From contig NW_021826031.1 in the NCBI RefSeq assembly GCF_006345805.1, positions 62,001 through 126,000 on the forward strand: a DNA stretch of 64,000 nt, in the 5' to 3' direction. Source of the stretch: Octopus sinensis (lineage: Eukaryota). Positions 1 through 64,000 of the stretch are shown here, piece after piece. Under the pieces are notes generated by a model, which was not told the origin of the DNA, did no database searches, and saw nothing but the letters and a program-made list of their open reading frames with translations. Position numbers and translations under genes: made by a program. Within the stretch, counting starts at the first letter, position 1. Each line of letters starts with the position of its first letter.

Positions 1-257
1 TCAATAAATTGATCATTGTTTTTATCAGCAAGTTTGATAATTTTGAGACAATCTTTCCTACTTATAGAATTACCAAACGTCTTCTTTAGCATTTGATAGA
101 GCTCGGCGGAGGATATCAATCCATTGCCGTCAGTGTCAATTTTATTAAAAGCCTTTTTCAGTCCTTAAAACTTGATTATCATTTAAATATACTCTTTAGT
201 CTTTCCAGGCCCACGTCCTTGACCTAACTACAATTAACTTTTAATTATTACATCCAT
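1..257 (-). CDS. Calmodulin-like EF-hand protein (3' end runs off window)
   Basis: Spliced: MD|VKDVGLERLKR|LKKAFNKIDTDGNGLISSAEL...LADKNNDQFI. Two EF loops; GT-AG introns of 28 and 29 nt. Confidence 0.8.
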
Positions 258-344
258 TTAAGCGCAAAGTGTACGTTCTTATATTTAGTCTATTAATTTG
301 ATAAATAAATTAAAAAACCAAATATTATTACAATAAACAAAAAA

Positions 345-2933
345 TCATTTATTAAACAAATCTTTAAAATAATCCTGGGTTTTGTTTCCTTCAGAGACGG
401 CAGAATCTGTTCTTTTTATGACTCGAGGAATAAAGTCCATCCGCGTTTTCTGTGTCGTTGAAAACTTTTTAGAGCTAGCCATTGGGACATCCTCTTTTGT
501 CCGCTTGGAAGGAGGATTGGAAAAGGCGGCGGCAATGACACAGTCTTCCACAGTCCGTCCATCCAACAAGGCGAGTCCTTCTCTTGCATATTTCTATTGT
601 AGTATAAAAAGCACACCTCGTCCTCAAAATCGACATAGGCCACTCGTTTGGACACTCCATTTTTACGTGTGACCAATCTTACTTGACGGACTCCACACAC
701 TATTCCACTCAATAACTCCTCGAGAGCGGGTCCGTTCATTGTATGTGGAATATTTCTTAAAAACAATTTGCATTTGTCCAAATCAGTGGAATACTGGGAG
801 TAAGAAGGAAACATGACCTGAAATGGTCTGGCCACTCCATTGGGGGACACATACATCGGACGCCCCTCCACACCCACGGGAGTACGGTCGAGGTTCAAGG
901 CCTCTTGGACACTCTCCATTCGATCAAACTCCACATATCCATATCCTCGGTGTCTGCCACCAACATCTCCCACAAGACGGACAGAACTGACTGTCCCAAC
1001 CCTCCTAAATATGGCACTTATTTCCTCTTCACGAATTGAATATGACAGATTCGATACAAACACTGTTCGTTCCTCTCCTTCATCGTGCTTCCTCTTCACG
1101 GAACAATCATTTTTCAGTTCAGTTGGCTTGTCCGGTTTTACTTTTTCGTTTGAAATTGATTTCATTCCACTTTTCTCAGGTGCTCGCTCAAAGTTAGATT
1201 TTTCAAAGTTTTTTCCAAATTTTTGACTTTTTCTTGGCTGATTCAAAGAAATGGCGCACTTGAAAGGGAAACTGACAGACTTTTCTGTTATTTTTTTCAT
1301 AGCCAGCCAATAAGTAGAATGGTCTCCTACATGTCAGGACACTTGCAAAAACCGTGGATCCTCTCAAAATGAATGTACATATCAGCCACAAGTTGGACAT
1401 GGTCCCTCACACACACAACCGCCCTCCTCAACACTTTCCTCTGTGAGGACAAATCTCCATATAAAGTCTCGATCATGTAATAATCATTCCAATAGCGAAA
1501 CTGTCTTCGCAGGTCAGTGGACACAACTCTGTCACACAGTTCTCTCGCATTCCCCAAATCAGAAGAGGCACATAAATTGGCAGTGAACATGGCTATTTCA
1601 GCCCAGGACACAACATCGGAGGGGTAGTCTGGGCATCACCGATCGAACCAACTTGTTTCGAAGTATTCAAGTGAATAGTCGCACATTTCATAAGCAGCAC
1701 TCACATTCTCCGGACAGTCGACAGCACGCATACGATAAAAGACAAGTGCGGCCATGCACAGTCGACAGTAGTCACGACTGCTGCCATATTCGACAGTAAA
1801 AGCAGAATTAAACAACTCTGTCTGATTTATAACAATCAACTACCAGTAAATTTGTTGACTAGACATTCGTCACTTGTGTTATGTCGAGAATAGTTGAGTA
1901 ACTGCAAGCGATAGACCCAGAAGGAAACATTCTCCGGACACTGAGAATTTGCTCGTTCCACCACCGAATAGACATCCTGCATATATTCCTCACGTGACTC
2001 ATATCTCCTAATCTGACGAGTTTAGTAGAAAGAATAACCAGCAACTGAATGTAGAGTGACCAATGCGTCTCACTTTGTGGAAACGTGTTTAGAAGACGTT
2101 CTAACAACGCCTGTCGACGCCTGAGGGCAGAACTGTGCGAATTGGCTTCCAAATACTCGTCAAAGACCACAAGAGTAGGCTCTGTCTAAGACATAAATTC
2201 ACTCCGAACTGACTGAAAGGTGCTCTTCAAAGGGGAGTAATTTTTTTAAAAGACGTCTCGAGTCGGCGACTTTATTCAGGGCACTGGACGGAGGAGACTC
2301 GACAATCCACTGGCAATATTCAATCCAGACATCCTCCAGTTCTAAGGAATGAACACGACTAAAAAACCTGCGGTAGGAACTCCAATCTCTCCCAAAAACA
2401 ACTCATTTAGTCTACTCCTGTCGCCCTATAAACGTCCTAGCTAGTGAGGGAACTAATTAAACAGTCCCAATCTCTATTTGGCGTGCCTTCTGCCACAAAC
2501 TGTGTGACCCCACCACATGATGTCCGCAGCTGCGTAGTGCACTGTCGATAACACGTTTTACTTCGTCGTGGGGCAGTTTAGTTGCCAGTATAAAATCAAC
2601 GTAAATATTCCAGATTTCTAGACCTATTAAAATATAGGAAAGTTTAATAAAACTATTTAATGAACGGGCTGCCGTGTTCAACAAAGGAAGGAGATAGTCA
2701 AGATCTGGTTGTGGTGTGTCCAGTTCATCGTTTATCCATTCCAGCCATGCTTCTAGGGTGATTAGATTAACGAGGTATTTACGGTCAGACAGAAGGTATT
2801 TGCAATAATATGCTTCCCGAATATGCCTTCGATCGAGTGTGTTACTTGCGTTTTTGAGACAAGTAAGAAAGTCGGAATATGTTCTGGGGTTGTCGTTAAC
2901 TTCACGTGCAATACAATCCACTTGTGCTTCCAT
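345..2933 (-). CDS. SART3: SART3/Prp24 U4/U6 recycling factor (HAT repeats + two RRMs)
   Basis: HAT-like helical repeats, RRMs (RTVFVSNL, RGYGYVEF), and C-terminal AFSNPP...FIPR...KTQDYFKDLF Lsm-interaction-like motif. Multiple micro-introns. Confidence 0.85.
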
Positions 2934-3329
2934 TTATAATCGAATACAACAACCAAACAAACAAACAAATGTATTTAATAATTTAACTAATAAAAAATAA
3001 TTAATTAATCAATGATTACCTCTGAATGGCCAGGTTTCTCAATGAGATTGCATCTGGTCTTCCAATTTGTTGATTAAGTTTAAAGAGGAACATTTTTGAA
3101 CACTAAAAGTCTCAAAGTAAAGACACCGACATTAGTTTGCCTACCTAAGTTGCATTATTTGAATAGTTTGATATTATTATTAGAACCAATTATTAAAACT
3201 TATATGCTGTTTTTTGAGTCCTCAACGAGTGAACCCACATATTTTGTCTTCTCAGGATTCCTCGAAGTATATTCATATATTGTCTTCCTAAATTTTATGA
3301 ACCATTCAGTTAAAAAACTTTTTTAATGT

Positions 3330-3870
3330 TTCATAATTCTTTAAATGATTTTGCAATAGTCTCATAAATTTCACGTTTCACATGCATACGTTGATCCAAA
3401 TACTGATGTATTTTCCGAGTTTGGATATTCCATTGTAAAATTCGACTCCAAAAATCAAGTAGCTCACTTGAAGTAAATATCGCGATAAGTTGTAAATCTG
3501 ACTGCATTTCAACTACCTCCAGTTAACTTCTTCATGAAAATGTGTTCCGAATGCGATAATAACGAAGCATATTTACCATATGATTCATTTTCCCTGTGGT
3601 TAGAGAGTATTGGAAAATGAATACAGCTGACAATTTTTATTTCCCAAAGATGTGTAGACTTGGCGCTATAAAATATAAACGATTGAAGAAATAGAGAGAA
3701 AGTGTTTCGTGTATTTTTTAGATATTCTCGGAGTATACAGTTCAAGATTTCTTTGTGAAATAGCATCCTATTCAATGATTGCCACTGGGTTACTGGTAGC
3801 ACTAATAAAATAGTTGCCTCAATAAAATTAGAATATCAACTCCCTGAAATACGCCAACGTCTAAGTTAAT
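3330..3870 (-). mobile_element. Degenerate hAT (Buster/SPIN-like) transposase C-terminal remnant
   Basis: Fragments LEVVEMQSDLQL..ELLDFWS..EYPN..FGSTYACE resemble the hAT dimerisation domain; interrupted by stops and frameshifts. Confidence 0.6.
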
Positions 3871-3957
3871 TGACTGTAATAGCTGTAAAGTATCCTACCG
3901 ACAAAAAAGTTAAATTGCTACTATTTTCTATGCCTGTTACAATTAGAAAAGTATTAA

Positions 3958-4557
3958 TTATGCAAAATGTGAGTTATTTTTCTTAAAATATTCGATAAAC
4001 CAACTGACATGCTCCTTCTTCTCCTGCAACGTCAAGTGAGGATTGTGGGAAAGAGCAAGACAGAGAAGAGATATAAAATTGTCGACTTCCTTCTTATCAG
4101 TCGAATCCTTAAATTGTCTTTTGAGGAAGATGTGGTCCTTAAAGTCGACTGTCTTCTCTCCACGATCATAATCCTCGTTGTCAATTGGGAAGACTGGCAA
4201 TTTTCCCTCGTGAATTTGACACATTAAGTTGTCCCAGTTGTTGAAGGGGACCTTTATGTGAGTTCTATTCACGTATTCGTGGTATAATTTGTCCCAATAC
4301 TCCACGAGGTTGTCGTCTTTGTGGGGTTATTGACTATTCTTACTGTTCTCAAAAGCAGCATTTTTGTACTTGTGGAGAGCACTCAATTCGTAGTTGGTTG
4401 TTTGGTTTTTTACATTTTGCGCAAATATGTCTTTGTCTGAATTCCGTTTTCTTAAATTTGTGTCTTTTTTATGTTTTATTAGTTTTGATGCCGATCGGAT
4501 TTGAGAATGAATAGTAATAGCCAGGGATGAGGCACGAGGAAAATTAAATCCTAACAT
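3958..4557 (-). CDS. MRPS31: Mitochondrial ribosomal protein mS31
   Basis: EGKLPVFPIDNE...FKDHIFL...LSHNPHLTLQEKKEHVSWFIEYF matches the MRPS31 C-terminal domain; one 27-nt intron. Confidence 0.85.
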
Positions 4558-4627
4558 CGAATTTATATATTTAAAAATAGTAATAAAATATTATAACTTT
4601 TTAAATAAAAGATAACTTAATTTCAAT

Positions 4628-4783
4628 ATGTCATGGATGCCCCCGGCCATGGAGGACCATTCTGTATTAAATACTCAGCGGTCTACAAAGGACGATTGCC
4701 TTAATGAGGACTTCAAAAACTCTGAGAAACATCTTAAAGACAAAGAGGATCTTGACTTCGTCTTGAGACGACGATATCTTTAG
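4628..4783 (+). CDS. Putative 42-51 aa microprotein
   Basis: MSWMPPAMEDHS(VLNTQRSTK)DDCLNEDFKNSEKHLKDKEDLDFVLRRRYL*. GC-richer island with an in-frame 27-nt GT-AG intron candidate; head-to-head with MRPS31. Confidence 0.35.
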   Translation: MSWMPPAMEDHSVLNTQRSTKDDCLNEDFKNSEKHLKDKEDLDFVLRRRYL

Positions 4784-4917
4784 GGGACAAATATTTTTGA
4801 TTACTTTGTTAAAAAACTTAAAAAAATTTTTTATTCTTCTATTTTCCAACTTTTTGAAATCCCCAAATAAACTAGCAAATTTATTACAAATTCAAGTGCT
4901 GGTTGTACAAGTTTTCA

Positions 4918-5812
4918 ATGTCTTCGGATTTATACAAACAGCACTTAAAATTTCTTGAAAAGGCAAAATCCTTTTCTAACGATGTTCCCCCTCCCCAGGT
5001 GAATAAAGAAGCCCGAAATAGTTTATTTAATTAACTAATTGGACAAGAACGCTTTTCATTTGCAACAGCAAAGCCAAAAATAAGCCAAAAACAGCGTTTT
5101 TCAACATTAGCCCGAATTGTCATGTATTTAAAAGTAATAATCAAATTAAAAAAATGAAGGAACGATACAAAGAGGGGCACCGAGATGACTTTACTCTCGA
5201 TGAGATCCTCGAAAGGCTCGAATGTGATTTGGAAGAACGAGACCGCGACTGGCTACTCCACGAGGCCCTTCCTGCCAACGCCAAAGTCGAGATCGGAGAA
5301 TACAACCAAATCAGCTACGTTCCGTCTTACAACATAAACAAGGCCACGGACTTGTTCAAACAAATCAAACAGCACGCAGAAATGGGATTGGAAGGGATAT
5401 TGCTCTCAGAACTGAGGGAGTCAATGAAGGACCCCGATCGCGTGATTGAGGTAGATTTGGTGTGTATATGCAGAATATGACTGAAGTGATCATTCAGATC
5501 CCCCGTCCTGACAAAGATGTCTCCTTATTTTACCGAGGAAGCAAAAAGTTTCGAGTTACGGTGTCTGAGGGTATTGTGGGGGGTCGGAATGTTAGAGATA
5601 ATGCAGTTGTGGAATACTGTGAGCGTCGAGGGATGCGACGAAATGGCCATTGAGTCACATTTGCAGAAAGAGGGGATTCACTGTCGGCAGGATACGATCG
5701 CAATGAAATCTGTTGATTATCAGTTGTCAACTCGCAGGCAATCCCGGCCAAAAAGGATGCTAAGCAGAGCAAAAGACGGAGTACCAAACAGACGAATACT
5801 CATGTCGATTAA
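4918..5812 (+). CDS. GTF2E2: Transcription initiation factor IIE subunit beta (complete copy)
   Basis: MSSDLYKQHLKFLEKAK...RFSTLARIVMYLKERY...WLLHEALPANAKV...GILLSELRES...LWNTVSVE...TKQTNTHVD*; 23-27 nt introns. Confidence 0.85.
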
Positions 5813-6078
5813 ATTTCGATTTTATGAAATTCTATGAAATACTTTTTATAAGCCTTTTACCACCATCAAAGTAGACTGCATTACTTTTCTGTTGTTTTTA
5901 GGTTTTCTGATATTTCGTCCCATGCTTCATTTAAGTTTACTGTAAGTATTGAAATCCTTACAGTAGGAGATCCTAAAATAGGCGCAGTCCTACTTAAAAC
6001 GGACTTAGGTGAGCATCATCGAACGTTTAATACCAAAATATTATTATTTAAAAAAGTTAAATTTTCATATATTGTTTA

Positions 6079-6762
6079 TTAAAATTTGTTTTTCATTAAA
6101 TAGTTTCTGTAGGCTTTTTGCTCAGTAAGATATCCTCTTGGATCACAGTAGTGGGGATATTGTTTGTAGAAATTACAATATCCTCCGTCTATAATTGCCA
6201 AATTGGGATATAATAAAGATTTTCCTTCCCGAATCCCTTTTGTGTTAAATTTTTGAATGATTGAAATAATTTGTTTGCATCTTTTCGATGAAAATTCACA
6301 ATAAAAAATAAAAATAGAATTGCTTCCAGCTAATGTGAATTTCTTTCTTGCTGCACGTTCTGACATTAAACTTGCACCAACAACGTGCCCCATTTCATAC
6401 TCCTCTTCTGAGCGACAATCGAAGATGCTGTAGTTAAGAAATACATCTCCAAAATCATTTCTGATAATTTTAGACACGTATTTAGGGGTAATGAGAGGCA
6501 CTGACAAATAAGGCTCAATTTCAAATTCGATTTTGTAAAGATTCATTTTTCTTATTAAAAGAGATTGAAATTCGGGAAAGTAATCGTAAAAATTTTGTTC
6601 AAGATTAGAAGTTGGTTCTTGATTTATAATTTGTTCAGGAACATTGGCATCTATGAGAGACAAGTTTACATTATTTTCTTTTATTTTTATTTCAGTTGTC
6701 AATTCAAGATTTTCTTTTTCAATAATTTGAGAACTATCATTTTTATCAAAATAGGAATTCAT
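6079..6762 (-). CDS. CDC25: Cdc25/MIH1-type rhodanese-fold phosphatase, copy 1 (intronless)
   Basis: IFDCRSEEEYEMGHVVGA, catalytic loop FYCEFSSKR (CX5R), YPNLAIIDGGY, CDPRGY. Confidence 0.85.
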   Translation of the reverse strand: MNSYFDKNDSSQIIEKENLELTTEIKIKENNVNLSLIDANVPEQIINQEPTSNLEQNFYDYFPEFQSLLIRKMNLYKIEFEIEPYLSVPLITPKYVSKIIRNDFGDVFLNYSIFDCRSEEEYEMGHVVGASLMSERAARKKFTLAGSNSIFIFYCEFSSKRCKQIISIIQKFNTKGIREGKSLLYPNLAIIDGGYCNFYKQYPHYCDPRGYLTEQKAYRNYLMKNKF

Positions 6763-6788
6763 TACCGTAAAAAATTAAAAAAATAAAG

Positions 6789-7441
6789 GAACGATACAAA
6801 GAGGGACACCGAGATGACTTTACTCTCGATGAGATCCTCGAAAGGCTCGAATGTGATTTGGAAGAACGAGACCGCGACTGGCTACTCCACGAGGCCCTTC
6901 CTGCCAACGCCAAAGTCGAGATCGGAGAATACAACCAAATCAGCTACGTTCCGTCTTACAACATAAACAAGGCCACGGACTTGTTCAAACAAATCAAACA
7001 GCACGCAGAAATGGGATTGGAAGGGATATTGCTCTCAGAACTGAGGGAGTCAATGAAGGACCCCGATCGCGTGATTGAGGTAGATTTGGTGTGTATATGC
7101 AGAATATGACTGAAGTGATCATTCAGATCCCCCGTCCTGACAAAGATGTCTCCTTATTTTACCGAGGAAGCAAAAAGTTTCGAGTTACGGTGTCTGAGGG
7201 TATTGTGGGGGGTCGGAATGTTAGAGATAATGCAGTTGTGGAATACTGTGAGCGTCGAGGGATGCGACGAAATGGCCATTGAGTCACATTTGCAGAAAGA
7301 GGGGATTCACTGTCGGCAGGATACGATCGCAATGAAATCTGTTGATTATCAGTTGTCAACTCGCAGGCAATCCCGGCCAAAAAGGATGCTAAGCAGAGCA
7401 AAAGACGGAGTACCAAACAGACGAATACTCATGTCGATTAA
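6789..7441 (+). pseudogene. GTF2E2: 5'-truncated duplicate of GTF2E2
   Basis: Begins at the ERYKEGH exon; lacks the upstream exons, start codon and promoter. Confidence 0.8.
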
Positions 7442-7707
7442 ATTTCGATTTTATGAAATTCTATGAAATACTTTTTATAAGCCTTTTACCACCATCAAAG
7501 TAGACTGCATTACTTTTCTGTTGTTTTTAGGTTTTCTGATATTTCGTCCCATGCTTCATTTAAGTTTACTGTAAGTATTGAAATCCTTACAGTAGGAGAT
7601 CCTAAAATAGGCGCAGTCCTACTTAAAACGGACTTAGGTGAGCATCATCGAACGTTTAATACCAAAATATTATTATTTAAAAAAGTTAAATTTTCATATA
7701 TTGTTTA

Positions 7708-8391
7708 TTAAAATTTGTTTTTCATTAAATAGTTTCTGTAGGCTTCTTGCTCAGTAAGATATCCTCTTGGATCACAGTAGTGGGGATATTGTTTGTAGAA
7801 ATTACAATATCCTCCGTCTATAATTGCCAAATTGGGATATAATAAAGATTTTCCTTCCCGAATCCCTTTTGTGTTAAATTTTTGAATGATTGAAATAATT
7901 TGTTTGCATCTTTTCGATGAAAATTCACAATAAAAAATAAAAATAGAATTGCTTCCAGCTAATGTGAATTTCTTTCTTGCTGCACGTTCTGACATTAAAC
8001 TTGCACCAACAACGTGCCCCATTTCATACTCCTCTTCTGAGCGACAATCGAAGATGCTGTAGTTAAGAAATACATCTCCAAAATCATTTCTGATAATTTT
8101 AGACACGTATTTAGGGGTAATGAGAGGCACTGACAAATAAGGCTCAATTTCAAATTCGATTTTGTAAAGATTCATTTTTCTTATTAAAAGAGATTGAAAT
8201 TCGGGAAAGTAATCGTAAAAATTTTGTTCAAGATTAGAAGTTGGTTCTTGATTTATAATTTGTTCAGGAACATTGGCATCTATGAGAGACAAGTTTACAT
8301 TATTTTCTTTTATTTTTATTTCAGTTGTCAATTCAAGATTTTCTTTTTCAATAATTTGAGAACTATCATTTTTATCAAAATAGGAATTCAT
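7708..8391 (-). CDS. CDC25: Cdc25-type phosphatase, copy 2 (retains native upstream region)
   Basis: Identical to copy 1 except a K/E difference near the C-terminus. Confidence 0.85.
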   Translation of the reverse strand: MNSYFDKNDSSQIIEKENLELTTEIKIKENNVNLSLIDANVPEQIINQEPTSNLEQNFYDYFPEFQSLLIRKMNLYKIEFEIEPYLSVPLITPKYVSKIIRNDFGDVFLNYSIFDCRSEEEYEMGHVVGASLMSERAARKKFTLAGSNSIFIFYCEFSSKRCKQIISIIQKFNTKGIREGKSLLYPNLAIIDGGYCNFYKQYPHYCDPRGYLTEQEAYRNYLMKNKF

Positions 8392-8592
8392 TACCGTAAA
8401 AAATTAAAAAAATATATTTAACATTGAGTTTTAATAAAAATTCTTAATTTAGAAATTTTTTCCTTTCGTAATTTCCAGGCATACTTCCGAGCTGGTCTTT
8501 CTGTCATCTTGTTTTTCAGCTGACTCAATATTATTTGCCATTTTATTCTTCATATTTTCGAGCATTTAGATTCTATAAGTATAAAATGAAAA

Positions 8593-8750
8593 CCGCTTCC
8601 TTCGCTCCCTTGGTCGACGGATATCAAGAAAAAGACACGATTTCAGAGAGCTATCCTGGCTCTTTAAACGTCTGTCGATCGCCGTGATCCGTGGAAATGG
8701 CTTTGCTGTGTGCGAGGCTGGCCGAGCGTCTCGTGAAACCATTAGCTAAT
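8593..8750 (+). mobile_element. 3' end of a CRE-like (restriction-like endonuclease) non-LTR retrotransposon
   Basis: RFLRSLGRRI..SWLFKRLSIAVIRGNG; homologous to 49734-49930. Confidence 0.7.
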
Positions 8751-8919
8751 TCATAAATCTCTTGTTCGCATAGTATTACTGGCGCATACTAAAACAGTAA
8801 AACTATTGTTCAGGTCAAAGAAATTCAAAAATGTTTTAATTAGCTCACCTTATTTAAGATTTATTACGTTTTCTTGGGGAGTGGTGACGTACTTCGTTTT
8901 TTTCTGATACGGATAATCT

Positions 8920-9200
8920 CAATCTAGACTCGTTCCATCGAGACCAACTTCGCCCTACTCTAACCTCCAAATAGCATTCGAGGCTCACCCAAGCAAACCA
9001 ATTTTTCTCGAAATTACACCATGCAAGTGGAGGCTATTCCGATACATTTTAAGGATGAATTTTGAGGCACAGCAAACACGCTATAAATGACTATTTTATA
9101 ACTGACCTCCCGGTTACACTGGACAGAGACTTTCAAACTTTGTGCAAAAACTTAAAGGATGGAGACGATTTTACGGGATGTCGTCCAAGACAAAAAGAAA
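8920..9200 (+). mobile_element. Diverged RTE-like LINE 3' fragment
   Basis: LDSFHRDQLR..KWRLFRYILRM..LPVTLDRDF..LKDGDDF aligns with the ORF at 58124-58690. Confidence 0.65.
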
Positions 9201-10226
9201 TGTACCAAACTGATTATTCTTATTGTTTTCTGTGCTGCACAAGCTTTTTCATGATCCATGAAACCACGAAAGTCTATAATAATATCTGGTTGCAAAATTT
9301 TCAAAGCTTCCTATCGTTTAAGAGTTACTGGAGTTTTGTATTATTAGCCTCAGGTCTTTCTGCTTTTCAGAGAGTAGGCATATCTCGTTATCGTGAGTCT
9401 GTGTTGTTTTGAGTGGATCCAACGACATTTAGAGCTGTCCACTTTATTGACCAGATCACTGCATCCTAAATCGTATTTGCGGGGATCGTCGTGTCAATAT
9501 CGTTGAGTGCTTTTTGTAGTCTATTTACGTACCTCTGTTTGATTGTTTGTCATTGAATATATCAAGTACTTGTTGTCATCCGTAAGTTGTTTCAGCTGAT
9601 TGTATAGCTAAGCACGTAAAAATAAATTGGGAGGGATACGTCAAACAAAAGAGAAACATAATTTATCAAATAAATAAACGAACTAAGTGATATCTCTAAT
9701 TACTTTACTGAGTGCAAATAATCGCACAAAATAGGCAAATAAAAGTCGAATAAAAACAATATCTTTTTAAAAATCACTTAGTTACAAGGCGCACAAAAGT
9801 TCCGGAAAGATTGAGTATAATAAAATGTACCCAATTGCATATCAGAGAGTTAGAACAACGGTCAAATTAGATTGCGATATTTGAGGAATATAATGGTTGT
9901 ATATCCTTTCAAATAACAGAGCTTTGTACCACGATTGATGAATCATTACACAAGGATCACCGAAGAAGAAACTCAGAAAATTAAGTTAATCATTGTTTAT
10001 TCCTTTACTGTTACTAGAAGTGTAGAGTTACTTTTAATAAGTTATCGTAGGCTACACAATTCTACGACGATCGAATCATACATGACTTTAGAAATTAGAA
10101 AAGCCCAAGTTATTCTACAAATAGAGATACGAATAAATCGGGTCCTTTATGCGTAAACACAAGGTTTTCAACAAAAAAAAACAATTTAAAAAATAAATAA
10201 AATTAATTGAGGTTATGTAATTTCAA

Positions 10227-10305
10227 AATAATTTCAATTTCTGATTACAATAATTTCAATTTCTGATTAAAATAATTTCAATTTCTGATTAATATAATTT
10301 CAATT
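10227..10305. repeat. 22-bp tandem repeat (about 3.6 copies) directly upstream of the Misato ATG
   Basis: AATAATTTCAATTTCTGATTA(C/A) starts at 10227, 10249 and 10271, plus a partial copy. Confidence 0.85.
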
Positions 10306-10310
10306 AAAAA

Positions 10311-11854
10311 ATGTCTCGTGAAATAGTTTCGATAGGATGTGGGAATTACAGCAATCAAATCTTTTCATATATATGGAAAATACAAGTTTACCTTATTTCT
10401 CATAAAAAGCAATCATCTCATTCCAATGCTGAGGACATTGACCCTTCTTGTACGTGGCGACGCTCCAAGGACCAATTACTGCCACGATTTGTGTCAATCG
10501 ACGATTTAAATACAAAAAATGAGATTCAAAATTTTTGCTTTTCCGAAATCGAACCTCCCGACTGTCTGTGGTATGTCACCGATTATCAACCTTAGGCCAA
10601 AAAATAAAATCGTAGGACTTGTTCCTCCTTCAAAAAACTCAGAAATAAATTGTTTGGAACAAGAAATGTACTCAAGAAAAATTTTTCTTAACGAAAATGC
10701 AAAAGAATTAGCCCTGGACAAAATTAGACTCAATTTAGAAGACTGTGACTACTTTCAGGTAGACTGGTGGTGTTTGGAGATCAGGGTTTCTGTGCAGTTG
10801 GAGATTTGAGTCCGACGAGTACTTGGGCAGTGGAAGAGCTAATGGATAACCACGGAAAAGTGTCCTGTTTAATGTATACTCCTCTCCTCCAGGCACAAAT
10901 TAAGATTAAATTAATTTAGGAACACAAGTGGACTGTACTAAGTCAGTTTCTCTCCCTTGGTTCACTCGAGTCGTATTCCCGCCTTTCCATCATCCCCTTG
11001 TCCCTTGAATCAGATATTTGGGGGAAGGACTCCAGACCAGTCAGTTTTCCATGGATTAAAGTGATTTTATGGGTCTCCACCCTCCCAGGCTGACTTGGAG
11101 AGGTCAGCCATTCTTGCTTGTGCCATCGACACGAGCACTTCTTGTCTTCGGATTGTTAAACCTTCGACTTCTCTATCAGAACTAACACAACAAATGACTG
11201 CTAATGGACGATTGGTCTTCTTGTTGGCATATTTCAGGTAGGAAGTTTGGGGATTTGTCTTCCTTTTCCAATGAGGAGAGGACTCTCGTTATATGACTCC
11301 CTTTTGGATTGCGGGAACTCTCTAACAACGTCTCTTCTCCCATTCAACTGTCTGACCGACGAAGATGACTCTGTTTTCTTCCACCAGTCGATTCTAAGGG
11401 GGGTCCCTCAAGGAAGATTATTCAAGTTAATATTTTCTCCAGATTTTAGGAAAGCATGTGTCCCTTCGATTTCGAGTTACAAGGATCTCATGGAGCTGGC
11501 CTGTAGGGAAGTGACATGTGCCAATCGATGGTAACCGTGTTTTGTCCAAAAACGTATAGTACTGTTGAAATAGTGAAGGATAAACTGAAAACTAGTTGTT
11601 TGCCTCATTTTTTTGATGAACGAGTTGGAATCGATGGAGAGATTGAGGAGTCTTGTCAGACATTAGGTGTATCTGAGTGTGCTGTTCTGACCTCCATGGA
11701 GTGTAGTACATGTCCCAGATATATGCTTGAGGCATTACGTGAGACACTTCGTACTATAGACACTCGGAAGATATCTCAGTTTGTCGAGATGGAACTTGAG
11801 GAATATGAGGAATCGGCGGAATCATTAAATCGGCTTATTCAAAACTATTATTGA
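10311..11854 (+). CDS. MSTO1: Misato/DML1 tubulin-like protein
   Basis: MSREIVSIGCGNYSNQI..W, RLNLEDCDYFQ|GF, SAILACAIDT, C-terminal LEEYEESAESLNRLIQNY; includes a GC-AG intron at 10893-10919. Confidence 0.85.
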
Positions 11855-12969
11855 CAGAAAAGCGATTGTTTAAAAATTAAATTTATTCGGATTTTACAAA
11901 AAGGGCTTTAATTGGATATTATTTTCCCGGGAAAATAATTAAAGGGATATCGAGAATGGAAAAAATTTCGAGATTGACTGTAAAATTTTGCACAAAAAAA
12001 TTTCAAAGAACGGCATCACAATACGAAAAATTGGACCGAGTCGTCCCTCTGAAATGACCATCAATGTACACTCGTGAAATAAACCATCAATGTATGTTAT
12101 GTCTTTCTGAAATTGCCAAAACCAAATGTATTGTTGACGGATCTCCTAAAACAATTGGTTGGATACTGAATGCATTTGGGTCACAAAATTAATTTCTTTT
12201 GACGTCAAAAATATTAAATCCAGATGGTTAATTTCGAAAAAAAATTTTAACGTCTTCTATGAGAAATGAAAGAATGTCATTTTTTGGACAAATCATGTTT
12301 TGAAGTATATAATAGTAAAATACAAAAAATTGTTTACTGTAAAAAGTAAGATATTGTCCTTAATGTTAAGTGGAGTAGATGAATGTTAATGCTTTGGAAT
12401 TTTTCTCATATAAAGGCAGCGGAAAATAGTCTCCTTTAATTCGAACCCACGACGGCCGCAATCCAACATCGAGCAAACTTTTCAATCATAGATGCTGGAA
12501 TAGAAGAGAATGAAGAAAGCTGATGAGGAAACTTGACCTAGTTTTGCAAATGACATCGCAAAGTCCTAATAATATACTTAAATCAGATAACAAGTTATCT
12601 TGACCGCATATTTAAAATTTTTTATTATATCGTATCCAGAAGACTCCAAAAGTAAAACAAAAAGTGCTTGTTTCATTAGTCTGCAATTTGTATCATTTTT
12701 TCAAAGTGAATATTTTCACCTTAAAATTTTTAAAGATGTTTAAGGGAAATTGTTTAAAATAAACTTTAGAAAACTTGATTTTACACACCTACATAAAAAA
12801 TTGATGATTAAAATGTCTCAAAAATTTCGATGCAATGTTCATCGCCTTAAAAAGATGCAAAACGATAGAATAAATTTTATTAAATTAATTAAATCCATAA
12901 TCATAAAGAGACAATAAGACATTAAAAGCTATAAATTAAATTATAAAAATAATACGTCTTTGAATGTGT

Positions 12970-15900
12970 CTAACTAGAAAATGAAGCTTCCACTGTCGAA
13001 CTTGATGATCCGTCTGTTATCGTAGTAGACAAATTATCAGTAGATGTCGAACATCGAGAAGACCGCGATTCCACGATGCTAGCTCCCTCTTTTAATTTAA
13101 AATCATTTTCAATAGATTGGTCAATTATTGTGGATTGAATTGTAGTATCTGAGTACGAGCACTCAGGATCTTCCTTAGCGAATAAATCGGAAACATATGA
13201 TTCTTAGTAACTAAACCAATTCTAATGAATTTACGATAAGTCGATATGTTTTTTCGATTAATTTCTAATAATTCGTATCTGAATTCGACCAAATTTTCCA
13301 TTTCATTATCATTTTTTTGACAAAATTTTTTGTCGTAAGTAACTGAACTCTGAAAAATATCCTAGAGATAACAGAATCTAATGAATCGACCTGAGGTTTA
13401 ACATTTGAAGATATAGAGGATGTATCCTAAAATTGAAATTTCTTTACAAACCTGTGAAGTATCCAAAACCAATTTAATATCCGGTCCTGTGGAAATAATT
13501 AGCCTAAAAACAACCACAACTTATATTTTCAGACGAAATCGAAATAACTTCATATTCTGGCGAATAAACAGTGGAATATAGAGATTCATCATTTATCTTT
13601 GATTTCTAAAAAAATTAAAAAAACTTCAAACATCGACTGAATCAATAATTATTTTGATATCAGGTTCTATTAAAAAATTCAATACTAAAATATACCGCAA
13701 GGAATCATCTCAGAAGATGTAACAAAAACTTGGGAATCATATGGCATTCGATGTTTCTAAAACAACTCATAAAAGCGTTTAAACTTCTAAAGAATCAAAA
13801 ATCACATTGACATCACGTTCTATTGAAATATCAAATAGTGATGTTTACCGTTTCTTATTATCTCACTAGGTTTAAAAGTTTGTTTGCATGTCGATGAATC
13901 TTGAATCGTCCGAGAGTCCTAATCAAATCAGAAAAAATATTTAAACATCGAAAGAATCAAAAATCACTTTGACATCACGTTCTATGGAAATATCAAATAG
14001 TGATGTTTACCGTTTCTTCTTATCTCACTAGGTTTAAATATTTTTTTGCATGTGGATGAATCTTCAATCGTCCGAGAGTCCTAATCAAATCAGAAAAATA
14101 TTTAAACATCGAAAGAATCAAAAATCACTTTGACATCACGTTCTATTGAAATATTAAATAGTGATGTTTACCGTTTCTTCTTATCTCACTAGGTTTAAAT
14201 GTTTGCTTGCGTGTTGATAAATCTTCAATCGTCCGAGAGTCCTAAATAAATTATAACACACGTTTTTATACATAGAAAGAATCAAAAATCACTTTGACAT
14301 CAGGTTCTATTAAAATATCAAAAATTGATCCTTACCGTTCCTTTTTATCTCACTAGGTTTAAAAGTTTGTTTGCGTGTTGATAAATCTTCAATCGTCCGA
14401 GAGTCCTAAATAAATTATAACACACGTTTTTATACATCGAAAGAATCAAAAATCACTTTGACATCAGGTTCTATTGAAATATCAAATATTAATCCTCACC
14501 GTTCCTTTTTATCTCGCTAGGTTTAAAAGTTTGTTTGCGTGTTGATAAATCTTCGATAGTCCGAGAGTCCTAAATAAATTATTAAACACATTTTTTACAT
14601 CGAAAGAATCAAAAATCACTTTGACATCAGGTTCTATTGAAATATCAAATATTAATCCTCACCGTTCCTTTTTATCTCACTAGGTTTAAAAGTTTGTTTG
14701 CGTGTTGATAAATCTTCGATAGTCCGAGAGTCCTAAATAAATTATTAAACACATTTTTTACATCGAAAGAATCAAAAATCACTTTGACATCAGGTTCTAT
14801 TGAAATATCAAATATTAATCCTCACCGTTCCTTTTTATCTCACTAGGTTTAAAAGTTTGTTTGCATGTTGATAAATCTTCGATAGTCCGAGAGTCCTAAA
14901 TAAATTATAAAGCACATTTTTTACATCGAAAGAATCAAAAATCACTTTGACATCAGGTTCTATTGAAATATCAAATATTAATCCTCACCGTTCCTTTTTA
15001 TCACACTAGGTTTAAAAGTTTGTTTGCGTGTTGATAAATCTTCGATAGTCCGAGAGTCCTAAATAAATTATAAAACACATTTTTTACATCGAAAGAATCA
15101 AAAATCACTTTGACATCAGGTTCTATTGAAATATCAAATATTAATCCTCACCGTTCCTTTTTATCTCACTAGGTTTAAAAGTTTGTTTGCGTGTTGATAA
15201 ATCTTCGATAGTCCGAGAGTCCTAAATAAATTATAAAGCACATTTTTTACATCGAAAGAATCAAAAATCACTTTGACATCAGGTTCTATTGAAATATCAA
15301 ATATTAATCCTCACCGTTCCTTTTTATCACACTAGGTTTAAAAGTTTGTTTGCGTGTTGATAAATCTTCGATAGTCCGAGAGTCCTAAATAAATTATAAC
15401 ACACGTTTTTATACATCGAAAGAATCAAAAATCACTTTGACATCAGGTTCTATTGAAATATCAAATATTAATCCTCACCGTTCCTTTTTATCTCATTAGG
15501 TTTAAAAGTTTGTTTGCATGTTGATAAATCTTCGATAGTCCGAGAGTCCTAAATAAATTATAAAACACATTTTTTACATGGAAAGAATCAAAAATCACTT
15601 TGACATCAGGTTCTATTGAAATATCAAATATTAGTCCTCACCGTTCCTTTTTATCTCACTAGGTTTAAAAGTTTGTTTGCATGTTGATAAATCTTCGATA
15701 GTCCGAGAGTCCTAAATAAATTATAAAACACATTTTTTACATCGAAAGAATCAAAAATCACTTTGACATCAGGTTCTATTGAAATATCAAATATTAATCC
15801 TCACCGTTCCTTTTTATCTCATTAGGTTTAAAAGTTTGTTTGCGTGTTGATAAATCTTCGATAGTCCGAGAGTCCTAAATAAATTATAAAGCACTTTTTA

Positions 15901-18900
15901 CATCGAAAGAATCAAAAATCATTTGACATCAGGTTCTATGAAATATCAAAATTAATCCTCACCGTTCCTTTTTATCACACTAGGTTTAAAAGTTTGTTTG
16001 CGTGTTGATAATCTTCGATAGTCCGAGAGTCCTGAATAAATTATAACACACGTTTTTATACATCGAAAGAATCAAAAATCACTTTGACATCAGGTTCTAT
16101 TGAAATATCAAATATTAATCCTCACCGTTCCTTTTTATCTCACTAGGTTTAAAAGTTTGTTTGCATGTTGATAAATCTTCGATAGTCCGAGAGTCCTAAA
16201 TAAATTATAAAGCACATTTTTTACATCGAAAGAATCAAAAATCACTTTGAGATAGGTTCTATTGAAATATCAAATATTAATCCTCACCGTTCCTTTTTAT
16301 CACACTAGGTTTAAAAGTTTGTTTGCGTGTTGATAAATCTTCGATAGTCCGAGAGTCCTAAATAAATTATAACACACGTTTTTATACATCGAAAGAATCA
16401 AAAATCACTTTGACATCAGGTTCTATTGAAATATAATATAATCCTCACCGTTCCTTTTTATCTCATTAGGTTTAAAAGTTTGTTTGCATGTTGATAAATC
16501 TTCGATAGTCCGAGAGTCCTAAATAAATTATAAAACACATTTTTTACATGGAAAGAATCAAAAATCACTTTGACATCAGGTTCTATTGAAATATCAAATA
16601 TTAGTCCTCACCGTTCCTTTTTATCTCACTAGGTTTAAAAGTTTGTTTGCATGTTGATAAATCTTCGATAGTCCGAGAGTCCTAAATAAATTATAAAACA
16701 CATTTTTTACATCGAAAGAATCAAAAATCACTTTGACATCAGGTTCTATTGAAATATCAAATATTAATCCTCACCGTTCCTTTTTATCTCATTAGGTTTA
16801 AAAGTTTGTTTGCGTGTTGATAAATCTTCGATAGTCCGAGAGTCCTAAATAAATTATAAAACACATTTTTTACATCGAGAGAATCCAAAATCACTTTCAC
16901 ATCAGGTTCTATTGAAATATTAAATAATAATACTTACCGTTTGTTCTTCTCTCACTAAGTTTAAAATTTTTTTTGCATGTCGATGAATCCCCAATCGACC
17001 GAGAGTCCTAATCAAATTAAAAAAACTTTTTTTACATCGAGAGAATCAAAAATCACTTTGATATCTGTTTCTATAAATACGCCTAAAATAATACTCACCA
17101 TAGCATTTTGCCTCAGAAGGTGTGTTGATTACTTTAAAAGTGCCTGGTTCATCAGTTGTATTCCATTTCTATAATATAAATGATTTTTTTAACCTCAACT
17201 GACTTTCCTGATTTAATAGAGTCCTATGAAAATTATTTCAATACACTAAAACATGTTTTTCCCTTCCTTGTAAAAACTGTTTAGATTGCTCTAATATTTT
17301 ATCTGTAATTGAGATATCCTTTACGTTCATAAATCACCAAAAACCGTATTTCTCTTAACGACAGGTTCTAGTCCTAGCATTTTCTTCAGTCTATGAATTT
17401 CTTGTTTCTAAAACTTTTAAGATCTTATTAAACCAACCAGTTCTTCACATTTTGTAACATAGAAACTGATTTTTTTTCAAACCTATTTTCACTTTCAAGT
17501 CTATCACTAAACAATTTTTCATAATCAATTTTGAGTTGAGAATAGTCTTTTAACTAATTTTTAATATATCAAATCAAACAATAAAATCCAATTCGTTACA
17601 TTTCATGATTTGTTTGTTTGATAAGTCTTTGTATTCTTTATTCATATCACTCAATTGAATTTTAAGATCTTCGACCTCCTTTTGTAAAATTGACAAACGT
17701 TCCTATAAATTTTAGAAATTTAAAAACATCATCGTTGTCTAATATTATTTTCACATCCTCATTAAGCAGTAAACTTTGAAGATTTGATTTTGGTATGTTC
17801 ATTTTGATTTCTTTACGAATATTAACAAGTTGCGTCTCCAGATCATCTCTTGAATAAACTAATTTTGCATTTTCTTGGTCTAGAATATCGCTTTCGATGC
17901 GCAAACTCTGAAATATTCAGAATTAAATATCAAACGGTCATTTCCTCGCTCTTTCGAGCCAATTCAGATGTTACATTAAACAATTTTTCTTTGATTTTAC
18001 TGGTTTCATTTAATAAAGACTGTAACTTAGTGTTACTATCTTCTGATTTGTTTTTAAACGTCTAAATCTTAGATTTATCGGTTCACATCAATTAAGTTAT
18101 CTTTTTCTTGAATTTCGGACAAATATTGTTTCAGCTTTGTATTAAGATCTTCTTCAGAGTATTTGAGATTAGGGTTCTTTCGAATATTGAATCAAAAAAC
18201 CTGAGTATTAGGATCGCTCTCATGTTCCGAAATTTTACAGATAAGGTTGGATACTTCTATTTTCAGATTCTACAATGACATGTACAATATTTGTTTACCC
18301 TAACTTCTTTGTTTTTATCATTAAGTTCATTATCTTGCTCTTCCAGCGTTTTTTCCAACAAAGAGTTTGCGTCTTTCATCATAGAAATATCCATGCATAT
18401 TCTATCAAAATTTTTACGTAAATCCTTTAAATTAATCATAATTGTAAACTTTTATTTTTTTATTCTTATTTTTCAATTTCATTTCATAGTTTTCAATCAT
18501 TTTCACTGACGACAAATTGAACTCTTTGAGAGTTTCAATTTGATTCTTTATATTTTCAAGCTCACATCGCAGTATCTATTCACATTAAAATTGAAAAACT
18601 AGAACTTGGGTTTCATTTTTGTATCCATCTAAAAGCTTTATTTGCGAGTATTCCTTTTCTTTCAATTTTTTGCATTCTTGATTACAGTTGTTTAACATTT
18701 CTTGTATTTTCTATCATTTGAAAAAGTTTATTAACGTCGATTTCTGAGGATCTCTCTTCTAACTTTATCTCTGTTTCATTTAATCTCGCTATCAGTTGAT
18801 CGTTTAATTCTTTGAGGCCATCTTTTTCAAAGTTTATCGTTTTATCTTTAGAATCTTCAGTTTTATTCTGCTTAGATTAGTTTCTTGCAAATATGCTTAC

Positions 18901-21900
18901 TTCATCAATCATTTCTGTTGTATCAAATATAATTTTGACATCCTTTACAAAACTTGTGTTCAGTTTATTCATTTCTACTCGAACATTCGCGAGATCGTCT
19001 TCTAGTCGATTGTTAAAATATACAAGCTGTTCTTTTTCCCTCAGCAATGAATCTTCTTTCGTCAAAATAGTCTAAAATGCAGTAAAGAATATATCCAACA
19101 ATAATATTTTGGTCCTTTTCGGACAATTCGTCATTAAGTTTTATCAAATCTTCTTTTAGCTGAGAATTTGAAATTACGAGTGACTGAATGTTGTTATTAG
19201 AATCTTCTAATTCATTTTTCGACAACTAAATTTAACTATGGTTATATAAATACTATTATCAACTCATCTTTTTTCGTAATGGAATTAGAAAGTTCAGAAA
19301 TTTCCATTTTTAAATTCTAAAATAAAATTTGGTTATTAGAAACCTCATTTTCCATTTCTTTCAATTGGAAATTTTGCATTATTTTCTTTAATTCGTCATT
19401 AATTTCAAGATAATTTTGTTTATAGTCTTTCAAAGCATCAACCATGGCAGTTAATTCCTATTTTTGATAGAGGTTTATTAGTAAACTAGGATCTGTTGAT
19501 TTTTATCACTTAGGTCATTTTCTCGTTCTCCTAAAGTTTTATCCAGAACTGATTTGGACTCTTTAACAGCTGTGATGTCCAAACAAATACTGTCAAAACT
19601 GCTGCGTAAATCCTAAAATTGATATAATTTTTTGACTATTAATTTTTTATTTGAGTTTTCCAATTCCATTTCATATTTTTCTATTATGTCAACAGACGGT
19701 CTTTCTTGAAAATTACATAGCTCCGTTCTCAATTCTTCCAACTCATTTCTTAATGTCTATCATGAATAAATAATAAATTAAAAACCTGGTTTACTTTTCT
19801 CTCTTCTGACAACTCCTCATTCGTTTCTAAATTTTGAGAGATTCCATTTTTGATTTCCTGATTTAATTCTTCGTTTTGAATTTTGTAATTCTGTAATATA
19901 TTCATTAAATTCTAAAAATTTAAGAGACATTGACAAAAAACATCATTTTCTTCACTTTTGTTTTTCAGTCCTATCTCAATATTTCGTAATTGTAATTGGA
20001 GCTGTTCGTTCACTTCTGAAAGTTTTTCTATCTCAGCTTCGTACATTTTCGTTTCATCCTCGAATTTCTAAAACTGTTGACAAACTTAACTTTAATTTTA
20101 TGATTTTCATTTTTGAGTGACGTATTTAACTCGTCGATCTCTTTTTGCAGTTTTATCTGCTCTTCCATCAAAACGTTGATCTGAGACGTGTATTCATTTT
20201 CTTTTTTTTCTAAGATTTGGTTCAAAGACTTCAATTCTTTCAATTCTTTGAGTAGCTCTGCAAATTCATTTTTTAGTTCCTGTAAAATAAGAAGTGAAAC
20301 TAACTTTTGTTTCTTCTCTTTCAAGATACAACTTATTCTCTAATAAGGAAAAGTCCTCGAGGATGAATTCTTCATCTTTCTGTGCGTGCATTTTAAATAA
20401 ATTAAAATCATTTTCCAAGGCCTGATTAAAAAAATTATATGTAAACTTTGATTATTTCTTCTTTTTCCCCTATTTCTCTGGACATTTTTTCCTGCAAATT
20501 TGTCTGGTATATTTTTTCAGCTTCAATCGTTTTCAAATTCTCAATTAGTTCCTTACACACTCAAACTCATTATATACCTCATTCAGCTTTTCCTTGATAT
20601 CTAAATCAATTCCGTATTTCGATAACTTATTTTCCGACTCTGTATGCAACCCTCTCAGTTCAAACAACTCATCCCGAGTTGACGCAAGTTCTCTTTCAAT
20701 TTCCTGAATTTTTTATCATTTGTTTATACTCTATTAGTTTCTTCCAAAACGTTTATTTCAGACTTGAGAGTTTCAATGTCTTTAAGCAAAATTGTTTTCA
20801 TGTTATTCGTGTTCTCGATGTACAAAACGCGTTCATTTTCCAAATTCTATTAAAATTATTTTCATTAATAACCATAATTTCTTCATTTTTAACATTCAAT
20901 TCACTTTCAATCTTCTTTAGTGTCTTTTTTAATTCCTTTTTCATTTTTTTATTATTTTCTAAGTCAGATTGAATATTCATCATTTCCTATATATAAAATT
21001 GAGTTTTGTTAACATCAATTCGATCGTCTTTGTCTTTTAGAAGATTATCGGAATTTCTCATTTTCTCTTGCAAATCGTTATAATTAACATTTAGATTTTC
21101 ATAGTCATTCACGATAGTTCTATAACAATTCTCTAATTCCTAGATAATAAACTAAAATAATGATTCCAACGCTATATTCTTTTTCTTTTTTATCCGCACT
21201 ATCTTTGATGTCCTGTAACTTTTCATTTAAATAATTTTCAGATTCTTTATAATTTTGAGTGATCAGTTTTATTCGATTTTCCAGATTCTAAAATATAGAT
21301 TATTAATCAACAGTAACTTGAATTAGATCGTCCTTCGTTTCCAAATTCTGATTCAATTTGGAAATTATCTGTTCTAATTCGTATTGAATCTCTTCAAAAT
21401 TTTTCATTGAGGGAGCATTTGACATTTCCTAATATAATTTTATCAAGGTGATGACAATAATTTTGACGTCTTTTTCTTTTATTTGTTGTTTGTAATAAGA
21501 TGGAGACATTCTGAGAGAATCACAGATCTCTTCAGATTCCTGAAGTTTTTGACTCAAAATTTGTAAATTTCCTTCAAGTTCCTGTTTTAATAGTTCATAA
21601 GGTTAATTTTTAACTTTCATGTGCTCATCTTTTGACGCCAATTCGTCATTGACAACCGCGAGTTTATGAGCATCTTCCACAACTGTCCTTTGAGAAAGGG
21701 ATAATTCATTTTTTAGCCTCTATATAGTCAAGTTTAATCTTCAGACCTCGATATCTTTATCTTTTTCTTGTAATTCATATGAATTATTTTGCTTTAGTTT
21801 TTCTATAGATTCGCGTAGGTCCAAAAGTTTTTTATTATCCTTACAAATTAAATAAATATTGATTACATTATCCTCATCACTGATGATAGAGGAGACTTTA

Positions 21901-24818
21901 GACTGACTGGTGTCTTCTTCACTTGAACTGTCAGTATACAAAAGATGTATTTTTATATCTTTCTCGTTCTTTGAAATCATGATTATAAGATTTACATTAA
22001 TAATGTAATCATTTTCTTGAGGAGTATATTTCAAATTTTTAGATTCTTCTAACAACTTTTCTAGTTCTTGGACTTTGTTATTAAGAATCTGGTTAGACGA
22101 GTCGTTTTCCGCAATTTTGCTTTTTAGCTTTTCAATTTCAGAATGAAAACTCCTCGAAATATCGTTCTTTTCACTTTCTTTTGTTTCTAATTCATTCAAA
22201 AGAGTGCTTATTCGATTGTTCAAAGAGTTCATTTCCTCTTTTAACCGATCATTTTGAACATCGAAACACCCTATTTTGTAACTTTGAGCATAGACTGCCT
22301 TTATCTGCCAGATTATAGTTGTCATTCTGATAATATTCCCCTTCATCCTCTTCTATCGTCGTCATTCGTAACTAAATATTATGTCGGCGCCACGCAAACG
22401 GTTGAATATTCCAAACTTGTTTCATTCGGATCAAGTTGAGTGGCCATAGTCTATTAAATTAAAATTAAATCATTCAATCACCGTTTGTTCGGTGATTTGC
22501 TGATCGGGAGTAAGATCTAGAATGATTTGATCGAGTTTGGAGATTTTCTGTTTATAGTAGCACTCCTTTTGGCATTTTATGCACCAAAGAATATACATTC
22601 TCTCTGTATTCATTGTTTTCAATTAATAGCTCGTTTCTCTTGGCAGTGGATTCGCTTAGTTCTCTGGTAACCCAATCTTTGTCTTCCTTAATTGTAGTGA
22701 ATAAATTTGGGACTTTGATTTCGTCGAAATCGACTTTTATTGCTTCCAGCTGGTCCTCGAGTTCTTCGATTTGCGACTGTAGTTCTTTGTTTTTAATTTC
22801 CGTGTTGGTAAGCAGACTGCATGATTCATTTAATTCTTCCTTCAATCGGAAAATCTCTGTTTCAAATGTCTCATTCTATGAAAATCAATAATTGTTCACT
22901 ATTACTCCATTTTGCCTACACTTCTCCAAATCTACCAGTTGCTCGACAAGTTTTTTATTGTCTTCCTGAATTATGAAATAAATAAATTACTTTTAAATTA
23001 GTGGCTTCGTCTACTGAATCGTTAAATATAGATTTTATTTGTTCAAGTTGCTCTTGGTTACAATTATACAAGTTTTCGAGTTCTTTTATTTTTAACTGAA
23101 GCACATTATTTTCTTTTTCCGCTTCATTAAACAGCAAATTTGTCGCGTTCATGTGCTCTCTTAGTTCACTAAGCTCTGATTCAAACATTTTTGTCTATTT
23201 CAAAAATAAAATTAAGCTAAACCGTCTCCAAAGCACTTTGTTTATCATTCTCAAGTATTCCTTCAAGTGTGATTTTTTCTTTTTCAGAATTATTTAAAAG
23301 TAACTCAGTTTCTCTGATTTTTTCCTTTGCTTCCCTGAGTTCTCGAATGGTGTTTTCTGAGACGGTCTCCAACTTTAAATTCTCATTTTCAAGAAATAAT
23401 ATGTCCATCTTTAAATTGTATTGAATAGTACTACATTTGATTGGACAGATGTTAATTCGTTTTCTAGATTATTATTGAGTAGTGCCAGATTGTCTGCTCT
23501 TGACCGTAACTCAATATTCTCCTGTAAAATGTCGTTTGATTGAGTTTGACAATTTTCTAGGACAGCCTTTTCATCCTACAAATTGTCCTCACGGAATACA
23601 CAACCTCCAGTATGTCAATTCTTTCTTTAAGATAATCGACTTCCTGCTGATATTCTATAATTATCGATTATACAGATTCAAACTTTTAATTTGTTCTTTA
23701 TTTCTGGCTACTTCTGACTATTAAAATATAATATTGCCACATCATGCCTTAAAAGAGTTGACTTCTTCCAAATCTAAGGAAGACTCTCTGGAACTCCTTG
23801 ATAAAGAATCCTTAAGGTTTAAATCAACATTTCGTACATTGAACAATATTTTTATATCTTGTACATCATTTGGCCCTGACTTCATTCCAGTGTCGAATTG
23901 TTGACCTAATAAATGGATGAACTAGAAATTCTCACATTCCTCGTCGCTAAGAACAGATTTTGCTGACAATTTTCTATCTTGCATATGTTTTTGCGTTCTC
24001 AGTTGAAAAATAATGTTTATAAGCTCCTCTCTTGAAAGGTCGTCTAATTGGTGTGGATCATTTGAAGTTGACTCGTGTGCAGTTTCATAGAGGGACAAAA
24101 ATAAATTATAAATAACGATTTTTGAGTTTTGTAAATCCTGTATTGAACTATAATATGTCTAGAAAATTAATAGAAAATTAACAAACCTCGACGGTGTCTT
24201 TCATTATTTTATACTCTCGAATGTGTTGGTTATTACATGTTTCCAATTCCCGTAATTTTTGTTTGATTTTAATATTCTGTGTGTTGAAATGTTTAATTTA
24301 CCTCGATTTTGGTCTCCTGGAGTGTTGTACTTTGATCACTCAATTTAGATTTCAGGACAATCTCTTCTTTTCGGAGTAAATCGTTTTGTGTGCGTAAAAA
24401 AGTAATTTCCTCGTTCTTAATCTTATCAGAAGATTTTTCTGACTGAGACTAGACCAAATAAAAATGACAAAAAACCATTTGCAGGTCTCCAAGTGAGTTA
24501 ATAAAGTTTGTTTGCGCCAACACTATGGCTTTAGCATCTTCTAACTCTCGCCGGGTATTCTGTAGGGTATCGTCAATGTGGTCATTTGCCACACATTTGA
24601 GTTCTAATTCGTCAATCATTAATCTAAGTCGAATTGTCGTTTAATTTTTACTGGAGTTGTGATTTTTCCTGTCGAAGTCTTCGCATTTCTTGTTCCCATT
24701 CTTTATTAGCTGTTTTATAAAGGACACAAGCTTTAGTATAGTCTGAAATGAGATCTTCAAACTGTCCTTTAATGCTCTCAATAAATCCTTCTTTAAAGTA
24801 TTCTGCGCATTCAGTCAT
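12970..24818 (-). CDS. Giant (roughly 3000 aa) many-exon coiled-coil protein with C-terminal 35-aa repeats; orphan, possibly ciliary/rootlet
   Basis: Starts MTECAEYFKEGFIESIKGQFEDL. The E/K/L/N-rich heptad exons I spliced join in frame through 24-37 nt introns (not every junction checked). Ends in a Ser/Thr-rich tail ...VEASFSS* (TAG). Confidence 0.7.
13775..17100 (-). repeat. 163-bp intragenic tandem array, about 21 copies (two exons + two 29-nt introns per unit)
   Basis: Unit splices to DSRTIEDLSTRKQTFKPSEIKRN|EPDVKVIFDSFD| (105 nt coding + 29 + 29 = 163). Period verified, e.g. 14598 to 14761. Confidence 0.9.
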
Positions 24819-24933
24819 TTTTCAGAATTTATTAAAATTTTTCAGATTCTATAACAAGATAAGAACCAAAAAATATAATTTGTGGTTTTAAGTTTCCCTG
24901 AGGGGCAAATCAATTGCTTTAGACTTTTGCAAA

Positions 24934-25021
24934 CTGGCATAGTAACATGGGAATTGGGCTGTTTTATAGAAAGTTGATTTATGTTTCGAGTATAATAAAT
25001 AACCTTCCCTGCCATGGCAAC
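24934..25021 (-). promoter_or_regulatory. Two RFX X-box-like motifs upstream of the giant coiled-coil gene
   Basis: GTTGCCATGGCAG (25009-25021) and GTTACTATGCCAG (24934-24946). Confidence 0.55.
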
Positions 25022-25969
25022 CCTTGCTGCAAATAAGACAGCACGTTGCATGAATATATTTATAAAGTTGATAAATTGAGATAAACAATGCCAATTGGAT
25101 CATAATATAGATGCATTACCTTAAGATGGGTACGTTGAACACTGCCAATTAACGTCGGACTATTTTTTAGTATAGTTACAATTGGATTGACCAGCAAAAA
25201 ATGAAAAAAATATATTATAAATAAAAATAATAATAAATATAATTATAAACAGAAATTTTAACTAATAAAGACTATAAAAGTATACATTTGTTCAATAGAT
25301 TAACTTCCCAGGATTTTCATTTGAATCTAGACAGCTAATGATTGTCTTAATTGTAGTAAATAAGCTGCAAGACATTCTTTAGTTAAGCAAAGAGATGGAA
25401 ACCTGTTCAAGGCAATCAGTAATAAAGGAAAATTAAAATTTACTGATTATGTTTGTATGACAAGTTAACTTATTCATGATCAAGAAAAAGAGCTTAGATC
25501 AAAAAACTGACATTTCTTATTGAAAATGATTATTATTCCGACAATTGGAATACCCAATTAATTAAAGTTAATTCAATTGTTTATAGATTTTTTAGTAAAA
25601 GTGTATTTTAATTATCAATTTTAATCTATTGATAAATGTATTTATCGACACCACTAACTGCGGCTTATGTGACCAAGACTAACCACGCGTATTCCTCATC
25701 TTCATAAAGATTCTTATTTTTCATTTTGATTTATATGCAATGATAAAAATAAACTACCTCAATGTCTAATTTCCATGGAAGTCCGGACAAATGATGCTAT
25801 GGTTCCTAGCAAACTAAAGAGACATTTTACTTGCAAGCATCCTGACTATTGCTGGATTATTTAATCCTTTTGAAAAAACAATAAAAGTATTATTTAGTTT
25901 TTACTATGTATCGTAGATCTAGTCAAATGATGTTCAGGGAAAATTTCAATATCAATAATATTTCCTATT

Positions 25970-26295
25970 ATTTGCCATGAAATGGAGGCAAACTTTAAAA
26001 ATTTGTTACTTCATACCAAAATTCAAGGGCTATCGAGGGGTAAAGCATTAACGAGGGTTTTAAAATTAAAGGACGAAGTGAGTGAGTTATTTAAATTGGA
26101 AAGGAATTCTGATTTTGTTGAAAAATATATAGCTTGCGTATTTACCTGATATTTTACAAATATTAAACGAGGTTAATGCAAGGATGTTCTGAGACTATTT
26201 TATCGTCGACGGAAAAATTAAATTCTTTAAAAATTAAAATCAGTTTTTGGAGAAAAAGGGTTTTAGGTGGCGCTTATACTATGTTTCCTACAAAA
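25970..26295 (+). mobile_element. hAT Buster/ZBED8-like transposase remnant
   Basis: NLLLHTKIQGLSRGKALTRVLKLKDEV..LAYLPDILQILNEVN..MQG..KISFW (compare LLHTEVRWLSRGKVL). Confidence 0.75.
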
Positions 26296-26520
26296 ATATT
26301 CTTCCCTCGAGGACCGCTACCGCGTTACGCCAATCGCCCTGGAGCCGCGGGAAAGGAGACCGACTCGTTCCTCAATGAGGTCAGGCAGTCCATTGGGAGG
26401 AGGCTCAAGGACCCGTGAGAGGGCCTCTGGTTCCGCCAGCGCATCGGTCTGGCCATTGTCCGCGGCAACCCACACTGCGTCCTTGCCGCTGGCACATAAC
26501 GCTTTTCTTCTATTTCTGTA
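26296..26520 (+). mobile_element. CRE-like retrotransposon 3' fragment
   Basis: KYSSLEDRYRVTPIALE..GAAGKETDSFL..GRRLKDP..WFRQRIGLAIVRGN; GC-rich. Confidence 0.7.
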
Positions 26521-27544
26521 ATTAATTAAATTCAAAAAGTACCAAAAAAATTTTTTTATGTGTGCCGTGGATTATTTTTTACGATAAGTGTGCAGCAAGA
26601 ATTATTTTTTGAAAAACTCTGTATTACGTATTCCCATTTATCAGGAAATCTGAATTGCTGATTGAACATGAGCTTTTTCCTTTTTGTAGATTTATCAAAC
26701 ACATCCTTGCCAGGATTCTCTTCGATGGCCAAAAATAGCAACAAATGAAAATGTTTCACAGCATTTTAATGTCTCGTTGCATATACACGAAAGAACTGCT
26801 ATCATAAGTCGGTGTTAGTATGTCCTTGATTTGGCAAGATTTACAGATTCAACCTTTATTAGTGTTGCTGTCGCTAGTCCATTCCTCTCTATATTTGTCC
26901 TACTAATCAGGACTAACAAATTAATTTTTGTATAATGAAAGAATAACTTAGAAACCAACTTGTTGAGTAAAAACATTGTTAGACATTTATTTACATGTTT
27001 GTAATCATAGGTATAGAGAATTACTTCTCCAATGAAATGTAATATGATAATTGACCAAAGTTGAACGAGTCTGGCTGTTCTTATTGTGGTATTTAACGAT
27101 TTAAGACTTGGGTGTTAAAACACGTCACAAAAAGTAGGAAACAAAAAAAGAATCGACTTGTGGTCAAATTATGCAATTGATGTTTAAATGTTTAACAAAT
27201 CTTTACTACAACAGTTGGTTAAAAATAATCGGTTCATAAAAAGCACATTAGTGTACGACTATTTAAATAAAACAACTTTGAGAAAATAACAATTCTGACT
27301 TAATAGTGACACACTCAATCTACACATGCCTGCCACTATGAAAATACAACTATTGACCAAACGGCCAACAAATTCACTAAAAGGACTGTAAATATAACCC
27401 CTTGAAGAGTCAGCTGGTATCACAGGGTCAAATGTCTAAGAAAAAAAAGAACGAGTAACAAGACAGGGATAGACTCCGTGGTCATATTTTATAACAATGT
27501 GATTAAATGATGCAGAGTAAAATTAATAAAACAGGACTTGTTAA

Positions 27545-27931
27545 CTATCGCCTGACAATTGATTTTAATTTCTTTCGATTCATTTTCTTCAACTTGCGAG
27601 GATCACTTATCTAAGAAATAACCACCCTGATACTCACAGGCTGAACAATCTCAGATTTCAAACTGTTTTTTGCCCTCCGTTCTTTATTTTCAGCTATTTT
27701 TTGTCTTTGAGCCACCAAACGAGCTTTGCGATCATCGAGTAGTGTTTTCTCAAAATTCTTGACTTTGTTTAGATTCGCCTTCAACTTGATTTTCTTTTCC
27801 AAGTTCATGCGAGTTCCTTTAGACATACTCAATGCAGAATGACTATAATAATGATATAATATTGACCGACGGAGCCTTGGCGTTTTCCATCTTCTTCCAG
27901 ATTTGGGGATTCCGCGTGGAATTGTATTCAT
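27545..27931 (-). CDS. CCDC86: CCDC86/Cgr1 nucleolar protein
   Basis: MNTIPRGIPKSGRRWK...ENKERRAKNSLKSEIVQP|ISDPRKLKKM; two micro-introns. Confidence 0.85.
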
Positions 27932-28822
27932 CCAACTAATTTTCTCACAACACAACACACGTTTGTATTATTTTATTTAAAAAGTAATAAAAAATAAATT
28001 TTTTACTAATATTTTTTTAATAATTAAATGAAATTTAAATTCTTGAGAGTTAACTTTAACTTTCGACTTAAAATAAATAAATATGATTTTTAGTCCACGG
28101 CATTAACAATTTAAGAGCTCCCAATAATTTCAGGAAAAATCTACATTACGAGGATATTGCAGGTACTTTTCTGGGTCATCTTAACGACAAATAACTAGAC
28201 TGATGGCCAATAAACTTATCACCAATTAAAATAGTAGTGTTGTCTTAATTCTGTATACTAATTTTCGAAACTACTGCATATTGGTTTTTTACAAACCTTG
28301 AACTGGTTTATTATCAAATTCGGGGAAATCACTTGATCGTTATTCCCAACCAATTCGTTAATAGTCGGCTTATTTCTGACTGTAAATTCATTTCTTGTAT
28401 GGTCAGTATTTCGCAAATAGAAAACAGCTTAAAGTGGAAAAATGTGAAAATTTAATTTTATTGTTAGAAAACGAACAAATCGTCAAATAAATCCTTTTTA
28501 TTAAAATTTCAAAAGTCAAAATTAGTTTTTATGTATTTTTATATCTAGCTATTTAATGACGAACCCCTCAGTCGAATGCTTTCAAAAATAGCAAAAACTT
28601 TTCACTTTTAGTAAACTGGCTAAATTAATTCACAAGGAGTTTAGAGACCCATTTGTCGTAAAATATTATTTGGTCGTATTACTGCTTCATTTGAATTGAT
28701 AATTAATTATTTCCAAATTAAATCCGACTGTCATCCATTCTAAGAATTGTCTAAACTCCCCAAACTGTGCCTAGCCAACCTCTTTATCGTTCGAACAAGT
28801 AAAAAGTATATTTAAAAGAATA

Positions 28823-29602
28823 TTATTTACGCGTGTAATATTTATGGGGGGACAGCAAATAGGGAAGTGTGCCCACAACACAACTCAATGCGGAAAAACA
28901 GCAGAGAACATAAAATAGAGTAGAATGAACATCGTGAGAGAATGGACTCCACTCTCCACTCAATCCCCACAAAATGGTCCCAGTGGCCACCACAGTGTTG
29001 ACCTATCACTCTCACATGTAAACCTACTCGGCTAAGAAAGGACGGTTCTACCCGCACGTGACTCAACCTGCAACACAATTTGGAGGCCACTCTGAGGGAG
29101 GAAGTCAATAAAACAGTCTCTCGGACAACCAGTGCCCCAAACCACCAATCTGGATGTTGGATTAAAAATACTTGGAAGTAGAGCTGACCAGAACATTGCC
29201 CCAGTTGTCAGTAATATTAATGTTTTGTCAGCCAGGGGTCGAGGACTGACCCAAATTTGGATCTCTGACTTACAAAACGACGGGCAATCCACCCATCGAC
29301 CTACAAAAGTGGCATTTCGGATATTACGTAGTCGAGGAATGCCAGTCCGAAAAATAGTGCTGATGCTGTACCAAGGTTGCCGACAATCACTTGATGTGCT
29401 ACAACAGGAGACCCCATTAGTCTAATTCCGCTTAGAATGTTGGGAATAGTAATTCTGTAGTATTTCTGTGAATGAGATGTTTCAATTTAACCCCATTTTT
29501 AGTTGTCTGGTCATCGTGGATTATTCTAGAATTATTCAACACAGATCTGAAAGCAGTGCCTATTAAACACTTGTGGTTAGCCACCCGTAAAAAAGAATAC
29601 AT
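28823..29602 (-). CDS. CRLS1: Cardiolipin synthase (CDP-alcohol phosphatidyltransferase); apparent 1-nt frameshift
   Basis: TIPNILSGIRL...LDY|VDGWIARRF..QRSKFGSVLD/PLADK...EPSFLSR|VNT. The frame breaks in the G-run at 29235-29238. Confidence 0.85.
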
Positions 29603-29678
29603 GTGAAAAACACCACTAAATTAAATTTTAAACAATAATAATAATTTAACAGATTAAGTAAAATGAGAAAAAACAAGT

Positions 29679-30770
<1,092 letters not shown>

Positions 30771-31689
30771 ATGATATATATTTAATAATGTTTTATTTGT
30801 GTCACGAAATTTATTAAATAAAATTTTAAATACTATTTTATCGTGTGTCTTATTGTTGAGTTAATTTAGATGGCCCTTGTAATAAAATGTTCCAAGCCAT
30901 TCACTTATTTATTAAAAAAAATGTTTTTCTGGGGTCTGATTCCGTTTATAATGTACCTCGGTAATGGCCATATTTAATCAGTCCTTAGGTTTTAACACGG
31001 GTGCGGACGACGGAATGCCTCCACTGACTTTACTGAGGTACCTCATTCATTTCTACCACTTTCAGTCTTTTATGGGGATAGAATTTAATTTTACTTTTTC
31101 TTACTAACTTTGTTTACTTATTACATTTCTCTAAGATTTCATAGTCTTTTAACTATCAAGAGATAAGGCCATGTGCCACTGACTAACTCTGGAGGGGTAT
31201 TTCCATGTCGTCTTTATATTTAACATATTGATGATCTGCTGATTATTTCAGCGCAACCAATGCTATTTTTTATGCCAAATATGGACTACTTTCAACTTAA
31301 ATATGGACTATATGCTTGTGTGTCGATATTTATTAATGTTGTCTCTTCGGTCGTCTGATTTGCGAGTCCGCAAAAGACAGCGGCACTAATTTGTTTGAAA
31401 AGAGATGAACTTTTTAACAGCGGTTTATCCGGTTTTGTATGCCCGTCCGCCAAGGTTGACGCTCTTAAACTAATCGGAAGGACATTCTCCTTGGAGAATC
31501 GTTATGGTCACCCCAGTTGATTGAGCAATGGGGAATATTAACCTGACTGACACTGCTATCTCTCAATATAGCTGCTTTGCAGGAACTGGCTATTCCATTT
31601 AATACAACTCACCAGAATTTGGCTACTCATGTCATATCGGACAAATGTCCTCTTCCATGTGTACTTCTTGGCACAGACAGTCGTCTCTA

Positions 31690-32281
31690 TTATTATTAGA
31701 ACCAAGATCACCGTCCAAAACATAGAACTAATTAATCAGGTGATTCCGCCTTCTCTGAAGAGGGTCCTCATCTTTGCTCGGTACTCCCCCTAGTCCCGAT
31801 ACAATTTCTATGAGGGCGCGGTGGTGGAGTTTTAGGCCCATGCTTCCTTCCCAAGATTTCCCAAATTTTTCTTGAGTTTTTTCGATTTTTTTACAGTTCG
31901 TTTCACTGACAAACCCTCCCCACAAGCATAACTAATGGAGGGTTCGATGTATTGCCGGTATATTGATTGGCGTGTGGGGAAGCTGATCCATTCTTTGCAT
32001 TTTCGGAGAACCACTTTTAAGATGTTCAGTTTCTTCATTCAGCTGGTAGTAACATTGGGAGAAACACATATGACTATCGTAAGTCACGCTGAGGATTTCC
32101 ATGTTGTTTAAATACAAGTTCACCACCATTTTCCCAAGCTTTCTTGCTCAAGTCAGAAGCGTAGTGACTGATTTTTCAGGACAAGTTGATAGTCGATTTA
32201 TTGAGAGCCAACATTCGAGATTGTGGTAGTTCTGCAGTTTTGATCTTGCCGTGTTAACCTCCAAGTAGCAATCACAATTGG
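31690..32281 (-). mobile_element. 5'-truncated LINE fragment with (TAA)n tail and 16-bp TSD, inside an older degenerate element
   Basis: CAGACAGTCGTCTCTA at 31674-31689 and 32282-32297; TTATTATTA next to the left copy; RT-thumb-like KLNILKV..SIYRQYIEPSISYAC. Confidence 0.6.
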
Positions 32282-32428
32282 CAGACAGTCGTCTCTACAG
32301 ACTGGCTTATAAATTGGAATCGATAATCCTTGAATTTAACCATAAATTGAAGTGATATAAAAATAAATATACTTGTTGAATATTAATAGAATATACACCT
32401 CTATTCAGTTGTGTAATACAAATAGGGA

Positions 32429-34791
32429 ATGGCCCCTTCAGACCAACAGAACGACACGTTTCTGAAATACAAAAGAAATCCCGACTACTGCAAATCAAAC
32501 ATCACTCAAAAACAAGACAAGCACGATTTTGCCAGCCTTCGAGGTTAGCATTCCCGACTATTCACAGAGCGACTGACTGAGGAATTAAACAAGCAAAGTT
32601 GCGAATGCTTAATATGCTGTGCCACAATCGTCCGGACTGCGCGGATATGGAATTGTGGCTCCTGTTATAACGTCTACCACCTCTCCTGCATTAAGGAATG
32701 GGCTTTGTCCAGCAAGAAAGACACCTGGCCTTGTCCCTCCTGCAAATTTGCTCACATTATCATTCCCAATACATACAGGTGTATTTATATAATATATTCA
32801 GATGTTTTTGTGGCAATGTGAAGGATCCAGTTTCGACAGACTGGACAGCACACAGTTGTGGCAATATTTGTGGGAGGGTTGGACTCTGCGGACACAAATG
32901 TGTGCTCAGATGTCACCCCGGGGCATGTCCTCCCTGTCCAATGTCCGTCCAAATTCACTGCTTTTGTGGCAACACCAGCAAATTCGATCGTTGTTGGAGG
33001 CACAATCACACCTTCTCCTGTCAAACTGGCAAATGTGGCAAGAGATTGAACTGCGGAGTGCACTACTGCCAGGAAATATGCCATCCTGGTGACTGTCGTG
33101 ACTGCACTGAGAAAATGACAGTCGGTTTGTCAATTTCTCTAATCCCAGACTGTTTTTGCGGCCAGGAAAGCAGACAATTGGAATGTGCATATGACCAGTC
33201 TGGGTATAGTTGTGAGGGAGTCTGTTCTCGGTATTTATCCTGTGGAGTGCACACCTGTTTGGAGAAGTGTCATCCCCCCACATGCCAAACATGTCCTCTC
33301 CACATTGAGAATCTGAGGACATGTGTCTGTGGACAAACCCCGATAAAAGAACTGTTCAATGCAAGGACAGGAGTGCTCGAATGTCTCCCGACCTGTCATA
33401 AAATATGTGGGAAGCCACTGAAATGTGATTCCAACCATTTCTGTCATTGGATGTGTCATTCTGGTGAGTGTCCTGACCACTGTGAGGAAGGAATGTCCAG
33501 AATTGTCTGTCGTTGTGGGAAAACAGTCCAAGACGTGTCCTGTCGTGAGGCAGTCGAGTCCTTCCAGTGTGGGACTGTCTGCAACACACGGAAAGACTGC
33601 AAAAGACACACCTGTCACGACAAATGCTGCAATTTAAGTACTATTTATATAAGAGTAGTAATCCACTATTGCAATGAAGTGTGTGGGCGACCACTGGCCT
33701 GTAATAATCACAAGTGCGAGGAAAAGTGCCACTCTGGCAAGTGCAAGAAGTGTCCTTATTTGAGTAAGTGGGGTCATTTATTAGACACGGACGAACTGTT
33801 TTGTCACTGTGGGGGTACAGTCATCCTCCCTCCTACTCCGTGTGGGACTCCTCCACCCACGTGCAGTCTCCCCTGCAGTCGTCCTCAGGAGTGTACTATT
33901 CACCCGGCCAATCACGACTGTCATCCCAGTGGGGACTGCCCTCCCTGCAACCGTCGAATATCAGCAACCTGCTATGGCGGACACAAGGTGGCCTACTGAG
34001 GGAATATCGTAGAAATTGGATACTGTTCTGTGCTATAGAAAATCGTTCAGTTGTGGAGATAAGTGTGGAAAACCATTGAAGTGTGGCATTCATTTTTGTC
34101 AGTCTACGTGCCACCAGGTTGGCCATGACTGAGTATAAAAGGGGGAGTGTAGTGGATGTACTCAACCATGCACAGTGAGGAGGGTCGACTGTGGGCATAT
34201 TTGTGGGATTGTCTGTTCTAAACACACCAAATGTTGTCCGGAGCCATGCCCAATGACAGTTCCACGTATTAGTAATGTGAAGATTAAACTGTATTGCAAA
34301 TGTGGAGTAAAGATGGAGAAGACTGTGTGTAGTAACAGAACTATTGACTGTGATGACAGTTGTGTCAGACAGAGGCGTCTCAATGCCTTTAAAGATGTGT
34401 TTGGGACGCCTGATTTGTCATTCGAATATTCCTTCACCCAATCGTGGACACAAACAGCCAGGCAATGTCCACAATTAAATTGCATAGACAGAATATTAAA
34501 TTCATTGAGAGTGTGGAACGAATATTATCCGACCTGATTGGCCGACTGAGTGAGGTTAGCCACTGTAGAAACACTCCTTAGGGAACTGAAATGAGTCTGG
34601 TTTATGACTTTCCCCCAATGAGTCACGAAAAGTGCACAATTATTGAGAAGATGGCCGAGTACTACCAATGTGAGGCACATTTGTACGACTATGAGCCACA
34701 TATGAATGCCACTGTCATTGTCTATAAAACAAGTGCATTGCCCAGTCGACTTGTATCCGATTTGCTTAGAAATAAGACTTTAAATTGTTGA
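32429..34791 (+). CDS. NFX1: NF-X1 (RING/PHD, NF-X1 zinc fingers, degenerate R3H)
   Basis: CLICCATI..IWNCGSCYNVYHLSCIKEW, repeated CGxHxCxxxCHxGxC fingers, C-terminal FPPM..YDYEP. Confidence 0.9.
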
Positions 34792-34839
34792 TTTTATTTT
34801 GAGTTGGTTAATAAATATATTCTTTTCTTGTGTGGATGA

Positions 34840-36026
34840 ATGTCAATTTCAGTTAATGCTTACTACATGGTTCACAGTCAGGGGCAATCTGGTTTGCTGT
34901 AATAATTGTAAATAAGAAATTGGATTAATAGTTGCAAAACGGCCAAATATTTTTATCAGAAATGAAATGGAGTATTATGTCCATTTCACACCACCCCGTC
35001 AAGACGACTGGGTTAATCCCGGACAAATCACTACCCCTGCGACCACAGACGACATTCCCCATCCCCCAAACACAGTCCAAATTCGATATATCAATTACGT
35101 CCAATTCGGCAAATTGTTATTCAAGACAAAATGCCCTTCCATGTACCCCGATCCTTACAACTTGTTACCAATAATATTTATATGTCCCAAATGCCTAAAG
35201 TACATGAGATATCTCCAACCTTTCCAGTCTCATTTAGTACTTTCCATTTATATATTCCCAGAATGTGGACGATTGTGCCTTCCCCGGCAGAGTTATATAC
35301 AAGAAGGATTGTCTTCGAGTATATAAAGTCGAGGGAAGTGAGGACAAGGTTGCCTTTTTCTGTCACTTTTCAGTTGTTTTGTCAAAATTTGTGTTTATTT
35401 GCCAAAATGTTCCTCGATAAAAAAATTGTCTGCTACCAAGTACAGATGTTTGTTTTTTACTGTTTGACATCCACGGAAAAGGGAACGGAGACTCTCGTGG
35501 GATATTTCTCGAAGGTCAGTCGTGGTTTGTCAGTTTTGCAGGAAAACAACTCGGATCTGTTCAACCTTGCCTGCATTTTAATCTTTCCGCCCTATCAAGG
35601 AAAAGGATTTGGAAAGTTTTTAATTTCTTTGAGTTGTGTTTTGTGTGGTTATTTTCAGGCTATCAACTTTCGATATTTTCTGGTGTTTTTGGGTCTCCGG
35701 AGAAGCCCTTGTCGGCCTCGGGTTTTGCGGCCTACAAGTCGTATTGGACGTGGACATTGTTTAATTATTTGCTCACGTGTCGCAAGTCCGAGAGTATTGA
35801 ATTGGAGAGAATTACGTAATCCAGTCTAATAATCTTAAGGAAGAAGACTGGGATTATCCGACAAGATATTTTGTCTGTTTTTGAAGGCCTTTCGTCGTTA
35901 AATTTTGTTTTGCAGCCTTCTCAGATTTCCATTTGTAAACCAGAACTCAGAAGACTATTCAACAAATTAAAGCGCCCCATTTTGCTTGTCGATCAGAGAT
36001 ATTTTTGTCAGAGTTTTTTTACTTGA
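34840..36026 (+). CDS. Minimal MYST-family histone acetyltransferase (KAT5/KAT8-like) with Tudor-knot
   Basis: EYYVHF..DDWV, C2HC finger ICPKCLKY, FCQNLCLFAKMFLD, NLACILIFPPYQGKGFG, GSPEKPLS. Confidence 0.9.
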
Positions 36027-36281
36027 TTTCAATATATAAAATTGGCAATTTTCGAGATTTTTTTTGTTTTTTTAATTAAATATAGCAAAATATGTCCATT
36101 CAAAACACAATCACGTCGGCAATAGGCCCACTGGGAGAACTTTGGAGTAAATAAAGTGGCCCAGTCTCTCACCTACAAAAGGCTAAAAAGACTGCTGAAC
36201 AAAACAGACATTTAAACATATTTTATATTGCTTGTTTATAATAATAATAAAGATTTGGAATTAAAACTTATAAATTGTGAA

Positions 36282-37630
36282 ATGAGCGTGGGGCATGCGA
36301 TTGGTTCATTGAAGGAAAATGAATATTTCGGGGCCGGATTCGGTTTGTTGGGAGTGGGGACTGCCTTGGCATTATCTCGCAAATTATGGCAGTACTCGTT
36401 GGTTGCATTCCGTCGGCATTGCATGACCACAATGGAGGTGAGTTAAGAACATTCGGACAGTCAGGTCACCAACCATGATCCGAGTTATCGATGGCTTCAG
36501 AACTATTTGGTTGTGCATCATCCGCGGACATTCCAACATGTGAGTCTCAACACACGCTACGTGGAAAGTGCCAATCACCAATCCTTGGCCAGTTTTGAGT
36601 TCATTCCGGCGACTGGAATTCATTATTTGTGGTTGGTGGAGTGTGATTAATGGAAGGGAGGGGGGACAGCCAATTCGAATTGAGCGGAGTAGGGAAACCA
36701 GGCATTCGGGGGATCCCTTCGAGACAGTGACTCTCACCAAATTGGGGAAAGGAGAGAAAGTATTCACAAACATGTTGGTGGAAGCCTGGAACGAGGAAAG
36801 CATATCGAGAGTGTGTGCTGTCATAATCCGAGTAGTCCGGCAAAACTGTCATTTTCACTCCAATGGGGAGTTGGCAACAGTTTGGGCATCCTCGTGTCCC
36901 TCGCCCTATTGAGTCAGTTATTCTTAGAGGGAACACACGTGATCGAATCCTTAAGGACATTCAGGGATTCATATCCTTCTCTCAGTGGTATAGAACTCGA
37001 GGGGTACCATATCGACGGGGTTATCTTCTCCATGGCCCTCCTGGTTGTGGGAAGACGAGTTTTATATTTGCTCTTGCAGGTTTCTTAGTCCATCACAAGT
37101 TCAGGCCATTTGGGGTACAATTTGTGTCTTCTTAGTGCCTCGTCTGGACTTGTCTCCGACGACCGACTTGTCCATTTGCTGTCATCTGCCCCTCTCTGTA
37201 GTATTATTCTAATCGAAGACATCGACTCTGTTTTCTGTATTGTTTATTTTCTATTCCGTAGCTGGAAACTCTCCTTCTTTGACCTTCAGTGGTCTCCTTA
37301 ATGCTATCGACGGTGTCCTGTCCTCAGAGGGACGTATAATATTCATGACTACTAACCATATTGACCGGTATCTCTTTTCTATATCACAGACTCGATCCTG
37401 CACTACTTCGTCCTGGAAGAGTTGATGTGACGGTCGAATTTGGCTACTGCGATAAAGATCAGATTATTTCTCTTTTTTCTCGTTTTTATCCTCATTCCTC
37501 GACAACTGACTCCGCATGCTTTGCTGATCGACTGTTGGAAGTGCATCCGAATGTGTCTCCAGCATATGTCCAAGGTATCTTTCTCCGCTGCAAAGACGAC
37601 TATCGGAATGCTATTAATTCTATCAATTAA
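36282..37630 (+). CDS. BCS1L: Mitochondrial AAA chaperone BCS1
   Basis: [63 protein letters not shown]. Confidence 0.95.
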
Positions 37631-38205
37631 TTGCTTTTATTTTAACAAATCGCATTGACTGCCTTTCGGTTTAACTAACGATTGAATTCTGGATAATTTG
37701 TGCGTCACTTTTTGTGTTTTTTACTTTTCTTCTCGTCTGAATGGTCTCTTACTGTTTTGTAATTTATTCCTGACATGTTTTTATTCTGCATTTGTACACA
37801 ATTAAAAATATAGATTTCATTTTTTATCAATATAATACGATTTCATGTTTCAGCAGATCAAAAGTTTGTTTCAAAAAAATTAAATTGACCGTCTGATTTT
37901 GACCAACAATTTAAGGGAACTAACGTGTATTTTTTTGATGTGAATTACGATTCTATTTTAATTTCAAGCTCAATATTATGTTTGTATTTAAAATAAGCAG
38001 TGGAGTCTTGCTTTATTTATAATCTCATCAGTCGTCGATAAATAAACATAAATATCCAGAACTTCCTTCAGCGCTTGTTTAAATGTGACTATGTTGTCTG
38101 CAGAGTGAATAATCCAGCCGAAAATCGACGACTCGGCAAGATTCCCACAATATTTATGACAACCAAAATAATACTTTTTAATATTAATTTAATTATATTA
38201 TTACA

Positions 38206-38592
38206 ATGGAACATGCTGAGGTGATCTTTATTGATGAAGTCGAAAAATACCAATCATCGGGGATTAAACACGTCCGACTAACTGGAAGGTATATTTAATC
38301 ATTTTCAATACAAGGTTACTATCCCGAGACAATATCGAACATTGGTGTATTCTGGCCGATGTCACTGGTGCTCACTCAATCCGCGTGTCGACACAACTGG
38401 TCGAGCCCTACGATGTAGATTAGCAAGTATTTAATGTAGGGTACCGTTGGGGGTTGTCTCCAATTTATTGGGGATCTTGTCTGTGATGGCCACGATATTC
38501 ATTTTGTGGCTTCCATATGGTGCAGAGTTAGCATCCTCGATTTAATATCATACCAATCCGCTGTTAAACAAAGACGCACTTTTCTCTCATGA
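38206..38592 (+). CDS. TEN1: CST complex subunit TEN1 (absent from the ORF track)
   Basis: Spliced: ..VRLTGR|LLS..IRVSTQLVEPYD|GTVGGCLQFIGDL..ASIWCRVSILDLISYQSAVKQRRTFLS*; parallels human TEN1 LRTFGRL, TKLVEPF, VLGEL. Confidence 0.75.
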
Positions 38593-39030
38593 ATTTTCTA
38601 TATATTTTATAGTTATTGTACTTGGTCTGACACTTTCTCTAATAAATAAGCACTGAGATCGGGATCGTCCAAAAGTAGTTAAAACATTAAGAATCCCTCC
38701 TCCGGAAGTTGGACAGAGGTCCTTTTTATGAACAGACGGATGCCTTCCGATATATGAGGTTTATATTTTTATAAAAATGTCAACTTTTATGCTTTTTCCG
38801 CAGTTTCAAGAATGATGGTTAGCATTCCTGAAACACTTTTCGTTAATTTTTCTTGTCGGTTGTCAGTAACTTGCTTATATGAGATTTAAAAAAAACAATC
38901 TTCCTATTCTCTCAGCTGAATGGACTTTTAACTAAGAATAAGTAAAGTCACTAAATTTAATAATTTTTACTTAAACGATGATTTGTTGACAATCTTGATA
39001 ACATAATAAATATTGCTACCTGGATAAATC

Positions 39031-39044
39031 ATCGTCATGGATAC
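39031..39044. promoter_or_regulatory. X-box-like motif overlapping the NPHP4 start codon
   Basis: ATCGTCATGGATAC (reverse complement GTATCCATGACGAT); the central ATG is 39037. Confidence 0.45.
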
Positions 39045-42000
39045 CCTATTTGGACACAATGAAGATGAATATTCTAATAAAATCTCAGAATATTTAAAAA
39101 TTTGTCAACTGCATAAAACTGTGCGATCTTTAAAGGATACGAGTATTTCACACACAACAAGTTCCAGTGAACTGCACACGATTGTTATCCAAGCACTTCA
39201 AATTATACACGTTTTATTTATATTTGAATTGTTCAAGAACAAAGCTCTTAAATTTTATAGCGTCAACGTCTCTCTCTTCAACACTACTTTTGGCACTTTC
39301 ATTGGAAAGACGTGGAAGGGTCCCAGAATACAAGCAGGTCTTGGGAATTACATTGACTATAATCAAGTCACTAATCTGTTTATAGTTGTAGGAAGTGATG
39401 ATCAGACAAGAATATAAGAATTTGTCTTTGAAATTTGTTTTCGAAATTGTTGGCTACGAACAAAACGACGAGCAAGCACGGTCGGTCGGTTGGTTCATGG
39501 CCTCTCTTGAGGAATTGATTTCCGGGGAAACTAAAAAGTAAATTTTATTTGTTTTACCAAGAATTTCCATTTATCGTGGATCGCCTCGTTGCTTAAGTCT
39601 TTTGTTAGCGACAACTAGTAACTTATTCTCTTATTTTAAACCAAGATTTCATGGAGCATCTTAATTCGGCGAAAATTGGCATATTTGCAGTTTGTGGCGG
39701 ATATACAACTACAATTCCCTCTCACCTCGAAATGCAAATTCCAGTTGACATTCCTATTGGACAGAACGAACATATTCCTGGAATAAAAAAGCAAAAAAGT
39801 CGAGATATATTAAGAAAATATGTAGAGATGCTGACTCAAACTCACAAACCTCAAAAACTGAGACTGTCGCAAATCACAATAAATATTGGAGACTCAAATT
39901 TTGAGCAGAGTTTGTGCAGTGTTATCCGAGAAGAGTTCGAGTCTAGTTCCAGCCACGTGCAAGTTAGCATTGAAGATCGGAATTTATATGTTTATGCTGA
40001 TTAAAATACTTGTAGTTGGAAGTGTTCAATTCCTGGCGTTTTATCGACAAAGCTAAACGTCTGCATCTTCAGACGACGAATGAGGCTCTTCAAAACTTGA
40101 TTGAAAAACGTAGACAATCCAAAACTATCACAAATAAGTAATTTTAGTTTTTAATTTACAGCTTTTTTGAGACTAAAGAACTAATGTTGGTTACCGACGG
40201 CGATGTGAATTTTGATAATTTTTTTACGGAAAAAAATGTTGTGATTGCATTTCAGTTGGAATATCAAATCAAAATTTCCGAAATTTCAAATCACGGCCAA
40301 GTTCTATTTTAATAATTTTTTGAAGTTGTTTAACAAAGAAAAAAATTTTTACAAATCGGTGATAACTGGGTGGAGTATTTGGAATCCAGTACTTTCTAAT
40401 CAGATTCCAAGTTGCCCTATATTCACACGTATTTATAAATTGTGAATCTTTTTAGGCTGTTGCGGAGTCCCAATCTCGTCTTTGGTTCTAAGTAAGGAAA
40501 TTTCCAGTAAAAAGGGAATTTTGGGGAAAATTGGCTTTAACTATGAATTTGGCGAACGGAGCTTTAATACCCCTCCAGTAAAACAGATTTCCTCTCACTC
40601 AAAGAATGTAGTCTTGGTAAGTCTAACAGTCAGACAATGTATTTAGGCACGTCAAGAAAGAATAGAAAATGACGTCGACTTGACTGAAATTCCTATCAAA
40701 TTGGACAAATTCGACAAACTGACGTTGAGTTCGTCCCAATTGTTTAATTTCAATGATCATTTTAGTGAGAAATTTGACAGCCCTTCTCGGAACGAATTGA
40801 GTTTTCTTTATTCTGTTGGTTTCACTGAAATCACGGACAGAGAAGGGAATACACCACATTCCGTCACACTCCAAAAAGCGATGGATTTGGACCAGGACCT
40901 CGAAATGAGTGACATTCTTGCTCGAAATGTCCTGACCCTCAGATTTATGGGTTTTTCTGTGTATGTTTTCTGATATTTTCAATTTGAGTAGTAACCCGAG
41001 TAAAAGTGACAATTTCTCGACGATTTCTGCTCTTTCGTCTGTTTTCTTTACTTTTCAGTTTTTCAACTTTGATTCGGTGACTACTGACAGGCAATTACTT
41101 TTCTCACGTTTAGAGTTGTGGTCGATTCATCAAGTAAACAGCCAATTTCGCTGATTAAACAAGAAAATTGTACTATTCCGGGATACCAGGTGATCTTCTC
41201 ATACTCACAGTCAGGTCCGGCTTTGTGACGTCACTTTTCCTAACCAAACTAAAGACAAGTTGAACTTTATAAAATATCTTGCCAATTGTTCCCTACATAT
41301 TGACGTGTGGGATGCACGTTCCCTCATTCGTGTGGGATTCTGTCGGCTTCCTCTTTATGTTTGTGTCTCTATTTGATCAATGTTTTAGGTTTTTCTCCGC
41401 CAAACAAGAGAAGCAGTCGAATGTTCCTGTCAATTGGACGTGATTGACGACCAGGATTTATCGGGGACTGCTTCACTGTGTCTTGACAGTGTCATTGGTA
41501 AAATCTTCATTCAAAGCGTCAATATTGGATATCCACTGACGGTGGATAAACTCATTCCGAGTAATGTAGCATCAAACATTATAGACCGTGAAACAAACGC
41601 GATGGATAAAACACTCAGACTTGGTGGAAATATAAGTATAATATCGAGTGAGTAAATTATAACAGGAACTCCCAATGGATGTTTCCTTTCAATTCCACTG
41701 GCATGTCATAGTCGGGTTTTTGACGAGTCGAGTTTTAATTCAAACCCTGAGTTGAACTTGGACATGGATCCGATCAAAAAACGGAAATTGGGGAGAATGC
41801 ACAACTCGCGAATGATGGAAACTGAAGAACTTGATTTTAGTGTAGAAACATTTGATCTTGCATTTTTAGAGACTGGGGACTTGCTTTTTCAACAAACAAC
41901 GGGATTTGAGAACCGTACAATCTTTCAGGACCTGCAACAAGTTTCAACAGATTCAGAATGCGTTAGAAGCCAACATTTCCCAGTCAAAAAAAATTACCGC

Positions 42001-43496
42001 AACAATTGGGGAAGCTGAGTTTTTTGAAATAAAAGTACGAAATCCTTTAACTACCAAACAACTGATTCATGTCGAATTTGAGGATCCCTGCCTCAGGTTA
42101 TTGTCTCCATAATACAAAAGGGTCCTCACAAACTACGAAGAATGGTGTCACTACAAAGACATTGAGAACCTTGAAACTCCGATAGAGCGCAATTTTTTGA
42201 GTTATTCAACAGAAAAACAGTGTCCAGTGCTTTTTCTTTCTCCGGGAGAGACTGTATATGTCCCGTTTGTGTACAGAGCACTTTCCGTGCAAGAAATGAA
42301 ATGCTCTCCTGTTTTTTTGTTTATTTTAGTTCAAATAGACCTCAAATAAAGAATTGCAAAAAATGACAGAAAATAAACTTTCAAATAATCCTGGAAGGGT
42401 TAAAAAAGTAGGATGTTTAAGAAGATGATTTCTATCAATTAGATATACTTTGGTTCAAAGGAGAGCACAGTTTTGATTGTAAAACTTACCGTCGAAGTAA
42501 AGCAATGCCCCATTTCACATGTGATCAGATTCATGGCATCAGCCAATGAACTGTTTAAGAAAAACATTTCGATTCCACTTGACGAGAGTATTTAAATAAA
42601 AAACATTTCATAGAAACAAAAAATCTTAGAAATCCAGTCGTCAAGTGCTCCACATCTGATTCTGTAAGTGTTGATCTGCAAACAAAAACTTATCCTCAAG
42701 AACTGATAATCAAAGTAACTTTCCAATATCAAAAGTGGTAGACAATGGTGGGAGAAGTAGCCACGGTTAAGCATATGATGGTTTTTGTGTACTCCGATCA
42801 TTTTATGACCTCCCCTCTACTCTCGATCGACATCTATGTACATGCATATCAGAGAATCGACCTCACATGTGTCCTTGGCCAGCTTACGAAAACAAAACAG
42901 CTAATAAGGCTTTTTTATTCGTTAAATAATTATTCAGAAACTTCAAAACTGATTGGAATATTAAATGTTTTGTTTCTCACCAATTTGAGGTGTCGGCTGA
43001 TAAAATCAGTGACGAATCAACACTCCACACCGGAAGTACTCCAGAAATGATAATTTGTGTCAAACCCACCGTCCTATCTCAGAGAAAATACGTCGTAAAC
43101 GTTGTGGACGTGACCAACAACCAGCTATTTTATTGTTGGCTATTAAACGCTACTGTGGTTCCCCCACCAGTGTCAAAAGTCAGTGTTGGTTGGTATAAAA
43201 GTTAGATGTTTGATGTGTGCCTTGATTCTGGAAATGTTGGCACACACAGTTTCAAACGTGTCAGTTATCGCAACATGTATTCAGTGGAGAAAACATTCAA
43301 ACTGACCAGCTCGAGACCAGATCTGGTAGAATTAAGACCTCAAGTGATGGTTCTGGAACCATACGGGAGTTTCTATATTGGAATGACGTTTACGGGTGCC
43401 TCTGGAATTAAAGGCAAGGCGGATATATACGTCTTTATTAGTGACCCTCAAGGAGCAATAGAAGATTCGTACAAAATTCTTTTAAGAATAGTATAA
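39037..43496 (+). CDS. NPHP4: Nephrocystin-4 (ciliary transition zone)
   Basis: VFFTFQFFNF, LHIDVWDARSL, GEAEFFEIKVRNP, KRVSYRNMY..TFKLTSSRPDL; many micro-introns. The start is inferred. Confidence 0.85.
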
Positions 43497-44865
43497 TTGA
43501 GAATTTTGCTTATAAAAATGGAATTTTTTGTTTAGAGCTTATTTTAAATAATCTAGTATAAAATACATAATTGAAAAAAGAAATGGCAAAGTGTTAGTGC
43601 CCCTAAGAGTCGATATGCTTTATAAAAGCATCTTCTACTGAAATCTGGATTGGCTCATTTATGGAGAGGGTAACTCACGACTCATCTGAGTATCGGTATC
43701 ATCAGAACGTTGCCCATAGTTGATTATCCGCCAACAACCATTTTCTTGTTCTGTGAAATTAATTCAAATGAAACTTCCAGAAATCCAAAAAATTTTATTG
43801 AGAAAAATTATTTCAAAATCAATAAATTATTCTTCCCTGGAGATTTATAAATCAGGCTATTCATGTGAAACACGTTTCAAATCAAAAAAATCAGAATTGA
43901 CAAAATTATGGAGCATTTTATTCATTAAAATTCATATTATACGCATAGTTAATTTCAATTATTTTATGAATCTGTAGCACAAATCCATTTTCCAAACAGA
44001 TAACCAATTTGTGTTTTTGGTTACTATCGTCCTTTTAATAAAGACTATGAATTATGAATTGAAAATACCGATCATCAATTATCATAAATTGATTCGCTTT
44101 TTATAAGTTTGTATTTTTCGGATTTAGATGTAGTTTTTACGAGTTTTTGGAGTAATACATTTACAAGCTTTTGGTATTCACTGTCATTTTTCACGTAACC
44201 TAAGGATTGAGACTATACTGATACAACATCTTTTAGAAGATACCATCTTTTAATTAAAATGATGTAAACCCTTTTTATAATAAATTATTTTCGTTATTAA
44301 TTGAATGTCAAACTATGTAGGTCCGAAATGTTTAAAATTCTGGCAGCATTTACACAACATATTATCAAAGGAATAATTAATTCTTTTATAAAAATCAATT
44401 TTTCGAAAGAGCCAAACTAATTGAAATGATGTTAGGAGCCCTGAATGTCGAGTCAATGTGTGTACTGACATACTGACCAGTGACACACTCACACATTACG
44501 GAAATGACTTACCCTCTTGTCACCGCCCGGTGAGGCGACACGGGAAACGACGGTCCTCTGTTGTTTCGCCACTCCAATTTAACTAGAATTAGATAATCTC
44601 GGAAAACCTTAGATCGGATAAAGTCCTGAATTATTTCTCTCTTGAAAATACAATTAGGAACTTTCCTGGAGTGAATTTAAAAGAATTGGTAGACTTTACG
44701 CTCTCGATTATTTTATGAATCTGTAGCACTTATCCATTATATCCGTTCTGTTTTATCAAGTTATAATAAGAAAAGTAGACTTTTTATTACTAATCAAATA
44801 TTTGGATTGTCTTAAATGAATTTCTATAACTCATAGTGAGGAAATTTTTTTTAGCCGAAAAATAA

Positions 44866-46023
44866 TTAAAATAAAAAATCAAAATCAAATGGATTTTTTT
44901 CAATCTCTACGTTTTCTTTGATCTCTAAGGTTTCTTTTTTATCACGACACTTTTTCCTCAAATCAGAATTAGCTTTCAAATCAAAATTGTTACTTAATGT
45001 TTTATTAGGGTCTTTATGTTTAGATTCCGATTCGAGGAATATAAATTTTGGCTCGACGTCATTTTCTTGCTCTTCTTGAATTTCATCGTTCAAATTATCT
45101 TTGATTACTTCATCTAAAAAAATTAATATTTGCTGTAATTACCATTTTTCTTATTTGTCAGCAATTCTCGAATAACTTGACAAGCCTAAATATTCACATT
45201 AAACTTTTAAACTTTTTCTTTGCAACTTTCGCATTCTTTGGGAACAAAATAGTGATAAAATAACTCGACAATTTCCAAAATATTTCGATCATTTACGACT
45301 TTTTTCAGAACAGACATTAATAGATCAATAAATCCAGCGATCTGAGTTTTATAGAGTTCGGAAAATTCTTTGACATTGTATTTAAAGAAAGAGAATAATT
45401 TGCAGCCGTCTGCTTTTTCAATTTCACGGAATGTCAGTTTCCTAACTAATATATAATTACAAACTTTGCAATAAATATATTCTCACTTAAAGACAAGGGT
45501 GGAGCATCCCAGAAAAGTTCCTCCATTTCTATCAACATATTAAACATGTATTCCACATCCTTTGATACAAGTCTCAAACTTTTTTAAAACATTTTGATTT
45601 AACCAGAAATTGTTGTTTTCGTCGGCAAGTTGCCCTAAGCTTATCGAATCTTCATTTTCCGAATCATTTTGAGATTTAGTAAATGGAGACAAGCTTTTTG
45701 ATTCTTTTATCTTTGAGGATAAAATGTACGCATCGACTTGTGTCGAGAGTGAAAGTATTCGACTGTTTCGATATTTACTTTTATATTCTTGTTGTAAAAG
45801 TAAATTATAAATTTTTGAATTTCGACATGTTTTTTTTAAAGACGACGTTTTTCCTGTGTCATTCATGCTTATATTTTACTGCTCTCCATGGAAACTTAAT
45901 CTTATTCTACGAATGTATATTTAATTTAATTTCAAGATGTCTATATTTAATTAATACTTCATGTAAAAACTTATTATTTGTTTCTTCTAACATTTTTTAG
46001 GAACAACACCCTGTAATATCCAT
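44866..46023 (-). CDS. Hypothetical multi-exon protein
   Basis: Coding-like exons separated by GT-AG micro-introns; no family recognised and the 5' end is uncertain. Confidence 0.4.
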
Positions 46024-46235
46024 TTTGGTTTAATGAAGTTTATATATTTTTAATATAAATGACCAGAAAACTTGATTAGTGTGATTTTGTAGACATTCTC
46101 GCTAACTCATATTGATAAATAGTCATTTTGAGTGGAAAATAAAACCTGAAAATAATGAATTTTGTAATTGTGGTCAAAACACAAAATTTATTTTAGATTG
46201 ATAACGCAACAAAATGAATTTAAAAATATAAAAAA

Positions 46236-48219
46236 CTAACTATTCAGATCATTAGCTTGACGAGAAATAGCGGTGGTGAGTACAGCCGTGTTGTATTGAT
46301 CGGGTGTGATCTAGTGACTGATCTCTACTAACCCAACCATAATATAATGAACATCTCCAGTAGAACGGGCATAAAAGTCAGCCACCGTCGCAGACTTGCC
46401 GCTACACAATAAATCACATCAATAAAAACCGCATCAAAGCACTAAGACCGAAATAAAAAAATTGTCCGACATCAAAACGCATTTCATCATTTCCAATAAT
46501 AATTTCGACTTTTCCGTGAAGAATAAGAACAAAGCAGTCAATCGGCTGTTTGTTTCTAAACCAAAAATGAGGACATTGATCTCCAGAGGGGTGGGAATAT
46601 GTACTGACACATTTACGAACGAGTCTCTCCAAAATAGTCATTGAAATAAATTTATCATCAAACGGCTCCAAAGCTAAAAATAAACAGGAATAGTACATCT
46701 GAGAAACAAGAGGACTGCAGTTATGATTTGAGAGGAGACAGACAGTTCGTGGGAATTAAACAAATGATTGAACTCGACGTTTCTCACTCTTTTGACTCGA
46801 CTGCGGTTGTCGGCTAAAAATTGAGAACAAAATATAACTGATGATGTCGGTCTCGTCTATGATTTCGGCCTGAATGATCTCCTCGACAATATCCTCCAAT
46901 GTGATAACTCCCACGACATCAGACGAACCATCGCCTCGGAGAACTATAGCCATGTGAGACTTGACTAAGAATGAGAGCAATAACTTACCAGATATGAATA
47001 TTTTAAGAATAACGTCCAGCGGAGTGTCTTCTCGGATGGTTATAAGTTGGTGACGGTAAAAATCACAAACAGTACGGACGGGGAGACAGGCGTCTGGATC
47101 GGCTACCATGAGATGTTTCACATTCAGAATGGCGACAATATCATTGACAGATTTCCCGAAAATGGGGATCCGAGTGAATCCCATGGCTGCTATCTTTTGG
47201 AGTGTCTCAAAGTCGAGGACCGCATCATATCCAAGCATAAACACATTATCGATGTAAGTCATGACCTCCCCCACCATTTTTTTGCTTATTTGAAGAGCCC
47301 CGTTGATTATGTCCATCTCATTATGTCTGTACTCCTCGTCACGTTGTGTTTCAATAGATATAAGAGCCATTAATTGCTCATTGCTGTATCCACGGTCAAT
47401 GTTTTCTCCAATTAGCTTAGTCAGTACAAATGAAACCGGAAATGACAGTGGAAATGTCATCACCATAAATAATTTGGTCAACCAAATAGTTTTGGCCCCA
47501 ATCATAAGCCCGTGTCTAGAACAGATTGCCTGAGGAACAATTTCCCCAATGATAACTATAGAGAAAGAGGAGTAGATCCCTGCGAGAAAGCCAGGTCCAA
47601 CCAATTCAGTCAGGATAATTGTGAGTGAAGTCATCACCAGCACATTTCCAAAGAGAATTGTGCACAAAAGATAGTTTCCATGTTTTCTGACTGGCCGAAT
47701 TATCCGTGCGTAGGATTTCTCCAATGCCGACCCACATTGTTCAAAAATCTCCAATTCCGTCAATTTGAGAGACATGAGTCCCAAGTTTAATCCACTGAAA
47801 AGTGCAGACAGCAACACACAAATTATCACCAAAAGAATGGCAATCCATAAAGGAATTTTGGCATGCGGTTTTTTAATTACGGTTATGGCAGTCCAGTTTC
47901 CCTGGTGCTCACATGACTTTTTTGTGCATAAACATGAGAAAAATGTCCCGACATGAGGGAATATCACCATAATGTCAGCATAGTCACCCAATGGGACAAA
48001 GGAATTAGGAAATATTAAAGAATTGTTGGTGCAGTTGAAGGACGATTGAGTATAGGCCAGGGAATGAAGGTTGTTGCCAATTGCTCGTAATGTGGAATTA
48101 GTCAGACTTACTGCAGTTATTTTGTTAGTCGAAAATGACACAGAATTGTCCACCCCGGGGGAATAGCCTATCAGTTTTGAATGTGCATCAATGAAAAAAA
48201 GCAATAAAATGGTTCTCAT
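46236..48219 (-). CDS. CNNM: CNNM metal transporter (signal peptide, DUF21, CBS pair, CNBH)
   Basis: LSALFSGLNLGLMSL, GNYLLCTILFGNVLV, GEIVPQAICSRHGL, GFTRIPIF, GVITLEDIVEEIIQAEIIDETD. Confidence 0.95.
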
Positions 48220-49733
48220 TGACTATCCTCCTCCGATTAGTAAAAATTTAGAACGGAATAATTAAATTCATTGGCTAAATATCAATCATAGTTTTACGTT
48301 TAACAAATCTATTTAAACGCTTATCATATTACAATAATTTGATTTTAAAATTAAGATAAATATATTATCGGAAAAAATATTATATTTATTTAGCTAATTC
48401 GTATTTAATTAATCTCTAATGATATGAATCACAAGGTTAAGTACATTTTACTTAACTGCAAACTTAATTGGATTAAGAATTTTTTTATAGGATTAATGTT
48501 TTTTTATACATTAAAGATTAAAACTTTTTAAATATATTTAAGATGTATAAAATGCACTCTGGCTGCTAAAGTATTTTCATTAAAAGATGACCTAATAAAC
48601 AATTTTGTTCTATTTTTGTTGAAATAATAAATAAAATTGGAAAAGATTTTAATATCTTTTGAAAAATTGTGATTGCTATTTTTTGCAGTAATTTTATTTT
48701 AATTATTCAAATTTGTAAAAAATTATCAAATTTATGCAGTGAATAAGTCGTTACAAAACATTTTATTTTAATGATAAGTTCTTTGAACACAAAATATTTC
48801 TCAGAGTCGTAAGCAAGTCCTACCAGTCCGAAGATTATCGGTGCACGTCTTATGCTTCTAGAATACAATCTCTCTTGATAGAATTGAAGTTTTAGCAGTC
48901 CGTAAAACAATTTAAAAAAGCCTTTTTTTAGTTGGTAAGTGCCTAATATCAGACTCCGTAAGAACGACCAGGATCCCGTCACAAAATACCCACCGGAAAA
49001 GTCTTCCAGTAAAGGACACAATACACTCTCGAAACTAACAGTAAATGTTTTTAATTCAACTAAAGATAAATTCGATTTCAACTTCCCAAAATTAATTTTC
49101 CGTATTATAAGAGAATGAAGAGGAAGATGGGAGTGCATGTGTAAGATATTTACTTTATAATTACTTAAAAGGTTCGCATTCAAAAAGATTATGGGACGAA
49201 TCTTTCCTTGAGATTAACCAGGTTCGAACAATTATACGGAGATACAGTCACTATTGTTGCAAAGTTATCTAACAAATTTGTCAATGTGGAAAATAGTGAT
49301 GAATCACTGATGAAAGTACATGCCAAACGACTCAAGAAGCTAAATAACAGTTAGAAATAATAATTTTTGTTGATCTATTAATAAAATAAGTTAATTTGAC
49401 ATTGAGTGAATTTGATTGGTCGGGCTCACACTGCGCTCGCGACATATTATATACGAGTCAGTAATTGGAAACATAACATAGTCAAATGTGCGAGTGTGAT
49501 TATAGTGCATTCCTAGACTGCTCGCGAATTGTGCCTCGTTTTATTTAATCAGATTCCGATTGATACAAGCTTTGTCCAAAATAAGAATTTGGGATTTTTC
49601 TCAGCGAAATGAGGTCCACTCTTCAGTTACGGTAAAAAGGATTGTAACCAAGATCACAAAGGATGGCATTTATTCTGTTAAAGACAGAACCCAACTAATA
49701 GTAAAACCACAAAAAACAAAATTTAGCTAACTT

Positions 49734-49930
49734 TTTTTTATTAAAACAATAAGGACGTGAAAAGACAGCTAAGCTAATTACTGGCCTCATGAGACACCCG
49801 GCCAGCCTCGCGAATGGCGAAGCCGTTCCCTCGGATCACAGCAATCGACAGACGTTCCAGGAGCCAAGAATACTCTCTTGGATCGTGGCTAGTCCTTGAA
49901 ATCCGTCGGCCGAGCGAGCGAAGGAAGCGG
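49734..49930 (-). mobile_element. CRE-like 3' retrocopy with A-rich tail and 12-bp TSD
   Basis: ATTTAGCTAACT at 49722-49733 and 49931-49942; encodes FLRSLGRRI..SWLLERLSIAVIRGNG. Confidence 0.75.
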
Positions 49931-50219
49931 ATTTAGCTAACTATTTTTTTAACTTAGTCATTAGTACAGTCTATATTTCTTCTTTCAAACTTTTTTTCTA
50001 TTAAATTAAAATGTTTAAAACTACTTCAACGCGATTATTCGATAAAATATTTATTATTTTTGCAGCAGAATAATACGGAGACTCAAACTTATCCAGTCGA
50101 TTTGTTCCAAAGTCATTTTTAACCCGAATTTATTTATTAATTTTTTTAATTGGTACTTCATCTCGCACGCTAAAGTATACTTACTATTATAAACATTTAT
50201 TCTCCTGTTCATAGCTTTT

Positions 50220-51300
50220 TAATAACTTGAATTTTCATATGTCCAGAGCATTCGACTCTGTTCACAGAACTAAACTTGTGGAAATACTTATGACCTTCTT
50301 AAATTCATGACGACATCAGAATAATCCTAATGTTCTTCAGAACACTCAATTAGCAACCAAACTTGGTAAAAATGTGTCAAACTATTTCTACACATCACGG
50401 GGCATTACCACAAGGCGATTCGCTGTCCCCAGTCTCTTTTCGTCTATTAGAGGCAGCACTCAGAGACTTTCGGCCTCTTGTGGACAACATAAATACAACG
50501 AAATAATATATGCTGGATGTCGACTTCGTATTGATGATGCTGAAACCCTTCGATTTATTATCGAAACATTACCAGATATTTTTTCCAAATGGTTCTAACA
50601 ATCAACCACAATAAAACTGAACATACGAAATTTATTCGATCTGAACGAACTCATGATGAGCCCTGGAGAAGACAAAAAAAAGTCGGATCTCTCTTAGGGG
50701 ACTCTGAAGACATTATGACAGACAGAAAAATACTATCAATTGCCACATACAATAAGTTTATGAACATCTGGCGCCTAAAGAAGCTAATTCAAAGACAAAA
50801 CTTAAATATACAACACATTTGTTGTCCCAGTCCTAATGTACAATGGATCGACGTGGGGAATGTAGACCGATATGAACAATTTGGACCGATTTCATCGGAA
50901 CCAACTGAGAAGTGATAAAACATGCAATTCTAAGGAAAATAGCAAATTCCACCCTATACAAAAGATGCATTCGAGACCGATCTCTATGGACATCCTGGAG
51001 TCAAATGGCGACTCTTTGGACACATTATTAAGACTTGACAGCCTCACTCCGCCGAATATCGCGATGGAAAACTACTTCGCCCATTCAAAGGAGACTTCCG
51101 TGGAAGACCCAGGGTCACTCTGGCTAACACGCTAAATGAAGATCTAGCTGGAATTAATAAAAAACTGAAAAATGGCGATGATCTCGACTACTCAGGACGA
51201 TCGCAACTGACCGGAGAGCCTGGAGACGCATGACCGGGAGAATTTCAATGGTGGCACAAGGAAAGCTTAATTAATATGACTTTTCCGAAGTGCTTATAAT
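50220..51300 (+). mobile_element. RTE-like LINE, RT C-terminal half, frameshifted by many small deletions
   Basis: MSRAFDSV, PQGDSLSP, near-identical to 58089-58718 over the shared part; ends TTATAATAA. Confidence 0.85.
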
Positions 51301-51377
51301 AAATTTCATCAATTGGGTCGATTTCGAAATTTAATCTCTTCGCAGTTGGAAACAAATTGTCTGACTGGGAATAGATT

Positions 51378-52460
51378 TTAAATCAAATTATATGAATTTT
51401 CAATAGATTCTGTAGTCGAACAATTAACAAAATCTTCCATTTGTTCGTAAGTCACACAGTAATCACTTAAATTATCTAAGACATAATGTGATATAATATA
51501 ACCATGGATTATTGAATTTATTCCCTTTATTCCTCGACATCTTTTGAAAAAACATTCGTTAGAAGATGAATGGACAGATATGTTATAACTGTACAAATCA
51601 TTTTCGAATTTATCAACCCACTTTTTTTACTGTTGTCTATCATTTTTGACAACTTCCTAGTTATCGTTTGATTAAATATTTCGAAAATTCTTTGAGTCCG
51701 AGGATTAATGGGCCTTCAGTGAATTTGTTTGATATTAAAATGTTATTTCTTGATTTTTGAATTCAGACACATTGTCTGATTGGAGAAATTTTCATGGTCG
51801 ATATAGGCAAAACAAGGATCCTAAGTTTTGACACACTCTTACCAGACTTATTACAGAGTGGTCGTGCAAATGCAAATCTATAAAAAAAATTTTTAACCAA
51901 CCTACTATAAGTGTCAATGGCCGTTAAAATCTATTTGAAATTTTCGTTTAGTGTTGAAAATCTTTTCAGATCTATTATGTCTATTTAAAAATGTTGATTT
52001 GGACAAGAAGCGAACACATGGTGATTTATATTTCCAATCTACAATTAAAAAAATCTTGAAATTTTAAAGGACGCGAAAATCTGCAAACTTGAAAAGATCT
52101 TTTGATAATCTCATTCTTGACAGAAATATCTTTGTCGACATTCATATTCAATTTTATTCACTTCTGCGTGTGAAAACTCGTGTAAAGATTTCGCCACAAG
52201 CTCCATTTCGGGTTCATTATCGCGGGATATGACTAACTTGAGATCACTTGATTTAAGATAAAATCTGTAAATTTATTGGAAATTTACAATACCTGTCATT
52301 GATAATAGTAAAATTCTCTATCTTCTTTTAAGTCTATATTTTGGGTGCTTCGGGAGATTTTCAGGAAATTTGTAATGTAATGCATTTTTTAAAATTTGAT
52401 ATTCAACGCAGTCTTTTACAGAAACCCTTGTAAGAAGGCATTGCAACAAAATAATCTTTC
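51378..52460 (-). mobile_element. Degenerate rve/DDE integrase (Ginger/KRBA2-like) with two micro-introns
   Basis: HHCC-like LHEFSHA..C, IDIIDL, ILTAIDTYSR|FAFARPL, LQSDNVSEFK, RPINPRTQRIFEIFNQTIT, YNISVHSS; introns at 52265-52292 and 51878-51901. Confidence 0.75.
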
Positions 52461-53199
52461 ATGCTAAATATCACGCTGGAAATTAAAGTTTGCCGCTATA
52501 AAAAATAAAATCTTTATAATCATAACATTTATAAATAAGAACTAATTTTTTTTATTTTCAGTTTGTTAAATTATACTATTAAGAACTAATCTAATAAAAT
52601 CACGATAAAACTCGGATAAAAAAATTTAGGATAATTAAGATATTTTTAAGGTCAAATTGATTGATTTATTTTAGTTTTAGAAAATTTAATATTTTAAACT
52701 TATTCTGAAAGTCTTGCGTGGATGTCTCTGGTTTATATTCTCTAATAATTTAACAAATATAAAAACAACAAATAATTTAGTCCTGCTTAAATAAGACTTA
52801 CTAAATTTGTGGGGAAAAAGTCATTTTCTAATAAAAAAGACGTTTAAGTCAATAAATGATGGACATCAACGATTTATTAAGCCAAAATACGAACACCAAT
52901 GTGCCAACAAATATATTTACATACCATTTTTGTCAATAATTTACAGTCAAACCTTTCTAATTTACCTCCTCTATGATTTCCTGCTCTTCTTTTTTTACCG
53001 AAAAAATAAATTCTGTTTTTCCTAGTTACATTGAAAACTATCAAAAACATAGTAAACAAGGAACGGAGAAAAAGAAAAAAATATTAATAAATTATTTAAC
53101 TGTTGTTCCTAAAAATGTTCTCAAATAAAAACTTATTCTCTTATCTTTATTTAAAAGAAGATGATTTCGAAATTTAATCTCTTCGCAGTTGGAAACAAA

Positions 53200-53592
53200 G
53201 AATCTGTCTCTGAATCCCCCTTCGACTCTGAGTTCTCTTCGGCTGTCAGATGCTGGTTCGCTAATGGCCTCAAAGTTTCTGTTGATTTGACCAAACAACG
53301 GCAATGGGACACAATTTTTTCCGACTACAAGTTCGTGCTCCTCAAGTGTTTCTCAATCAACACCGCCTGGCCTGTCTGCTCGCAGGGTCCCAAAAGTATT
53401 CAGGAGCCTGGCTGACAGCCATCCCAATGGCGTCAGTCGGGACATTACTGGATAACAAATGTCTCCGCATCGCAGTTTCTCTGCGCCTTGGATTGAACAT
53501 CTGCCGCAGTTCGAAATCGTGAGAATTATTTGTTCTACGTAAATTAAATTTTAACTATACGATTGACCTTTTCTTTATTTTGACTAATAAAC
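53200..53592 (+). mobile_element. CRE-like internal fragment flanked by a 14-bp direct repeat
   Basis: [37 protein letters not shown]; CAGTTGGAAACAAA at 53186-53199 and 53593-53606. Confidence 0.7.
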
Positions 53593-53738
53593 CAGTTGGA
53601 AACAAAAAATTGCAAACCTCCTTTTTTACCACCTCCCTTTTTGTCACTATTTTGGTCGGTCCTGGCAATAAATAGAGGGTTGAGTGTGAATGTAATGATA
53701 CTTATTTTATTCCGAACAACAAATGTGTTATTTGTTAG

Positions 53739-54877
53739 TTAATTGTCATCACTTTCCTGAGGTTCTGCCGGCTCATTTTCATCCGGCTCATTTTCATCCG
53801 CCCCATTTACCTCATCTCCATCAACTTGCTCGAGATTCTCTTCCTCATTATCATGTGTCGTGACACCCACGATCTCCAAATCTTCAGTGATGTTGTCGTC
53901 TTCGTTGTTCTCTTCCAATGCTTCCTTGTCTTCATTTGCTGTGATTTCCTCTTCGTTGGGAGGCTCCGAGACTTGATCGACTGGTTTATCCTCTTCCTCA
54001 ACTACGGGTTCCTCGGGTTTGATTTCTTGGTCTAAAACTCCACTTTCGATGATTTGTTCAGGAGGTTGTGGAATCTCAGTGGTCGTGTTTGAAGAATAGT
54101 TCTCGATGGAATGGACCTTCCACTTGGGGGCAACATTGATCTCCTCTTCTTCTGGGTGTTCCTCGTCCCCCTAGGCTATGTACAGAAGTAATCCAACCAT
54201 GTTGATGATCTCATATGTACCGATTTGTGCACAGCCGACATCAAAAATGTATCGGCCCCTTCCTTGTGGCTATTGGGAATATATATTTTCGAATAATACT
54301 TTATTATTGTTGAATTTGCCTACGAATTTGTGGTTCCGGTGAATGAGTTCTCCGTACCCCACTTGCTTGCCCTCTTTCCACATTCCGACGTATTTCGACC
54401 CTCCTTCTGCGTAGGTGTAGACCCCTCGGCCATTCCTCTGGTTGGAGTACCACTCCCCCTCGTATGTGTCTCCGTTCACATAACAATATTTCCCCAATCC
54501 AAATCTCTGGTCGTTGGCCCATCGCCCTGTCAATCAGTTTACAGGGGATACCTTCGTATGAAGACCCGTCTGGATAATAAAATGTGCCTTCTCCGTGTTT
54601 TAGAGACCCCAAATACTCCCCGTCATAGCGTGAACCATTTTTAAATCAATTTGATAAGGCACATGTCTTACTTATACAAACCACGTCCATTTCGTTTTCC
54701 ATTTTCATATTGTCCTTCGTATGTGTCTCCATTGGGAAGTATTGCCTTGCCGTAACCGTGTCTTTCTTCATTCTCATTTCTTTCCCCCTCGTAAGACTAG
54801 AGGGACTAATTTTAGAACAATACTCCGAGAGTTGGGCCCTGCTCTTCCTCCCCTTCTTCTGAGTCAGTGAAAGACAT
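53739..54877 (-). CDS. RSPH1: Radial spoke head 1 (MORN repeats, acidic tail)
   Basis: [55 protein letters not shown]; five introns, one apparently GT-TG. Confidence 0.9.
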
Positions 54878-54888
54878 TTCCCTCTTCA

Positions 54889-54901
54889 ATTACTTAGCAA
54901 C
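54889..54901 (-). promoter_or_regulatory. X-box-like motif 11 nt upstream of the RSPH1 ATG
   Basis: GTTGCTAAGTAAT. Confidence 0.5.
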
Positions 54902-55079
54902 ACTATTTTTTGAACACAGAAAATAAATAATAATATTCAATTAAATTATAGAAACGTCATTGCTCCTCTTTAAATGTGTTTTTAATCATGTTTTCAGAAC
55001 TGCCCTCTGATGTACAAAATATTTTTTTACAAAAACAGAAAATTATAAGCTAATTAAGATTTTCATGTGCTACGTTTAG

Positions 55080-56780
55080 TATCCTTCCACACATTTGTTA
55101 CCATTCTTCCTGTTATTTACTATTTTTCGTAGTGCATCGAGATCCTCTCCACTTTGTTTATTCCTGCTAAGCCTTCGGCAAGAAAAGTGGTTATGGGCTT
55201 TCACGGAATGCCTATTTGGATTGAACAAAATAACTTTCCATGGATCTTTTTTGTCGGAGACCTCAATGCACACAACACATCCTGGTACAAATCAAACTCT
55301 AACAACTTTCGCGGAAACCTAATATGTGAATAATTAAACAATCTATTCATCCTCAACAAACTCAAAAAATACCCCCTCCAACCATACCAATCAAACCACA
55401 ACACCACCTTTTGGATATCTCATTCTGCTCTCCAAACCTAACATCAAATACCACATGGAATACAATTAATGAACTATCATCAGATCATACACCAATCCTA
55501 ATACAAACAAATGCCATAATCAACATTCCGAACAATAACACGTTCATAAACTACAAAAGAGCCAAATGGAGCCTCTATAAAAACGGAACCGAACAATTTT
55601 TCTTGGAAATTACCGGGGACATACGCCTGTCAAATATACATAAATCCAACAAGCTTTTCACCGATATTATCTCGAAAACAGCGAAGACACATCCAATGGG
55701 GAACATAAGGAAATACAACCCGAATTACACCAAGGAAATAGCAGATTTAATGAAAACTCATGACAACCTCAAACACAATACGTCATGGATATTGCCACCC
55801 GACTAAGAGAGCTAAACAAGAAGATATCTAACAAACTCAAGGAAAGGTAAAAAAAACTGGCGTCAGTTCGGCAATACCCTCAACTACAAAACAAAAACAC
55901 TCTTCAACACAATAAACAGAATCGTCAACTCGGACAATGGAGAAACCCATGAGTCTATAAAATCTAAAAATGGTCTACCCACTGACAAAGAACATGCCAA
56001 TCCCTTGATGAAACACTTCAAAACATAGCCACCGCAAACGAGATTGTCACTCACACAAACCACGAGTACAGAAATACCTCCTTGACAACAATTCCAATCC
56101 ATTCATCCAATAAGAAGTGAAAAACGTAATTGCCATCCTTAAGCAATCCCATGCAACTGGACCCGACAACATTAGCAGTTTCCACCTCAAAGGTCTGGGT
56201 GATCATTGATTAAAATATCTCACATCGATACTAAATGAATCTTTTAACAACAACACCATCCCACAAATATGGAAAATTGGGATAATTGTCACAAAATTAA
56301 AACCACATAAACCAGCTGCCGACCCATCATACTGACCAATCACACTTCTGTGTACCTCCTCAAAAATAATGGAACGTCTAATTTTAAACAGAATATCTCA
56401 TAAACTTTTAATTAGCAAAAAGCAACATGGCTTCAGACAATATCATTCAACGATAACTCTATTCACAAATATGACACAAACAATATCAAACGGATTCAAC
56501 AAAAAAAACCCTCCCCTTCGGACAATATTAATCATTCTGGATCTAAGCTAAGGTTTTGACCCTATTCTGCGACTCACACTAACAAATAAAATCATAAACA
56601 CAAATATTGATAATAACTTAAAATAATGGATATCCAATTACCTCAGTGGGAGACAAGGTTATGCCCAACTCAACAAAAACGCTCAAATACATGAATCCTC
56701 CTCAATAGAGAACCTCAGGGCTCAGTCCTATCCTCCATACTTTTCAACACTTACCTAAATGACATTCCTACACCGTCCAG
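55080..56780 (+). mobile_element. Degenerate I/Jockey-like LINE (AP endonuclease + RT)
   Basis: GDLNAH, LSSDHTPI, ATGPDNI, PITLLCTSSKIMERLI, QHGFR, PQGSVLSSILFN; multiple stops. Confidence 0.85.
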
Positions 56781-57084
56781 ACAATATCAATCATTCCTTT
56801 TTATTATATTACAATAAATAAAATTTAAATGTTATAAGTGCTAAATTTTTTAATTATAAATGCTAGATTTTGTGATTTTTCAACGCTAAATTTGTTTCAA
56901 GTGCTAAAAAAACTTTCCCTAATGATGACCCAAAGACCTCAAGAAAACCGCAATCTCATAACTACCGCGTCTAAGGGAGAAAATTATTCGGAACGCTCCA
57001 CAAGCAATCTGACTAAATAAACTAATCTTACAATTATATTTTAAATTCCAAAAAATGCATGTTAATAAGCAAATTTAGTATGAA

Positions 57085-57904
57085 TTAGTCATTCTTTCCA
57101 TATTGCTGATATTCCGTCTGATACATTCGAGGAACACTCATCACGTGTGTTGTAGAAGGGGCTATAATCAACTACCAAAACCAACAACCCACTGCCTGAA
57201 CATTAGCCTCCGGCATACTCATTCCCGATATTTGTCTCCCAACATAATTCTGACTATACTCACTCACCTGTGCACTACAAACTCACTCCGAGTCACAACC
57301 AGGACAAAACAGGCCGAGAAATATGCCGAATTGTACTCTCCTTCCTTACCACTTTTGTCGGTCTCGACTCAGTTCTGAACAATGTTAGCTCGTCACGTGA
57401 AAATGATCTGTGGGTCATTCCTGTGGTAGTTCCGTAGTCTTCAACCACATATCCGACCGTCCCCAGAGGTCCCCTTTGCTCCAATCCTTTCCCTTTCAAT
57501 GTCCCGATTGGTCGTGGAGTAACAAAATCTGTCCGTGTCACTGAAATGTCTTTCGAAAAAGGTTGATCAACAAATGGTCCCCCAACCTGGTCAAAATAAA
57601 CGGAAACCTTCGATTTGCAGTAATTCACGTTATTTAGGCCAGTTGGTTTGGATAATAATTTGTTTCCGTAGCTGTTTCCCCCGGCGTTTGTGCCTGAAGT
57701 GAATTTTCTGTCAAAATTGGTGTGGTATGTGGTCGAGTAATAATTTCCCGACATTGTTTTGTTTCCAATTTTAAATAATGGAGGAATAGGTCTCTCTCCA
57801 GCTAACTAAATGAATTTTTATGGGATTTTAGGCACTGGAATTTTCGATGGCGGGAAGACATATCCTGTCTTCCACGTGTTGTAGTTGTCAAGGGCAGATT
57901 CCAT
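57085..57904 (-). CDS. Probable ciliary microtubule inner protein (weakly SAXO4/PPP1R32-like)
   Basis: Spliced ORF with three introns; short motifs YSTTYHTNF, SVTRTDF, SEYSQNY, MYQTEYQQYG; X-box-like motif next to ATG; head-to-head with PACRG. Confidence 0.55.
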
Positions 57905-57905
57905 C

Positions 57906-57918
57906 GTTGCCGTGACTC
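57906..57918. promoter_or_regulatory. X-box-like motif 1 nt upstream of the ATG at 57904
   Basis: GTTGCCGTGACTC. Confidence 0.45.
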
Positions 57919-58088
57919 TTTATAATAAAAATATTTATTATTATAATTTTATGGTTGATTAACAGTTTTAAATTATATTTAATTCATTTTGAAGAGAAAA
58001 GGCATTTTAATCCTAATTTACGTATTAATGACGTAAGCAGATCCTCGGGTTTTTTGAATAACCACATAACGTGGATATATAAAAAATA

Positions 58089-58718
58089 TTATTATTATAA
58101 AGCACTTTCGGAAAAGTCATAAGTTAATTAAGCTTTCCTTGTGCCACCATTGAAATTCTCCCGGTCATGCGTCTCCAGGCTCTCCGGTCAGTTGCGATCG
58201 TCCTGAGTGAGTCGAGATCATCGCCATTTTTCAGTTTTTTATTAATTCCAGCTAGATCTTCATTTAGCGTGGTAGCCAGAGTGACCCTGGGTCTTCCACG
58301 GAAGTCTCCTTTGGAATGGGCAAAGTAGTTTTCCATCGCGATATTCGGCGGAGTGAGGCTGTCAAGTCTTAATATGTGTCCAAAGAGTCGCCATCTGGAC
58401 TCCAGGATGTCCATAGAGATCGGTCTCGAATTGCATCTTTTGTATAGGGTGGAATTTGCTATTTTCCTTGAGAATTGCATGTTTATCACTCTTCTCAGTT
58501 GGTTCCGATGAAATCGGTCCAAATTGTTCATATCGGTCTTACTGATTCCCCACGTCGATCCATTGTACATTAGGACTGGGACAACAAATGTGTTGTATAT
58601 TTTAAGTTTTGTCTTTGAATTTAGCTTCTTTAGGCGCCAGATGTTCATAAACTTATTGTATGTGGCAATTGATAGTATTTTTCTGTGCATAATGTCTTCA
58701 GAGTCCCCTAAGAGAGAG
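58089..58718 (-). mobile_element. 5'-truncated RTE-like LINE, intact frame, (TAA)n tail, 12-bp TSD
   Basis: KLKIYNTFVVPVLMYNGSTW..RWRLFGHILRL..RGRPR..DRRAWR; ATATAAAAAATA at 58077-58088 and 58719-58730. Confidence 0.9.
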
Positions 58719-58782
58719 ATATAAAAAATAAATATACTTTTATAAATAATAATTTAATAAAAATAATATTAATTAATAAAAG

Positions 58783-58795
58783 GTTTCCAGGACTC
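58783..58795 (+). promoter_or_regulatory. X-box-like motif 4 nt upstream of the PACRG ATG
   Basis: GTTTCCAGGACTC. Confidence 0.4.
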
Positions 58796-58799
58796 CCAA

Positions 58800-59537
58800 A
58801 TGCTATGCTACAAGAATAACAAAATTTCTCAAAAACTAAAACAAAACGAGCAACCTCCAGTAGCCGGGGCATTTAAACAACGGAAAGCAAAACCTTCACT
58901 TTTCCGTTACTACTACGAACGAGGGGACTTCCCCATTGCCCTCGAACACGACACAAAGGGCAACAAAATCGCCTGGAAAGTTGTTTCTCTCATTTAATTG
59001 TCAGGTGGAAATAGAAAAGCTGAACTACAGGCACTATCTGCCACTCTTTTTTGACGGCCTCAGCGAGACTGAGCATCCTTATGAGTTCTTTGCCAGACAA
59101 GGAGTCCACGACATGTTAGAACACGGGGCTGGAATGGTGAGAGATATTGTCCCTCAGTTGATCCTTCCAATTAAAAGTGAGGACATAAATTAGATTGTAG
59201 GTGCTCTTGAGACGAGGAATCCCCAAGTGATTTGTACTACTTTGAAGGTTATTCAGCATTTGGTCTTGTCGGACGAAATGGTGGGACAGGCTTTGGTCCC
59301 TTACTATCGACAGATTCTTCCAATCCTCAATATTTTTAAAAATTTTAACCGTTTAACTTTTGGTTGAATAATTTAGTCAATATTGGGGACGCAATTGACT
59401 ATGGGCAACAAAAAAAGGAAAATATTGGAGATTTAATTCATGAAACGCTCGAAATACTCGAAATCCACGGAGGAGAGGATTCTTTCATAAACATAAAATA
59501 CATGATTCCTACATTCGAATCATCCATTCTTAACTAA
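58800..59537 (+). CDS. PACRG: Parkin co-regulated gene protein (axonemal inner junction)
   Basis: [57 protein letters not shown]. Confidence 0.95.
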
Positions 59538-59849
59538 TATTGATATTTTTGCACTAATCACTAATTGCCCTAACTTAATGCTAATTTTTCACATTGTTAT
59601 TACAAATCAGTATAATTTAACAAAATTAAACTACACTCCTCGACAAAAAATGATTCAAAATCATATTTATCTTTGATAAATATAGTAATTTTGAAAAACT
59701 TAGTTGATTAGCTATGATTAGGAAGTTGAAGATAACTTTGTTCAGTCGACTATCTTTAATGAGGTGGTTGAAATACGGGTGGACACGCCAATCAAAACGG
59801 ATATTAAAGTCTATAAGAATAAACTGGATAATTTTGTCTACGACAAGGT

Positions 59850-60130
59850 TCGGAACATCAAAATTGGAATTATTTCTCAATAATTTTTAAAGCATATGGA
59901 AGTCAGGAAATTACATAAATACGATCTCTTCGCAAGATAATTGAAGTTAATCCACGGTGCAAAAGTAGACGTCATATCACTGGTTTTCACGTGGGATAGA
60001 ATAGTATCCAAGTTTTACAAGCACTAACAAAACTCTTTAAAAATTGAAAATTCAACTCATGCCTATTTCCAGACAATTGTGACTAAAAAATCCACTAGAA
60101 AGCATGTGTCCCAAACACAAACTCTCAGCT
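59850..60130 (+). mobile_element. Degenerate R4/Dong-like endonuclease fragment
   Basis: KLHKYDLFA..AKVDVISLVFTWDRIVSKFYK; paralogue of 61257-61832, with stops. Confidence 0.7.
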
Positions 60131-60439
60131 ACGGGGGCGAATCACGTAACAAGTATTGCAATAGATTTTAGGGCAATCAATGAGCGACTGAATGGAGGAT
60201 GCAGCCACCACGAGACATCAACGAAACACATTAACGCTGTATCCCTCATGTGTCTGGCAAATGGAAGATATCCATCGGAAACCAGGATCTGGAAGGCTAA
60301 AAATACTTAGTGGAAATGATTTTAAAGAATTCGTAAAGAATTAAAAAATCCGACAAAAACATTGAGAGATCTCAAATGAAATGACGAAACGAGCAAATAA
60401 AACAATTTCTTGATAAAGAATTTTTTTTATCCATTTTTT

Positions 60440-61148
60440 TTAGCTAAAAACGAAAAGAGTTAAAATGCGCAGCGGATCGACTGGCAATTCCCTCGCATGA
60501 TGGCCATGAGATCCTTTGAAAGAGTCTGATCGACTCGTTGGGATCTTTCGTGGCAACCACGAGCTTAGATCCAAGGCTGCGGGAAGAAACGATAGCGTCT
60601 GCGGCCGATGACTCCAGAGGTTTCCACCGCGACTGCAGTGAATTGGTGATTCTTTGCCAGGACCCGGTACTTCTTCTGTTTTGTTAGTTCCGCCTGCTTT
60701 GCACTGAGCCCGGTTCCGCAGCGGAGACAATTAGATTCTTGGCGGAGAAAGTGTCGGAACAGGTGGCGTCCCAGATAAGGCATTTCCCCTTTTCAAACGG
60801 GAAGATTGACATGCCATCCGGGGCTTACCGTCGCCTCTGTCGAGCCCGACTGGTTCGAGTCATTAGGAAACCCCGCCGTCGTTAGGGCACGGCTCACGGT
60901 GTCGTTGATGGCGGCGTGTCGTGGGAAACGTCCGGCACTACGTGAGCAGGAGAGAGGGGATGATGGCCAAATGAGTCCACTCTTAAACCGCAGCGGCACT
61001 GGTGTGTTTTGCAAATGGGAAGTCCGAGGCGGAGAGAGACGGAAATCCTTACACAGTCGTTGTCCATTAAGGTGCCGATTGACGCCATAGGGATTGCTGT
61101 AAGCCATGCACCGGAATATGGTTGCGAGGCGGCCAATAAGCAAGCCAA
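60440..61148 (-). mobile_element. CRE-like retrotransposon C-terminus (CCHC knuckle + restriction-like endonuclease)
   Basis: [45 protein letters not shown]; frameshifted. Confidence 0.85.
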
Positions 61149-61256
61149 AATTATAAGAAATCTTTACGAGAATGCTATAGTTAAAGAAAATAAGCCATTT
61201 TTGAACTCAAAAATTAAAATGTTCATAAGAATTAATTATGTAAATTCTATCTTAAA

Positions 61257-61832
61257 TTATTTAAGAATCCAGATCGTCAGTGATTTCTCTTCTTCGCTTG
61301 AAGAAGAGTTTGCAACAAAATTCTCATCATTTTCCATTTCTGCGTCAAAGTAATTGTTTAATTGAGTGTCCTCACGACATGCCAGCTCCGCAAGTTGATT
61401 GGCGGCAGAGGCGTACTCCTCGTTGTCTACCTTCATCCCATGTCTGTGTTCAATAAGCATACTCTCTAGAGTCCTCTTCAGCACAACCGACTGGATGTAT
61501 GTCCTCGTTCCTTCTTCAATGGATAACTTGTCCATATGACTTTTAAAGAACTTTGAGACAACTCCATCCCATGTCAAAACAATTGGAATAATCTTCACTT
61601 TTGCTTCATAGAGAACCGACAGTTCGTTTGCAAGCAGGTCATATTTGTGAAATTTCTCCACTTCAACTTGCTTTAAACGGTCTTGCGAGGTAACTCCCAC
61701 TTCGATTAAATGAATTTCTCTTTTCCTCTTGTCATAAACGAAGATATCAGGTTTATTGAATTGAACTTTCGTTTCAGTCATAATTGACGTGTCAACTCTG
61801 ATTTCGACATTTGGGGTCGACATTGTTGACAC
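61257..61832 (-). mobile_element. R4/Dong-like non-LTR retrotransposon endonuclease domain
   Basis: NKPDIFVYDK..LIEVGVTSQD..EKFHKYDLLANEL..IIPIVLTWDGVV. Confidence 0.85.
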
Positions 61833-62059
61833 AACTGAATGTCATTTTAATTTCCTGCTTCGCACCATTTTTGAATATAAGGCAAATAAATACTAAAAAA
61901 GATTTGAACAAATGAAGATTTCTTATCATATCTGATGACAAATGGAAAGCACAATTTTTTCTGAAGAATGCATTTTTCATGTGATCCTGAACAAACAAAA
62001 AAGCCGTGAACAACTTAAAATATTTCAACAGTGAAATTTGGAACAGGTTGATTTGGCCT

Positions 62060-62345
62060 GAAATTTTACTTAACAAAAAAAGGCAGCATGGTATGAGGAT
62101 TTTTTTTAGCGGCGTTTGAAAATTAGTTTTTGTTGAATTCTGCAAAATATTTAAATCTTATACTCAACAGGCTACATAGCTCAGTTGAAAGATTGATCTT
62201 ATGGCTTTGTTTTTCAACATGATAATGCACCGTGTCATACAGCGAAGCTAACCATGAATTATTTCGATAAAGAAAATATAAAAACACTATAGACTGCCAA
62301 TCCCAGTCACCTGATATAAATACAATTGAGAATTTGAAAAATGTT
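62060..62345 (+). mobile_element. Tc1-family transposase DDE remnant
   Basis: FVFQHDNAPCHTAK..QSPDINTIENL. Confidence 0.8.
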
Positions 62346-62429
62346 GACGAATTAAAATATGATCTTTTTCTTAATTTTAAATCATTTTGATGTCATTTGA
62401 ATTCTTGCTTTTCACTATTTTTTAGAGAA

Positions 62430-62885
62430 ATTTGGTACGAGAAAGCTCTACTCAGTATGGATTGATGTCAAGAAGGCATTCGATTCTATCGATCATACCT
62501 TTTTACTCCATGTGCTAGAGTGTTCAGGGATCCCTTCGTGGATAACGGACTTTGTGAAGAATATTGTTAAAAGATGGAATGCAAACCTCCAAATTGACCA
62601 ACAAAAAATTGGCTTTGTAGAACTTGGTTTAGAAATCCTACAAGGGGACTCATTATCCCAACAATTTTTCGTTATGTCGAATATTAAATGAGACATTTCC
62701 AAAATTGCTGATTAACCAAAGTGACCCTAATATGGAGACTTACTCGACGAATCATTTGTTCTTTGTGGACGATCTTAAACTACTTGCATATAAAGAGAAT
62801 ACGATTCTAGAAATGATGAAAACAGTCCGGAATTTTTTGAAACTGCCGGTTTGGCGATGAATCCTCAAAAATCTGCGTCCATTTA
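62430..62885 (+). mobile_element. R4/Dong-like reverse transcriptase core fragment
   Basis: WIDVKKAFDSIDH, ILQGDSLS, NHLFFVDDLKLLA, GLAMNPQKSA. Confidence 0.85.
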
Positions 62886-64000
62886 ATTTAAATAAATATA
62901 AATAAACGGATTAGTTCGTTGTTGTAATTAATTATTTATTCTTGTGATGAGTCTACTACGATCTGGACAGACTGATTATCCAGTCAAGACTCTTCTCCTG
63001 TCTATGACCATCCCTGCATTCCGACTTATCAGATATATTTCAGGAAAGGAAGGTTAATTATCCACTAACCCACCAGTGAGTATCCCCCTCACTTTAATCT
63101 CCACATTTCATTGCTTTGGAATTGTCTCTCATTGCTCTAAATTCCACCTCACATCACTAATTGCTTATTTCCTAATGTTAACAACTCAAGTATGTTATGG
63201 TATATACACTCAACTCACACTTAGACCATCCAATTGTCGAAATAACGTGCAGTTTAGCCTACTGTTTATATTCTACCACAATTTTCCAACTCCTTCCCCT
63301 CACATTTTCCATAGTTGAGGGTTGTGTGGTCATACAACTTGTCTATGAGTGGCTATTTGCATTTATTCGTTCAGTTTTGCGTTGTTTTCAACCAGTAGAG
63401 TCGCACTGTAATTAAATTGGTCGGTTTTTGTCGTTATTTACTCATCGATTTCACATTATTTGGGACAAATGAACTTAAATTAGTCTTTCTAGGCATTTAA
63501 TTAGCAGGCATTCGTGTTGGTGGCTTTTTATTTGACTGTTTTGTTCGTCCTTTGGTCTCATTCACGACTAATTTGTGCTGTTTTTTCATCATTTGTGGCT
63601 GTTTCGACATATAAACTGGCATTTTCCATACATTTAAAATACAGTCCACTCATTAAACCAATCCATGTGTCATTTATCATTATTATAATTGTAGATTTAT
63701 TTAATTTCTCTCTGGATTGGCCTATTTCTGGTTGGTTTTGTGTTCACTTTGATTGTCCATTTGAAGAATATTAAAGTGACGTGTATTCATCGTAAATTCT
63801 TTCATTTTCTTGGACTGATTGTGACTGTGAGTGGACTGGACTATTGCAAGCCCCTTTTAGAGGTCTGTGTTGTCCTTGGAGTTATTTTTGTGGTGGAATT
63901 GGAAGTTCTGAGAGTACTGGGATATACCAAAGTCAGTCAAGTCATGGATTCCTTTACAAACTCAAAGGAAGGAGGCACTGTTGTGCTTACTCATGCTTAT

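Follow-up and report, generated by a model that had tools for sequence, protein, structure and literature searches.

The 64,000 nt stretch of DNA analysed here (the window) carries a tandem array with a period of 163 bp (20.2 copies with 94% matches at 13789–17074, by TRF), across which no long open reading frame was found. The question is whether this is a satellite or, as an earlier sequence-only reading proposed, a spliced coding array in which each unit consists of two micro-exons and two short introns. We favour, at a probability of roughly 80%, a spliced protein-coding minisatellite that likely forms the disordered tail of a coiled-coil scaffold protein of ~3,000 aa, in a micro-intron parasite that is probably a dicyemid.

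Structure of the Array

All 20 core units parse on the minus strand as exon A, intron, exon B, intron (Table 1), and in 18 of them the exons are 70 and 35 nt long and yield the 35 aa repeat peptide that had been read from the sequence. The other two are frameshifted in the assembly, unit 6 (start 16357) being one exon base short and unit 8 (start 16031) two. Together with three degenerate modules, the array comprises 23 modules and 46 introns within 3,742 bp; the introns are 25–30 nt long and every one of them keeps GT..AG ends, in agreement with the sequence-only reading. Each unit has 105 coding nt and phase 0 at either end, so that it keeps the frame. Retention of intron 1 in unit 3 would, from the sequence, introduce an in-frame TAA at the third full codon. 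A parse of this kind is weak evidence when taken from sequence alone, because a stop-free two-intron parse was also possible in 49 of 300 shuffled units.

Table 1. Features of the array, its predicted host gene and the gene used for intron-size calibration (Ser/Thr, serine/threonine).
Feature	Position	Strand	Description	Basis
Predicted last exons	12970..13426	−	Ser/Thr-rich tail, stop at 12972–12970, two candidate last introns	Gene model
Two degenerate last modules	13427..13756	−	Exon A 61 nt and 91 nt, both copies of exon B 35 nt, intron phases unchanged	
Core array	13757..17007	−	20 units of ~163 bp	Unit parse and TRF; junctions in X3 and X5 contigs
Core unit order			Exon A (70 nt), intron 1 (26–29 nt, phase 1), exon B (35 nt), intron 2 (27–30 nt, phase 0)	
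Six-unit higher-order repeat	14896..16844	−	Units 3–8 like units 9–14	
Example intron 2 (unit 3)	16682..16710	−	29 nt	
Example exon B (unit 3)	16711..16745	−	35 nt, core motif D-V-K-V-I-F-D	
Example intron 1 (unit 3)	16746..16774	−	29 nt	Parse and contig junctions
Example exon A (unit 3)	16775..16844	−	70 nt	
Degenerate first module	17008..17168	−	70 nt exon, 28 nt intron, 35 nt exon, 28 nt intron	
Predicted front part	17169..24818	−	Coiled coil of ~2,100 aa with 49 modelled introns, mostly 23–33 nt	Model only
Thymidylate synthase gene	29681..30699	−	Six introns of 22–24 nt	Intron-size calibration for the contig

Splice Junctions in Sequencing-Run Contigs

Junctions were sought in contigs of the sequencing runs X3 (study P2) and X5 (study P3), with the DNA run X1 as a contrast; the threshold for contig likeness was 88, and runs X4 and X6–X9 (shares 0.05–0.16) were left out. 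None of the 18 runs listed, X3 and X5 among them, is on record as RNA; we infer that these two are transcriptomes because the removal of GT..AG introns is exact and the runs are small (58 and 85 million letters). The two runs date from one year and may belong to one campaign.

None of the three junction strings tested occurs in the window, but all are found in the 35-codon splice. The predicted junctions, from exon A to exon B and from exon B to the following exon A without the 29 nt intron, occur in X3 and X5 and directly support the unit structure; no joints were found in X1, which keeps the introns. In X3, a joint from 16745 to 16938 has CT..AC ends and 34 letters on its short side, and four loose ends match the spliced neighbouring exon. 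A joint in X5, from 16843 back to 16710, has a short side of 37 letters. In two further X5 joints the short side stays below 30 letters (27 and 25), one of these being the joint to the upstream exon. At one edge of the array, an X5 contig joins the 70 nt exon of the degenerate first module (17168–17099) to an exon B, and at the other, X5 record 14 has exons in the order B-A-B running into the exon at 13756. These joints to the upstream exon and into 13756 link the array directly to the adjacent exon on each side. The array as a whole is therefore no single large intron, and transcripts extend to 17142 or beyond. Both outcomes named beforehand as fatal to the coding interpretation, transcripts ending before ~17100 and removal of the whole array as a single large intron, are thereby contradicted.

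Scoring had favoured an alternative intron 2 of 20 nt, giving a 38 aa unit; this was dropped because two of the three tested junction strings exclude it. An alternative in-frame donor 9 nt inside intron 2 was unused in the contigs seen.

Source of the Contig

Introns as short as these are ordinary in the organism that the contig represents, a micro-intron cobiont, a point absent from the sequence-only reading. The six introns of the thymidylate synthase gene are placed by all eight of the aligned homologues, and thymidylate synthase on contig C10479 has kilobase gaps between its exons. The CNNM protein of the window shares 99% identity with a protein that carries the label Octopus sinensis. 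In a quick tree, the CNNM encoded on contig C15 falls among molluscs (support 98), and that of the window forms a long branch outside them. The thymidylate synthase introns of 22–24 nt, together with a CNNM outside the molluscs, indicate that the contig is not host DNA and probably derives from a dicyemid within the octopus-labelled assembly. Dicyemids inhabit cephalopod renal sacs, and Dicyemida and myxobolid Myxozoa are described as having a median intron of ~27 nt with reduced GT/AG signals (PMC13644364, PMC6543705, PMC6736024). Intron sizes in the window are close to this value, at 22–24 nt in thymidylate synthase and mostly 23–33 nt in the gene model. No dicyemid-named sequence occurred among the matches listed (120 + 120). 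A large host assembly therefore contains parasite contigs, and at least one gene (P0121) is filed under the host's name.

The Predicted Gene around the Array

A gene model, the sole link between the array and the coiled-coil exons above 17142, makes the array the likely tail of a coiled-coil protein of ~3,000 aa. The tail model agrees with the length of X5 record 14, which extends 657 nt past the last exon B compared with 612–650 nt modelled. In the front part, the model has 33 consecutive phase-0 introns, and 10 of 32 exons are exactly 126 nt (six heptads); exon lengths correspond to whole heptads in 15 of 32 (p = 1e-5), and lags of 7, 14 and 21 give heptad periodicities of 0.18, 0.18 and 0.15. 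An older duplication of exon blocks is detectable upstream of the array (z 19, 8.7, 7.6 and 7.1).

It is possible, but unlikely, that the array is a separate short gene starting near 17170–17250 and that the coiled-coil gene ends upstream of it. No aligned contig links the array to exons above 17142, so the single-gene model stays a model. Contigs of X2, X3 and X5 gave no cover at 17143–19700, but the alignment filter discards records, and this gap speaks neither for nor against the link; the word share of X2 (0.53, above the 0.435 obtainable from model exons outside the aligned stretch) weakly hints at discarded records. Against a separate gene, a stop-free frame of 2,127 aa runs in that model from 24818 into module 1 through regular introns of 23–33 nt with no intergenic gap, and the same motif occurs on both sides.

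Sequence Variation and Copy Number

With the frameshifted units 6 and 8 omitted, introns have a diversity of 0.108 and exons one of 0.059. The proposal that variation is concentrated in introns thus holds in direction, at about 1.8-fold, but the excess is modest: 25 of 60 intron columns are variable compared with 29 of 105 exon columns (Fisher p = 0.08). Gap columns number 7 in introns and 0 in exons, or 10 and 3 when units 6 and 8 are included. Within 13 core units, diversity falls to 0.038 in introns and 0.016 in exons, so introns have been homogenised alongside exons. Distinct exon changes comprise 23 replacements and 10 silent changes (23 of 33 alter the peptide), or 0.28 against 0.46 per site, and in the core units, four of the five exon sites that vary carry replacements. 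Selection on the repeat peptide is weak.

Units 3–8 resemble units 9–14 either because the block was really duplicated or through an artefact of assembly; 10 of the 11 missing bases fall in units 3–8. Compared with the assembly and with one another, X1, X2 and X5 have different end units, although contigs built from repeats can be chimeric. The depth of X1 contigs hints at fewer units than were assembled.

The Core Motif and Protein Identity

The motif D-[VI]-K-[VIL]-[VIL]-[FLIV]-D is present in ~23 copies in the tail. A looser form occurs four times in the coiled-coil part, a number reached in none of 5,000 shuffles (shuffle mean 0.096), and no further full motif was found in 664 of the 668.6 kb of contig C2502. 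SUMO-interacting motifs have a hydrophobic-x-hydrophobic-hydrophobic core with an acidic flank, and by eye the modules and the four upstream copies fit this pattern. A SUMO-type beta-strand binder as the partner is a guess drawn from this consensus, and we consider it rather doubtful. The docking motif of PP1 is RVxF; a reading of K-V-I-F in this sense was set aside, several copies lacking the F.

Searches for relatives gave little. Pfam at the curated cut-off found no family in 30 model exons, no homologue of the 203 aa ORF was found, and the ESM Atlas returned nothing for exon 1 and, for the largest exon, only generic coiled-coil clusters with low recognition. The first exon matches 320 proteins through residues ~5–35, and all six of those scanned are TPR proteins; because Pfam finds no TPR in this exon, the match is discounted as either a chance hit or a solitary pair of TPR-like helices. 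No paralogue or second-species orthologue was found in G000 by DNA or by the first exon (1 and 2 candidates scored), and no synteny was seen in 100 kb of contig C9497 or in contig C1116. The scaffold role of the protein is a guess.

Mechanism and Alternative Explanations

In the mechanism that we propose, unequal crossing-over, slippage or gene conversion would have multiplied a frame-keeping module of two exons and two introns and kept its copies alike, with the introns carried along with the exons. The structure of the array bears out the earlier suggestion that about 40 introns were amplified together with their exons. Tiny introns would leave the module short enough to mutate in the manner of a minisatellite, and genotypes are therefore likely to have different numbers of units. 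Protein length would then be set at the DNA level and not by exon skipping, and the ~23 short binding motifs displayed by the tail are predicted to give high-avidity binding of one partner. As a tentative extension, which we put at somewhat below an even chance, the number of introns (two per unit), the length of the protein and its binding valency would segregate as VNTR alleles among individual parasites, the same process would earlier have built most of the gene, and intron miniaturisation would be a fast, transposon-free route to dozens of introns within one gene. The unbroken row of 33 phase-0 introns and the 42-residue heptad exons are read as signs of that earlier building.

The strongest competitor is a spliced, coding array that is nearly neutral to selection: slippage would have produced it incidentally in a tolerant, disordered tail, and motif number would have no role. 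This view shares the preferred explanation of splicing and duplication and differs from it in function only. The replacement/silent ratio of ~0.6, the predominance of residue-altering variants in the core, the differences in end units between isolates and the failure to find a conserved homologue all point this way. Against it, the three degenerate modules all keep an exon B of exactly 35 nt with its motif intact, although their exon A ranges from 61 to 91 nt, and the motif recurs four times far upstream. We regard near-neutrality as quite possible, but not as the likelier case.

Skipping of whole 105 nt units by alternative splicing could also tune protein length, as the sequence-only reading had suggested; variant proteins arise through exon skipping in the micro-exon genes (MEGs) of Schistosoma. 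Whole units keep the frame, and in one X5 contig the exon B joined to the upstream exon is like that of unit 2 and not that of module 1. A different allele explains this join equally well, because X5 departs from the assembly at several other sites. Apparent skips of 191–208 bases were rejected as unit skipping, since they result from a collapsed repeat in which all units map onto the only two units of the aligned stretch. No unambiguous unit skipping was seen in the X2, X3 and X5 contigs, and the sole alternative form seen was a retained intron (in X2, which is from the same sample as the possible source). Single exons of 70 or 35 nt break the frame. Recognition of tiny introns generally takes place across the intron, and this speaks against skipping. 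Length tuning by unit skipping appears improbable.

A non-coding satellite with a chance GT/AG pattern, to which the lack of a long ORF and the parsing of 49 of 300 shuffled units would lend themselves, is already refuted by exact junctions in contigs from two studies and none in the DNA run, unless the joined contigs stem from an intronless DNA copy.

The spliced coding minisatellite that we favour is a transcript-supported case in which ~40 spliceosomal introns were recently multiplied in one gene by tandem duplication, compressed to units of 163 bp. It also offers a natural test bed for micro-intron splicing, as 46 near-identical introns of 25–30 nt all need to be removed and retention of a consensus intron would truncate the protein; by arithmetic, an efficiency of 98% per intron would leave ~40% full-length message. 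Repeat masking can hide coding exons of this type in dicyemid and myxozoan genomes.

Comparison with Known Systems

Among mostly non-subscription journals, and in the main texts of dicyemid and myxozoan papers, no paper was found that deals with this gene or with dicyemid minisatellites that carry introns; as far as they are cited here, the papers on Dicyemida and Myxozoa cover intron size and not intron-bearing tandem arrays (PMC13644364, PMC6543705, PMC6736024). The MEGs of Schistosoma are, in the account cited, likewise parasite genes with many exons below 81 bp, but they have introns of 0.2–5 kb and encode secreted proteins (bioRxiv 10.1101/2023.06.21.545858). The exons of the array (35 and 70 nt) fall within the 3–81 bp of MEG exons, whereas its introns, at 25–30 nt, are far from 0.2–5 kb, and its exons are tandem copies that break the frame when taken singly.

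A closer precedent for the multiplication of introns is TOUCH3 of Arabidopsis (Gao and Lynch 2009), in which pre-existing introns were multiplied by internal tandem duplication; as described there, whole introns were copied with flanking exon sequence and none was created from exon (PMC4974935). TOUCH3 underwent two duplications (PMC4974935), compared with ~20 homogenised rounds and 46 introns in 3.7 kb here. Alternating homogenised introns are reported for the spidroin genes MaSp2.1a and MaSp2.2a of Argiope, whose authors knew of no other eukaryotic gene with such alternation (PMC9779670). The MaSp2 genes differ in encoding secreted silk proteins with poly-alanine units (PMC9779670).

KIV-2 of LPA similarly has tandem, near-identical units of two exons and two introns within one gene, and on either side lie single-copy modules that share this design but have diverged. 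Its unit is 5.5 kb long, with exons of 160 and 182 bp and introns of 4 and 1.2 kb, encodes a folded kringle and has a measured copy number of 1 to over 40; the array has a 163 bp unit with 29 nt introns and a short motif, and its copy-number variation is a prediction. The family traits of LPA (kringle domains) and of the spidroins (their termini and poly-alanine units) are lacking here: the 30 model exons gave no Pfam family at the curated cut-off, and the 35 aa unit contains neither alanine nor glycine. The architecture shared by KIV-2 and MaSp2 is found here: two exons, two alternating types of intron, a maintained frame, homogenised introns, and intron removal, the last of these resting on the inferred library type of X3 and X5. 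The architecture is already known from LPA KIV-2 and Argiope MaSp2, and the difference lies in the minisatellite scale that micro-introns permit.

Unit structure and splicing of the 163-bp array

The single large array found in the window by Tandem Repeats Finder had been taken, in a sequence-only reading, for a spliced coding array with two exons and two introns per unit, and this is borne out. On the minus strand, the order exon A, intron 1, exon B and intron 2 was parsed in all 20 core units; 18 of them have exons of 70 and 35 nt that form a 35-codon unit, with units 6 and 8 lacking some exon bases. The degenerate modules, one upstream and two downstream, keep the phases of the core units, and their exon B is 35 nt long. 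Altogether, 23 modules carry 46 introns of 25–30 nt over 3,742 bp, all with GT..AG ends (46/46). The parse by itself is not strong evidence, as 49 of 300 shuffled units were also parsed.

Four sequencing runs were compared with 16682-19700, the stretch containing units 2 and 3, at a likeness of 88. In the DNA run X1, which may be the source of the assembly, the introns are present and no joints were found. X3 (study P2) gave a 117-nt contig with a full exon A joined to exon B (CT..AC ends), and four loose ends that carry on into the adjacent exon. X5 (study P3) gave a 797-nt contig that runs through exon B, exon A and exon B to the exon at 13756, one more exon B to exon A joint (short side only 27 letters), and a contig connecting the 70-nt exon 17168-17099 with an exon B (short side only 25 letters). 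The junctions proposed earlier as a check, exon A to exon B and exon B to exon A, are both present in contigs of X3 and X5. Three junction strings of X3 occur in the 35-codon splice and not in window DNA. An alternative 20-nt intron 2, favoured by splice scoring, was ruled out by two of these three strings. X2 shows intron 1 spliced out and intron 13784-13757 kept; it is not independent of X1, because both come from the same sample. None of X2, X3 and X5 is recorded as RNA, and we infer that they are RNA-derived from the exact intron removal and the run size. P2 and P3, both from one year, may be one campaign. The array is real and spliced, and it is linked to flanking exons.

Predicted gene

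A splice-aware search gave a stop-free path from an ATG at 24818 through 50 introns to module 1 (2,127 aa). Once the array and a Ser/Thr-rich tail are added, the modelled protein would have about 3,000 aa. The front part, as predicted by the gene model, shows heptad periodicity and a high content of E, L, K and N. The model has 33 consecutive phase-0 introns; among the 32 exons between them, 10 are 126 nt long and 15 have a whole-heptad length (p=1e-5). Several exons of the coiled-coil part are old copies of one another (z up to 19), and two pairs of exon blocks with their introns, ~1,170-1,190 bp apart, represent older duplications. The exon B core motif (D-V-K-V-I-F-D in the example unit) has four copies in looser form upstream (shuffle mean 0.096; at least four in 0/5,000 shuffles). 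No protein homologue or family was found by searches with a 203-aa ORF and the first exon, or by Pfam with 30 model exons. In the first exon, a stretch of residues from about 5 to 35 is similar to a single TPR unit, without a Pfam call, and this likeness is not relied on.

Coordinates of features in the window, on the contig carrying it (C2502) and on a second contig of the assembly (C9497)
Feature	Position	Strand	Details
163-bp array	13789-17074	minus	20.2 copies, 94% matches
Ser/Thr-rich end, stop	12972-12970	minus	gene model
First exon	24654-24818	minus	gene model
Exon block pair 1	19756-19487 vs 18575-18299	minus	coiled-coil part
Exon block pair 2	19225-18901 vs 18061-17728	minus	coiled-coil part
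MORN-repeat gene	54270-54645	minus	
PACRG gene	58864-59193	plus	
1.63-kb block	5102-6785		tandem duplicate at offset 1629, to about 8410
LINE-type ORF-like fragments	50311-51135, 55330-55806, 58124-58753, 60779-61841		by eye
169-bp array	C2502:3370-6552 and 8330-9159		19 and 5 copies, near contig start
94-95-bp satellite	C2502:302684-303718		
Related 94-95-bp satellite	C9497:313190-314530		
84-bp array	C2502:646834-652031		about 63 copies, near contig end
18-bp array	C9497:357069-357358		internal
Compact region	C9497:280001-380000		

Variation within the array

The claim that variation is concentrated in introns is only partly borne out. If units 6 and 8 are left out, diversity is 0.108 in introns vs 0.059 in exons (Fisher p=0.08, variable columns), and the 7 gap columns all fall in introns; with both units included, gap columns number 10 in introns and 3 in exons. 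Replacements make up 23 of 33 distinct exon changes, at 0.28 per site vs 0.46 for silent changes, and peptide constraint is therefore weak. In intact units, intron 2 occurs five times in a 30-nt form and once in a 27-nt form, lengths whose retention would preserve the frame; their translations all have a stop at the second codon (no more than two independent events).

Units 3-8 are similar to units 9-14 and account for 10 of the 11 missing bases, a pattern that a long-read copy with poor support would show. In X1, two contigs of the array reach depths of 6.4x and 5.4x the single-copy contig (7.4x and 6.2x with another baseline); the predictions are ~8.8 and ~7.1 for the assembled array, and ~6.4 and ~4.8 if units 3-8 are absent. 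This hints that 20 units are too many, contig depth not being a copy number. The last unit in X1 combines an exon A of the unit-19 type with the end of unit 21 and could be a graph chimera; those in X2 and X5 carry changes present in no assembled unit. From these end-unit changes, array ends differ between genotypes, and length alleles are likely to exist.

Source of the DNA

The contig that carries the window measures 668,565 bp and is part of a 2.7-Gb assembly. The window is gene-dense, with Pfam family matches in 16 of 23 ORFs scanned. Its thymidylate synthase has six introns of 22-24 nt, placed alike by 8/8 homologues (chosen from 120); a second one, on contig C10479, has kilobase gaps separating its exons. 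In a quick tree, the CNNM on chromosome-scale C15 clusters with molluscs (support 98), and the window CNNM, 99% identical to a protein labelled Octopus sinensis by NCBI, forms a very long branch outside them, a placement that is unsure for such a branch. MORN-repeat and PACRG genes are cilia-related, and their presence is consistent with a ciliated parasite. Animal introns this short are reported only from myxobolids and dicyemids (PMC13644364); Dicyema has a median intron of 27 nt (PMC6543705) and inhabits the renal sacs of octopuses (PMC6736024). We infer that the window DNA belongs to a dicyemid cobiont, an organism in which a 29-nt intron is ordinary.

Both C2502 and the listed region of C9497 are compact within the host assembly. 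C9497 carries another divergent CNNM (P0122) and has repeat families in common with C2502, so it may come from the same parasite or a close one; the two CNNM proteins are listed under the name of the host.

Other repeats

Five distinct arrays with a period of at least 45 occur in 664 kb of C2502; the splicing test covered the 163-bp array. One-intron parses of the 169-bp array are possible and common by chance, the 94-95-bp satellite on C2502 gave no clean coding parse at its basic period, and open frames, with a candidate 27-nt intron, are present in the consensus of the 84-bp array. The 18-bp array includes CCCTAA telomere-like units. The near-identical 1.63-kb block, which may be a real duplication or an assembly artefact, contains TFIIE-beta (plus strand) and a Cdc25-like rhodanese gene (minus strand). 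Several LINE-type-like fragments are common to C9497.

Proposed mechanism and comparison with known systems

Ordinary processes of tandem-repeat evolution would have multiplied and homogenised a frame-neutral module of two exons and two introns, with pre-existing introns copied along, and micro-introns would shrink the module to minisatellite size. Length would vary by allele, not by unit skipping. The tail might, speculatively, display a short beta-strand motif multivalently on a coiled-coil scaffold; a first candidate partner could be SUMO, suggested by the SUMO-interacting motif consensus.

No published report of this gene was found in a literature search of incomplete coverage. The array works like LPA KIV-2, a 5.5 kb unit of two exons and two introns in 1 to over 40 copies (PMC4378929). 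Argiope MaSp2.1a/2.2a share its two alternating homogenised introns, and their authors knew of no other such gene (PMC9779670). The array protein belongs to neither the LPA nor the spidroin family. Existing introns have been multiplied by internal duplication in TOUCH3 (Gao and Lynch, cited in PMC4974935). The array differs from micro-exon genes, whose introns measure 0.2-5 kb, in intron length. It is a new form of a known architecture, and what sets it apart is the scale, the density of introns and the support from transcripts.

Follow-up and report, generated by a model that had tools for sequence, protein, structure and literature searches.

The question raised by this locus is what kind of protein is encoded by a long minus-strand gene in the 64,000-nt stretch of DNA analysed here (the window), filed under Octopus sinensis, and what may be docked by a short motif that recurs along it. 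The earlier note had taken the product for an orphan giant coiled-coil protein under apparent RFX control. We found that, from the ATG at 24818 to the TAG at 12970, the minus strand holds one stop-free coding model of 3,005 aa, in which an X was placed at four one-base indels. Its 101 coding introns (99 GT-AG and two GC-AG) measure 23-33 nt, with a mean of 28.1 nt, and 49 of the 54 that lie within 17099..24818 are in phase 0. The main landmarks are:

17099..24818, minus strand: exons encoding aa 1-2086, which make up the head and a coiled-coil rod with linkers (model; X2 and X3 spliced contigs)
17469..17470, no strand: window one base short in a homopolymer run (X1 DNA contig with an extra letter behind 17469)
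12876..12881, minus strand: likely poly(A) signal AATAAA, ~90 nt past the stop (sequence)

The base missing at 17469..17470 is likely an assembly error, which shifts the frame of exon 17553-17438. An open path is weak proof by itself, since a wrong-frame stop-free path also runs through 17100-17470. Removed introns were seen in contigs from three sequencing runs, X2, X3 and X5; X2 is a run labelled 'DNA?' that has its sample in common with X1, the possible source run, and no RNA run with window sequence was found among the matches listed in the sequencing-run search. One X2 contig of 4,837 nt covers 17612-23521 with 39 introns spliced out and another of 1,030 nt covers 23616-24848 plus 21 nt past 25120; of the 53 coding introns on the 5' side of the array (described below), 47 fall within these two ranges. 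For three X2 pieces the model built before the reads already gave the observed gap totals (211, 373 and 57 nt), and the remaining X2 gaps match partly by construction, as two splice sites were shifted and three 27-nt introns added to fit. The listed spliced contigs leave 23522-23615 and 17194-17611 without cover, neither being bridged among the matches listed, and the comparison of the 3' part reached down to 16900. A 3' end at 17612, where the X2 contig stops 25 nt past an AATAAA in a coding exon, was rejected, as there are no extra A's and no stop codon would be left. Furthermore, 11 of 22 exonic differences in X2 and X3 (among the 40 listed of 66) are synonymous, against 26% expected (p 0.014), and this excess counts as coding constraint on the gene.

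Intron size, together with a long-branch neighbour filed as Octopus sinensis, points to a dicyemid parasite as the likely source of the gene, with its DNA filed under the octopus. Among animals, introns below 30 nt are described only in myxobolids and Dicyema (PMC13644364), with a median of 27 bp in Dicyema sp. (PMC6543705). The neighbouring CNNM shares 99% identity with a protein entered under Octopus sinensis and sits on a branch of 3.5-3.7 outside the molluscs in a quick tree that took in 33 of 120 matches, with no dicyemid reference sequence among them. Introns mostly below 30 nt, the standard code, a cephalopod association and a long branch among animals were all found, as expected of a dicyemid; the gene has 102 introns versus an average of 6.2 in D. 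japonicum. On this reading, a parasite contig stands annotated as octopus in public protein sets.

A coiled-coil rod of ~2,060 aa precedes the array. By our own simple score, the share of residues in heptads is 69% for aa 1-2063 (11% after shuffling) and 0% for the array and tail. The earlier note had listed seven single copies of the motif between coiled-coil segments, often at exon ends: all seven are in frame, with Asp codons at 23858, 21959, 21470, 18942, 17757, 13661 and 13481, and six are no more than 14 codons away from where an exon ends. The five copies in the rod and the duplication that holds two of them are as follows:

23838..23858, minus strand: motif DIKILFN, aa 275, ending its exon (model)
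21939..21959, minus strand: motif DIKIHLL, aa 776 (model)
21456..21470, minus strand: motif DVKII, aa 910, ending its exon (gap total of 57 in X2 and X3)
18901..20067, minus strand: duplication copy 1 (~320 aa), aa 1289-1612, ending in DVKIIFD at 18922-18942 (phmmer)
17728..18867, minus strand: duplication copy 2, aa 1613-1930, ending in DVKIILD at 17737-17757 (phmmer)

The pattern D[VI]K[IVL][IVLH] occurs seven times outside the array against 0.11 in shuffles, none of 2000 shuffles reaching seven, and with the internal duplicate removed four times against 0.08 (0/5000), so that the motif is present beyond chance; its rod copies fall at breaks of the coiled coil. The duplication is evident exon to exon (phmmer E 1e-14 to 2e-4, offsets of 315-324 aa). 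The exon after DIKILFN begins DSLSR, much as the array spacer begins DSRTI; the 27-nt intron between the DIKILFN exon and the next, 23837-23811, was deduced from X2 and X3 gap totals. Intron read-through was discarded as a source of the motif, given that X2 keeps all five motif-bearing rod exons whole and that the array motif exon is spliced on both sides in X3 and X5.

Behind the rod the motif is repeated in tandem:

13785..17070, minus strand: tandem array with a 163-nt period (model; X3 and X5 junctions)
13632..13666, minus strand: motif exon of 35 nt, diverged, reading PDIKIIIDSVD and sharing the phases of the array exons (model only)
13452..13486, minus strand: motif exon of 35 nt, diverged, reading PDIKLVLDTSQ and sharing the phases of the array exons (model only)
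12970..13426, minus strand: Ser/Asp-rich tail and stop codon (model only)

Here 35-nt motif exons of the EPDVKVIFDSFD type, 21 in all, alternate with 20 spacer exons of 70 nt across introns of ~29 nt, giving a unit of 35 aa. Three exons are one base short (16258-16225, 16031-15963 and 15935-15902); 19 of the 21 motif copies match the pattern and two are damaged by indels. With two copies in the tail and five in the rod, the total comes to 28, in keeping with the more than 25 copies first proposed. Both types of array junction are spliced in X3 contigs, and an X5 contig has exon 17168-17099 spliced into an array motif exon, the joint going directly to an exon of the second-unit type; these junctions between array exons rule against a satellite or one long intron. 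X2 contig depth on the array unit is nil, and the summed DNA depth on one unit (~560 versus 67) points to many copies and gives no copy number. We infer that rod, array and tail form one chain. The gene grew by whole-exon duplication, of a ~320-aa block in the rod and of a 35+70-nt exon pair in the tail. The array copies are 94% identical, with a diversity of 0.05 in motif exons, 0.07 in spacers and 0.09 and 0.03 in the introns; since the copies are young and the introns about as uniform as the exons, the array carries no selection signal of its own. Across motif copies that share little else, the Asp is invariant and the Lys nearly so.

As regards expression, the earlier note had placed two X-box-like sites upstream of the gene. 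Both are present, 115-203 nt before the ATG; they lie, however, inside a 5'UTR intron, downstream of transcribed base 25140:

25120..25140, minus strand: non-coding first exon, the 5'-most transcribed piece observed (1,030-nt X2 contig, 21 nt beyond joint 24848>25120)
24849..25119, minus strand: 5'UTR intron of 271 nt with GT..AG ends (joint 24848>25120)
25008..25021, minus strand: X-box-like site 1, GTTGCCATGGCAGG, a perfect RFX half, 12/14 to the palindrome (sequence)
24933..24946, minus strand: X-box-like site 2, GTTACTATGCCAGT, in which a single half is good (sequence)
24892..24906, minus strand: third site, in the 271-nt intron, fitting just the loosest X-box consensus, which has 100 matches in the window (sequence)

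The first exon piece has no ATG, and an in-frame TGA stands two codons before the start ATG. The 271-nt intron is the gene's only long one, the other 101 measuring 23-33 nt; a snoRNA or structured RNA in it was rejected (fold z -0.24, no Rfam match there), and Rfam gave no match at gathering score in the whole window. Sites 1 and 2 have one good half each (CAYRGYAAC), and neither is a full X-box (RYYNYY N1-3 RRNRAC or stricter), each being off by one base from the loosest of the published consensuses as well. Window-wide, X-box-like counts are at chance (2 versus 2.47), as are CAYRGYAAC half-sites (3 versus 1.68 expected), and a second X-box scan gave seven matches, sites 1 and 2 not among them. 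The fully specified palindrome occurs once in the window against 0.10, a count reached by 9 of 100 shuffles, and on our own X-box score site 1 has 9.5 and site 2 has 3.6, and 214 sites in the window score at least 8. Two half-sites arose in 2 of 20,000 shuffles of the intron, for a pattern picked after the sites were seen. Two of the window's three half-sites are in this intron and one is just before a neighbouring gene, which has weak Atlas leads to axonemal CFAP68/143/95 (recognition 1848, <170 shared features) and no Pfam match. An X5 contig (depth 4.8) matches 24966-25028 with four differences at unspecified places. According to PMC2375033, an X-box alone does not predict RFX control, and 'RFX' does not occur in the text of the two dicyemid genome papers searched. 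As a regulatory sign the half-sites in the 5'UTR intron are suggestive only: the gene's single long intron holds both, and both fall short of a full X-box. A ciliary role or RFX control of the gene is plausible, dicyemids being ciliated (PMC6736024).

Homology searches used single exons or read-through ORFs (20-91 aa for domain scans), which makes their blanks weak evidence of orphan status. Pfam gave no match at the curated cut-off for 52 of the 61 exons outside the array (some as read-through) or for one spacer exon of the array, and neither the rootletin profile nor GRIP, GRAB or PACT was matched among the exons scanned singly. The best sub-threshold matches were generic coiled coils. Exon 22268-21996 matched two TPR/Mlp profiles (E 0.002 and 0.005), TPR_MLP1_2 and Nucleoprot-TPR staying below the curated cut-off at 18.5 versus 36 and 17.2 versus 27 bits in this low-power single-exon test, and also PriC, golgin and ODAD1 sub-threshold. 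No homologue was found for exon 22597-22875 among proteins of 164-2000 aa, nor for a 175-aa read-through ORF among metagenome contigs or 1.84 billion representatives, the latter being the only search to cover proteins above 2000 aa. Besides, motif alignment searches (best PDB E 0.036) and two N-terminal exons against PDB (best E 0.024, a designed TPR) gave no homologue, and the Atlas returned weak mixed coiled-coil leads only, including rabaptin, HOOK1 and GOLGA2 fragments. What stands of the orphan giant is a spliced giant rod with no relative detected, its orphan status coming from fragment searches.

Possible ligands of the motif were scored on 26 intact copies. The core of a SUMO-interacting motif (SIM), V/I-x-V/I-V/I (PMC3395311) with acidic flanks, fits 23 of 26 and is rare in the rod (five in aa 1-2063, three of them motif copies), and the stricter SIMa and SIMr patterns fit none; the earlier SIM reading thereby survives. 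Two further patterns, absent from the earlier note, were also scored. The inverted SUMO acceptor site [ED]xK-psi (PMC13213312), a match to which does not alone define a substrate, fits 25 copies and has 18 matches in the rod. The FIP200-type FIR core [DE/pS/pT]-hydrophobic-x-x-[LIV] (PMC7946963) likewise fits 25, and on paper both it and the inverted acceptor site would also explain the invariant Asp. The PP1 RVxF reading failed: 19 copies fit the loose form and none the refined [KR][KR][VI]{not FIMYDP}[FW], which bars the Ile at the x position (PMC12723162), so that PP1 docking is unsupported. On these pattern fits, SUMO may be the best-fitting named partner, a tentative choice with the odds against it; a FIP200/Atg8-type partner comes next and is doubtful, PP1 is highly improbable, and the rest would go to an unnamed or self partner.

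Taken together, we favor, at a rough probability of 0.4, a docking scaffold that is multivalent and likely sits at the base of cilia (basal body or rootlet). One chain of ~3,005 residues would join a long coiled-coil rod, dimerising and bundling in the manner of rootletin-type proteins, to a flexible tail in which 23 motif modules are encoded by exons of their own. Every D-[VI]-K-[VI]-I-[FL]-D copy may act as a short, acidic-flanked hydrophobic strand joining the sheet edge of a small partner domain, weakly when single and strongly by avidity over at least 20 copies. As the SIM core overlaps the inverted acceptor Lys, chains could cross-link through SUMO, and the RFX half-sites in the one long intron would drive expression in ciliated cells. 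The non-array part has 2,063-2,086 aa versus 2,009 and 2,048 aa in rootletins. It is tempting to speculate, as a long shot, that the dicyemid ciliary rootlet is a rootletin-like rod with a SUMO cross-linker, the D-V-K-V-I-F-D module being both acceptor and binder and SUMO-SIM bridges setting the bundling and period of the fibre; each ~320-aa rod repeat would hold one such module and the tail 23, and adding or skipping 105-nt exon pairs would tune the bridges.

Since SUMO networks lie mainly in the nucleus, a SUMO partner sits uneasily with a ciliary location. An unlikely alternative is a highly diverged nuclear scaffold (a TPR/Mlp-like nuclear basket, or CENP-F/NuMA-like) whose acidic tail gained the SIM/SUMO-site array, with the RFX-like half-sites there by chance. 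TPR has a rod followed by a long acidic disordered tail, a layout resembled here, and the two sub-threshold TPR profiles and the SIM and inverted-site fits agree with it; dicyemid proteins are very diverged, and orthology could escape detection. Against this, 18.5 and 17.2 bits are far below 36 and 27, the exon is shared with PriC, golgin and ODAD1, a single short basic patch (KKMKK) was found, and two half-sites fall in the only long intron. Rather unlikely, too, is that the array is a recent near-neutral expansion of an in-frame exon pair and the motif a rod linker or self-association element that recruits nothing: 94% identity, introns homogenised like exons, codon differences from the core that, in six diverged modules, come to 17 amino-acid-changing and 4 silent, and the X5 junction to a second-unit-type exon, from which unit number or use would vary, all suit it, as does the AlphaFold2 model of a 57-aa exon ending DVKIIFD, one unbroken helix including the motif (pLDDT 95, three sequences), which also tells against the strand proposed above. 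It does not account well for the invariant Asp and nearly invariant Lys among otherwise dissimilar copies, for the motif at rod breaks far above chance, or for the keeping of 3.3 kb where introns are otherwise trimmed to 28 nt.

A golgin-like or autophagy-linked tether, its motif a FIP200-Claw or Atg8-binding element (FIR or atypical LIR), is quite unlikely. The FIR fit includes the Lys-to-Asn copy, the ATG16L1 FIR peptide D-I-E-V-I-V-D (PMC12513996) is like the array's D-V-K-V-I-F-D, and the rabaptin, HOOK1 and GOLGA2 leads point the same way; however, so loose a core has 52 matches in the rod, canonical LIRs fit 2 of 26 copies, a basic residue stands within the core, no membrane anchor (best 19-aa hydropathy 0.96), GRIP or GRAB was found in the scanned exons and model-only tail, and the tail also lacks a CAAX. 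A phosphatase scaffold docking calcineurin (PxIxIT-like) or PP1 (RVxF) is improbable: PxIxI fits 17 of 26 copies besides the loose RVxF, and AKAP79 uses a near-consensus PIAIIIT, with Ile for Pro, plus extra weak sites (bioRxiv 2021.05.23.445342), but PxIxI[TS] and refined RVxF fit none, and D or E stands at -1 in both registers, where an acidic residue strongly weakens calcineurin binding, position 2 preferring R/K/S (PMC6728138). Were the docking scaffold at the ciliary base correct, it would be a first molecular handle on that structure in dicyemids, for which a literature search on the rootlet found nothing about dicyemids, and a clean example of how duplicating an exon pair can multiply a docking motif where introns are otherwise trimmed to ~28 nt; the 35-aa unit is easily tested against SUMO, Atg8, the FIP200 Claw, calcineurin and PP1.

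Compared with known systems, Rootletin/C-Nap1 (CROCC, CEP250) shares a head and coiled-coil rod of ~2,000 aa, and the coiled-coil tail of ~1,700-2,000 aa expected of a rootletin corresponds to the heptads found over 69% of aa 1-2063. In the fly, the Rootletin gene has an enhancer in its first intron and is an RFX target, as reported in PMC2375033 and PMC4489026, whose available portions describe no repeated motif in rootletin. In contrast, our gene has ~920 aa extra (array and tail), no full X-box and no rootletin-domain match on single exons. Golgins and pericentrin/AKAP9 are alike in size and rod composition, but here there is no C-terminal membrane anchor, and no GRIP, GRAB or PACT in scanned exons. 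TPR/Mlp1-2/Megator shares a long broken coiled coil followed by an acidic disordered tail, as well as the two sub-threshold Pfam matches, which are generic and far below cut-off; here there is a tandem 35-aa array and a rod lengthened by internal duplication. Coiled coils that are giant, lineage-specific and repeat-tailed are in themselves nothing unusual. Among multi-motif scaffolds, poly-SIM proteins, the FIRs of CCPG1/ATG16L1, AKAP79, the KNL1 MELT array, ALMS1 and the ANKRD30/36 repeats have in common with our gene numerous weak short motifs within disordered stretches and tandem repeats built from small exons; there is no sequence link to any of them, and in our gene each of 23 modules is encoded by a separate 35-nt exon and further copies of the motif interrupt the rod.

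The giant coiled-coil gene, a eukaryotic minus-strand gene in the standard code, was first modelled by dynamic programming with GT/GC..AG introns permitted, which gave a reading that starts at an ATG at 24818, stops near 12970 and is interrupted by about 100 introns; 97 of these measure 21-33 nt. Corrected by read data and by hand, the final model joins 102 coding exons across 101 introns, which are 23-33 nt long (mean 28.1) and comprise 99 GT-AG and 2 GC-AG cases. It encodes 3,005 aa, four one-base indels being shown as X. The indel behind 17469 probably arose in assembly, since a DNA contig of sequencing run X1 contradicts it; the other three all lie within copies of the tandem array (13785..17070). 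Both GC-AG introns were placed from the frame and the RNA gap totals:

23747-23718, minus strand: GC-AG intron, 30 nt
22298-22271, minus strand: GC-AG intron, 28 nt

Splicing was assessed by aligning all contigs of four runs to 16900-25700; X1 and X2 come from one sample, possibly the source, and X3 and X5 from two other studies. X2 is spliced although labelled 'DNA?': one contig of 4,837 nt spans 17612-23521 with 39 introns absent, and a second covers 23616-24848 and then, beyond a 271-nt intron with GT..AG ends, 25120-25140. Three X2 gap totals (211, 373 and 57 nt) had been predicted exactly by the model predating the reads. One acceptor was then shifted on a joint shown by a contig, and the remaining X2/X3 gap totals guided the placement of three 27-nt introns and one GC donor, so that the later agreement of 15 out of 15 compared lengths is partly by construction. 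In X3 both array junctions are spliced, from motif exon to spacer exon and from spacer to next motif exon, and in X5 the exon 17168-17099 is joined directly, with the frame kept, to a motif exon like that of the second unit, a joint within 17099-16874; the motif is therefore present in mRNA. At this X5 joint the first array unit is either skipped or missing in that strain. Among the distinct exonic X2/X3 differences listed, 11 of 22 leave the amino acid unchanged, where 26% would be expected to do so (p 0.014, one intronic row left out). Because introns remain regular at 25-30 nt, the frame stays open and heptads continue, we infer a single chain running from the rod through the array into the tail, the RNA comparison covering 16900-25700.

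By our own score, heptads cover 69% of the rod (aa 1-2063) against 11% in shuffles, with no heptad cover in array or tail; the rod also shows a sharp 3.5-residue period. Phase 0 is found in 49 of 54 rod introns. Over 17400-23600, rod introns fall in heptad register, exon lengths bunch at 126, 105, 84 and 63 nt, and 17 of 40 in-frame exons have a length that is a multiple of 21 nt (p 1e-5). A rod block of about 320 aa occurs twice through duplication, at aa 1289-1612 and at aa 1613-1930 (matching exons at E 1e-14 to 2e-4); both copies terminate in the motif, so these two motifs do not count as independent occurrences. The array has a 163-nt period repeated 20.2 times with 94% matches; 21 motif exons (35 nt) alternate with 20 spacer exons (70 nt), so that each unit encodes 35 aa, and two further diverged 35-nt motif exons, in the same phases, lie 3' of it. 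The model thus holds 28 motif copies (5 in the rod, 21 in the array, 2 of these indel-damaged, and 2 in the tail), bearing out the more than 25 claimed in the earlier note. The motif Asp is invariant and the Lys nearly so. The pattern D[VI]K[IVL][IVLH] has 7 matches beyond the array where shuffles average 0.11, and 4 where they average 0.08 when the duplicate and the tail are left out. The observation of a giant coiled-coil gene with a recurring motif is sound.

The identity of the organism matters because a ciliary reading requires a ciliated one. Excerpted sources name myxobolid myxozoans and Dicyema as the only animals with introns reported below 30 nt (PMC13644364), and give a median intron of 27 bp in Dicyema sp. 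(PMC6543705) and, for D. japonicum, a GC content of 36.7% and 6.2 introns per gene, dicyemids being ciliated inhabitants of octopus renal sacs (PMC6736024). A neighbouring CNNM gene (46756-48222, minus strand) has 99% identity to a protein that carries the name Octopus sinensis and comes from a 669-kb contig, and 40-52% to the other 119 among the matches listed; in a quick tree built from 33 of the 120 hits its branch (3.5-3.7) falls outside the mollusc clade. The database model of this CNNM protein apparently translates tiny introns as coding sequence. To our knowledge, myxozoans lack cilia. Intron sizes, the CNNM branch and dicyemid biology make it most likely that the window belongs to a dicyemid and was entered under the name of its host. 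P0002, also named Octopus sinensis (46%, another contig), is likewise long-branched, and there are hints that two parasite species, or paralogues, may be filed under the host.

Both X-box-like sites described upstream of the gene are present (site 1, 25008..25021; site 2, 24933..24946, minus strand), but they lie inside the 271-nt 5'UTR intron, the sole long intron among 102, and neither fits RYYNYY N1-3 RRNRAC, a pattern with 100 matches in the window, one being a third site in this intron. Site 1 agrees with the RFX palindrome at 12 of 14 positions (1 observed against 0.10 expected; 9 of 100 shuffles), and looser X-box patterns are at chance level in the window. In favour of RFX control, the 64 kb contain three CAYRGYAAC half-sites against 1.68 expected, two in the 271-nt intron, the gene's sole long one, and one adjoining the apparent start of a gene with weak axonemal leads; two copies arose in 2 of 20,000 shuffles of the intron, for a pattern chosen post hoc. 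Against it, an X-box without conservation is not predictive of RFX control (PMC2375033, excerpt), and RFX is unmentioned in the two dicyemid genome papers searched, PMC6736024 and PMC6543705. Fly Rootletin is an RFX target with a first-intron enhancer for ciliated neurons (excerpts of PMC2375033 and PMC4489026), a parallel to the present sites by analogy only. RFX control of the gene is suggestive. A 181-nt contig of X5 (depth 4.8) matches 24966-25028, including site 1, with 4 differences, and continues into a diverged flank, which points to a related strain, a related species or a further copy. Other features of the window are:

57906-57914: RFX half-site, by the gene at 57293-57914 (minus strand)
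58049: GYTRYY-N-RRHRAC match, near the same gene
6079-6774 and 7708-8403, minus strand: two near-identical 231-aa rhodanese-domain ORFs, 1,629 nt apart
26290-26500, plus strand: GC-rich broken scrap, like a non-LTR retrotransposon C-terminal end
near 55330, 58124 and 61257: other reverse-transcriptase-like scraps
416-5480, 27550-27940 and 32695-35829: ordinary neighbours (RRM protein, TFIIE beta, Cgr1/CCDC86-like, NF-X1 zinc finger, MYST acetyltransferase)

The product of the 57293-57914 gene is a candidate axonemal inner protein, resembling the SAXO/PPP1R32 kind, with weak leads to CFAP68/143/95 in the protein-likeness resource Atlas and no Pfam match; it carries repeated T-T-x-x-x-x-F-type stretches. 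The rhodanese ORFs, which we take to be Cdc25-like, are a recent tandem duplication or an assembly duplicate, the scrap at 26290-26500 is presumably of a CRE-type element, and we take the RRM protein to be SART3-like.

Sequence searches with single exons or fragments found no relatives of the coiled-coil protein, Atlas leads were weak and mixed, and a Pfam scan of 52 among the 61 exons outside the array yielded sub-threshold generic coiled-coil matches only. Our main reading, with a probability of roughly 0.4, is a scaffold at the ciliary base: a parallel coiled-coil rod would form, rods would bundle there, and each would present many weak docking motifs holding a small partner by avidity, SUMO being the best-fitting named one. 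Over the 26 intact motif copies, the SIM fit put forward earlier held for the core (23 of 26) and failed for the stricter SIMa/SIMr patterns (0 of 26; patterns excerpted from PMC3395311), and an inverted SUMO site is present in 25 (PMC13213312, excerpt). The Val/Ile-rich composition suggests a strand; AlphaFold2 on one exon places the motif within a continuous helix, which, for an isolated fragment, counts weakly against this. The same SUMO counts would suit a nuclear TPR-like scaffold, and two of the sub-threshold Pfam matches are TPR/Mlp profiles, themselves generic; we consider it unlikely, though foremost among the alternatives.

Near-neutral expansion of an exon pair comes next and is doubtful. 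In its favour, the array is young, with diversity of 0.046 in motif exons, 0.069 in spacers and 0.090 and 0.026 in the two introns; against it, the motif recurs in the rod far beyond chance. A golgin or autophagy tether appears improbable: for it, the FIR core (FIP200-type; excerpts of PMC7946963 and PMC12513996) occurs in 25 of 26 copies; against it, the canonical LIR occurs in 2, and the Ser/Asp-rich C-terminal end of the predicted tail has no membrane anchor. A phosphatase scaffold is the least probable. The PP1 docking raised in the earlier note is not supported, loose RVxF matching 19 of 26 copies and the refined form none; the excerpt of PMC12723162 gives this consensus with an exclusion at the x position, and the review PMC6363451 the identical string with the exclusion absent. 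PP1 is thus an unlikely ligand. PxIxI matches 17 of 26 copies and PxIxI[TS] none, and calcineurin binding is weakened by an acid at -1 (PMC6728138, excerpt). The tests run, made on single exons, assign the protein to none of the families of known giant motif-array scaffolds, and it may yet belong to rootletin, TPR or another family; its likeness to them would lie in the mode of action.

Follow-up and report, generated by a model that had tools for sequence, protein, structure and literature searches.

The stretch of DNA analysed here (64 kb, referred to as the window) comes from a genome that looks dicyemid-like, with introns of about 26 nt. Four of its genes, treated below as the ciliary set, carry an X-box-like motif at the start codon:

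39037..43496, plus strand: NPHP4-like gene with a weak ASH/Ig-like C-terminal domain (Cep192_D6, E=0.036)
53739..54877, minus strand: RSPH1-like MORN-repeat radial-spoke gene, with a spliced RNA-like contig over its 3′ part
57085..57904, minus strand: spliced gene, likely for a SAXO3-type microtubule inner protein (weak evidence); called the 57904 gene
58800..59537, plus strand: PACRG gene with three introns (22-26 nt), encoding 221 aa

The first gene was named from sequence signatures, which we take to indicate NPHP4; homologue searches gave no match for this identity, and the predicted fold is of low confidence, with weak, Ig/MSP-like matches. The acidic N-terminus of the gene starting at 54877 presumably fits RSPH1. 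The 57904 gene is likely to be ciliary, judging from weak hits. Its C-terminal peptide matched SAXO3 with E=0.89 in a PDB sequence search, and its look-alikes in the Atlas are CFAP68, CFAP143 and CFAP95 (0.90-0.92, low recognition). No Pfam match and no homologue were found for this protein, and the other PDB sequence searches returned antibody noise or nothing. Its sole profile-library match, P0001, is an unnamed repeat protein and was judged spurious.

The start codons of NPHP4 and PACRG held up on inspection. The NPHP4 ATG is the sole methionine codon of the first 110-codon frame, an in-frame stop lies four codons upstream, and no AG acceptor is present within 90 nt. For PACRG, the N-terminus measures 60 aa up to KIAWK, compared with 59-84 in 24 homologues. 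A putative divergent gene start is located at 39004, near NPHP4.

An earlier note had reported four motifs at these starts, and all were found, with the ATG inside the motif at NPHP4 and gaps of 11, 1 and 4 nt at RSPH1, the 57904 gene and PACRG, respectively. Each motif occurs only once, and the observation itself is confirmed:

39031..39044, plus strand: X-box-like site centred on the NPHP4 start codon (39037), 7.0 bits
39015..39027, plus strand: additional X-box-like site of lower score, lying upstream of the NPHP4 ATG, 4.8 bits, three mismatches to GTNRCC-N-RGYAAC
54889..54901, minus strand: X-box-like site of 13 bp, 11 nt upstream of the RSPH1 ATG (54877), one half being a perfect GTTRCY, 11.0 bits
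57906..57918, plus strand: perfect RFX half-site GTTGCC paired with a poor second half, separated by 1 nt from ATG 57904 of the minus strand
57884..57898, minus strand: second X-box-like site, in codons 3-7 of the 57904 gene, 8.5 bits
58783..58795, plus strand: X-box-like site 4 nt before the PACRG ATG (58800), 6.9-7.0 bits
58722..58782, plus strand: AT-rich tract, an example of the kind that precedes most start codons

The ciliary sites are placed between the AT-rich tract and the ATG. The first 10 nt of the NPHP4 motif are identical to the validated odr-4 X-box. A DNA contig (run X1, depth 61, possibly from the source sample) spans 38100-41173 with four differences, none of them in this motif, and the RSPH1 motif is likewise free of differences among the four listed of six on the contig spanning it. 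The motif at the 57904 gene lies, as written, on the strand opposite to its gene and scores 3.9 bits, or 6.4 bits as a 14-bp site; the best-scoring site at this start is the second one at +7 to +21.

RFX factors bind double-stranded DNA near the transcription start through one strong GTTRCY half and a looser second half, and activate ciliary genes. Measured against this element, the four sites are individually weak matches: each carries two or three mismatches to GTNRCC-N0-3-RGYAAC, none matches the relaxed worm consensus exactly, and a perfect GTTRCY half is present in two. The strong half lies on the antisense strand at the 57904 gene and on the sense strand at RSPH1 and PACRG, so that both orientations occur, which describes occurrence and not function.

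Start codons were scored with a matrix derived from 31 validated X-boxes of C. elegans, allowing the site centre to lie at -30 to +15 of the ATG. Within this range, which was chosen after the sites had been seen, the four ciliary starts reached 7.0-11.0 bits and all exceeded the 13 non-ciliary starts in the 64-kb window (best 6.9 bits, CNNM), giving U=52 of 52 and an exact p=0.0004. If the 57904 gene, whose ciliary role is unproven, is left out, three starts against 13 still give p=0.0018. A threshold of 6.95 bits or more is reached by 4/4 ciliary starts and 0/13 controls, by 0/20 upstream gene-bins and by 7/117 other control bins; among the downstream coding bins of the ciliary genes, 4/16 reach 7 bits. 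The sample behind this enrichment is small (n=4); for one of the genes a ciliary role is unproven, and the name NPHP4 comes from sequence signatures. One control, CRLS1, scored 9.5 bits at its first-pass start, which has since been corrected to 29602; with the old start, a hand count gives U=49 of 52 and p of about 0.003. The closest control is

48212..48226, minus strand: borderline site centred on the start ATG of CNNM; at 6.9 bits it is on a par with NPHP4 and PACRG (7.0)

Weak by-eye matches could arise by chance in a start-codon context, as an ATG followed by G(C) supplies the centre and right half of an X-box and thus free score. In agreement with this reading, about 8.5% of the 2038 ATG triplets pass the 7.0-bit cut-off, CNNM comes to 6.9 bits, and a right half of at least 5 bits starting in the ATG, without a left half, was seen in 9/24 PACRG homologues, which the common Met-Ala start would explain. 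In the window, 131 positions score at least 7.0 bits, and none of the four ciliary sites is in the top 20. The ciliary set is also richer in GC from -25 to -1 (p=0.016). Of the four sites, however, three make no use of the ATG, and the 17 starts tested contain two perfect GTTRCY halves, each at a ciliary gene. Local shuffles that kept the composition and held the ATG+1 fixed gave p=0.042, 0.012, 0.012 and 0.060, that is, only 0.04-0.06 for NPHP4 and PACRG taken singly, but a combined Fisher p=0.0003 (0.002 for the three named genes; controls 0.40). We regard chance as an unlikely explanation.

In our view the four sites are probably RFX binding sites of the ordinary kind, X-boxes at the transcription start, which would lie near the ATG through short leaders and promoters; from the sequence we assign this reading a probability of roughly 0.65. 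They resemble the RFX/DAF-19 X-box in their inverted half-sites with one strong GTTRCY-type half, a spacer of 1-3 nt, either orientation and a position at ciliary starts. They differ in that all lie within about 25 nt of the ATG, compared with a median of 94 nt in C. elegans, and in their more degenerate second halves. The distance of about 50-200 nt quoted earlier for C. elegans is correct, with 28/31 validated boxes in that range (60-767 nt overall), but distance to the ATG in that species is not the right yardstick. RFX sites gather around the transcription start both in S. rosetta (60.4% within 50 bp) and in testis genes of mammals (-91 to +129), and short leaders alone would thus explain the closeness. 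The earlier interpretation as a whole is partly supported: the sites are X-box-like, stand at real starts and are enriched at ciliary starts in the window. Its picture of motifs collapsed onto start codons holds for proximity (no more than 25 nt from the ATG in 4/4), but only at NPHP4 does the motif contain the ATG.

According to the proposed mechanism, the organism would possess an RFX factor and the sites would lie in or at the transcribed leader. No mention of RFX was found in the texts of the dicyemid papers and the single supplement that were searched. RNA-like contigs of CNNM extend 37 and 47 nt upstream of the ATG, a lower bound on the leader that applies to this gene only, and sites within 25 nt of the ATG would fall inside a leader of that size. 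None of the RNA-like contigs listed reaches a ciliary ATG, no common loose end marking a spliced leader was seen among the matches listed, and an orthologous locus in a close relative was not found. Both strands of the canonical palindrome contain an ATG, and overlap is therefore to be expected where leaders are short: a box there would either supply the initiator, as may be the case at NPHP4 and perhaps at 45889 (see below), or lose its central ATG, as may have happened at RSPH1, the 57904 gene and PACRG. A central ATG is indeed present in 20/31 C. elegans boxes versus 0/3 leader sites here (p of about 0.045), an argument for ATG avoidance that is weakened by the fact that 13-bp boxes lack a central ATG by their form. 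In the leaders of the 24 PACRG homologues, sites of at least 10 bits occur in five where 1.2 would be expected; they lie at -28 to -95, and all lack a central ATG. Monomer sites are not enriched (8 vs 6.1 expected). On the proposed mechanism, start-codon overlap would be a by-product and not a separate function.

X-boxes at start codons have been listed in Drosophila, at -22/-6 for CG14870/GA13310 and at 5 for GA13881 (PMC2375033 Table 2). These conserved boxes likewise adjoin or lie past the annotated ATG of dRFX-regulated genes; they are exceptions there (2/16 genes with a listed conserved box), whereas here 4/4 tested genes show the arrangement. A second comparable case is the TISU/YY1 element (PMC2518114), a transcription-factor site that holds the initiator ATG of short-leader genes. 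Factor and sequence are different, and the translational role of TISU was demonstrated by experiment, whereas here such a role would be hypothetical and the ATG lies inside the site in 1/4 genes. The TISU case shows that a factor site can contain the start codon, and the ciliary sites could by analogy be selected dual-purpose initiators, combining an RFX site with an initiation context for very short leaders and fixing residues 1-3. Two further boxes bear on this idea:

45882..45895, minus strand: near-canonical X-box centred on ATG 45889 of a gene of about 297 aa, 10.9 bits, absent from the earlier note
25008..25021, minus strand: near-canonical X-box centred on ATG 25015 of a 57-codon ORF, 11.0 bits

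The sequence GTTKCCATGG occurs only twice in the window, both times on these candidate start codons, and the ATG of NPHP4 is the only possible initiator in its frame. Against a dual purpose, the ATG lies outside the motif in RSPH1, the 57904 gene and PACRG, so that the invariant ATG of a TISU-like element is not found. The box at 45889 alternatively lies 17 nt before an equally good in-frame start downstream (ATG 45866), and the frame beginning at ATG 25015 runs for just 57 codons. Nor do leaders have to be ultra-short (at least 47 nt for CNNM), and the Drosophila box 5 nt from an annotated ATG was judged to mark a mis-called start (PMC2375033). This makes a selected dual function quite improbable. 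The box at 25015 precedes the likely start (24818) of a large coiled-coil gene by about 190 nt; that ATG 25015 is itself the start of this gene was rejected, since there is no splicing into that frame. For the gene at 45889, no Pfam or PDB match was obtained and the protein model has a pLDDT of 46; the protein may resemble BART-domain proteins.

The earlier note had also pointed to an unusual GACTC half shared by the 57904 gene and PACRG. The shared half is present, but it is a two-site match made after the fact, and PACRG leaders of other organisms contain weak halves of a similar, GACTA-type form. One could suppose that GTTKCC-NN-GACTC, instead of a standard X-box, is recognised by a different factor or one altered in this lineage, or acts as an RNA element, and the window, both strands taken together, does contain this pattern exactly two times, at these two starts. 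However, it was derived from those very sites, the weak half often begins with GAC (7/31 C. elegans boxes) and the other sites lack the pattern. Relative to their genes, the sites at the 57904 gene and PACRG moreover point in opposite directions, which speaks against an RNA element. We consider this explanation highly improbable. The 57904 site also runs opposite to that of RSPH1, which fits a DNA-binding factor.

A broader version of the finding would have the X-box anchored to the start codon genome-wide, either on the initiator ATG (RFX site, Kozak context and codons 1-3 in one) or, without an ATG, within the last 25 nt of the leader; as part of this joint reading, proteins would start with Met-Asp/Glu/Ala-Thr type sequences. 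We hold this extension to be doubtful. If it were true, scanning 45 nt per gene would be enough to list the ciliary genes of a 30-cell animal, and ATG 45889 would mark a new one. As for the predictor of ciliary genes proposed earlier, ciliary starts are enriched in the window, but X-box screening is an established method, and about 8.5% of the ATG triplets here pass the same cut-off.

The sites are likely a modest positional variant of a known element and not a new mechanism, and the accepted picture of RFX action would remain unchanged. If the arrangement holds genome-wide, the RFX ciliary programme would persist in an animal of parasite type and strongly reduced organisation, its site restricted to some 45 nt around the ATG, under a simple rule by which a transcribed X-box becomes the start codon or loses its ATG. 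X-box screens would then be more specific than the 0.5-3 kb scans of worm and fly, and would aid in naming fast-evolving ciliary genes overlooked by homology searches, as happened here with two of the four genes.

The earlier note had placed X-box-like motifs, the paired inverted half-sites bound by RFX factors, at the start codons of four ciliary genes. Each motif is present once in the window, at the claimed distance from its ATG:

39031–39044, plus strand: NPHP4 (ATG 39037, plus strand)
54889–54901, minus strand: RSPH1 (ATG 54877, minus strand)
57906–57918, plus strand: the 57904 gene (minus strand)
58783–58795, plus strand: PACRG (ATG 58800, plus strand)

The identity of RSPH1 is backed by MORN repeats and by extended matches to RSPH1 chains, that of PACRG by a Pfam ParcG match. 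The name NPHP4 is presumed from sequence signatures; domain and structure tools add only a weak C-terminal signal of ASH type, and homologue searches returned no match. Contig alignment shows that the 57904 gene is spliced. The sole match of its last 28 codons is sea-urchin SAXO3, near the SAXO3 C-terminus (E=0.89), and its Atlas look-alikes are microtubule inner proteins (low recognition). This gene is likely, but not proven, to be ciliary. By eye, a second short SAXO3 stretch in that alignment resembles an internal motif, which a direct search did not confirm.

The start codons hold up. For NPHP4, no Met other than the start ATG occurs in 110 codons, a stop lies four codons upstream, and there is no splice acceptor within 90 nt; no upstream mini-intron is possible for the 57904 gene, and the PACRG N-terminus resembles those of its homologues in length. 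RSPH1 could have a leader intron, which would enclose its X-box-like site. A coding-looking stretch on the minus strand (38540–39004) has its ATG 32 nt from that of NPHP4; if this is a genuine divergent gene, the promoter that the two have in common would be tiny.

The window is rich in genes (GC 35.5%), and the 34 introns of our own gene models have a median length of 26 nt (range 21–31). Contigs of two sequencing runs (X3 and X4), when aligned, show gaps of 24, 27 and 21 nt, the sizes of introns found in CNNM, RSPH1 and the 57904 gene; they therefore act like spliced RNA. Dicyemids are reported to have a median intron of 27 bp (PMC6543705), a genome with 36.7% GC, a mean intron of 38 bp and 49% repeats, and a ciliated epidermis (PMC6736024). 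The short introns match these values, and we infer that the DNA may be dicyemid. LINE-like remnants are also present:

50660–51260 and 58140–58720: inverted dispersed pair
55080–56770: LINE-like remnant
60440–62860: LINE-like remnant

On the upstream side of the PACRG site, one LINE-like copy comes to within ∼60 nt, so that little space is left for a distal PACRG promoter. A high-copy element occupies 49439–50105, where a contig of run X1 has a depth of ∼17,000 vs 60. The 3′ part of GTF2E2 and a CDC25-like rhodanese gene form near-identical tandem copies (5130–6770 and 6771–8400), either a recent duplication or an assembly artefact.

Starts were scored with a two-half matrix from 31 validated X-boxes (PMC3245922, Table 1; spacer of 1–3 unscored) between –30 and +15, a region chosen post hoc by the earlier note. 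NPHP4 scored 7.0, RSPH1 11.0, the 57904 gene 8.5 and PACRG 7.0, against –4.9 to 6.9 for 13 non-ciliary starts. These controls were annotated by hand with Pfam support for most; the names TEN1 and CRLS1 are our presumption. The predicted excess at ciliary starts was borne out (rank test, p=0.0004 for 4 vs 13 and p=0.0018 for 3 vs 13); nine more unclassified candidate starts also received scores but were kept out of this test. Mismatch and half-site scores gave p∼0.003–0.013, approximate owing to ties, and with local shuffles the Fisher p was 0.0003 and 0.002 for ciliary starts vs 0.40 for controls. A score of at least 6.95 was reached in the –30 to +15 bin by 4/4 ciliary genes and 0/13 controls. 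Elsewhere, the ciliary genes reached it in 0/20 upstream and 4/16 coding bins, the controls in 7 of 117 other bins.

Several points weigh against this result, the post hoc choice of region included. The CNNM control reaches 6.9, and CRLS1 scored 9.5 at an earlier-placed start; its start was reset to 29602, which gives a longer frame. The window holds 131 positions scoring at least 7.0, the top 20 including none of the four ciliary sites, and ∼8.5% of its 2038 ATG triplets reach the cut-off. In the form first noted, the 57904 motif scores only 3.9–6.4: one of its half-sites is perfect, the other poor. Just two places in the window, 57906 and 58783, carry the pattern GTTKCC-NN-GACTC, and it was from these two sites that the pattern was derived.

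GTTKCCATGG occurs only twice in the window, centred on ATG 45889 (10.9 bits) and ATG 25015 (11.0 bits):

45882–45895, minus strand: near-canonical X-box on or just before the start of the 45889 gene (44866–45889, ∼297 aa)
24842–25200, minus strand: region with the best canonical X-box, which is centred on ATG 25015, the start of an ORF of 57 codons

The 45889 gene has RNA-like contigs over 45612–45846 and could instead begin at 45866, where a second ATG lies in frame; it is a candidate ciliary gene, and its product may resemble BART-domain proteins. ATG 25015 lies ∼190 nt ahead of a very large coiled-coil gene, which likely starts at 24818 and extends to ∼17100 or beyond, and 24842–25200 may hold a small extra gene. 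A tandem array at 13900–17100, whose ∼119–120 bp units resemble a repeated exon plus mini-intron, may form the end of this coiled-coil gene.

For comparison, 80 PACRG loci were collected from metagenome contigs; 77 were examined and 28 had an unbroken N-terminus. Excluding four (a duplicate, a frameshift, a 10-nt leader and an ATG in a probable intron) left 24 loci from unassigned taxa, most of them mRNA-like. Strong X-box-like sites (at least 10 bits) occur in five mRNA-like leaders (L010, L074, L040, L008 and L009) vs 1.2 expected, at –28 to –95 and all without a central ATG. Sites of at least 8 bits numbered 7/24 (3.8 expected) and monomer sites 8/24 (6.1 expected). The start codon begins a right half-site in 9/24 loci vs 0/109 internal Met codons, which are non-independent; a Met-Ala start thus supplies part of the match for free. 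Leader X-boxes and half-sites on the ATG are therefore not unique to the window's genome.

Promoter-proximal X-boxes are described elsewhere. Of the RFX-like motifs in S. rosetta ciliary genes, 60.4% are no more than 50 bp from the transcription start (PMC10530576); human X-boxes lie both upstream and downstream of the start (PMC5838959), RFX1 sites of testis genes are enriched from –91 to +129 (PMC3602658), and the ALMS1 box lies at –49/–38 (PMC2913254). Relative to annotated ATGs, conserved Drosophila boxes are reported at –22/–6 and at a distance of 5 nt; in the 5-nt case the ATG was considered a mis-called start, and X-box presence in one genome alone was not predictive (PMC2375033). TISU is a YY1 site with the initiator ATG inside (PMC2518114), and YY1 exerts its effect immediately downstream of the start (PMC13017510). 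Among the open-licence papers listed, we found no earlier report of start-codon X-boxes as a general rule or of RFX in dicyemids.

The start-codon motifs are confirmed, and their interpretation is partly supported. On the basis of four genes, the sites are most likely a well-known element in a variant position. They are of mixed orientation and placed between an AT-rich tract and the ATG. A 20-nt tract with at least 19 A/T, ending no more than 61 nt from the ATG, precedes 15/19 starts (e.g., 57917–57960) and may signal where the core promoter or the leader lies. RFX would bind a strong half-site near the transcription start, and leaders would measure tens of bases; RNA-like contigs give CNNM a leader of at least 47 nt. 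The central ATG is missing in 3/3 leader sites here and 5/5 strong homologue sites, 13-bp boxes lacking it by form. We propose that short leaders of tens of bases bring the X-box next to the ATG and, because 20/31 validated boxes have a central ATG, that a transcribed box must either turn into the initiator or shed its ATG.
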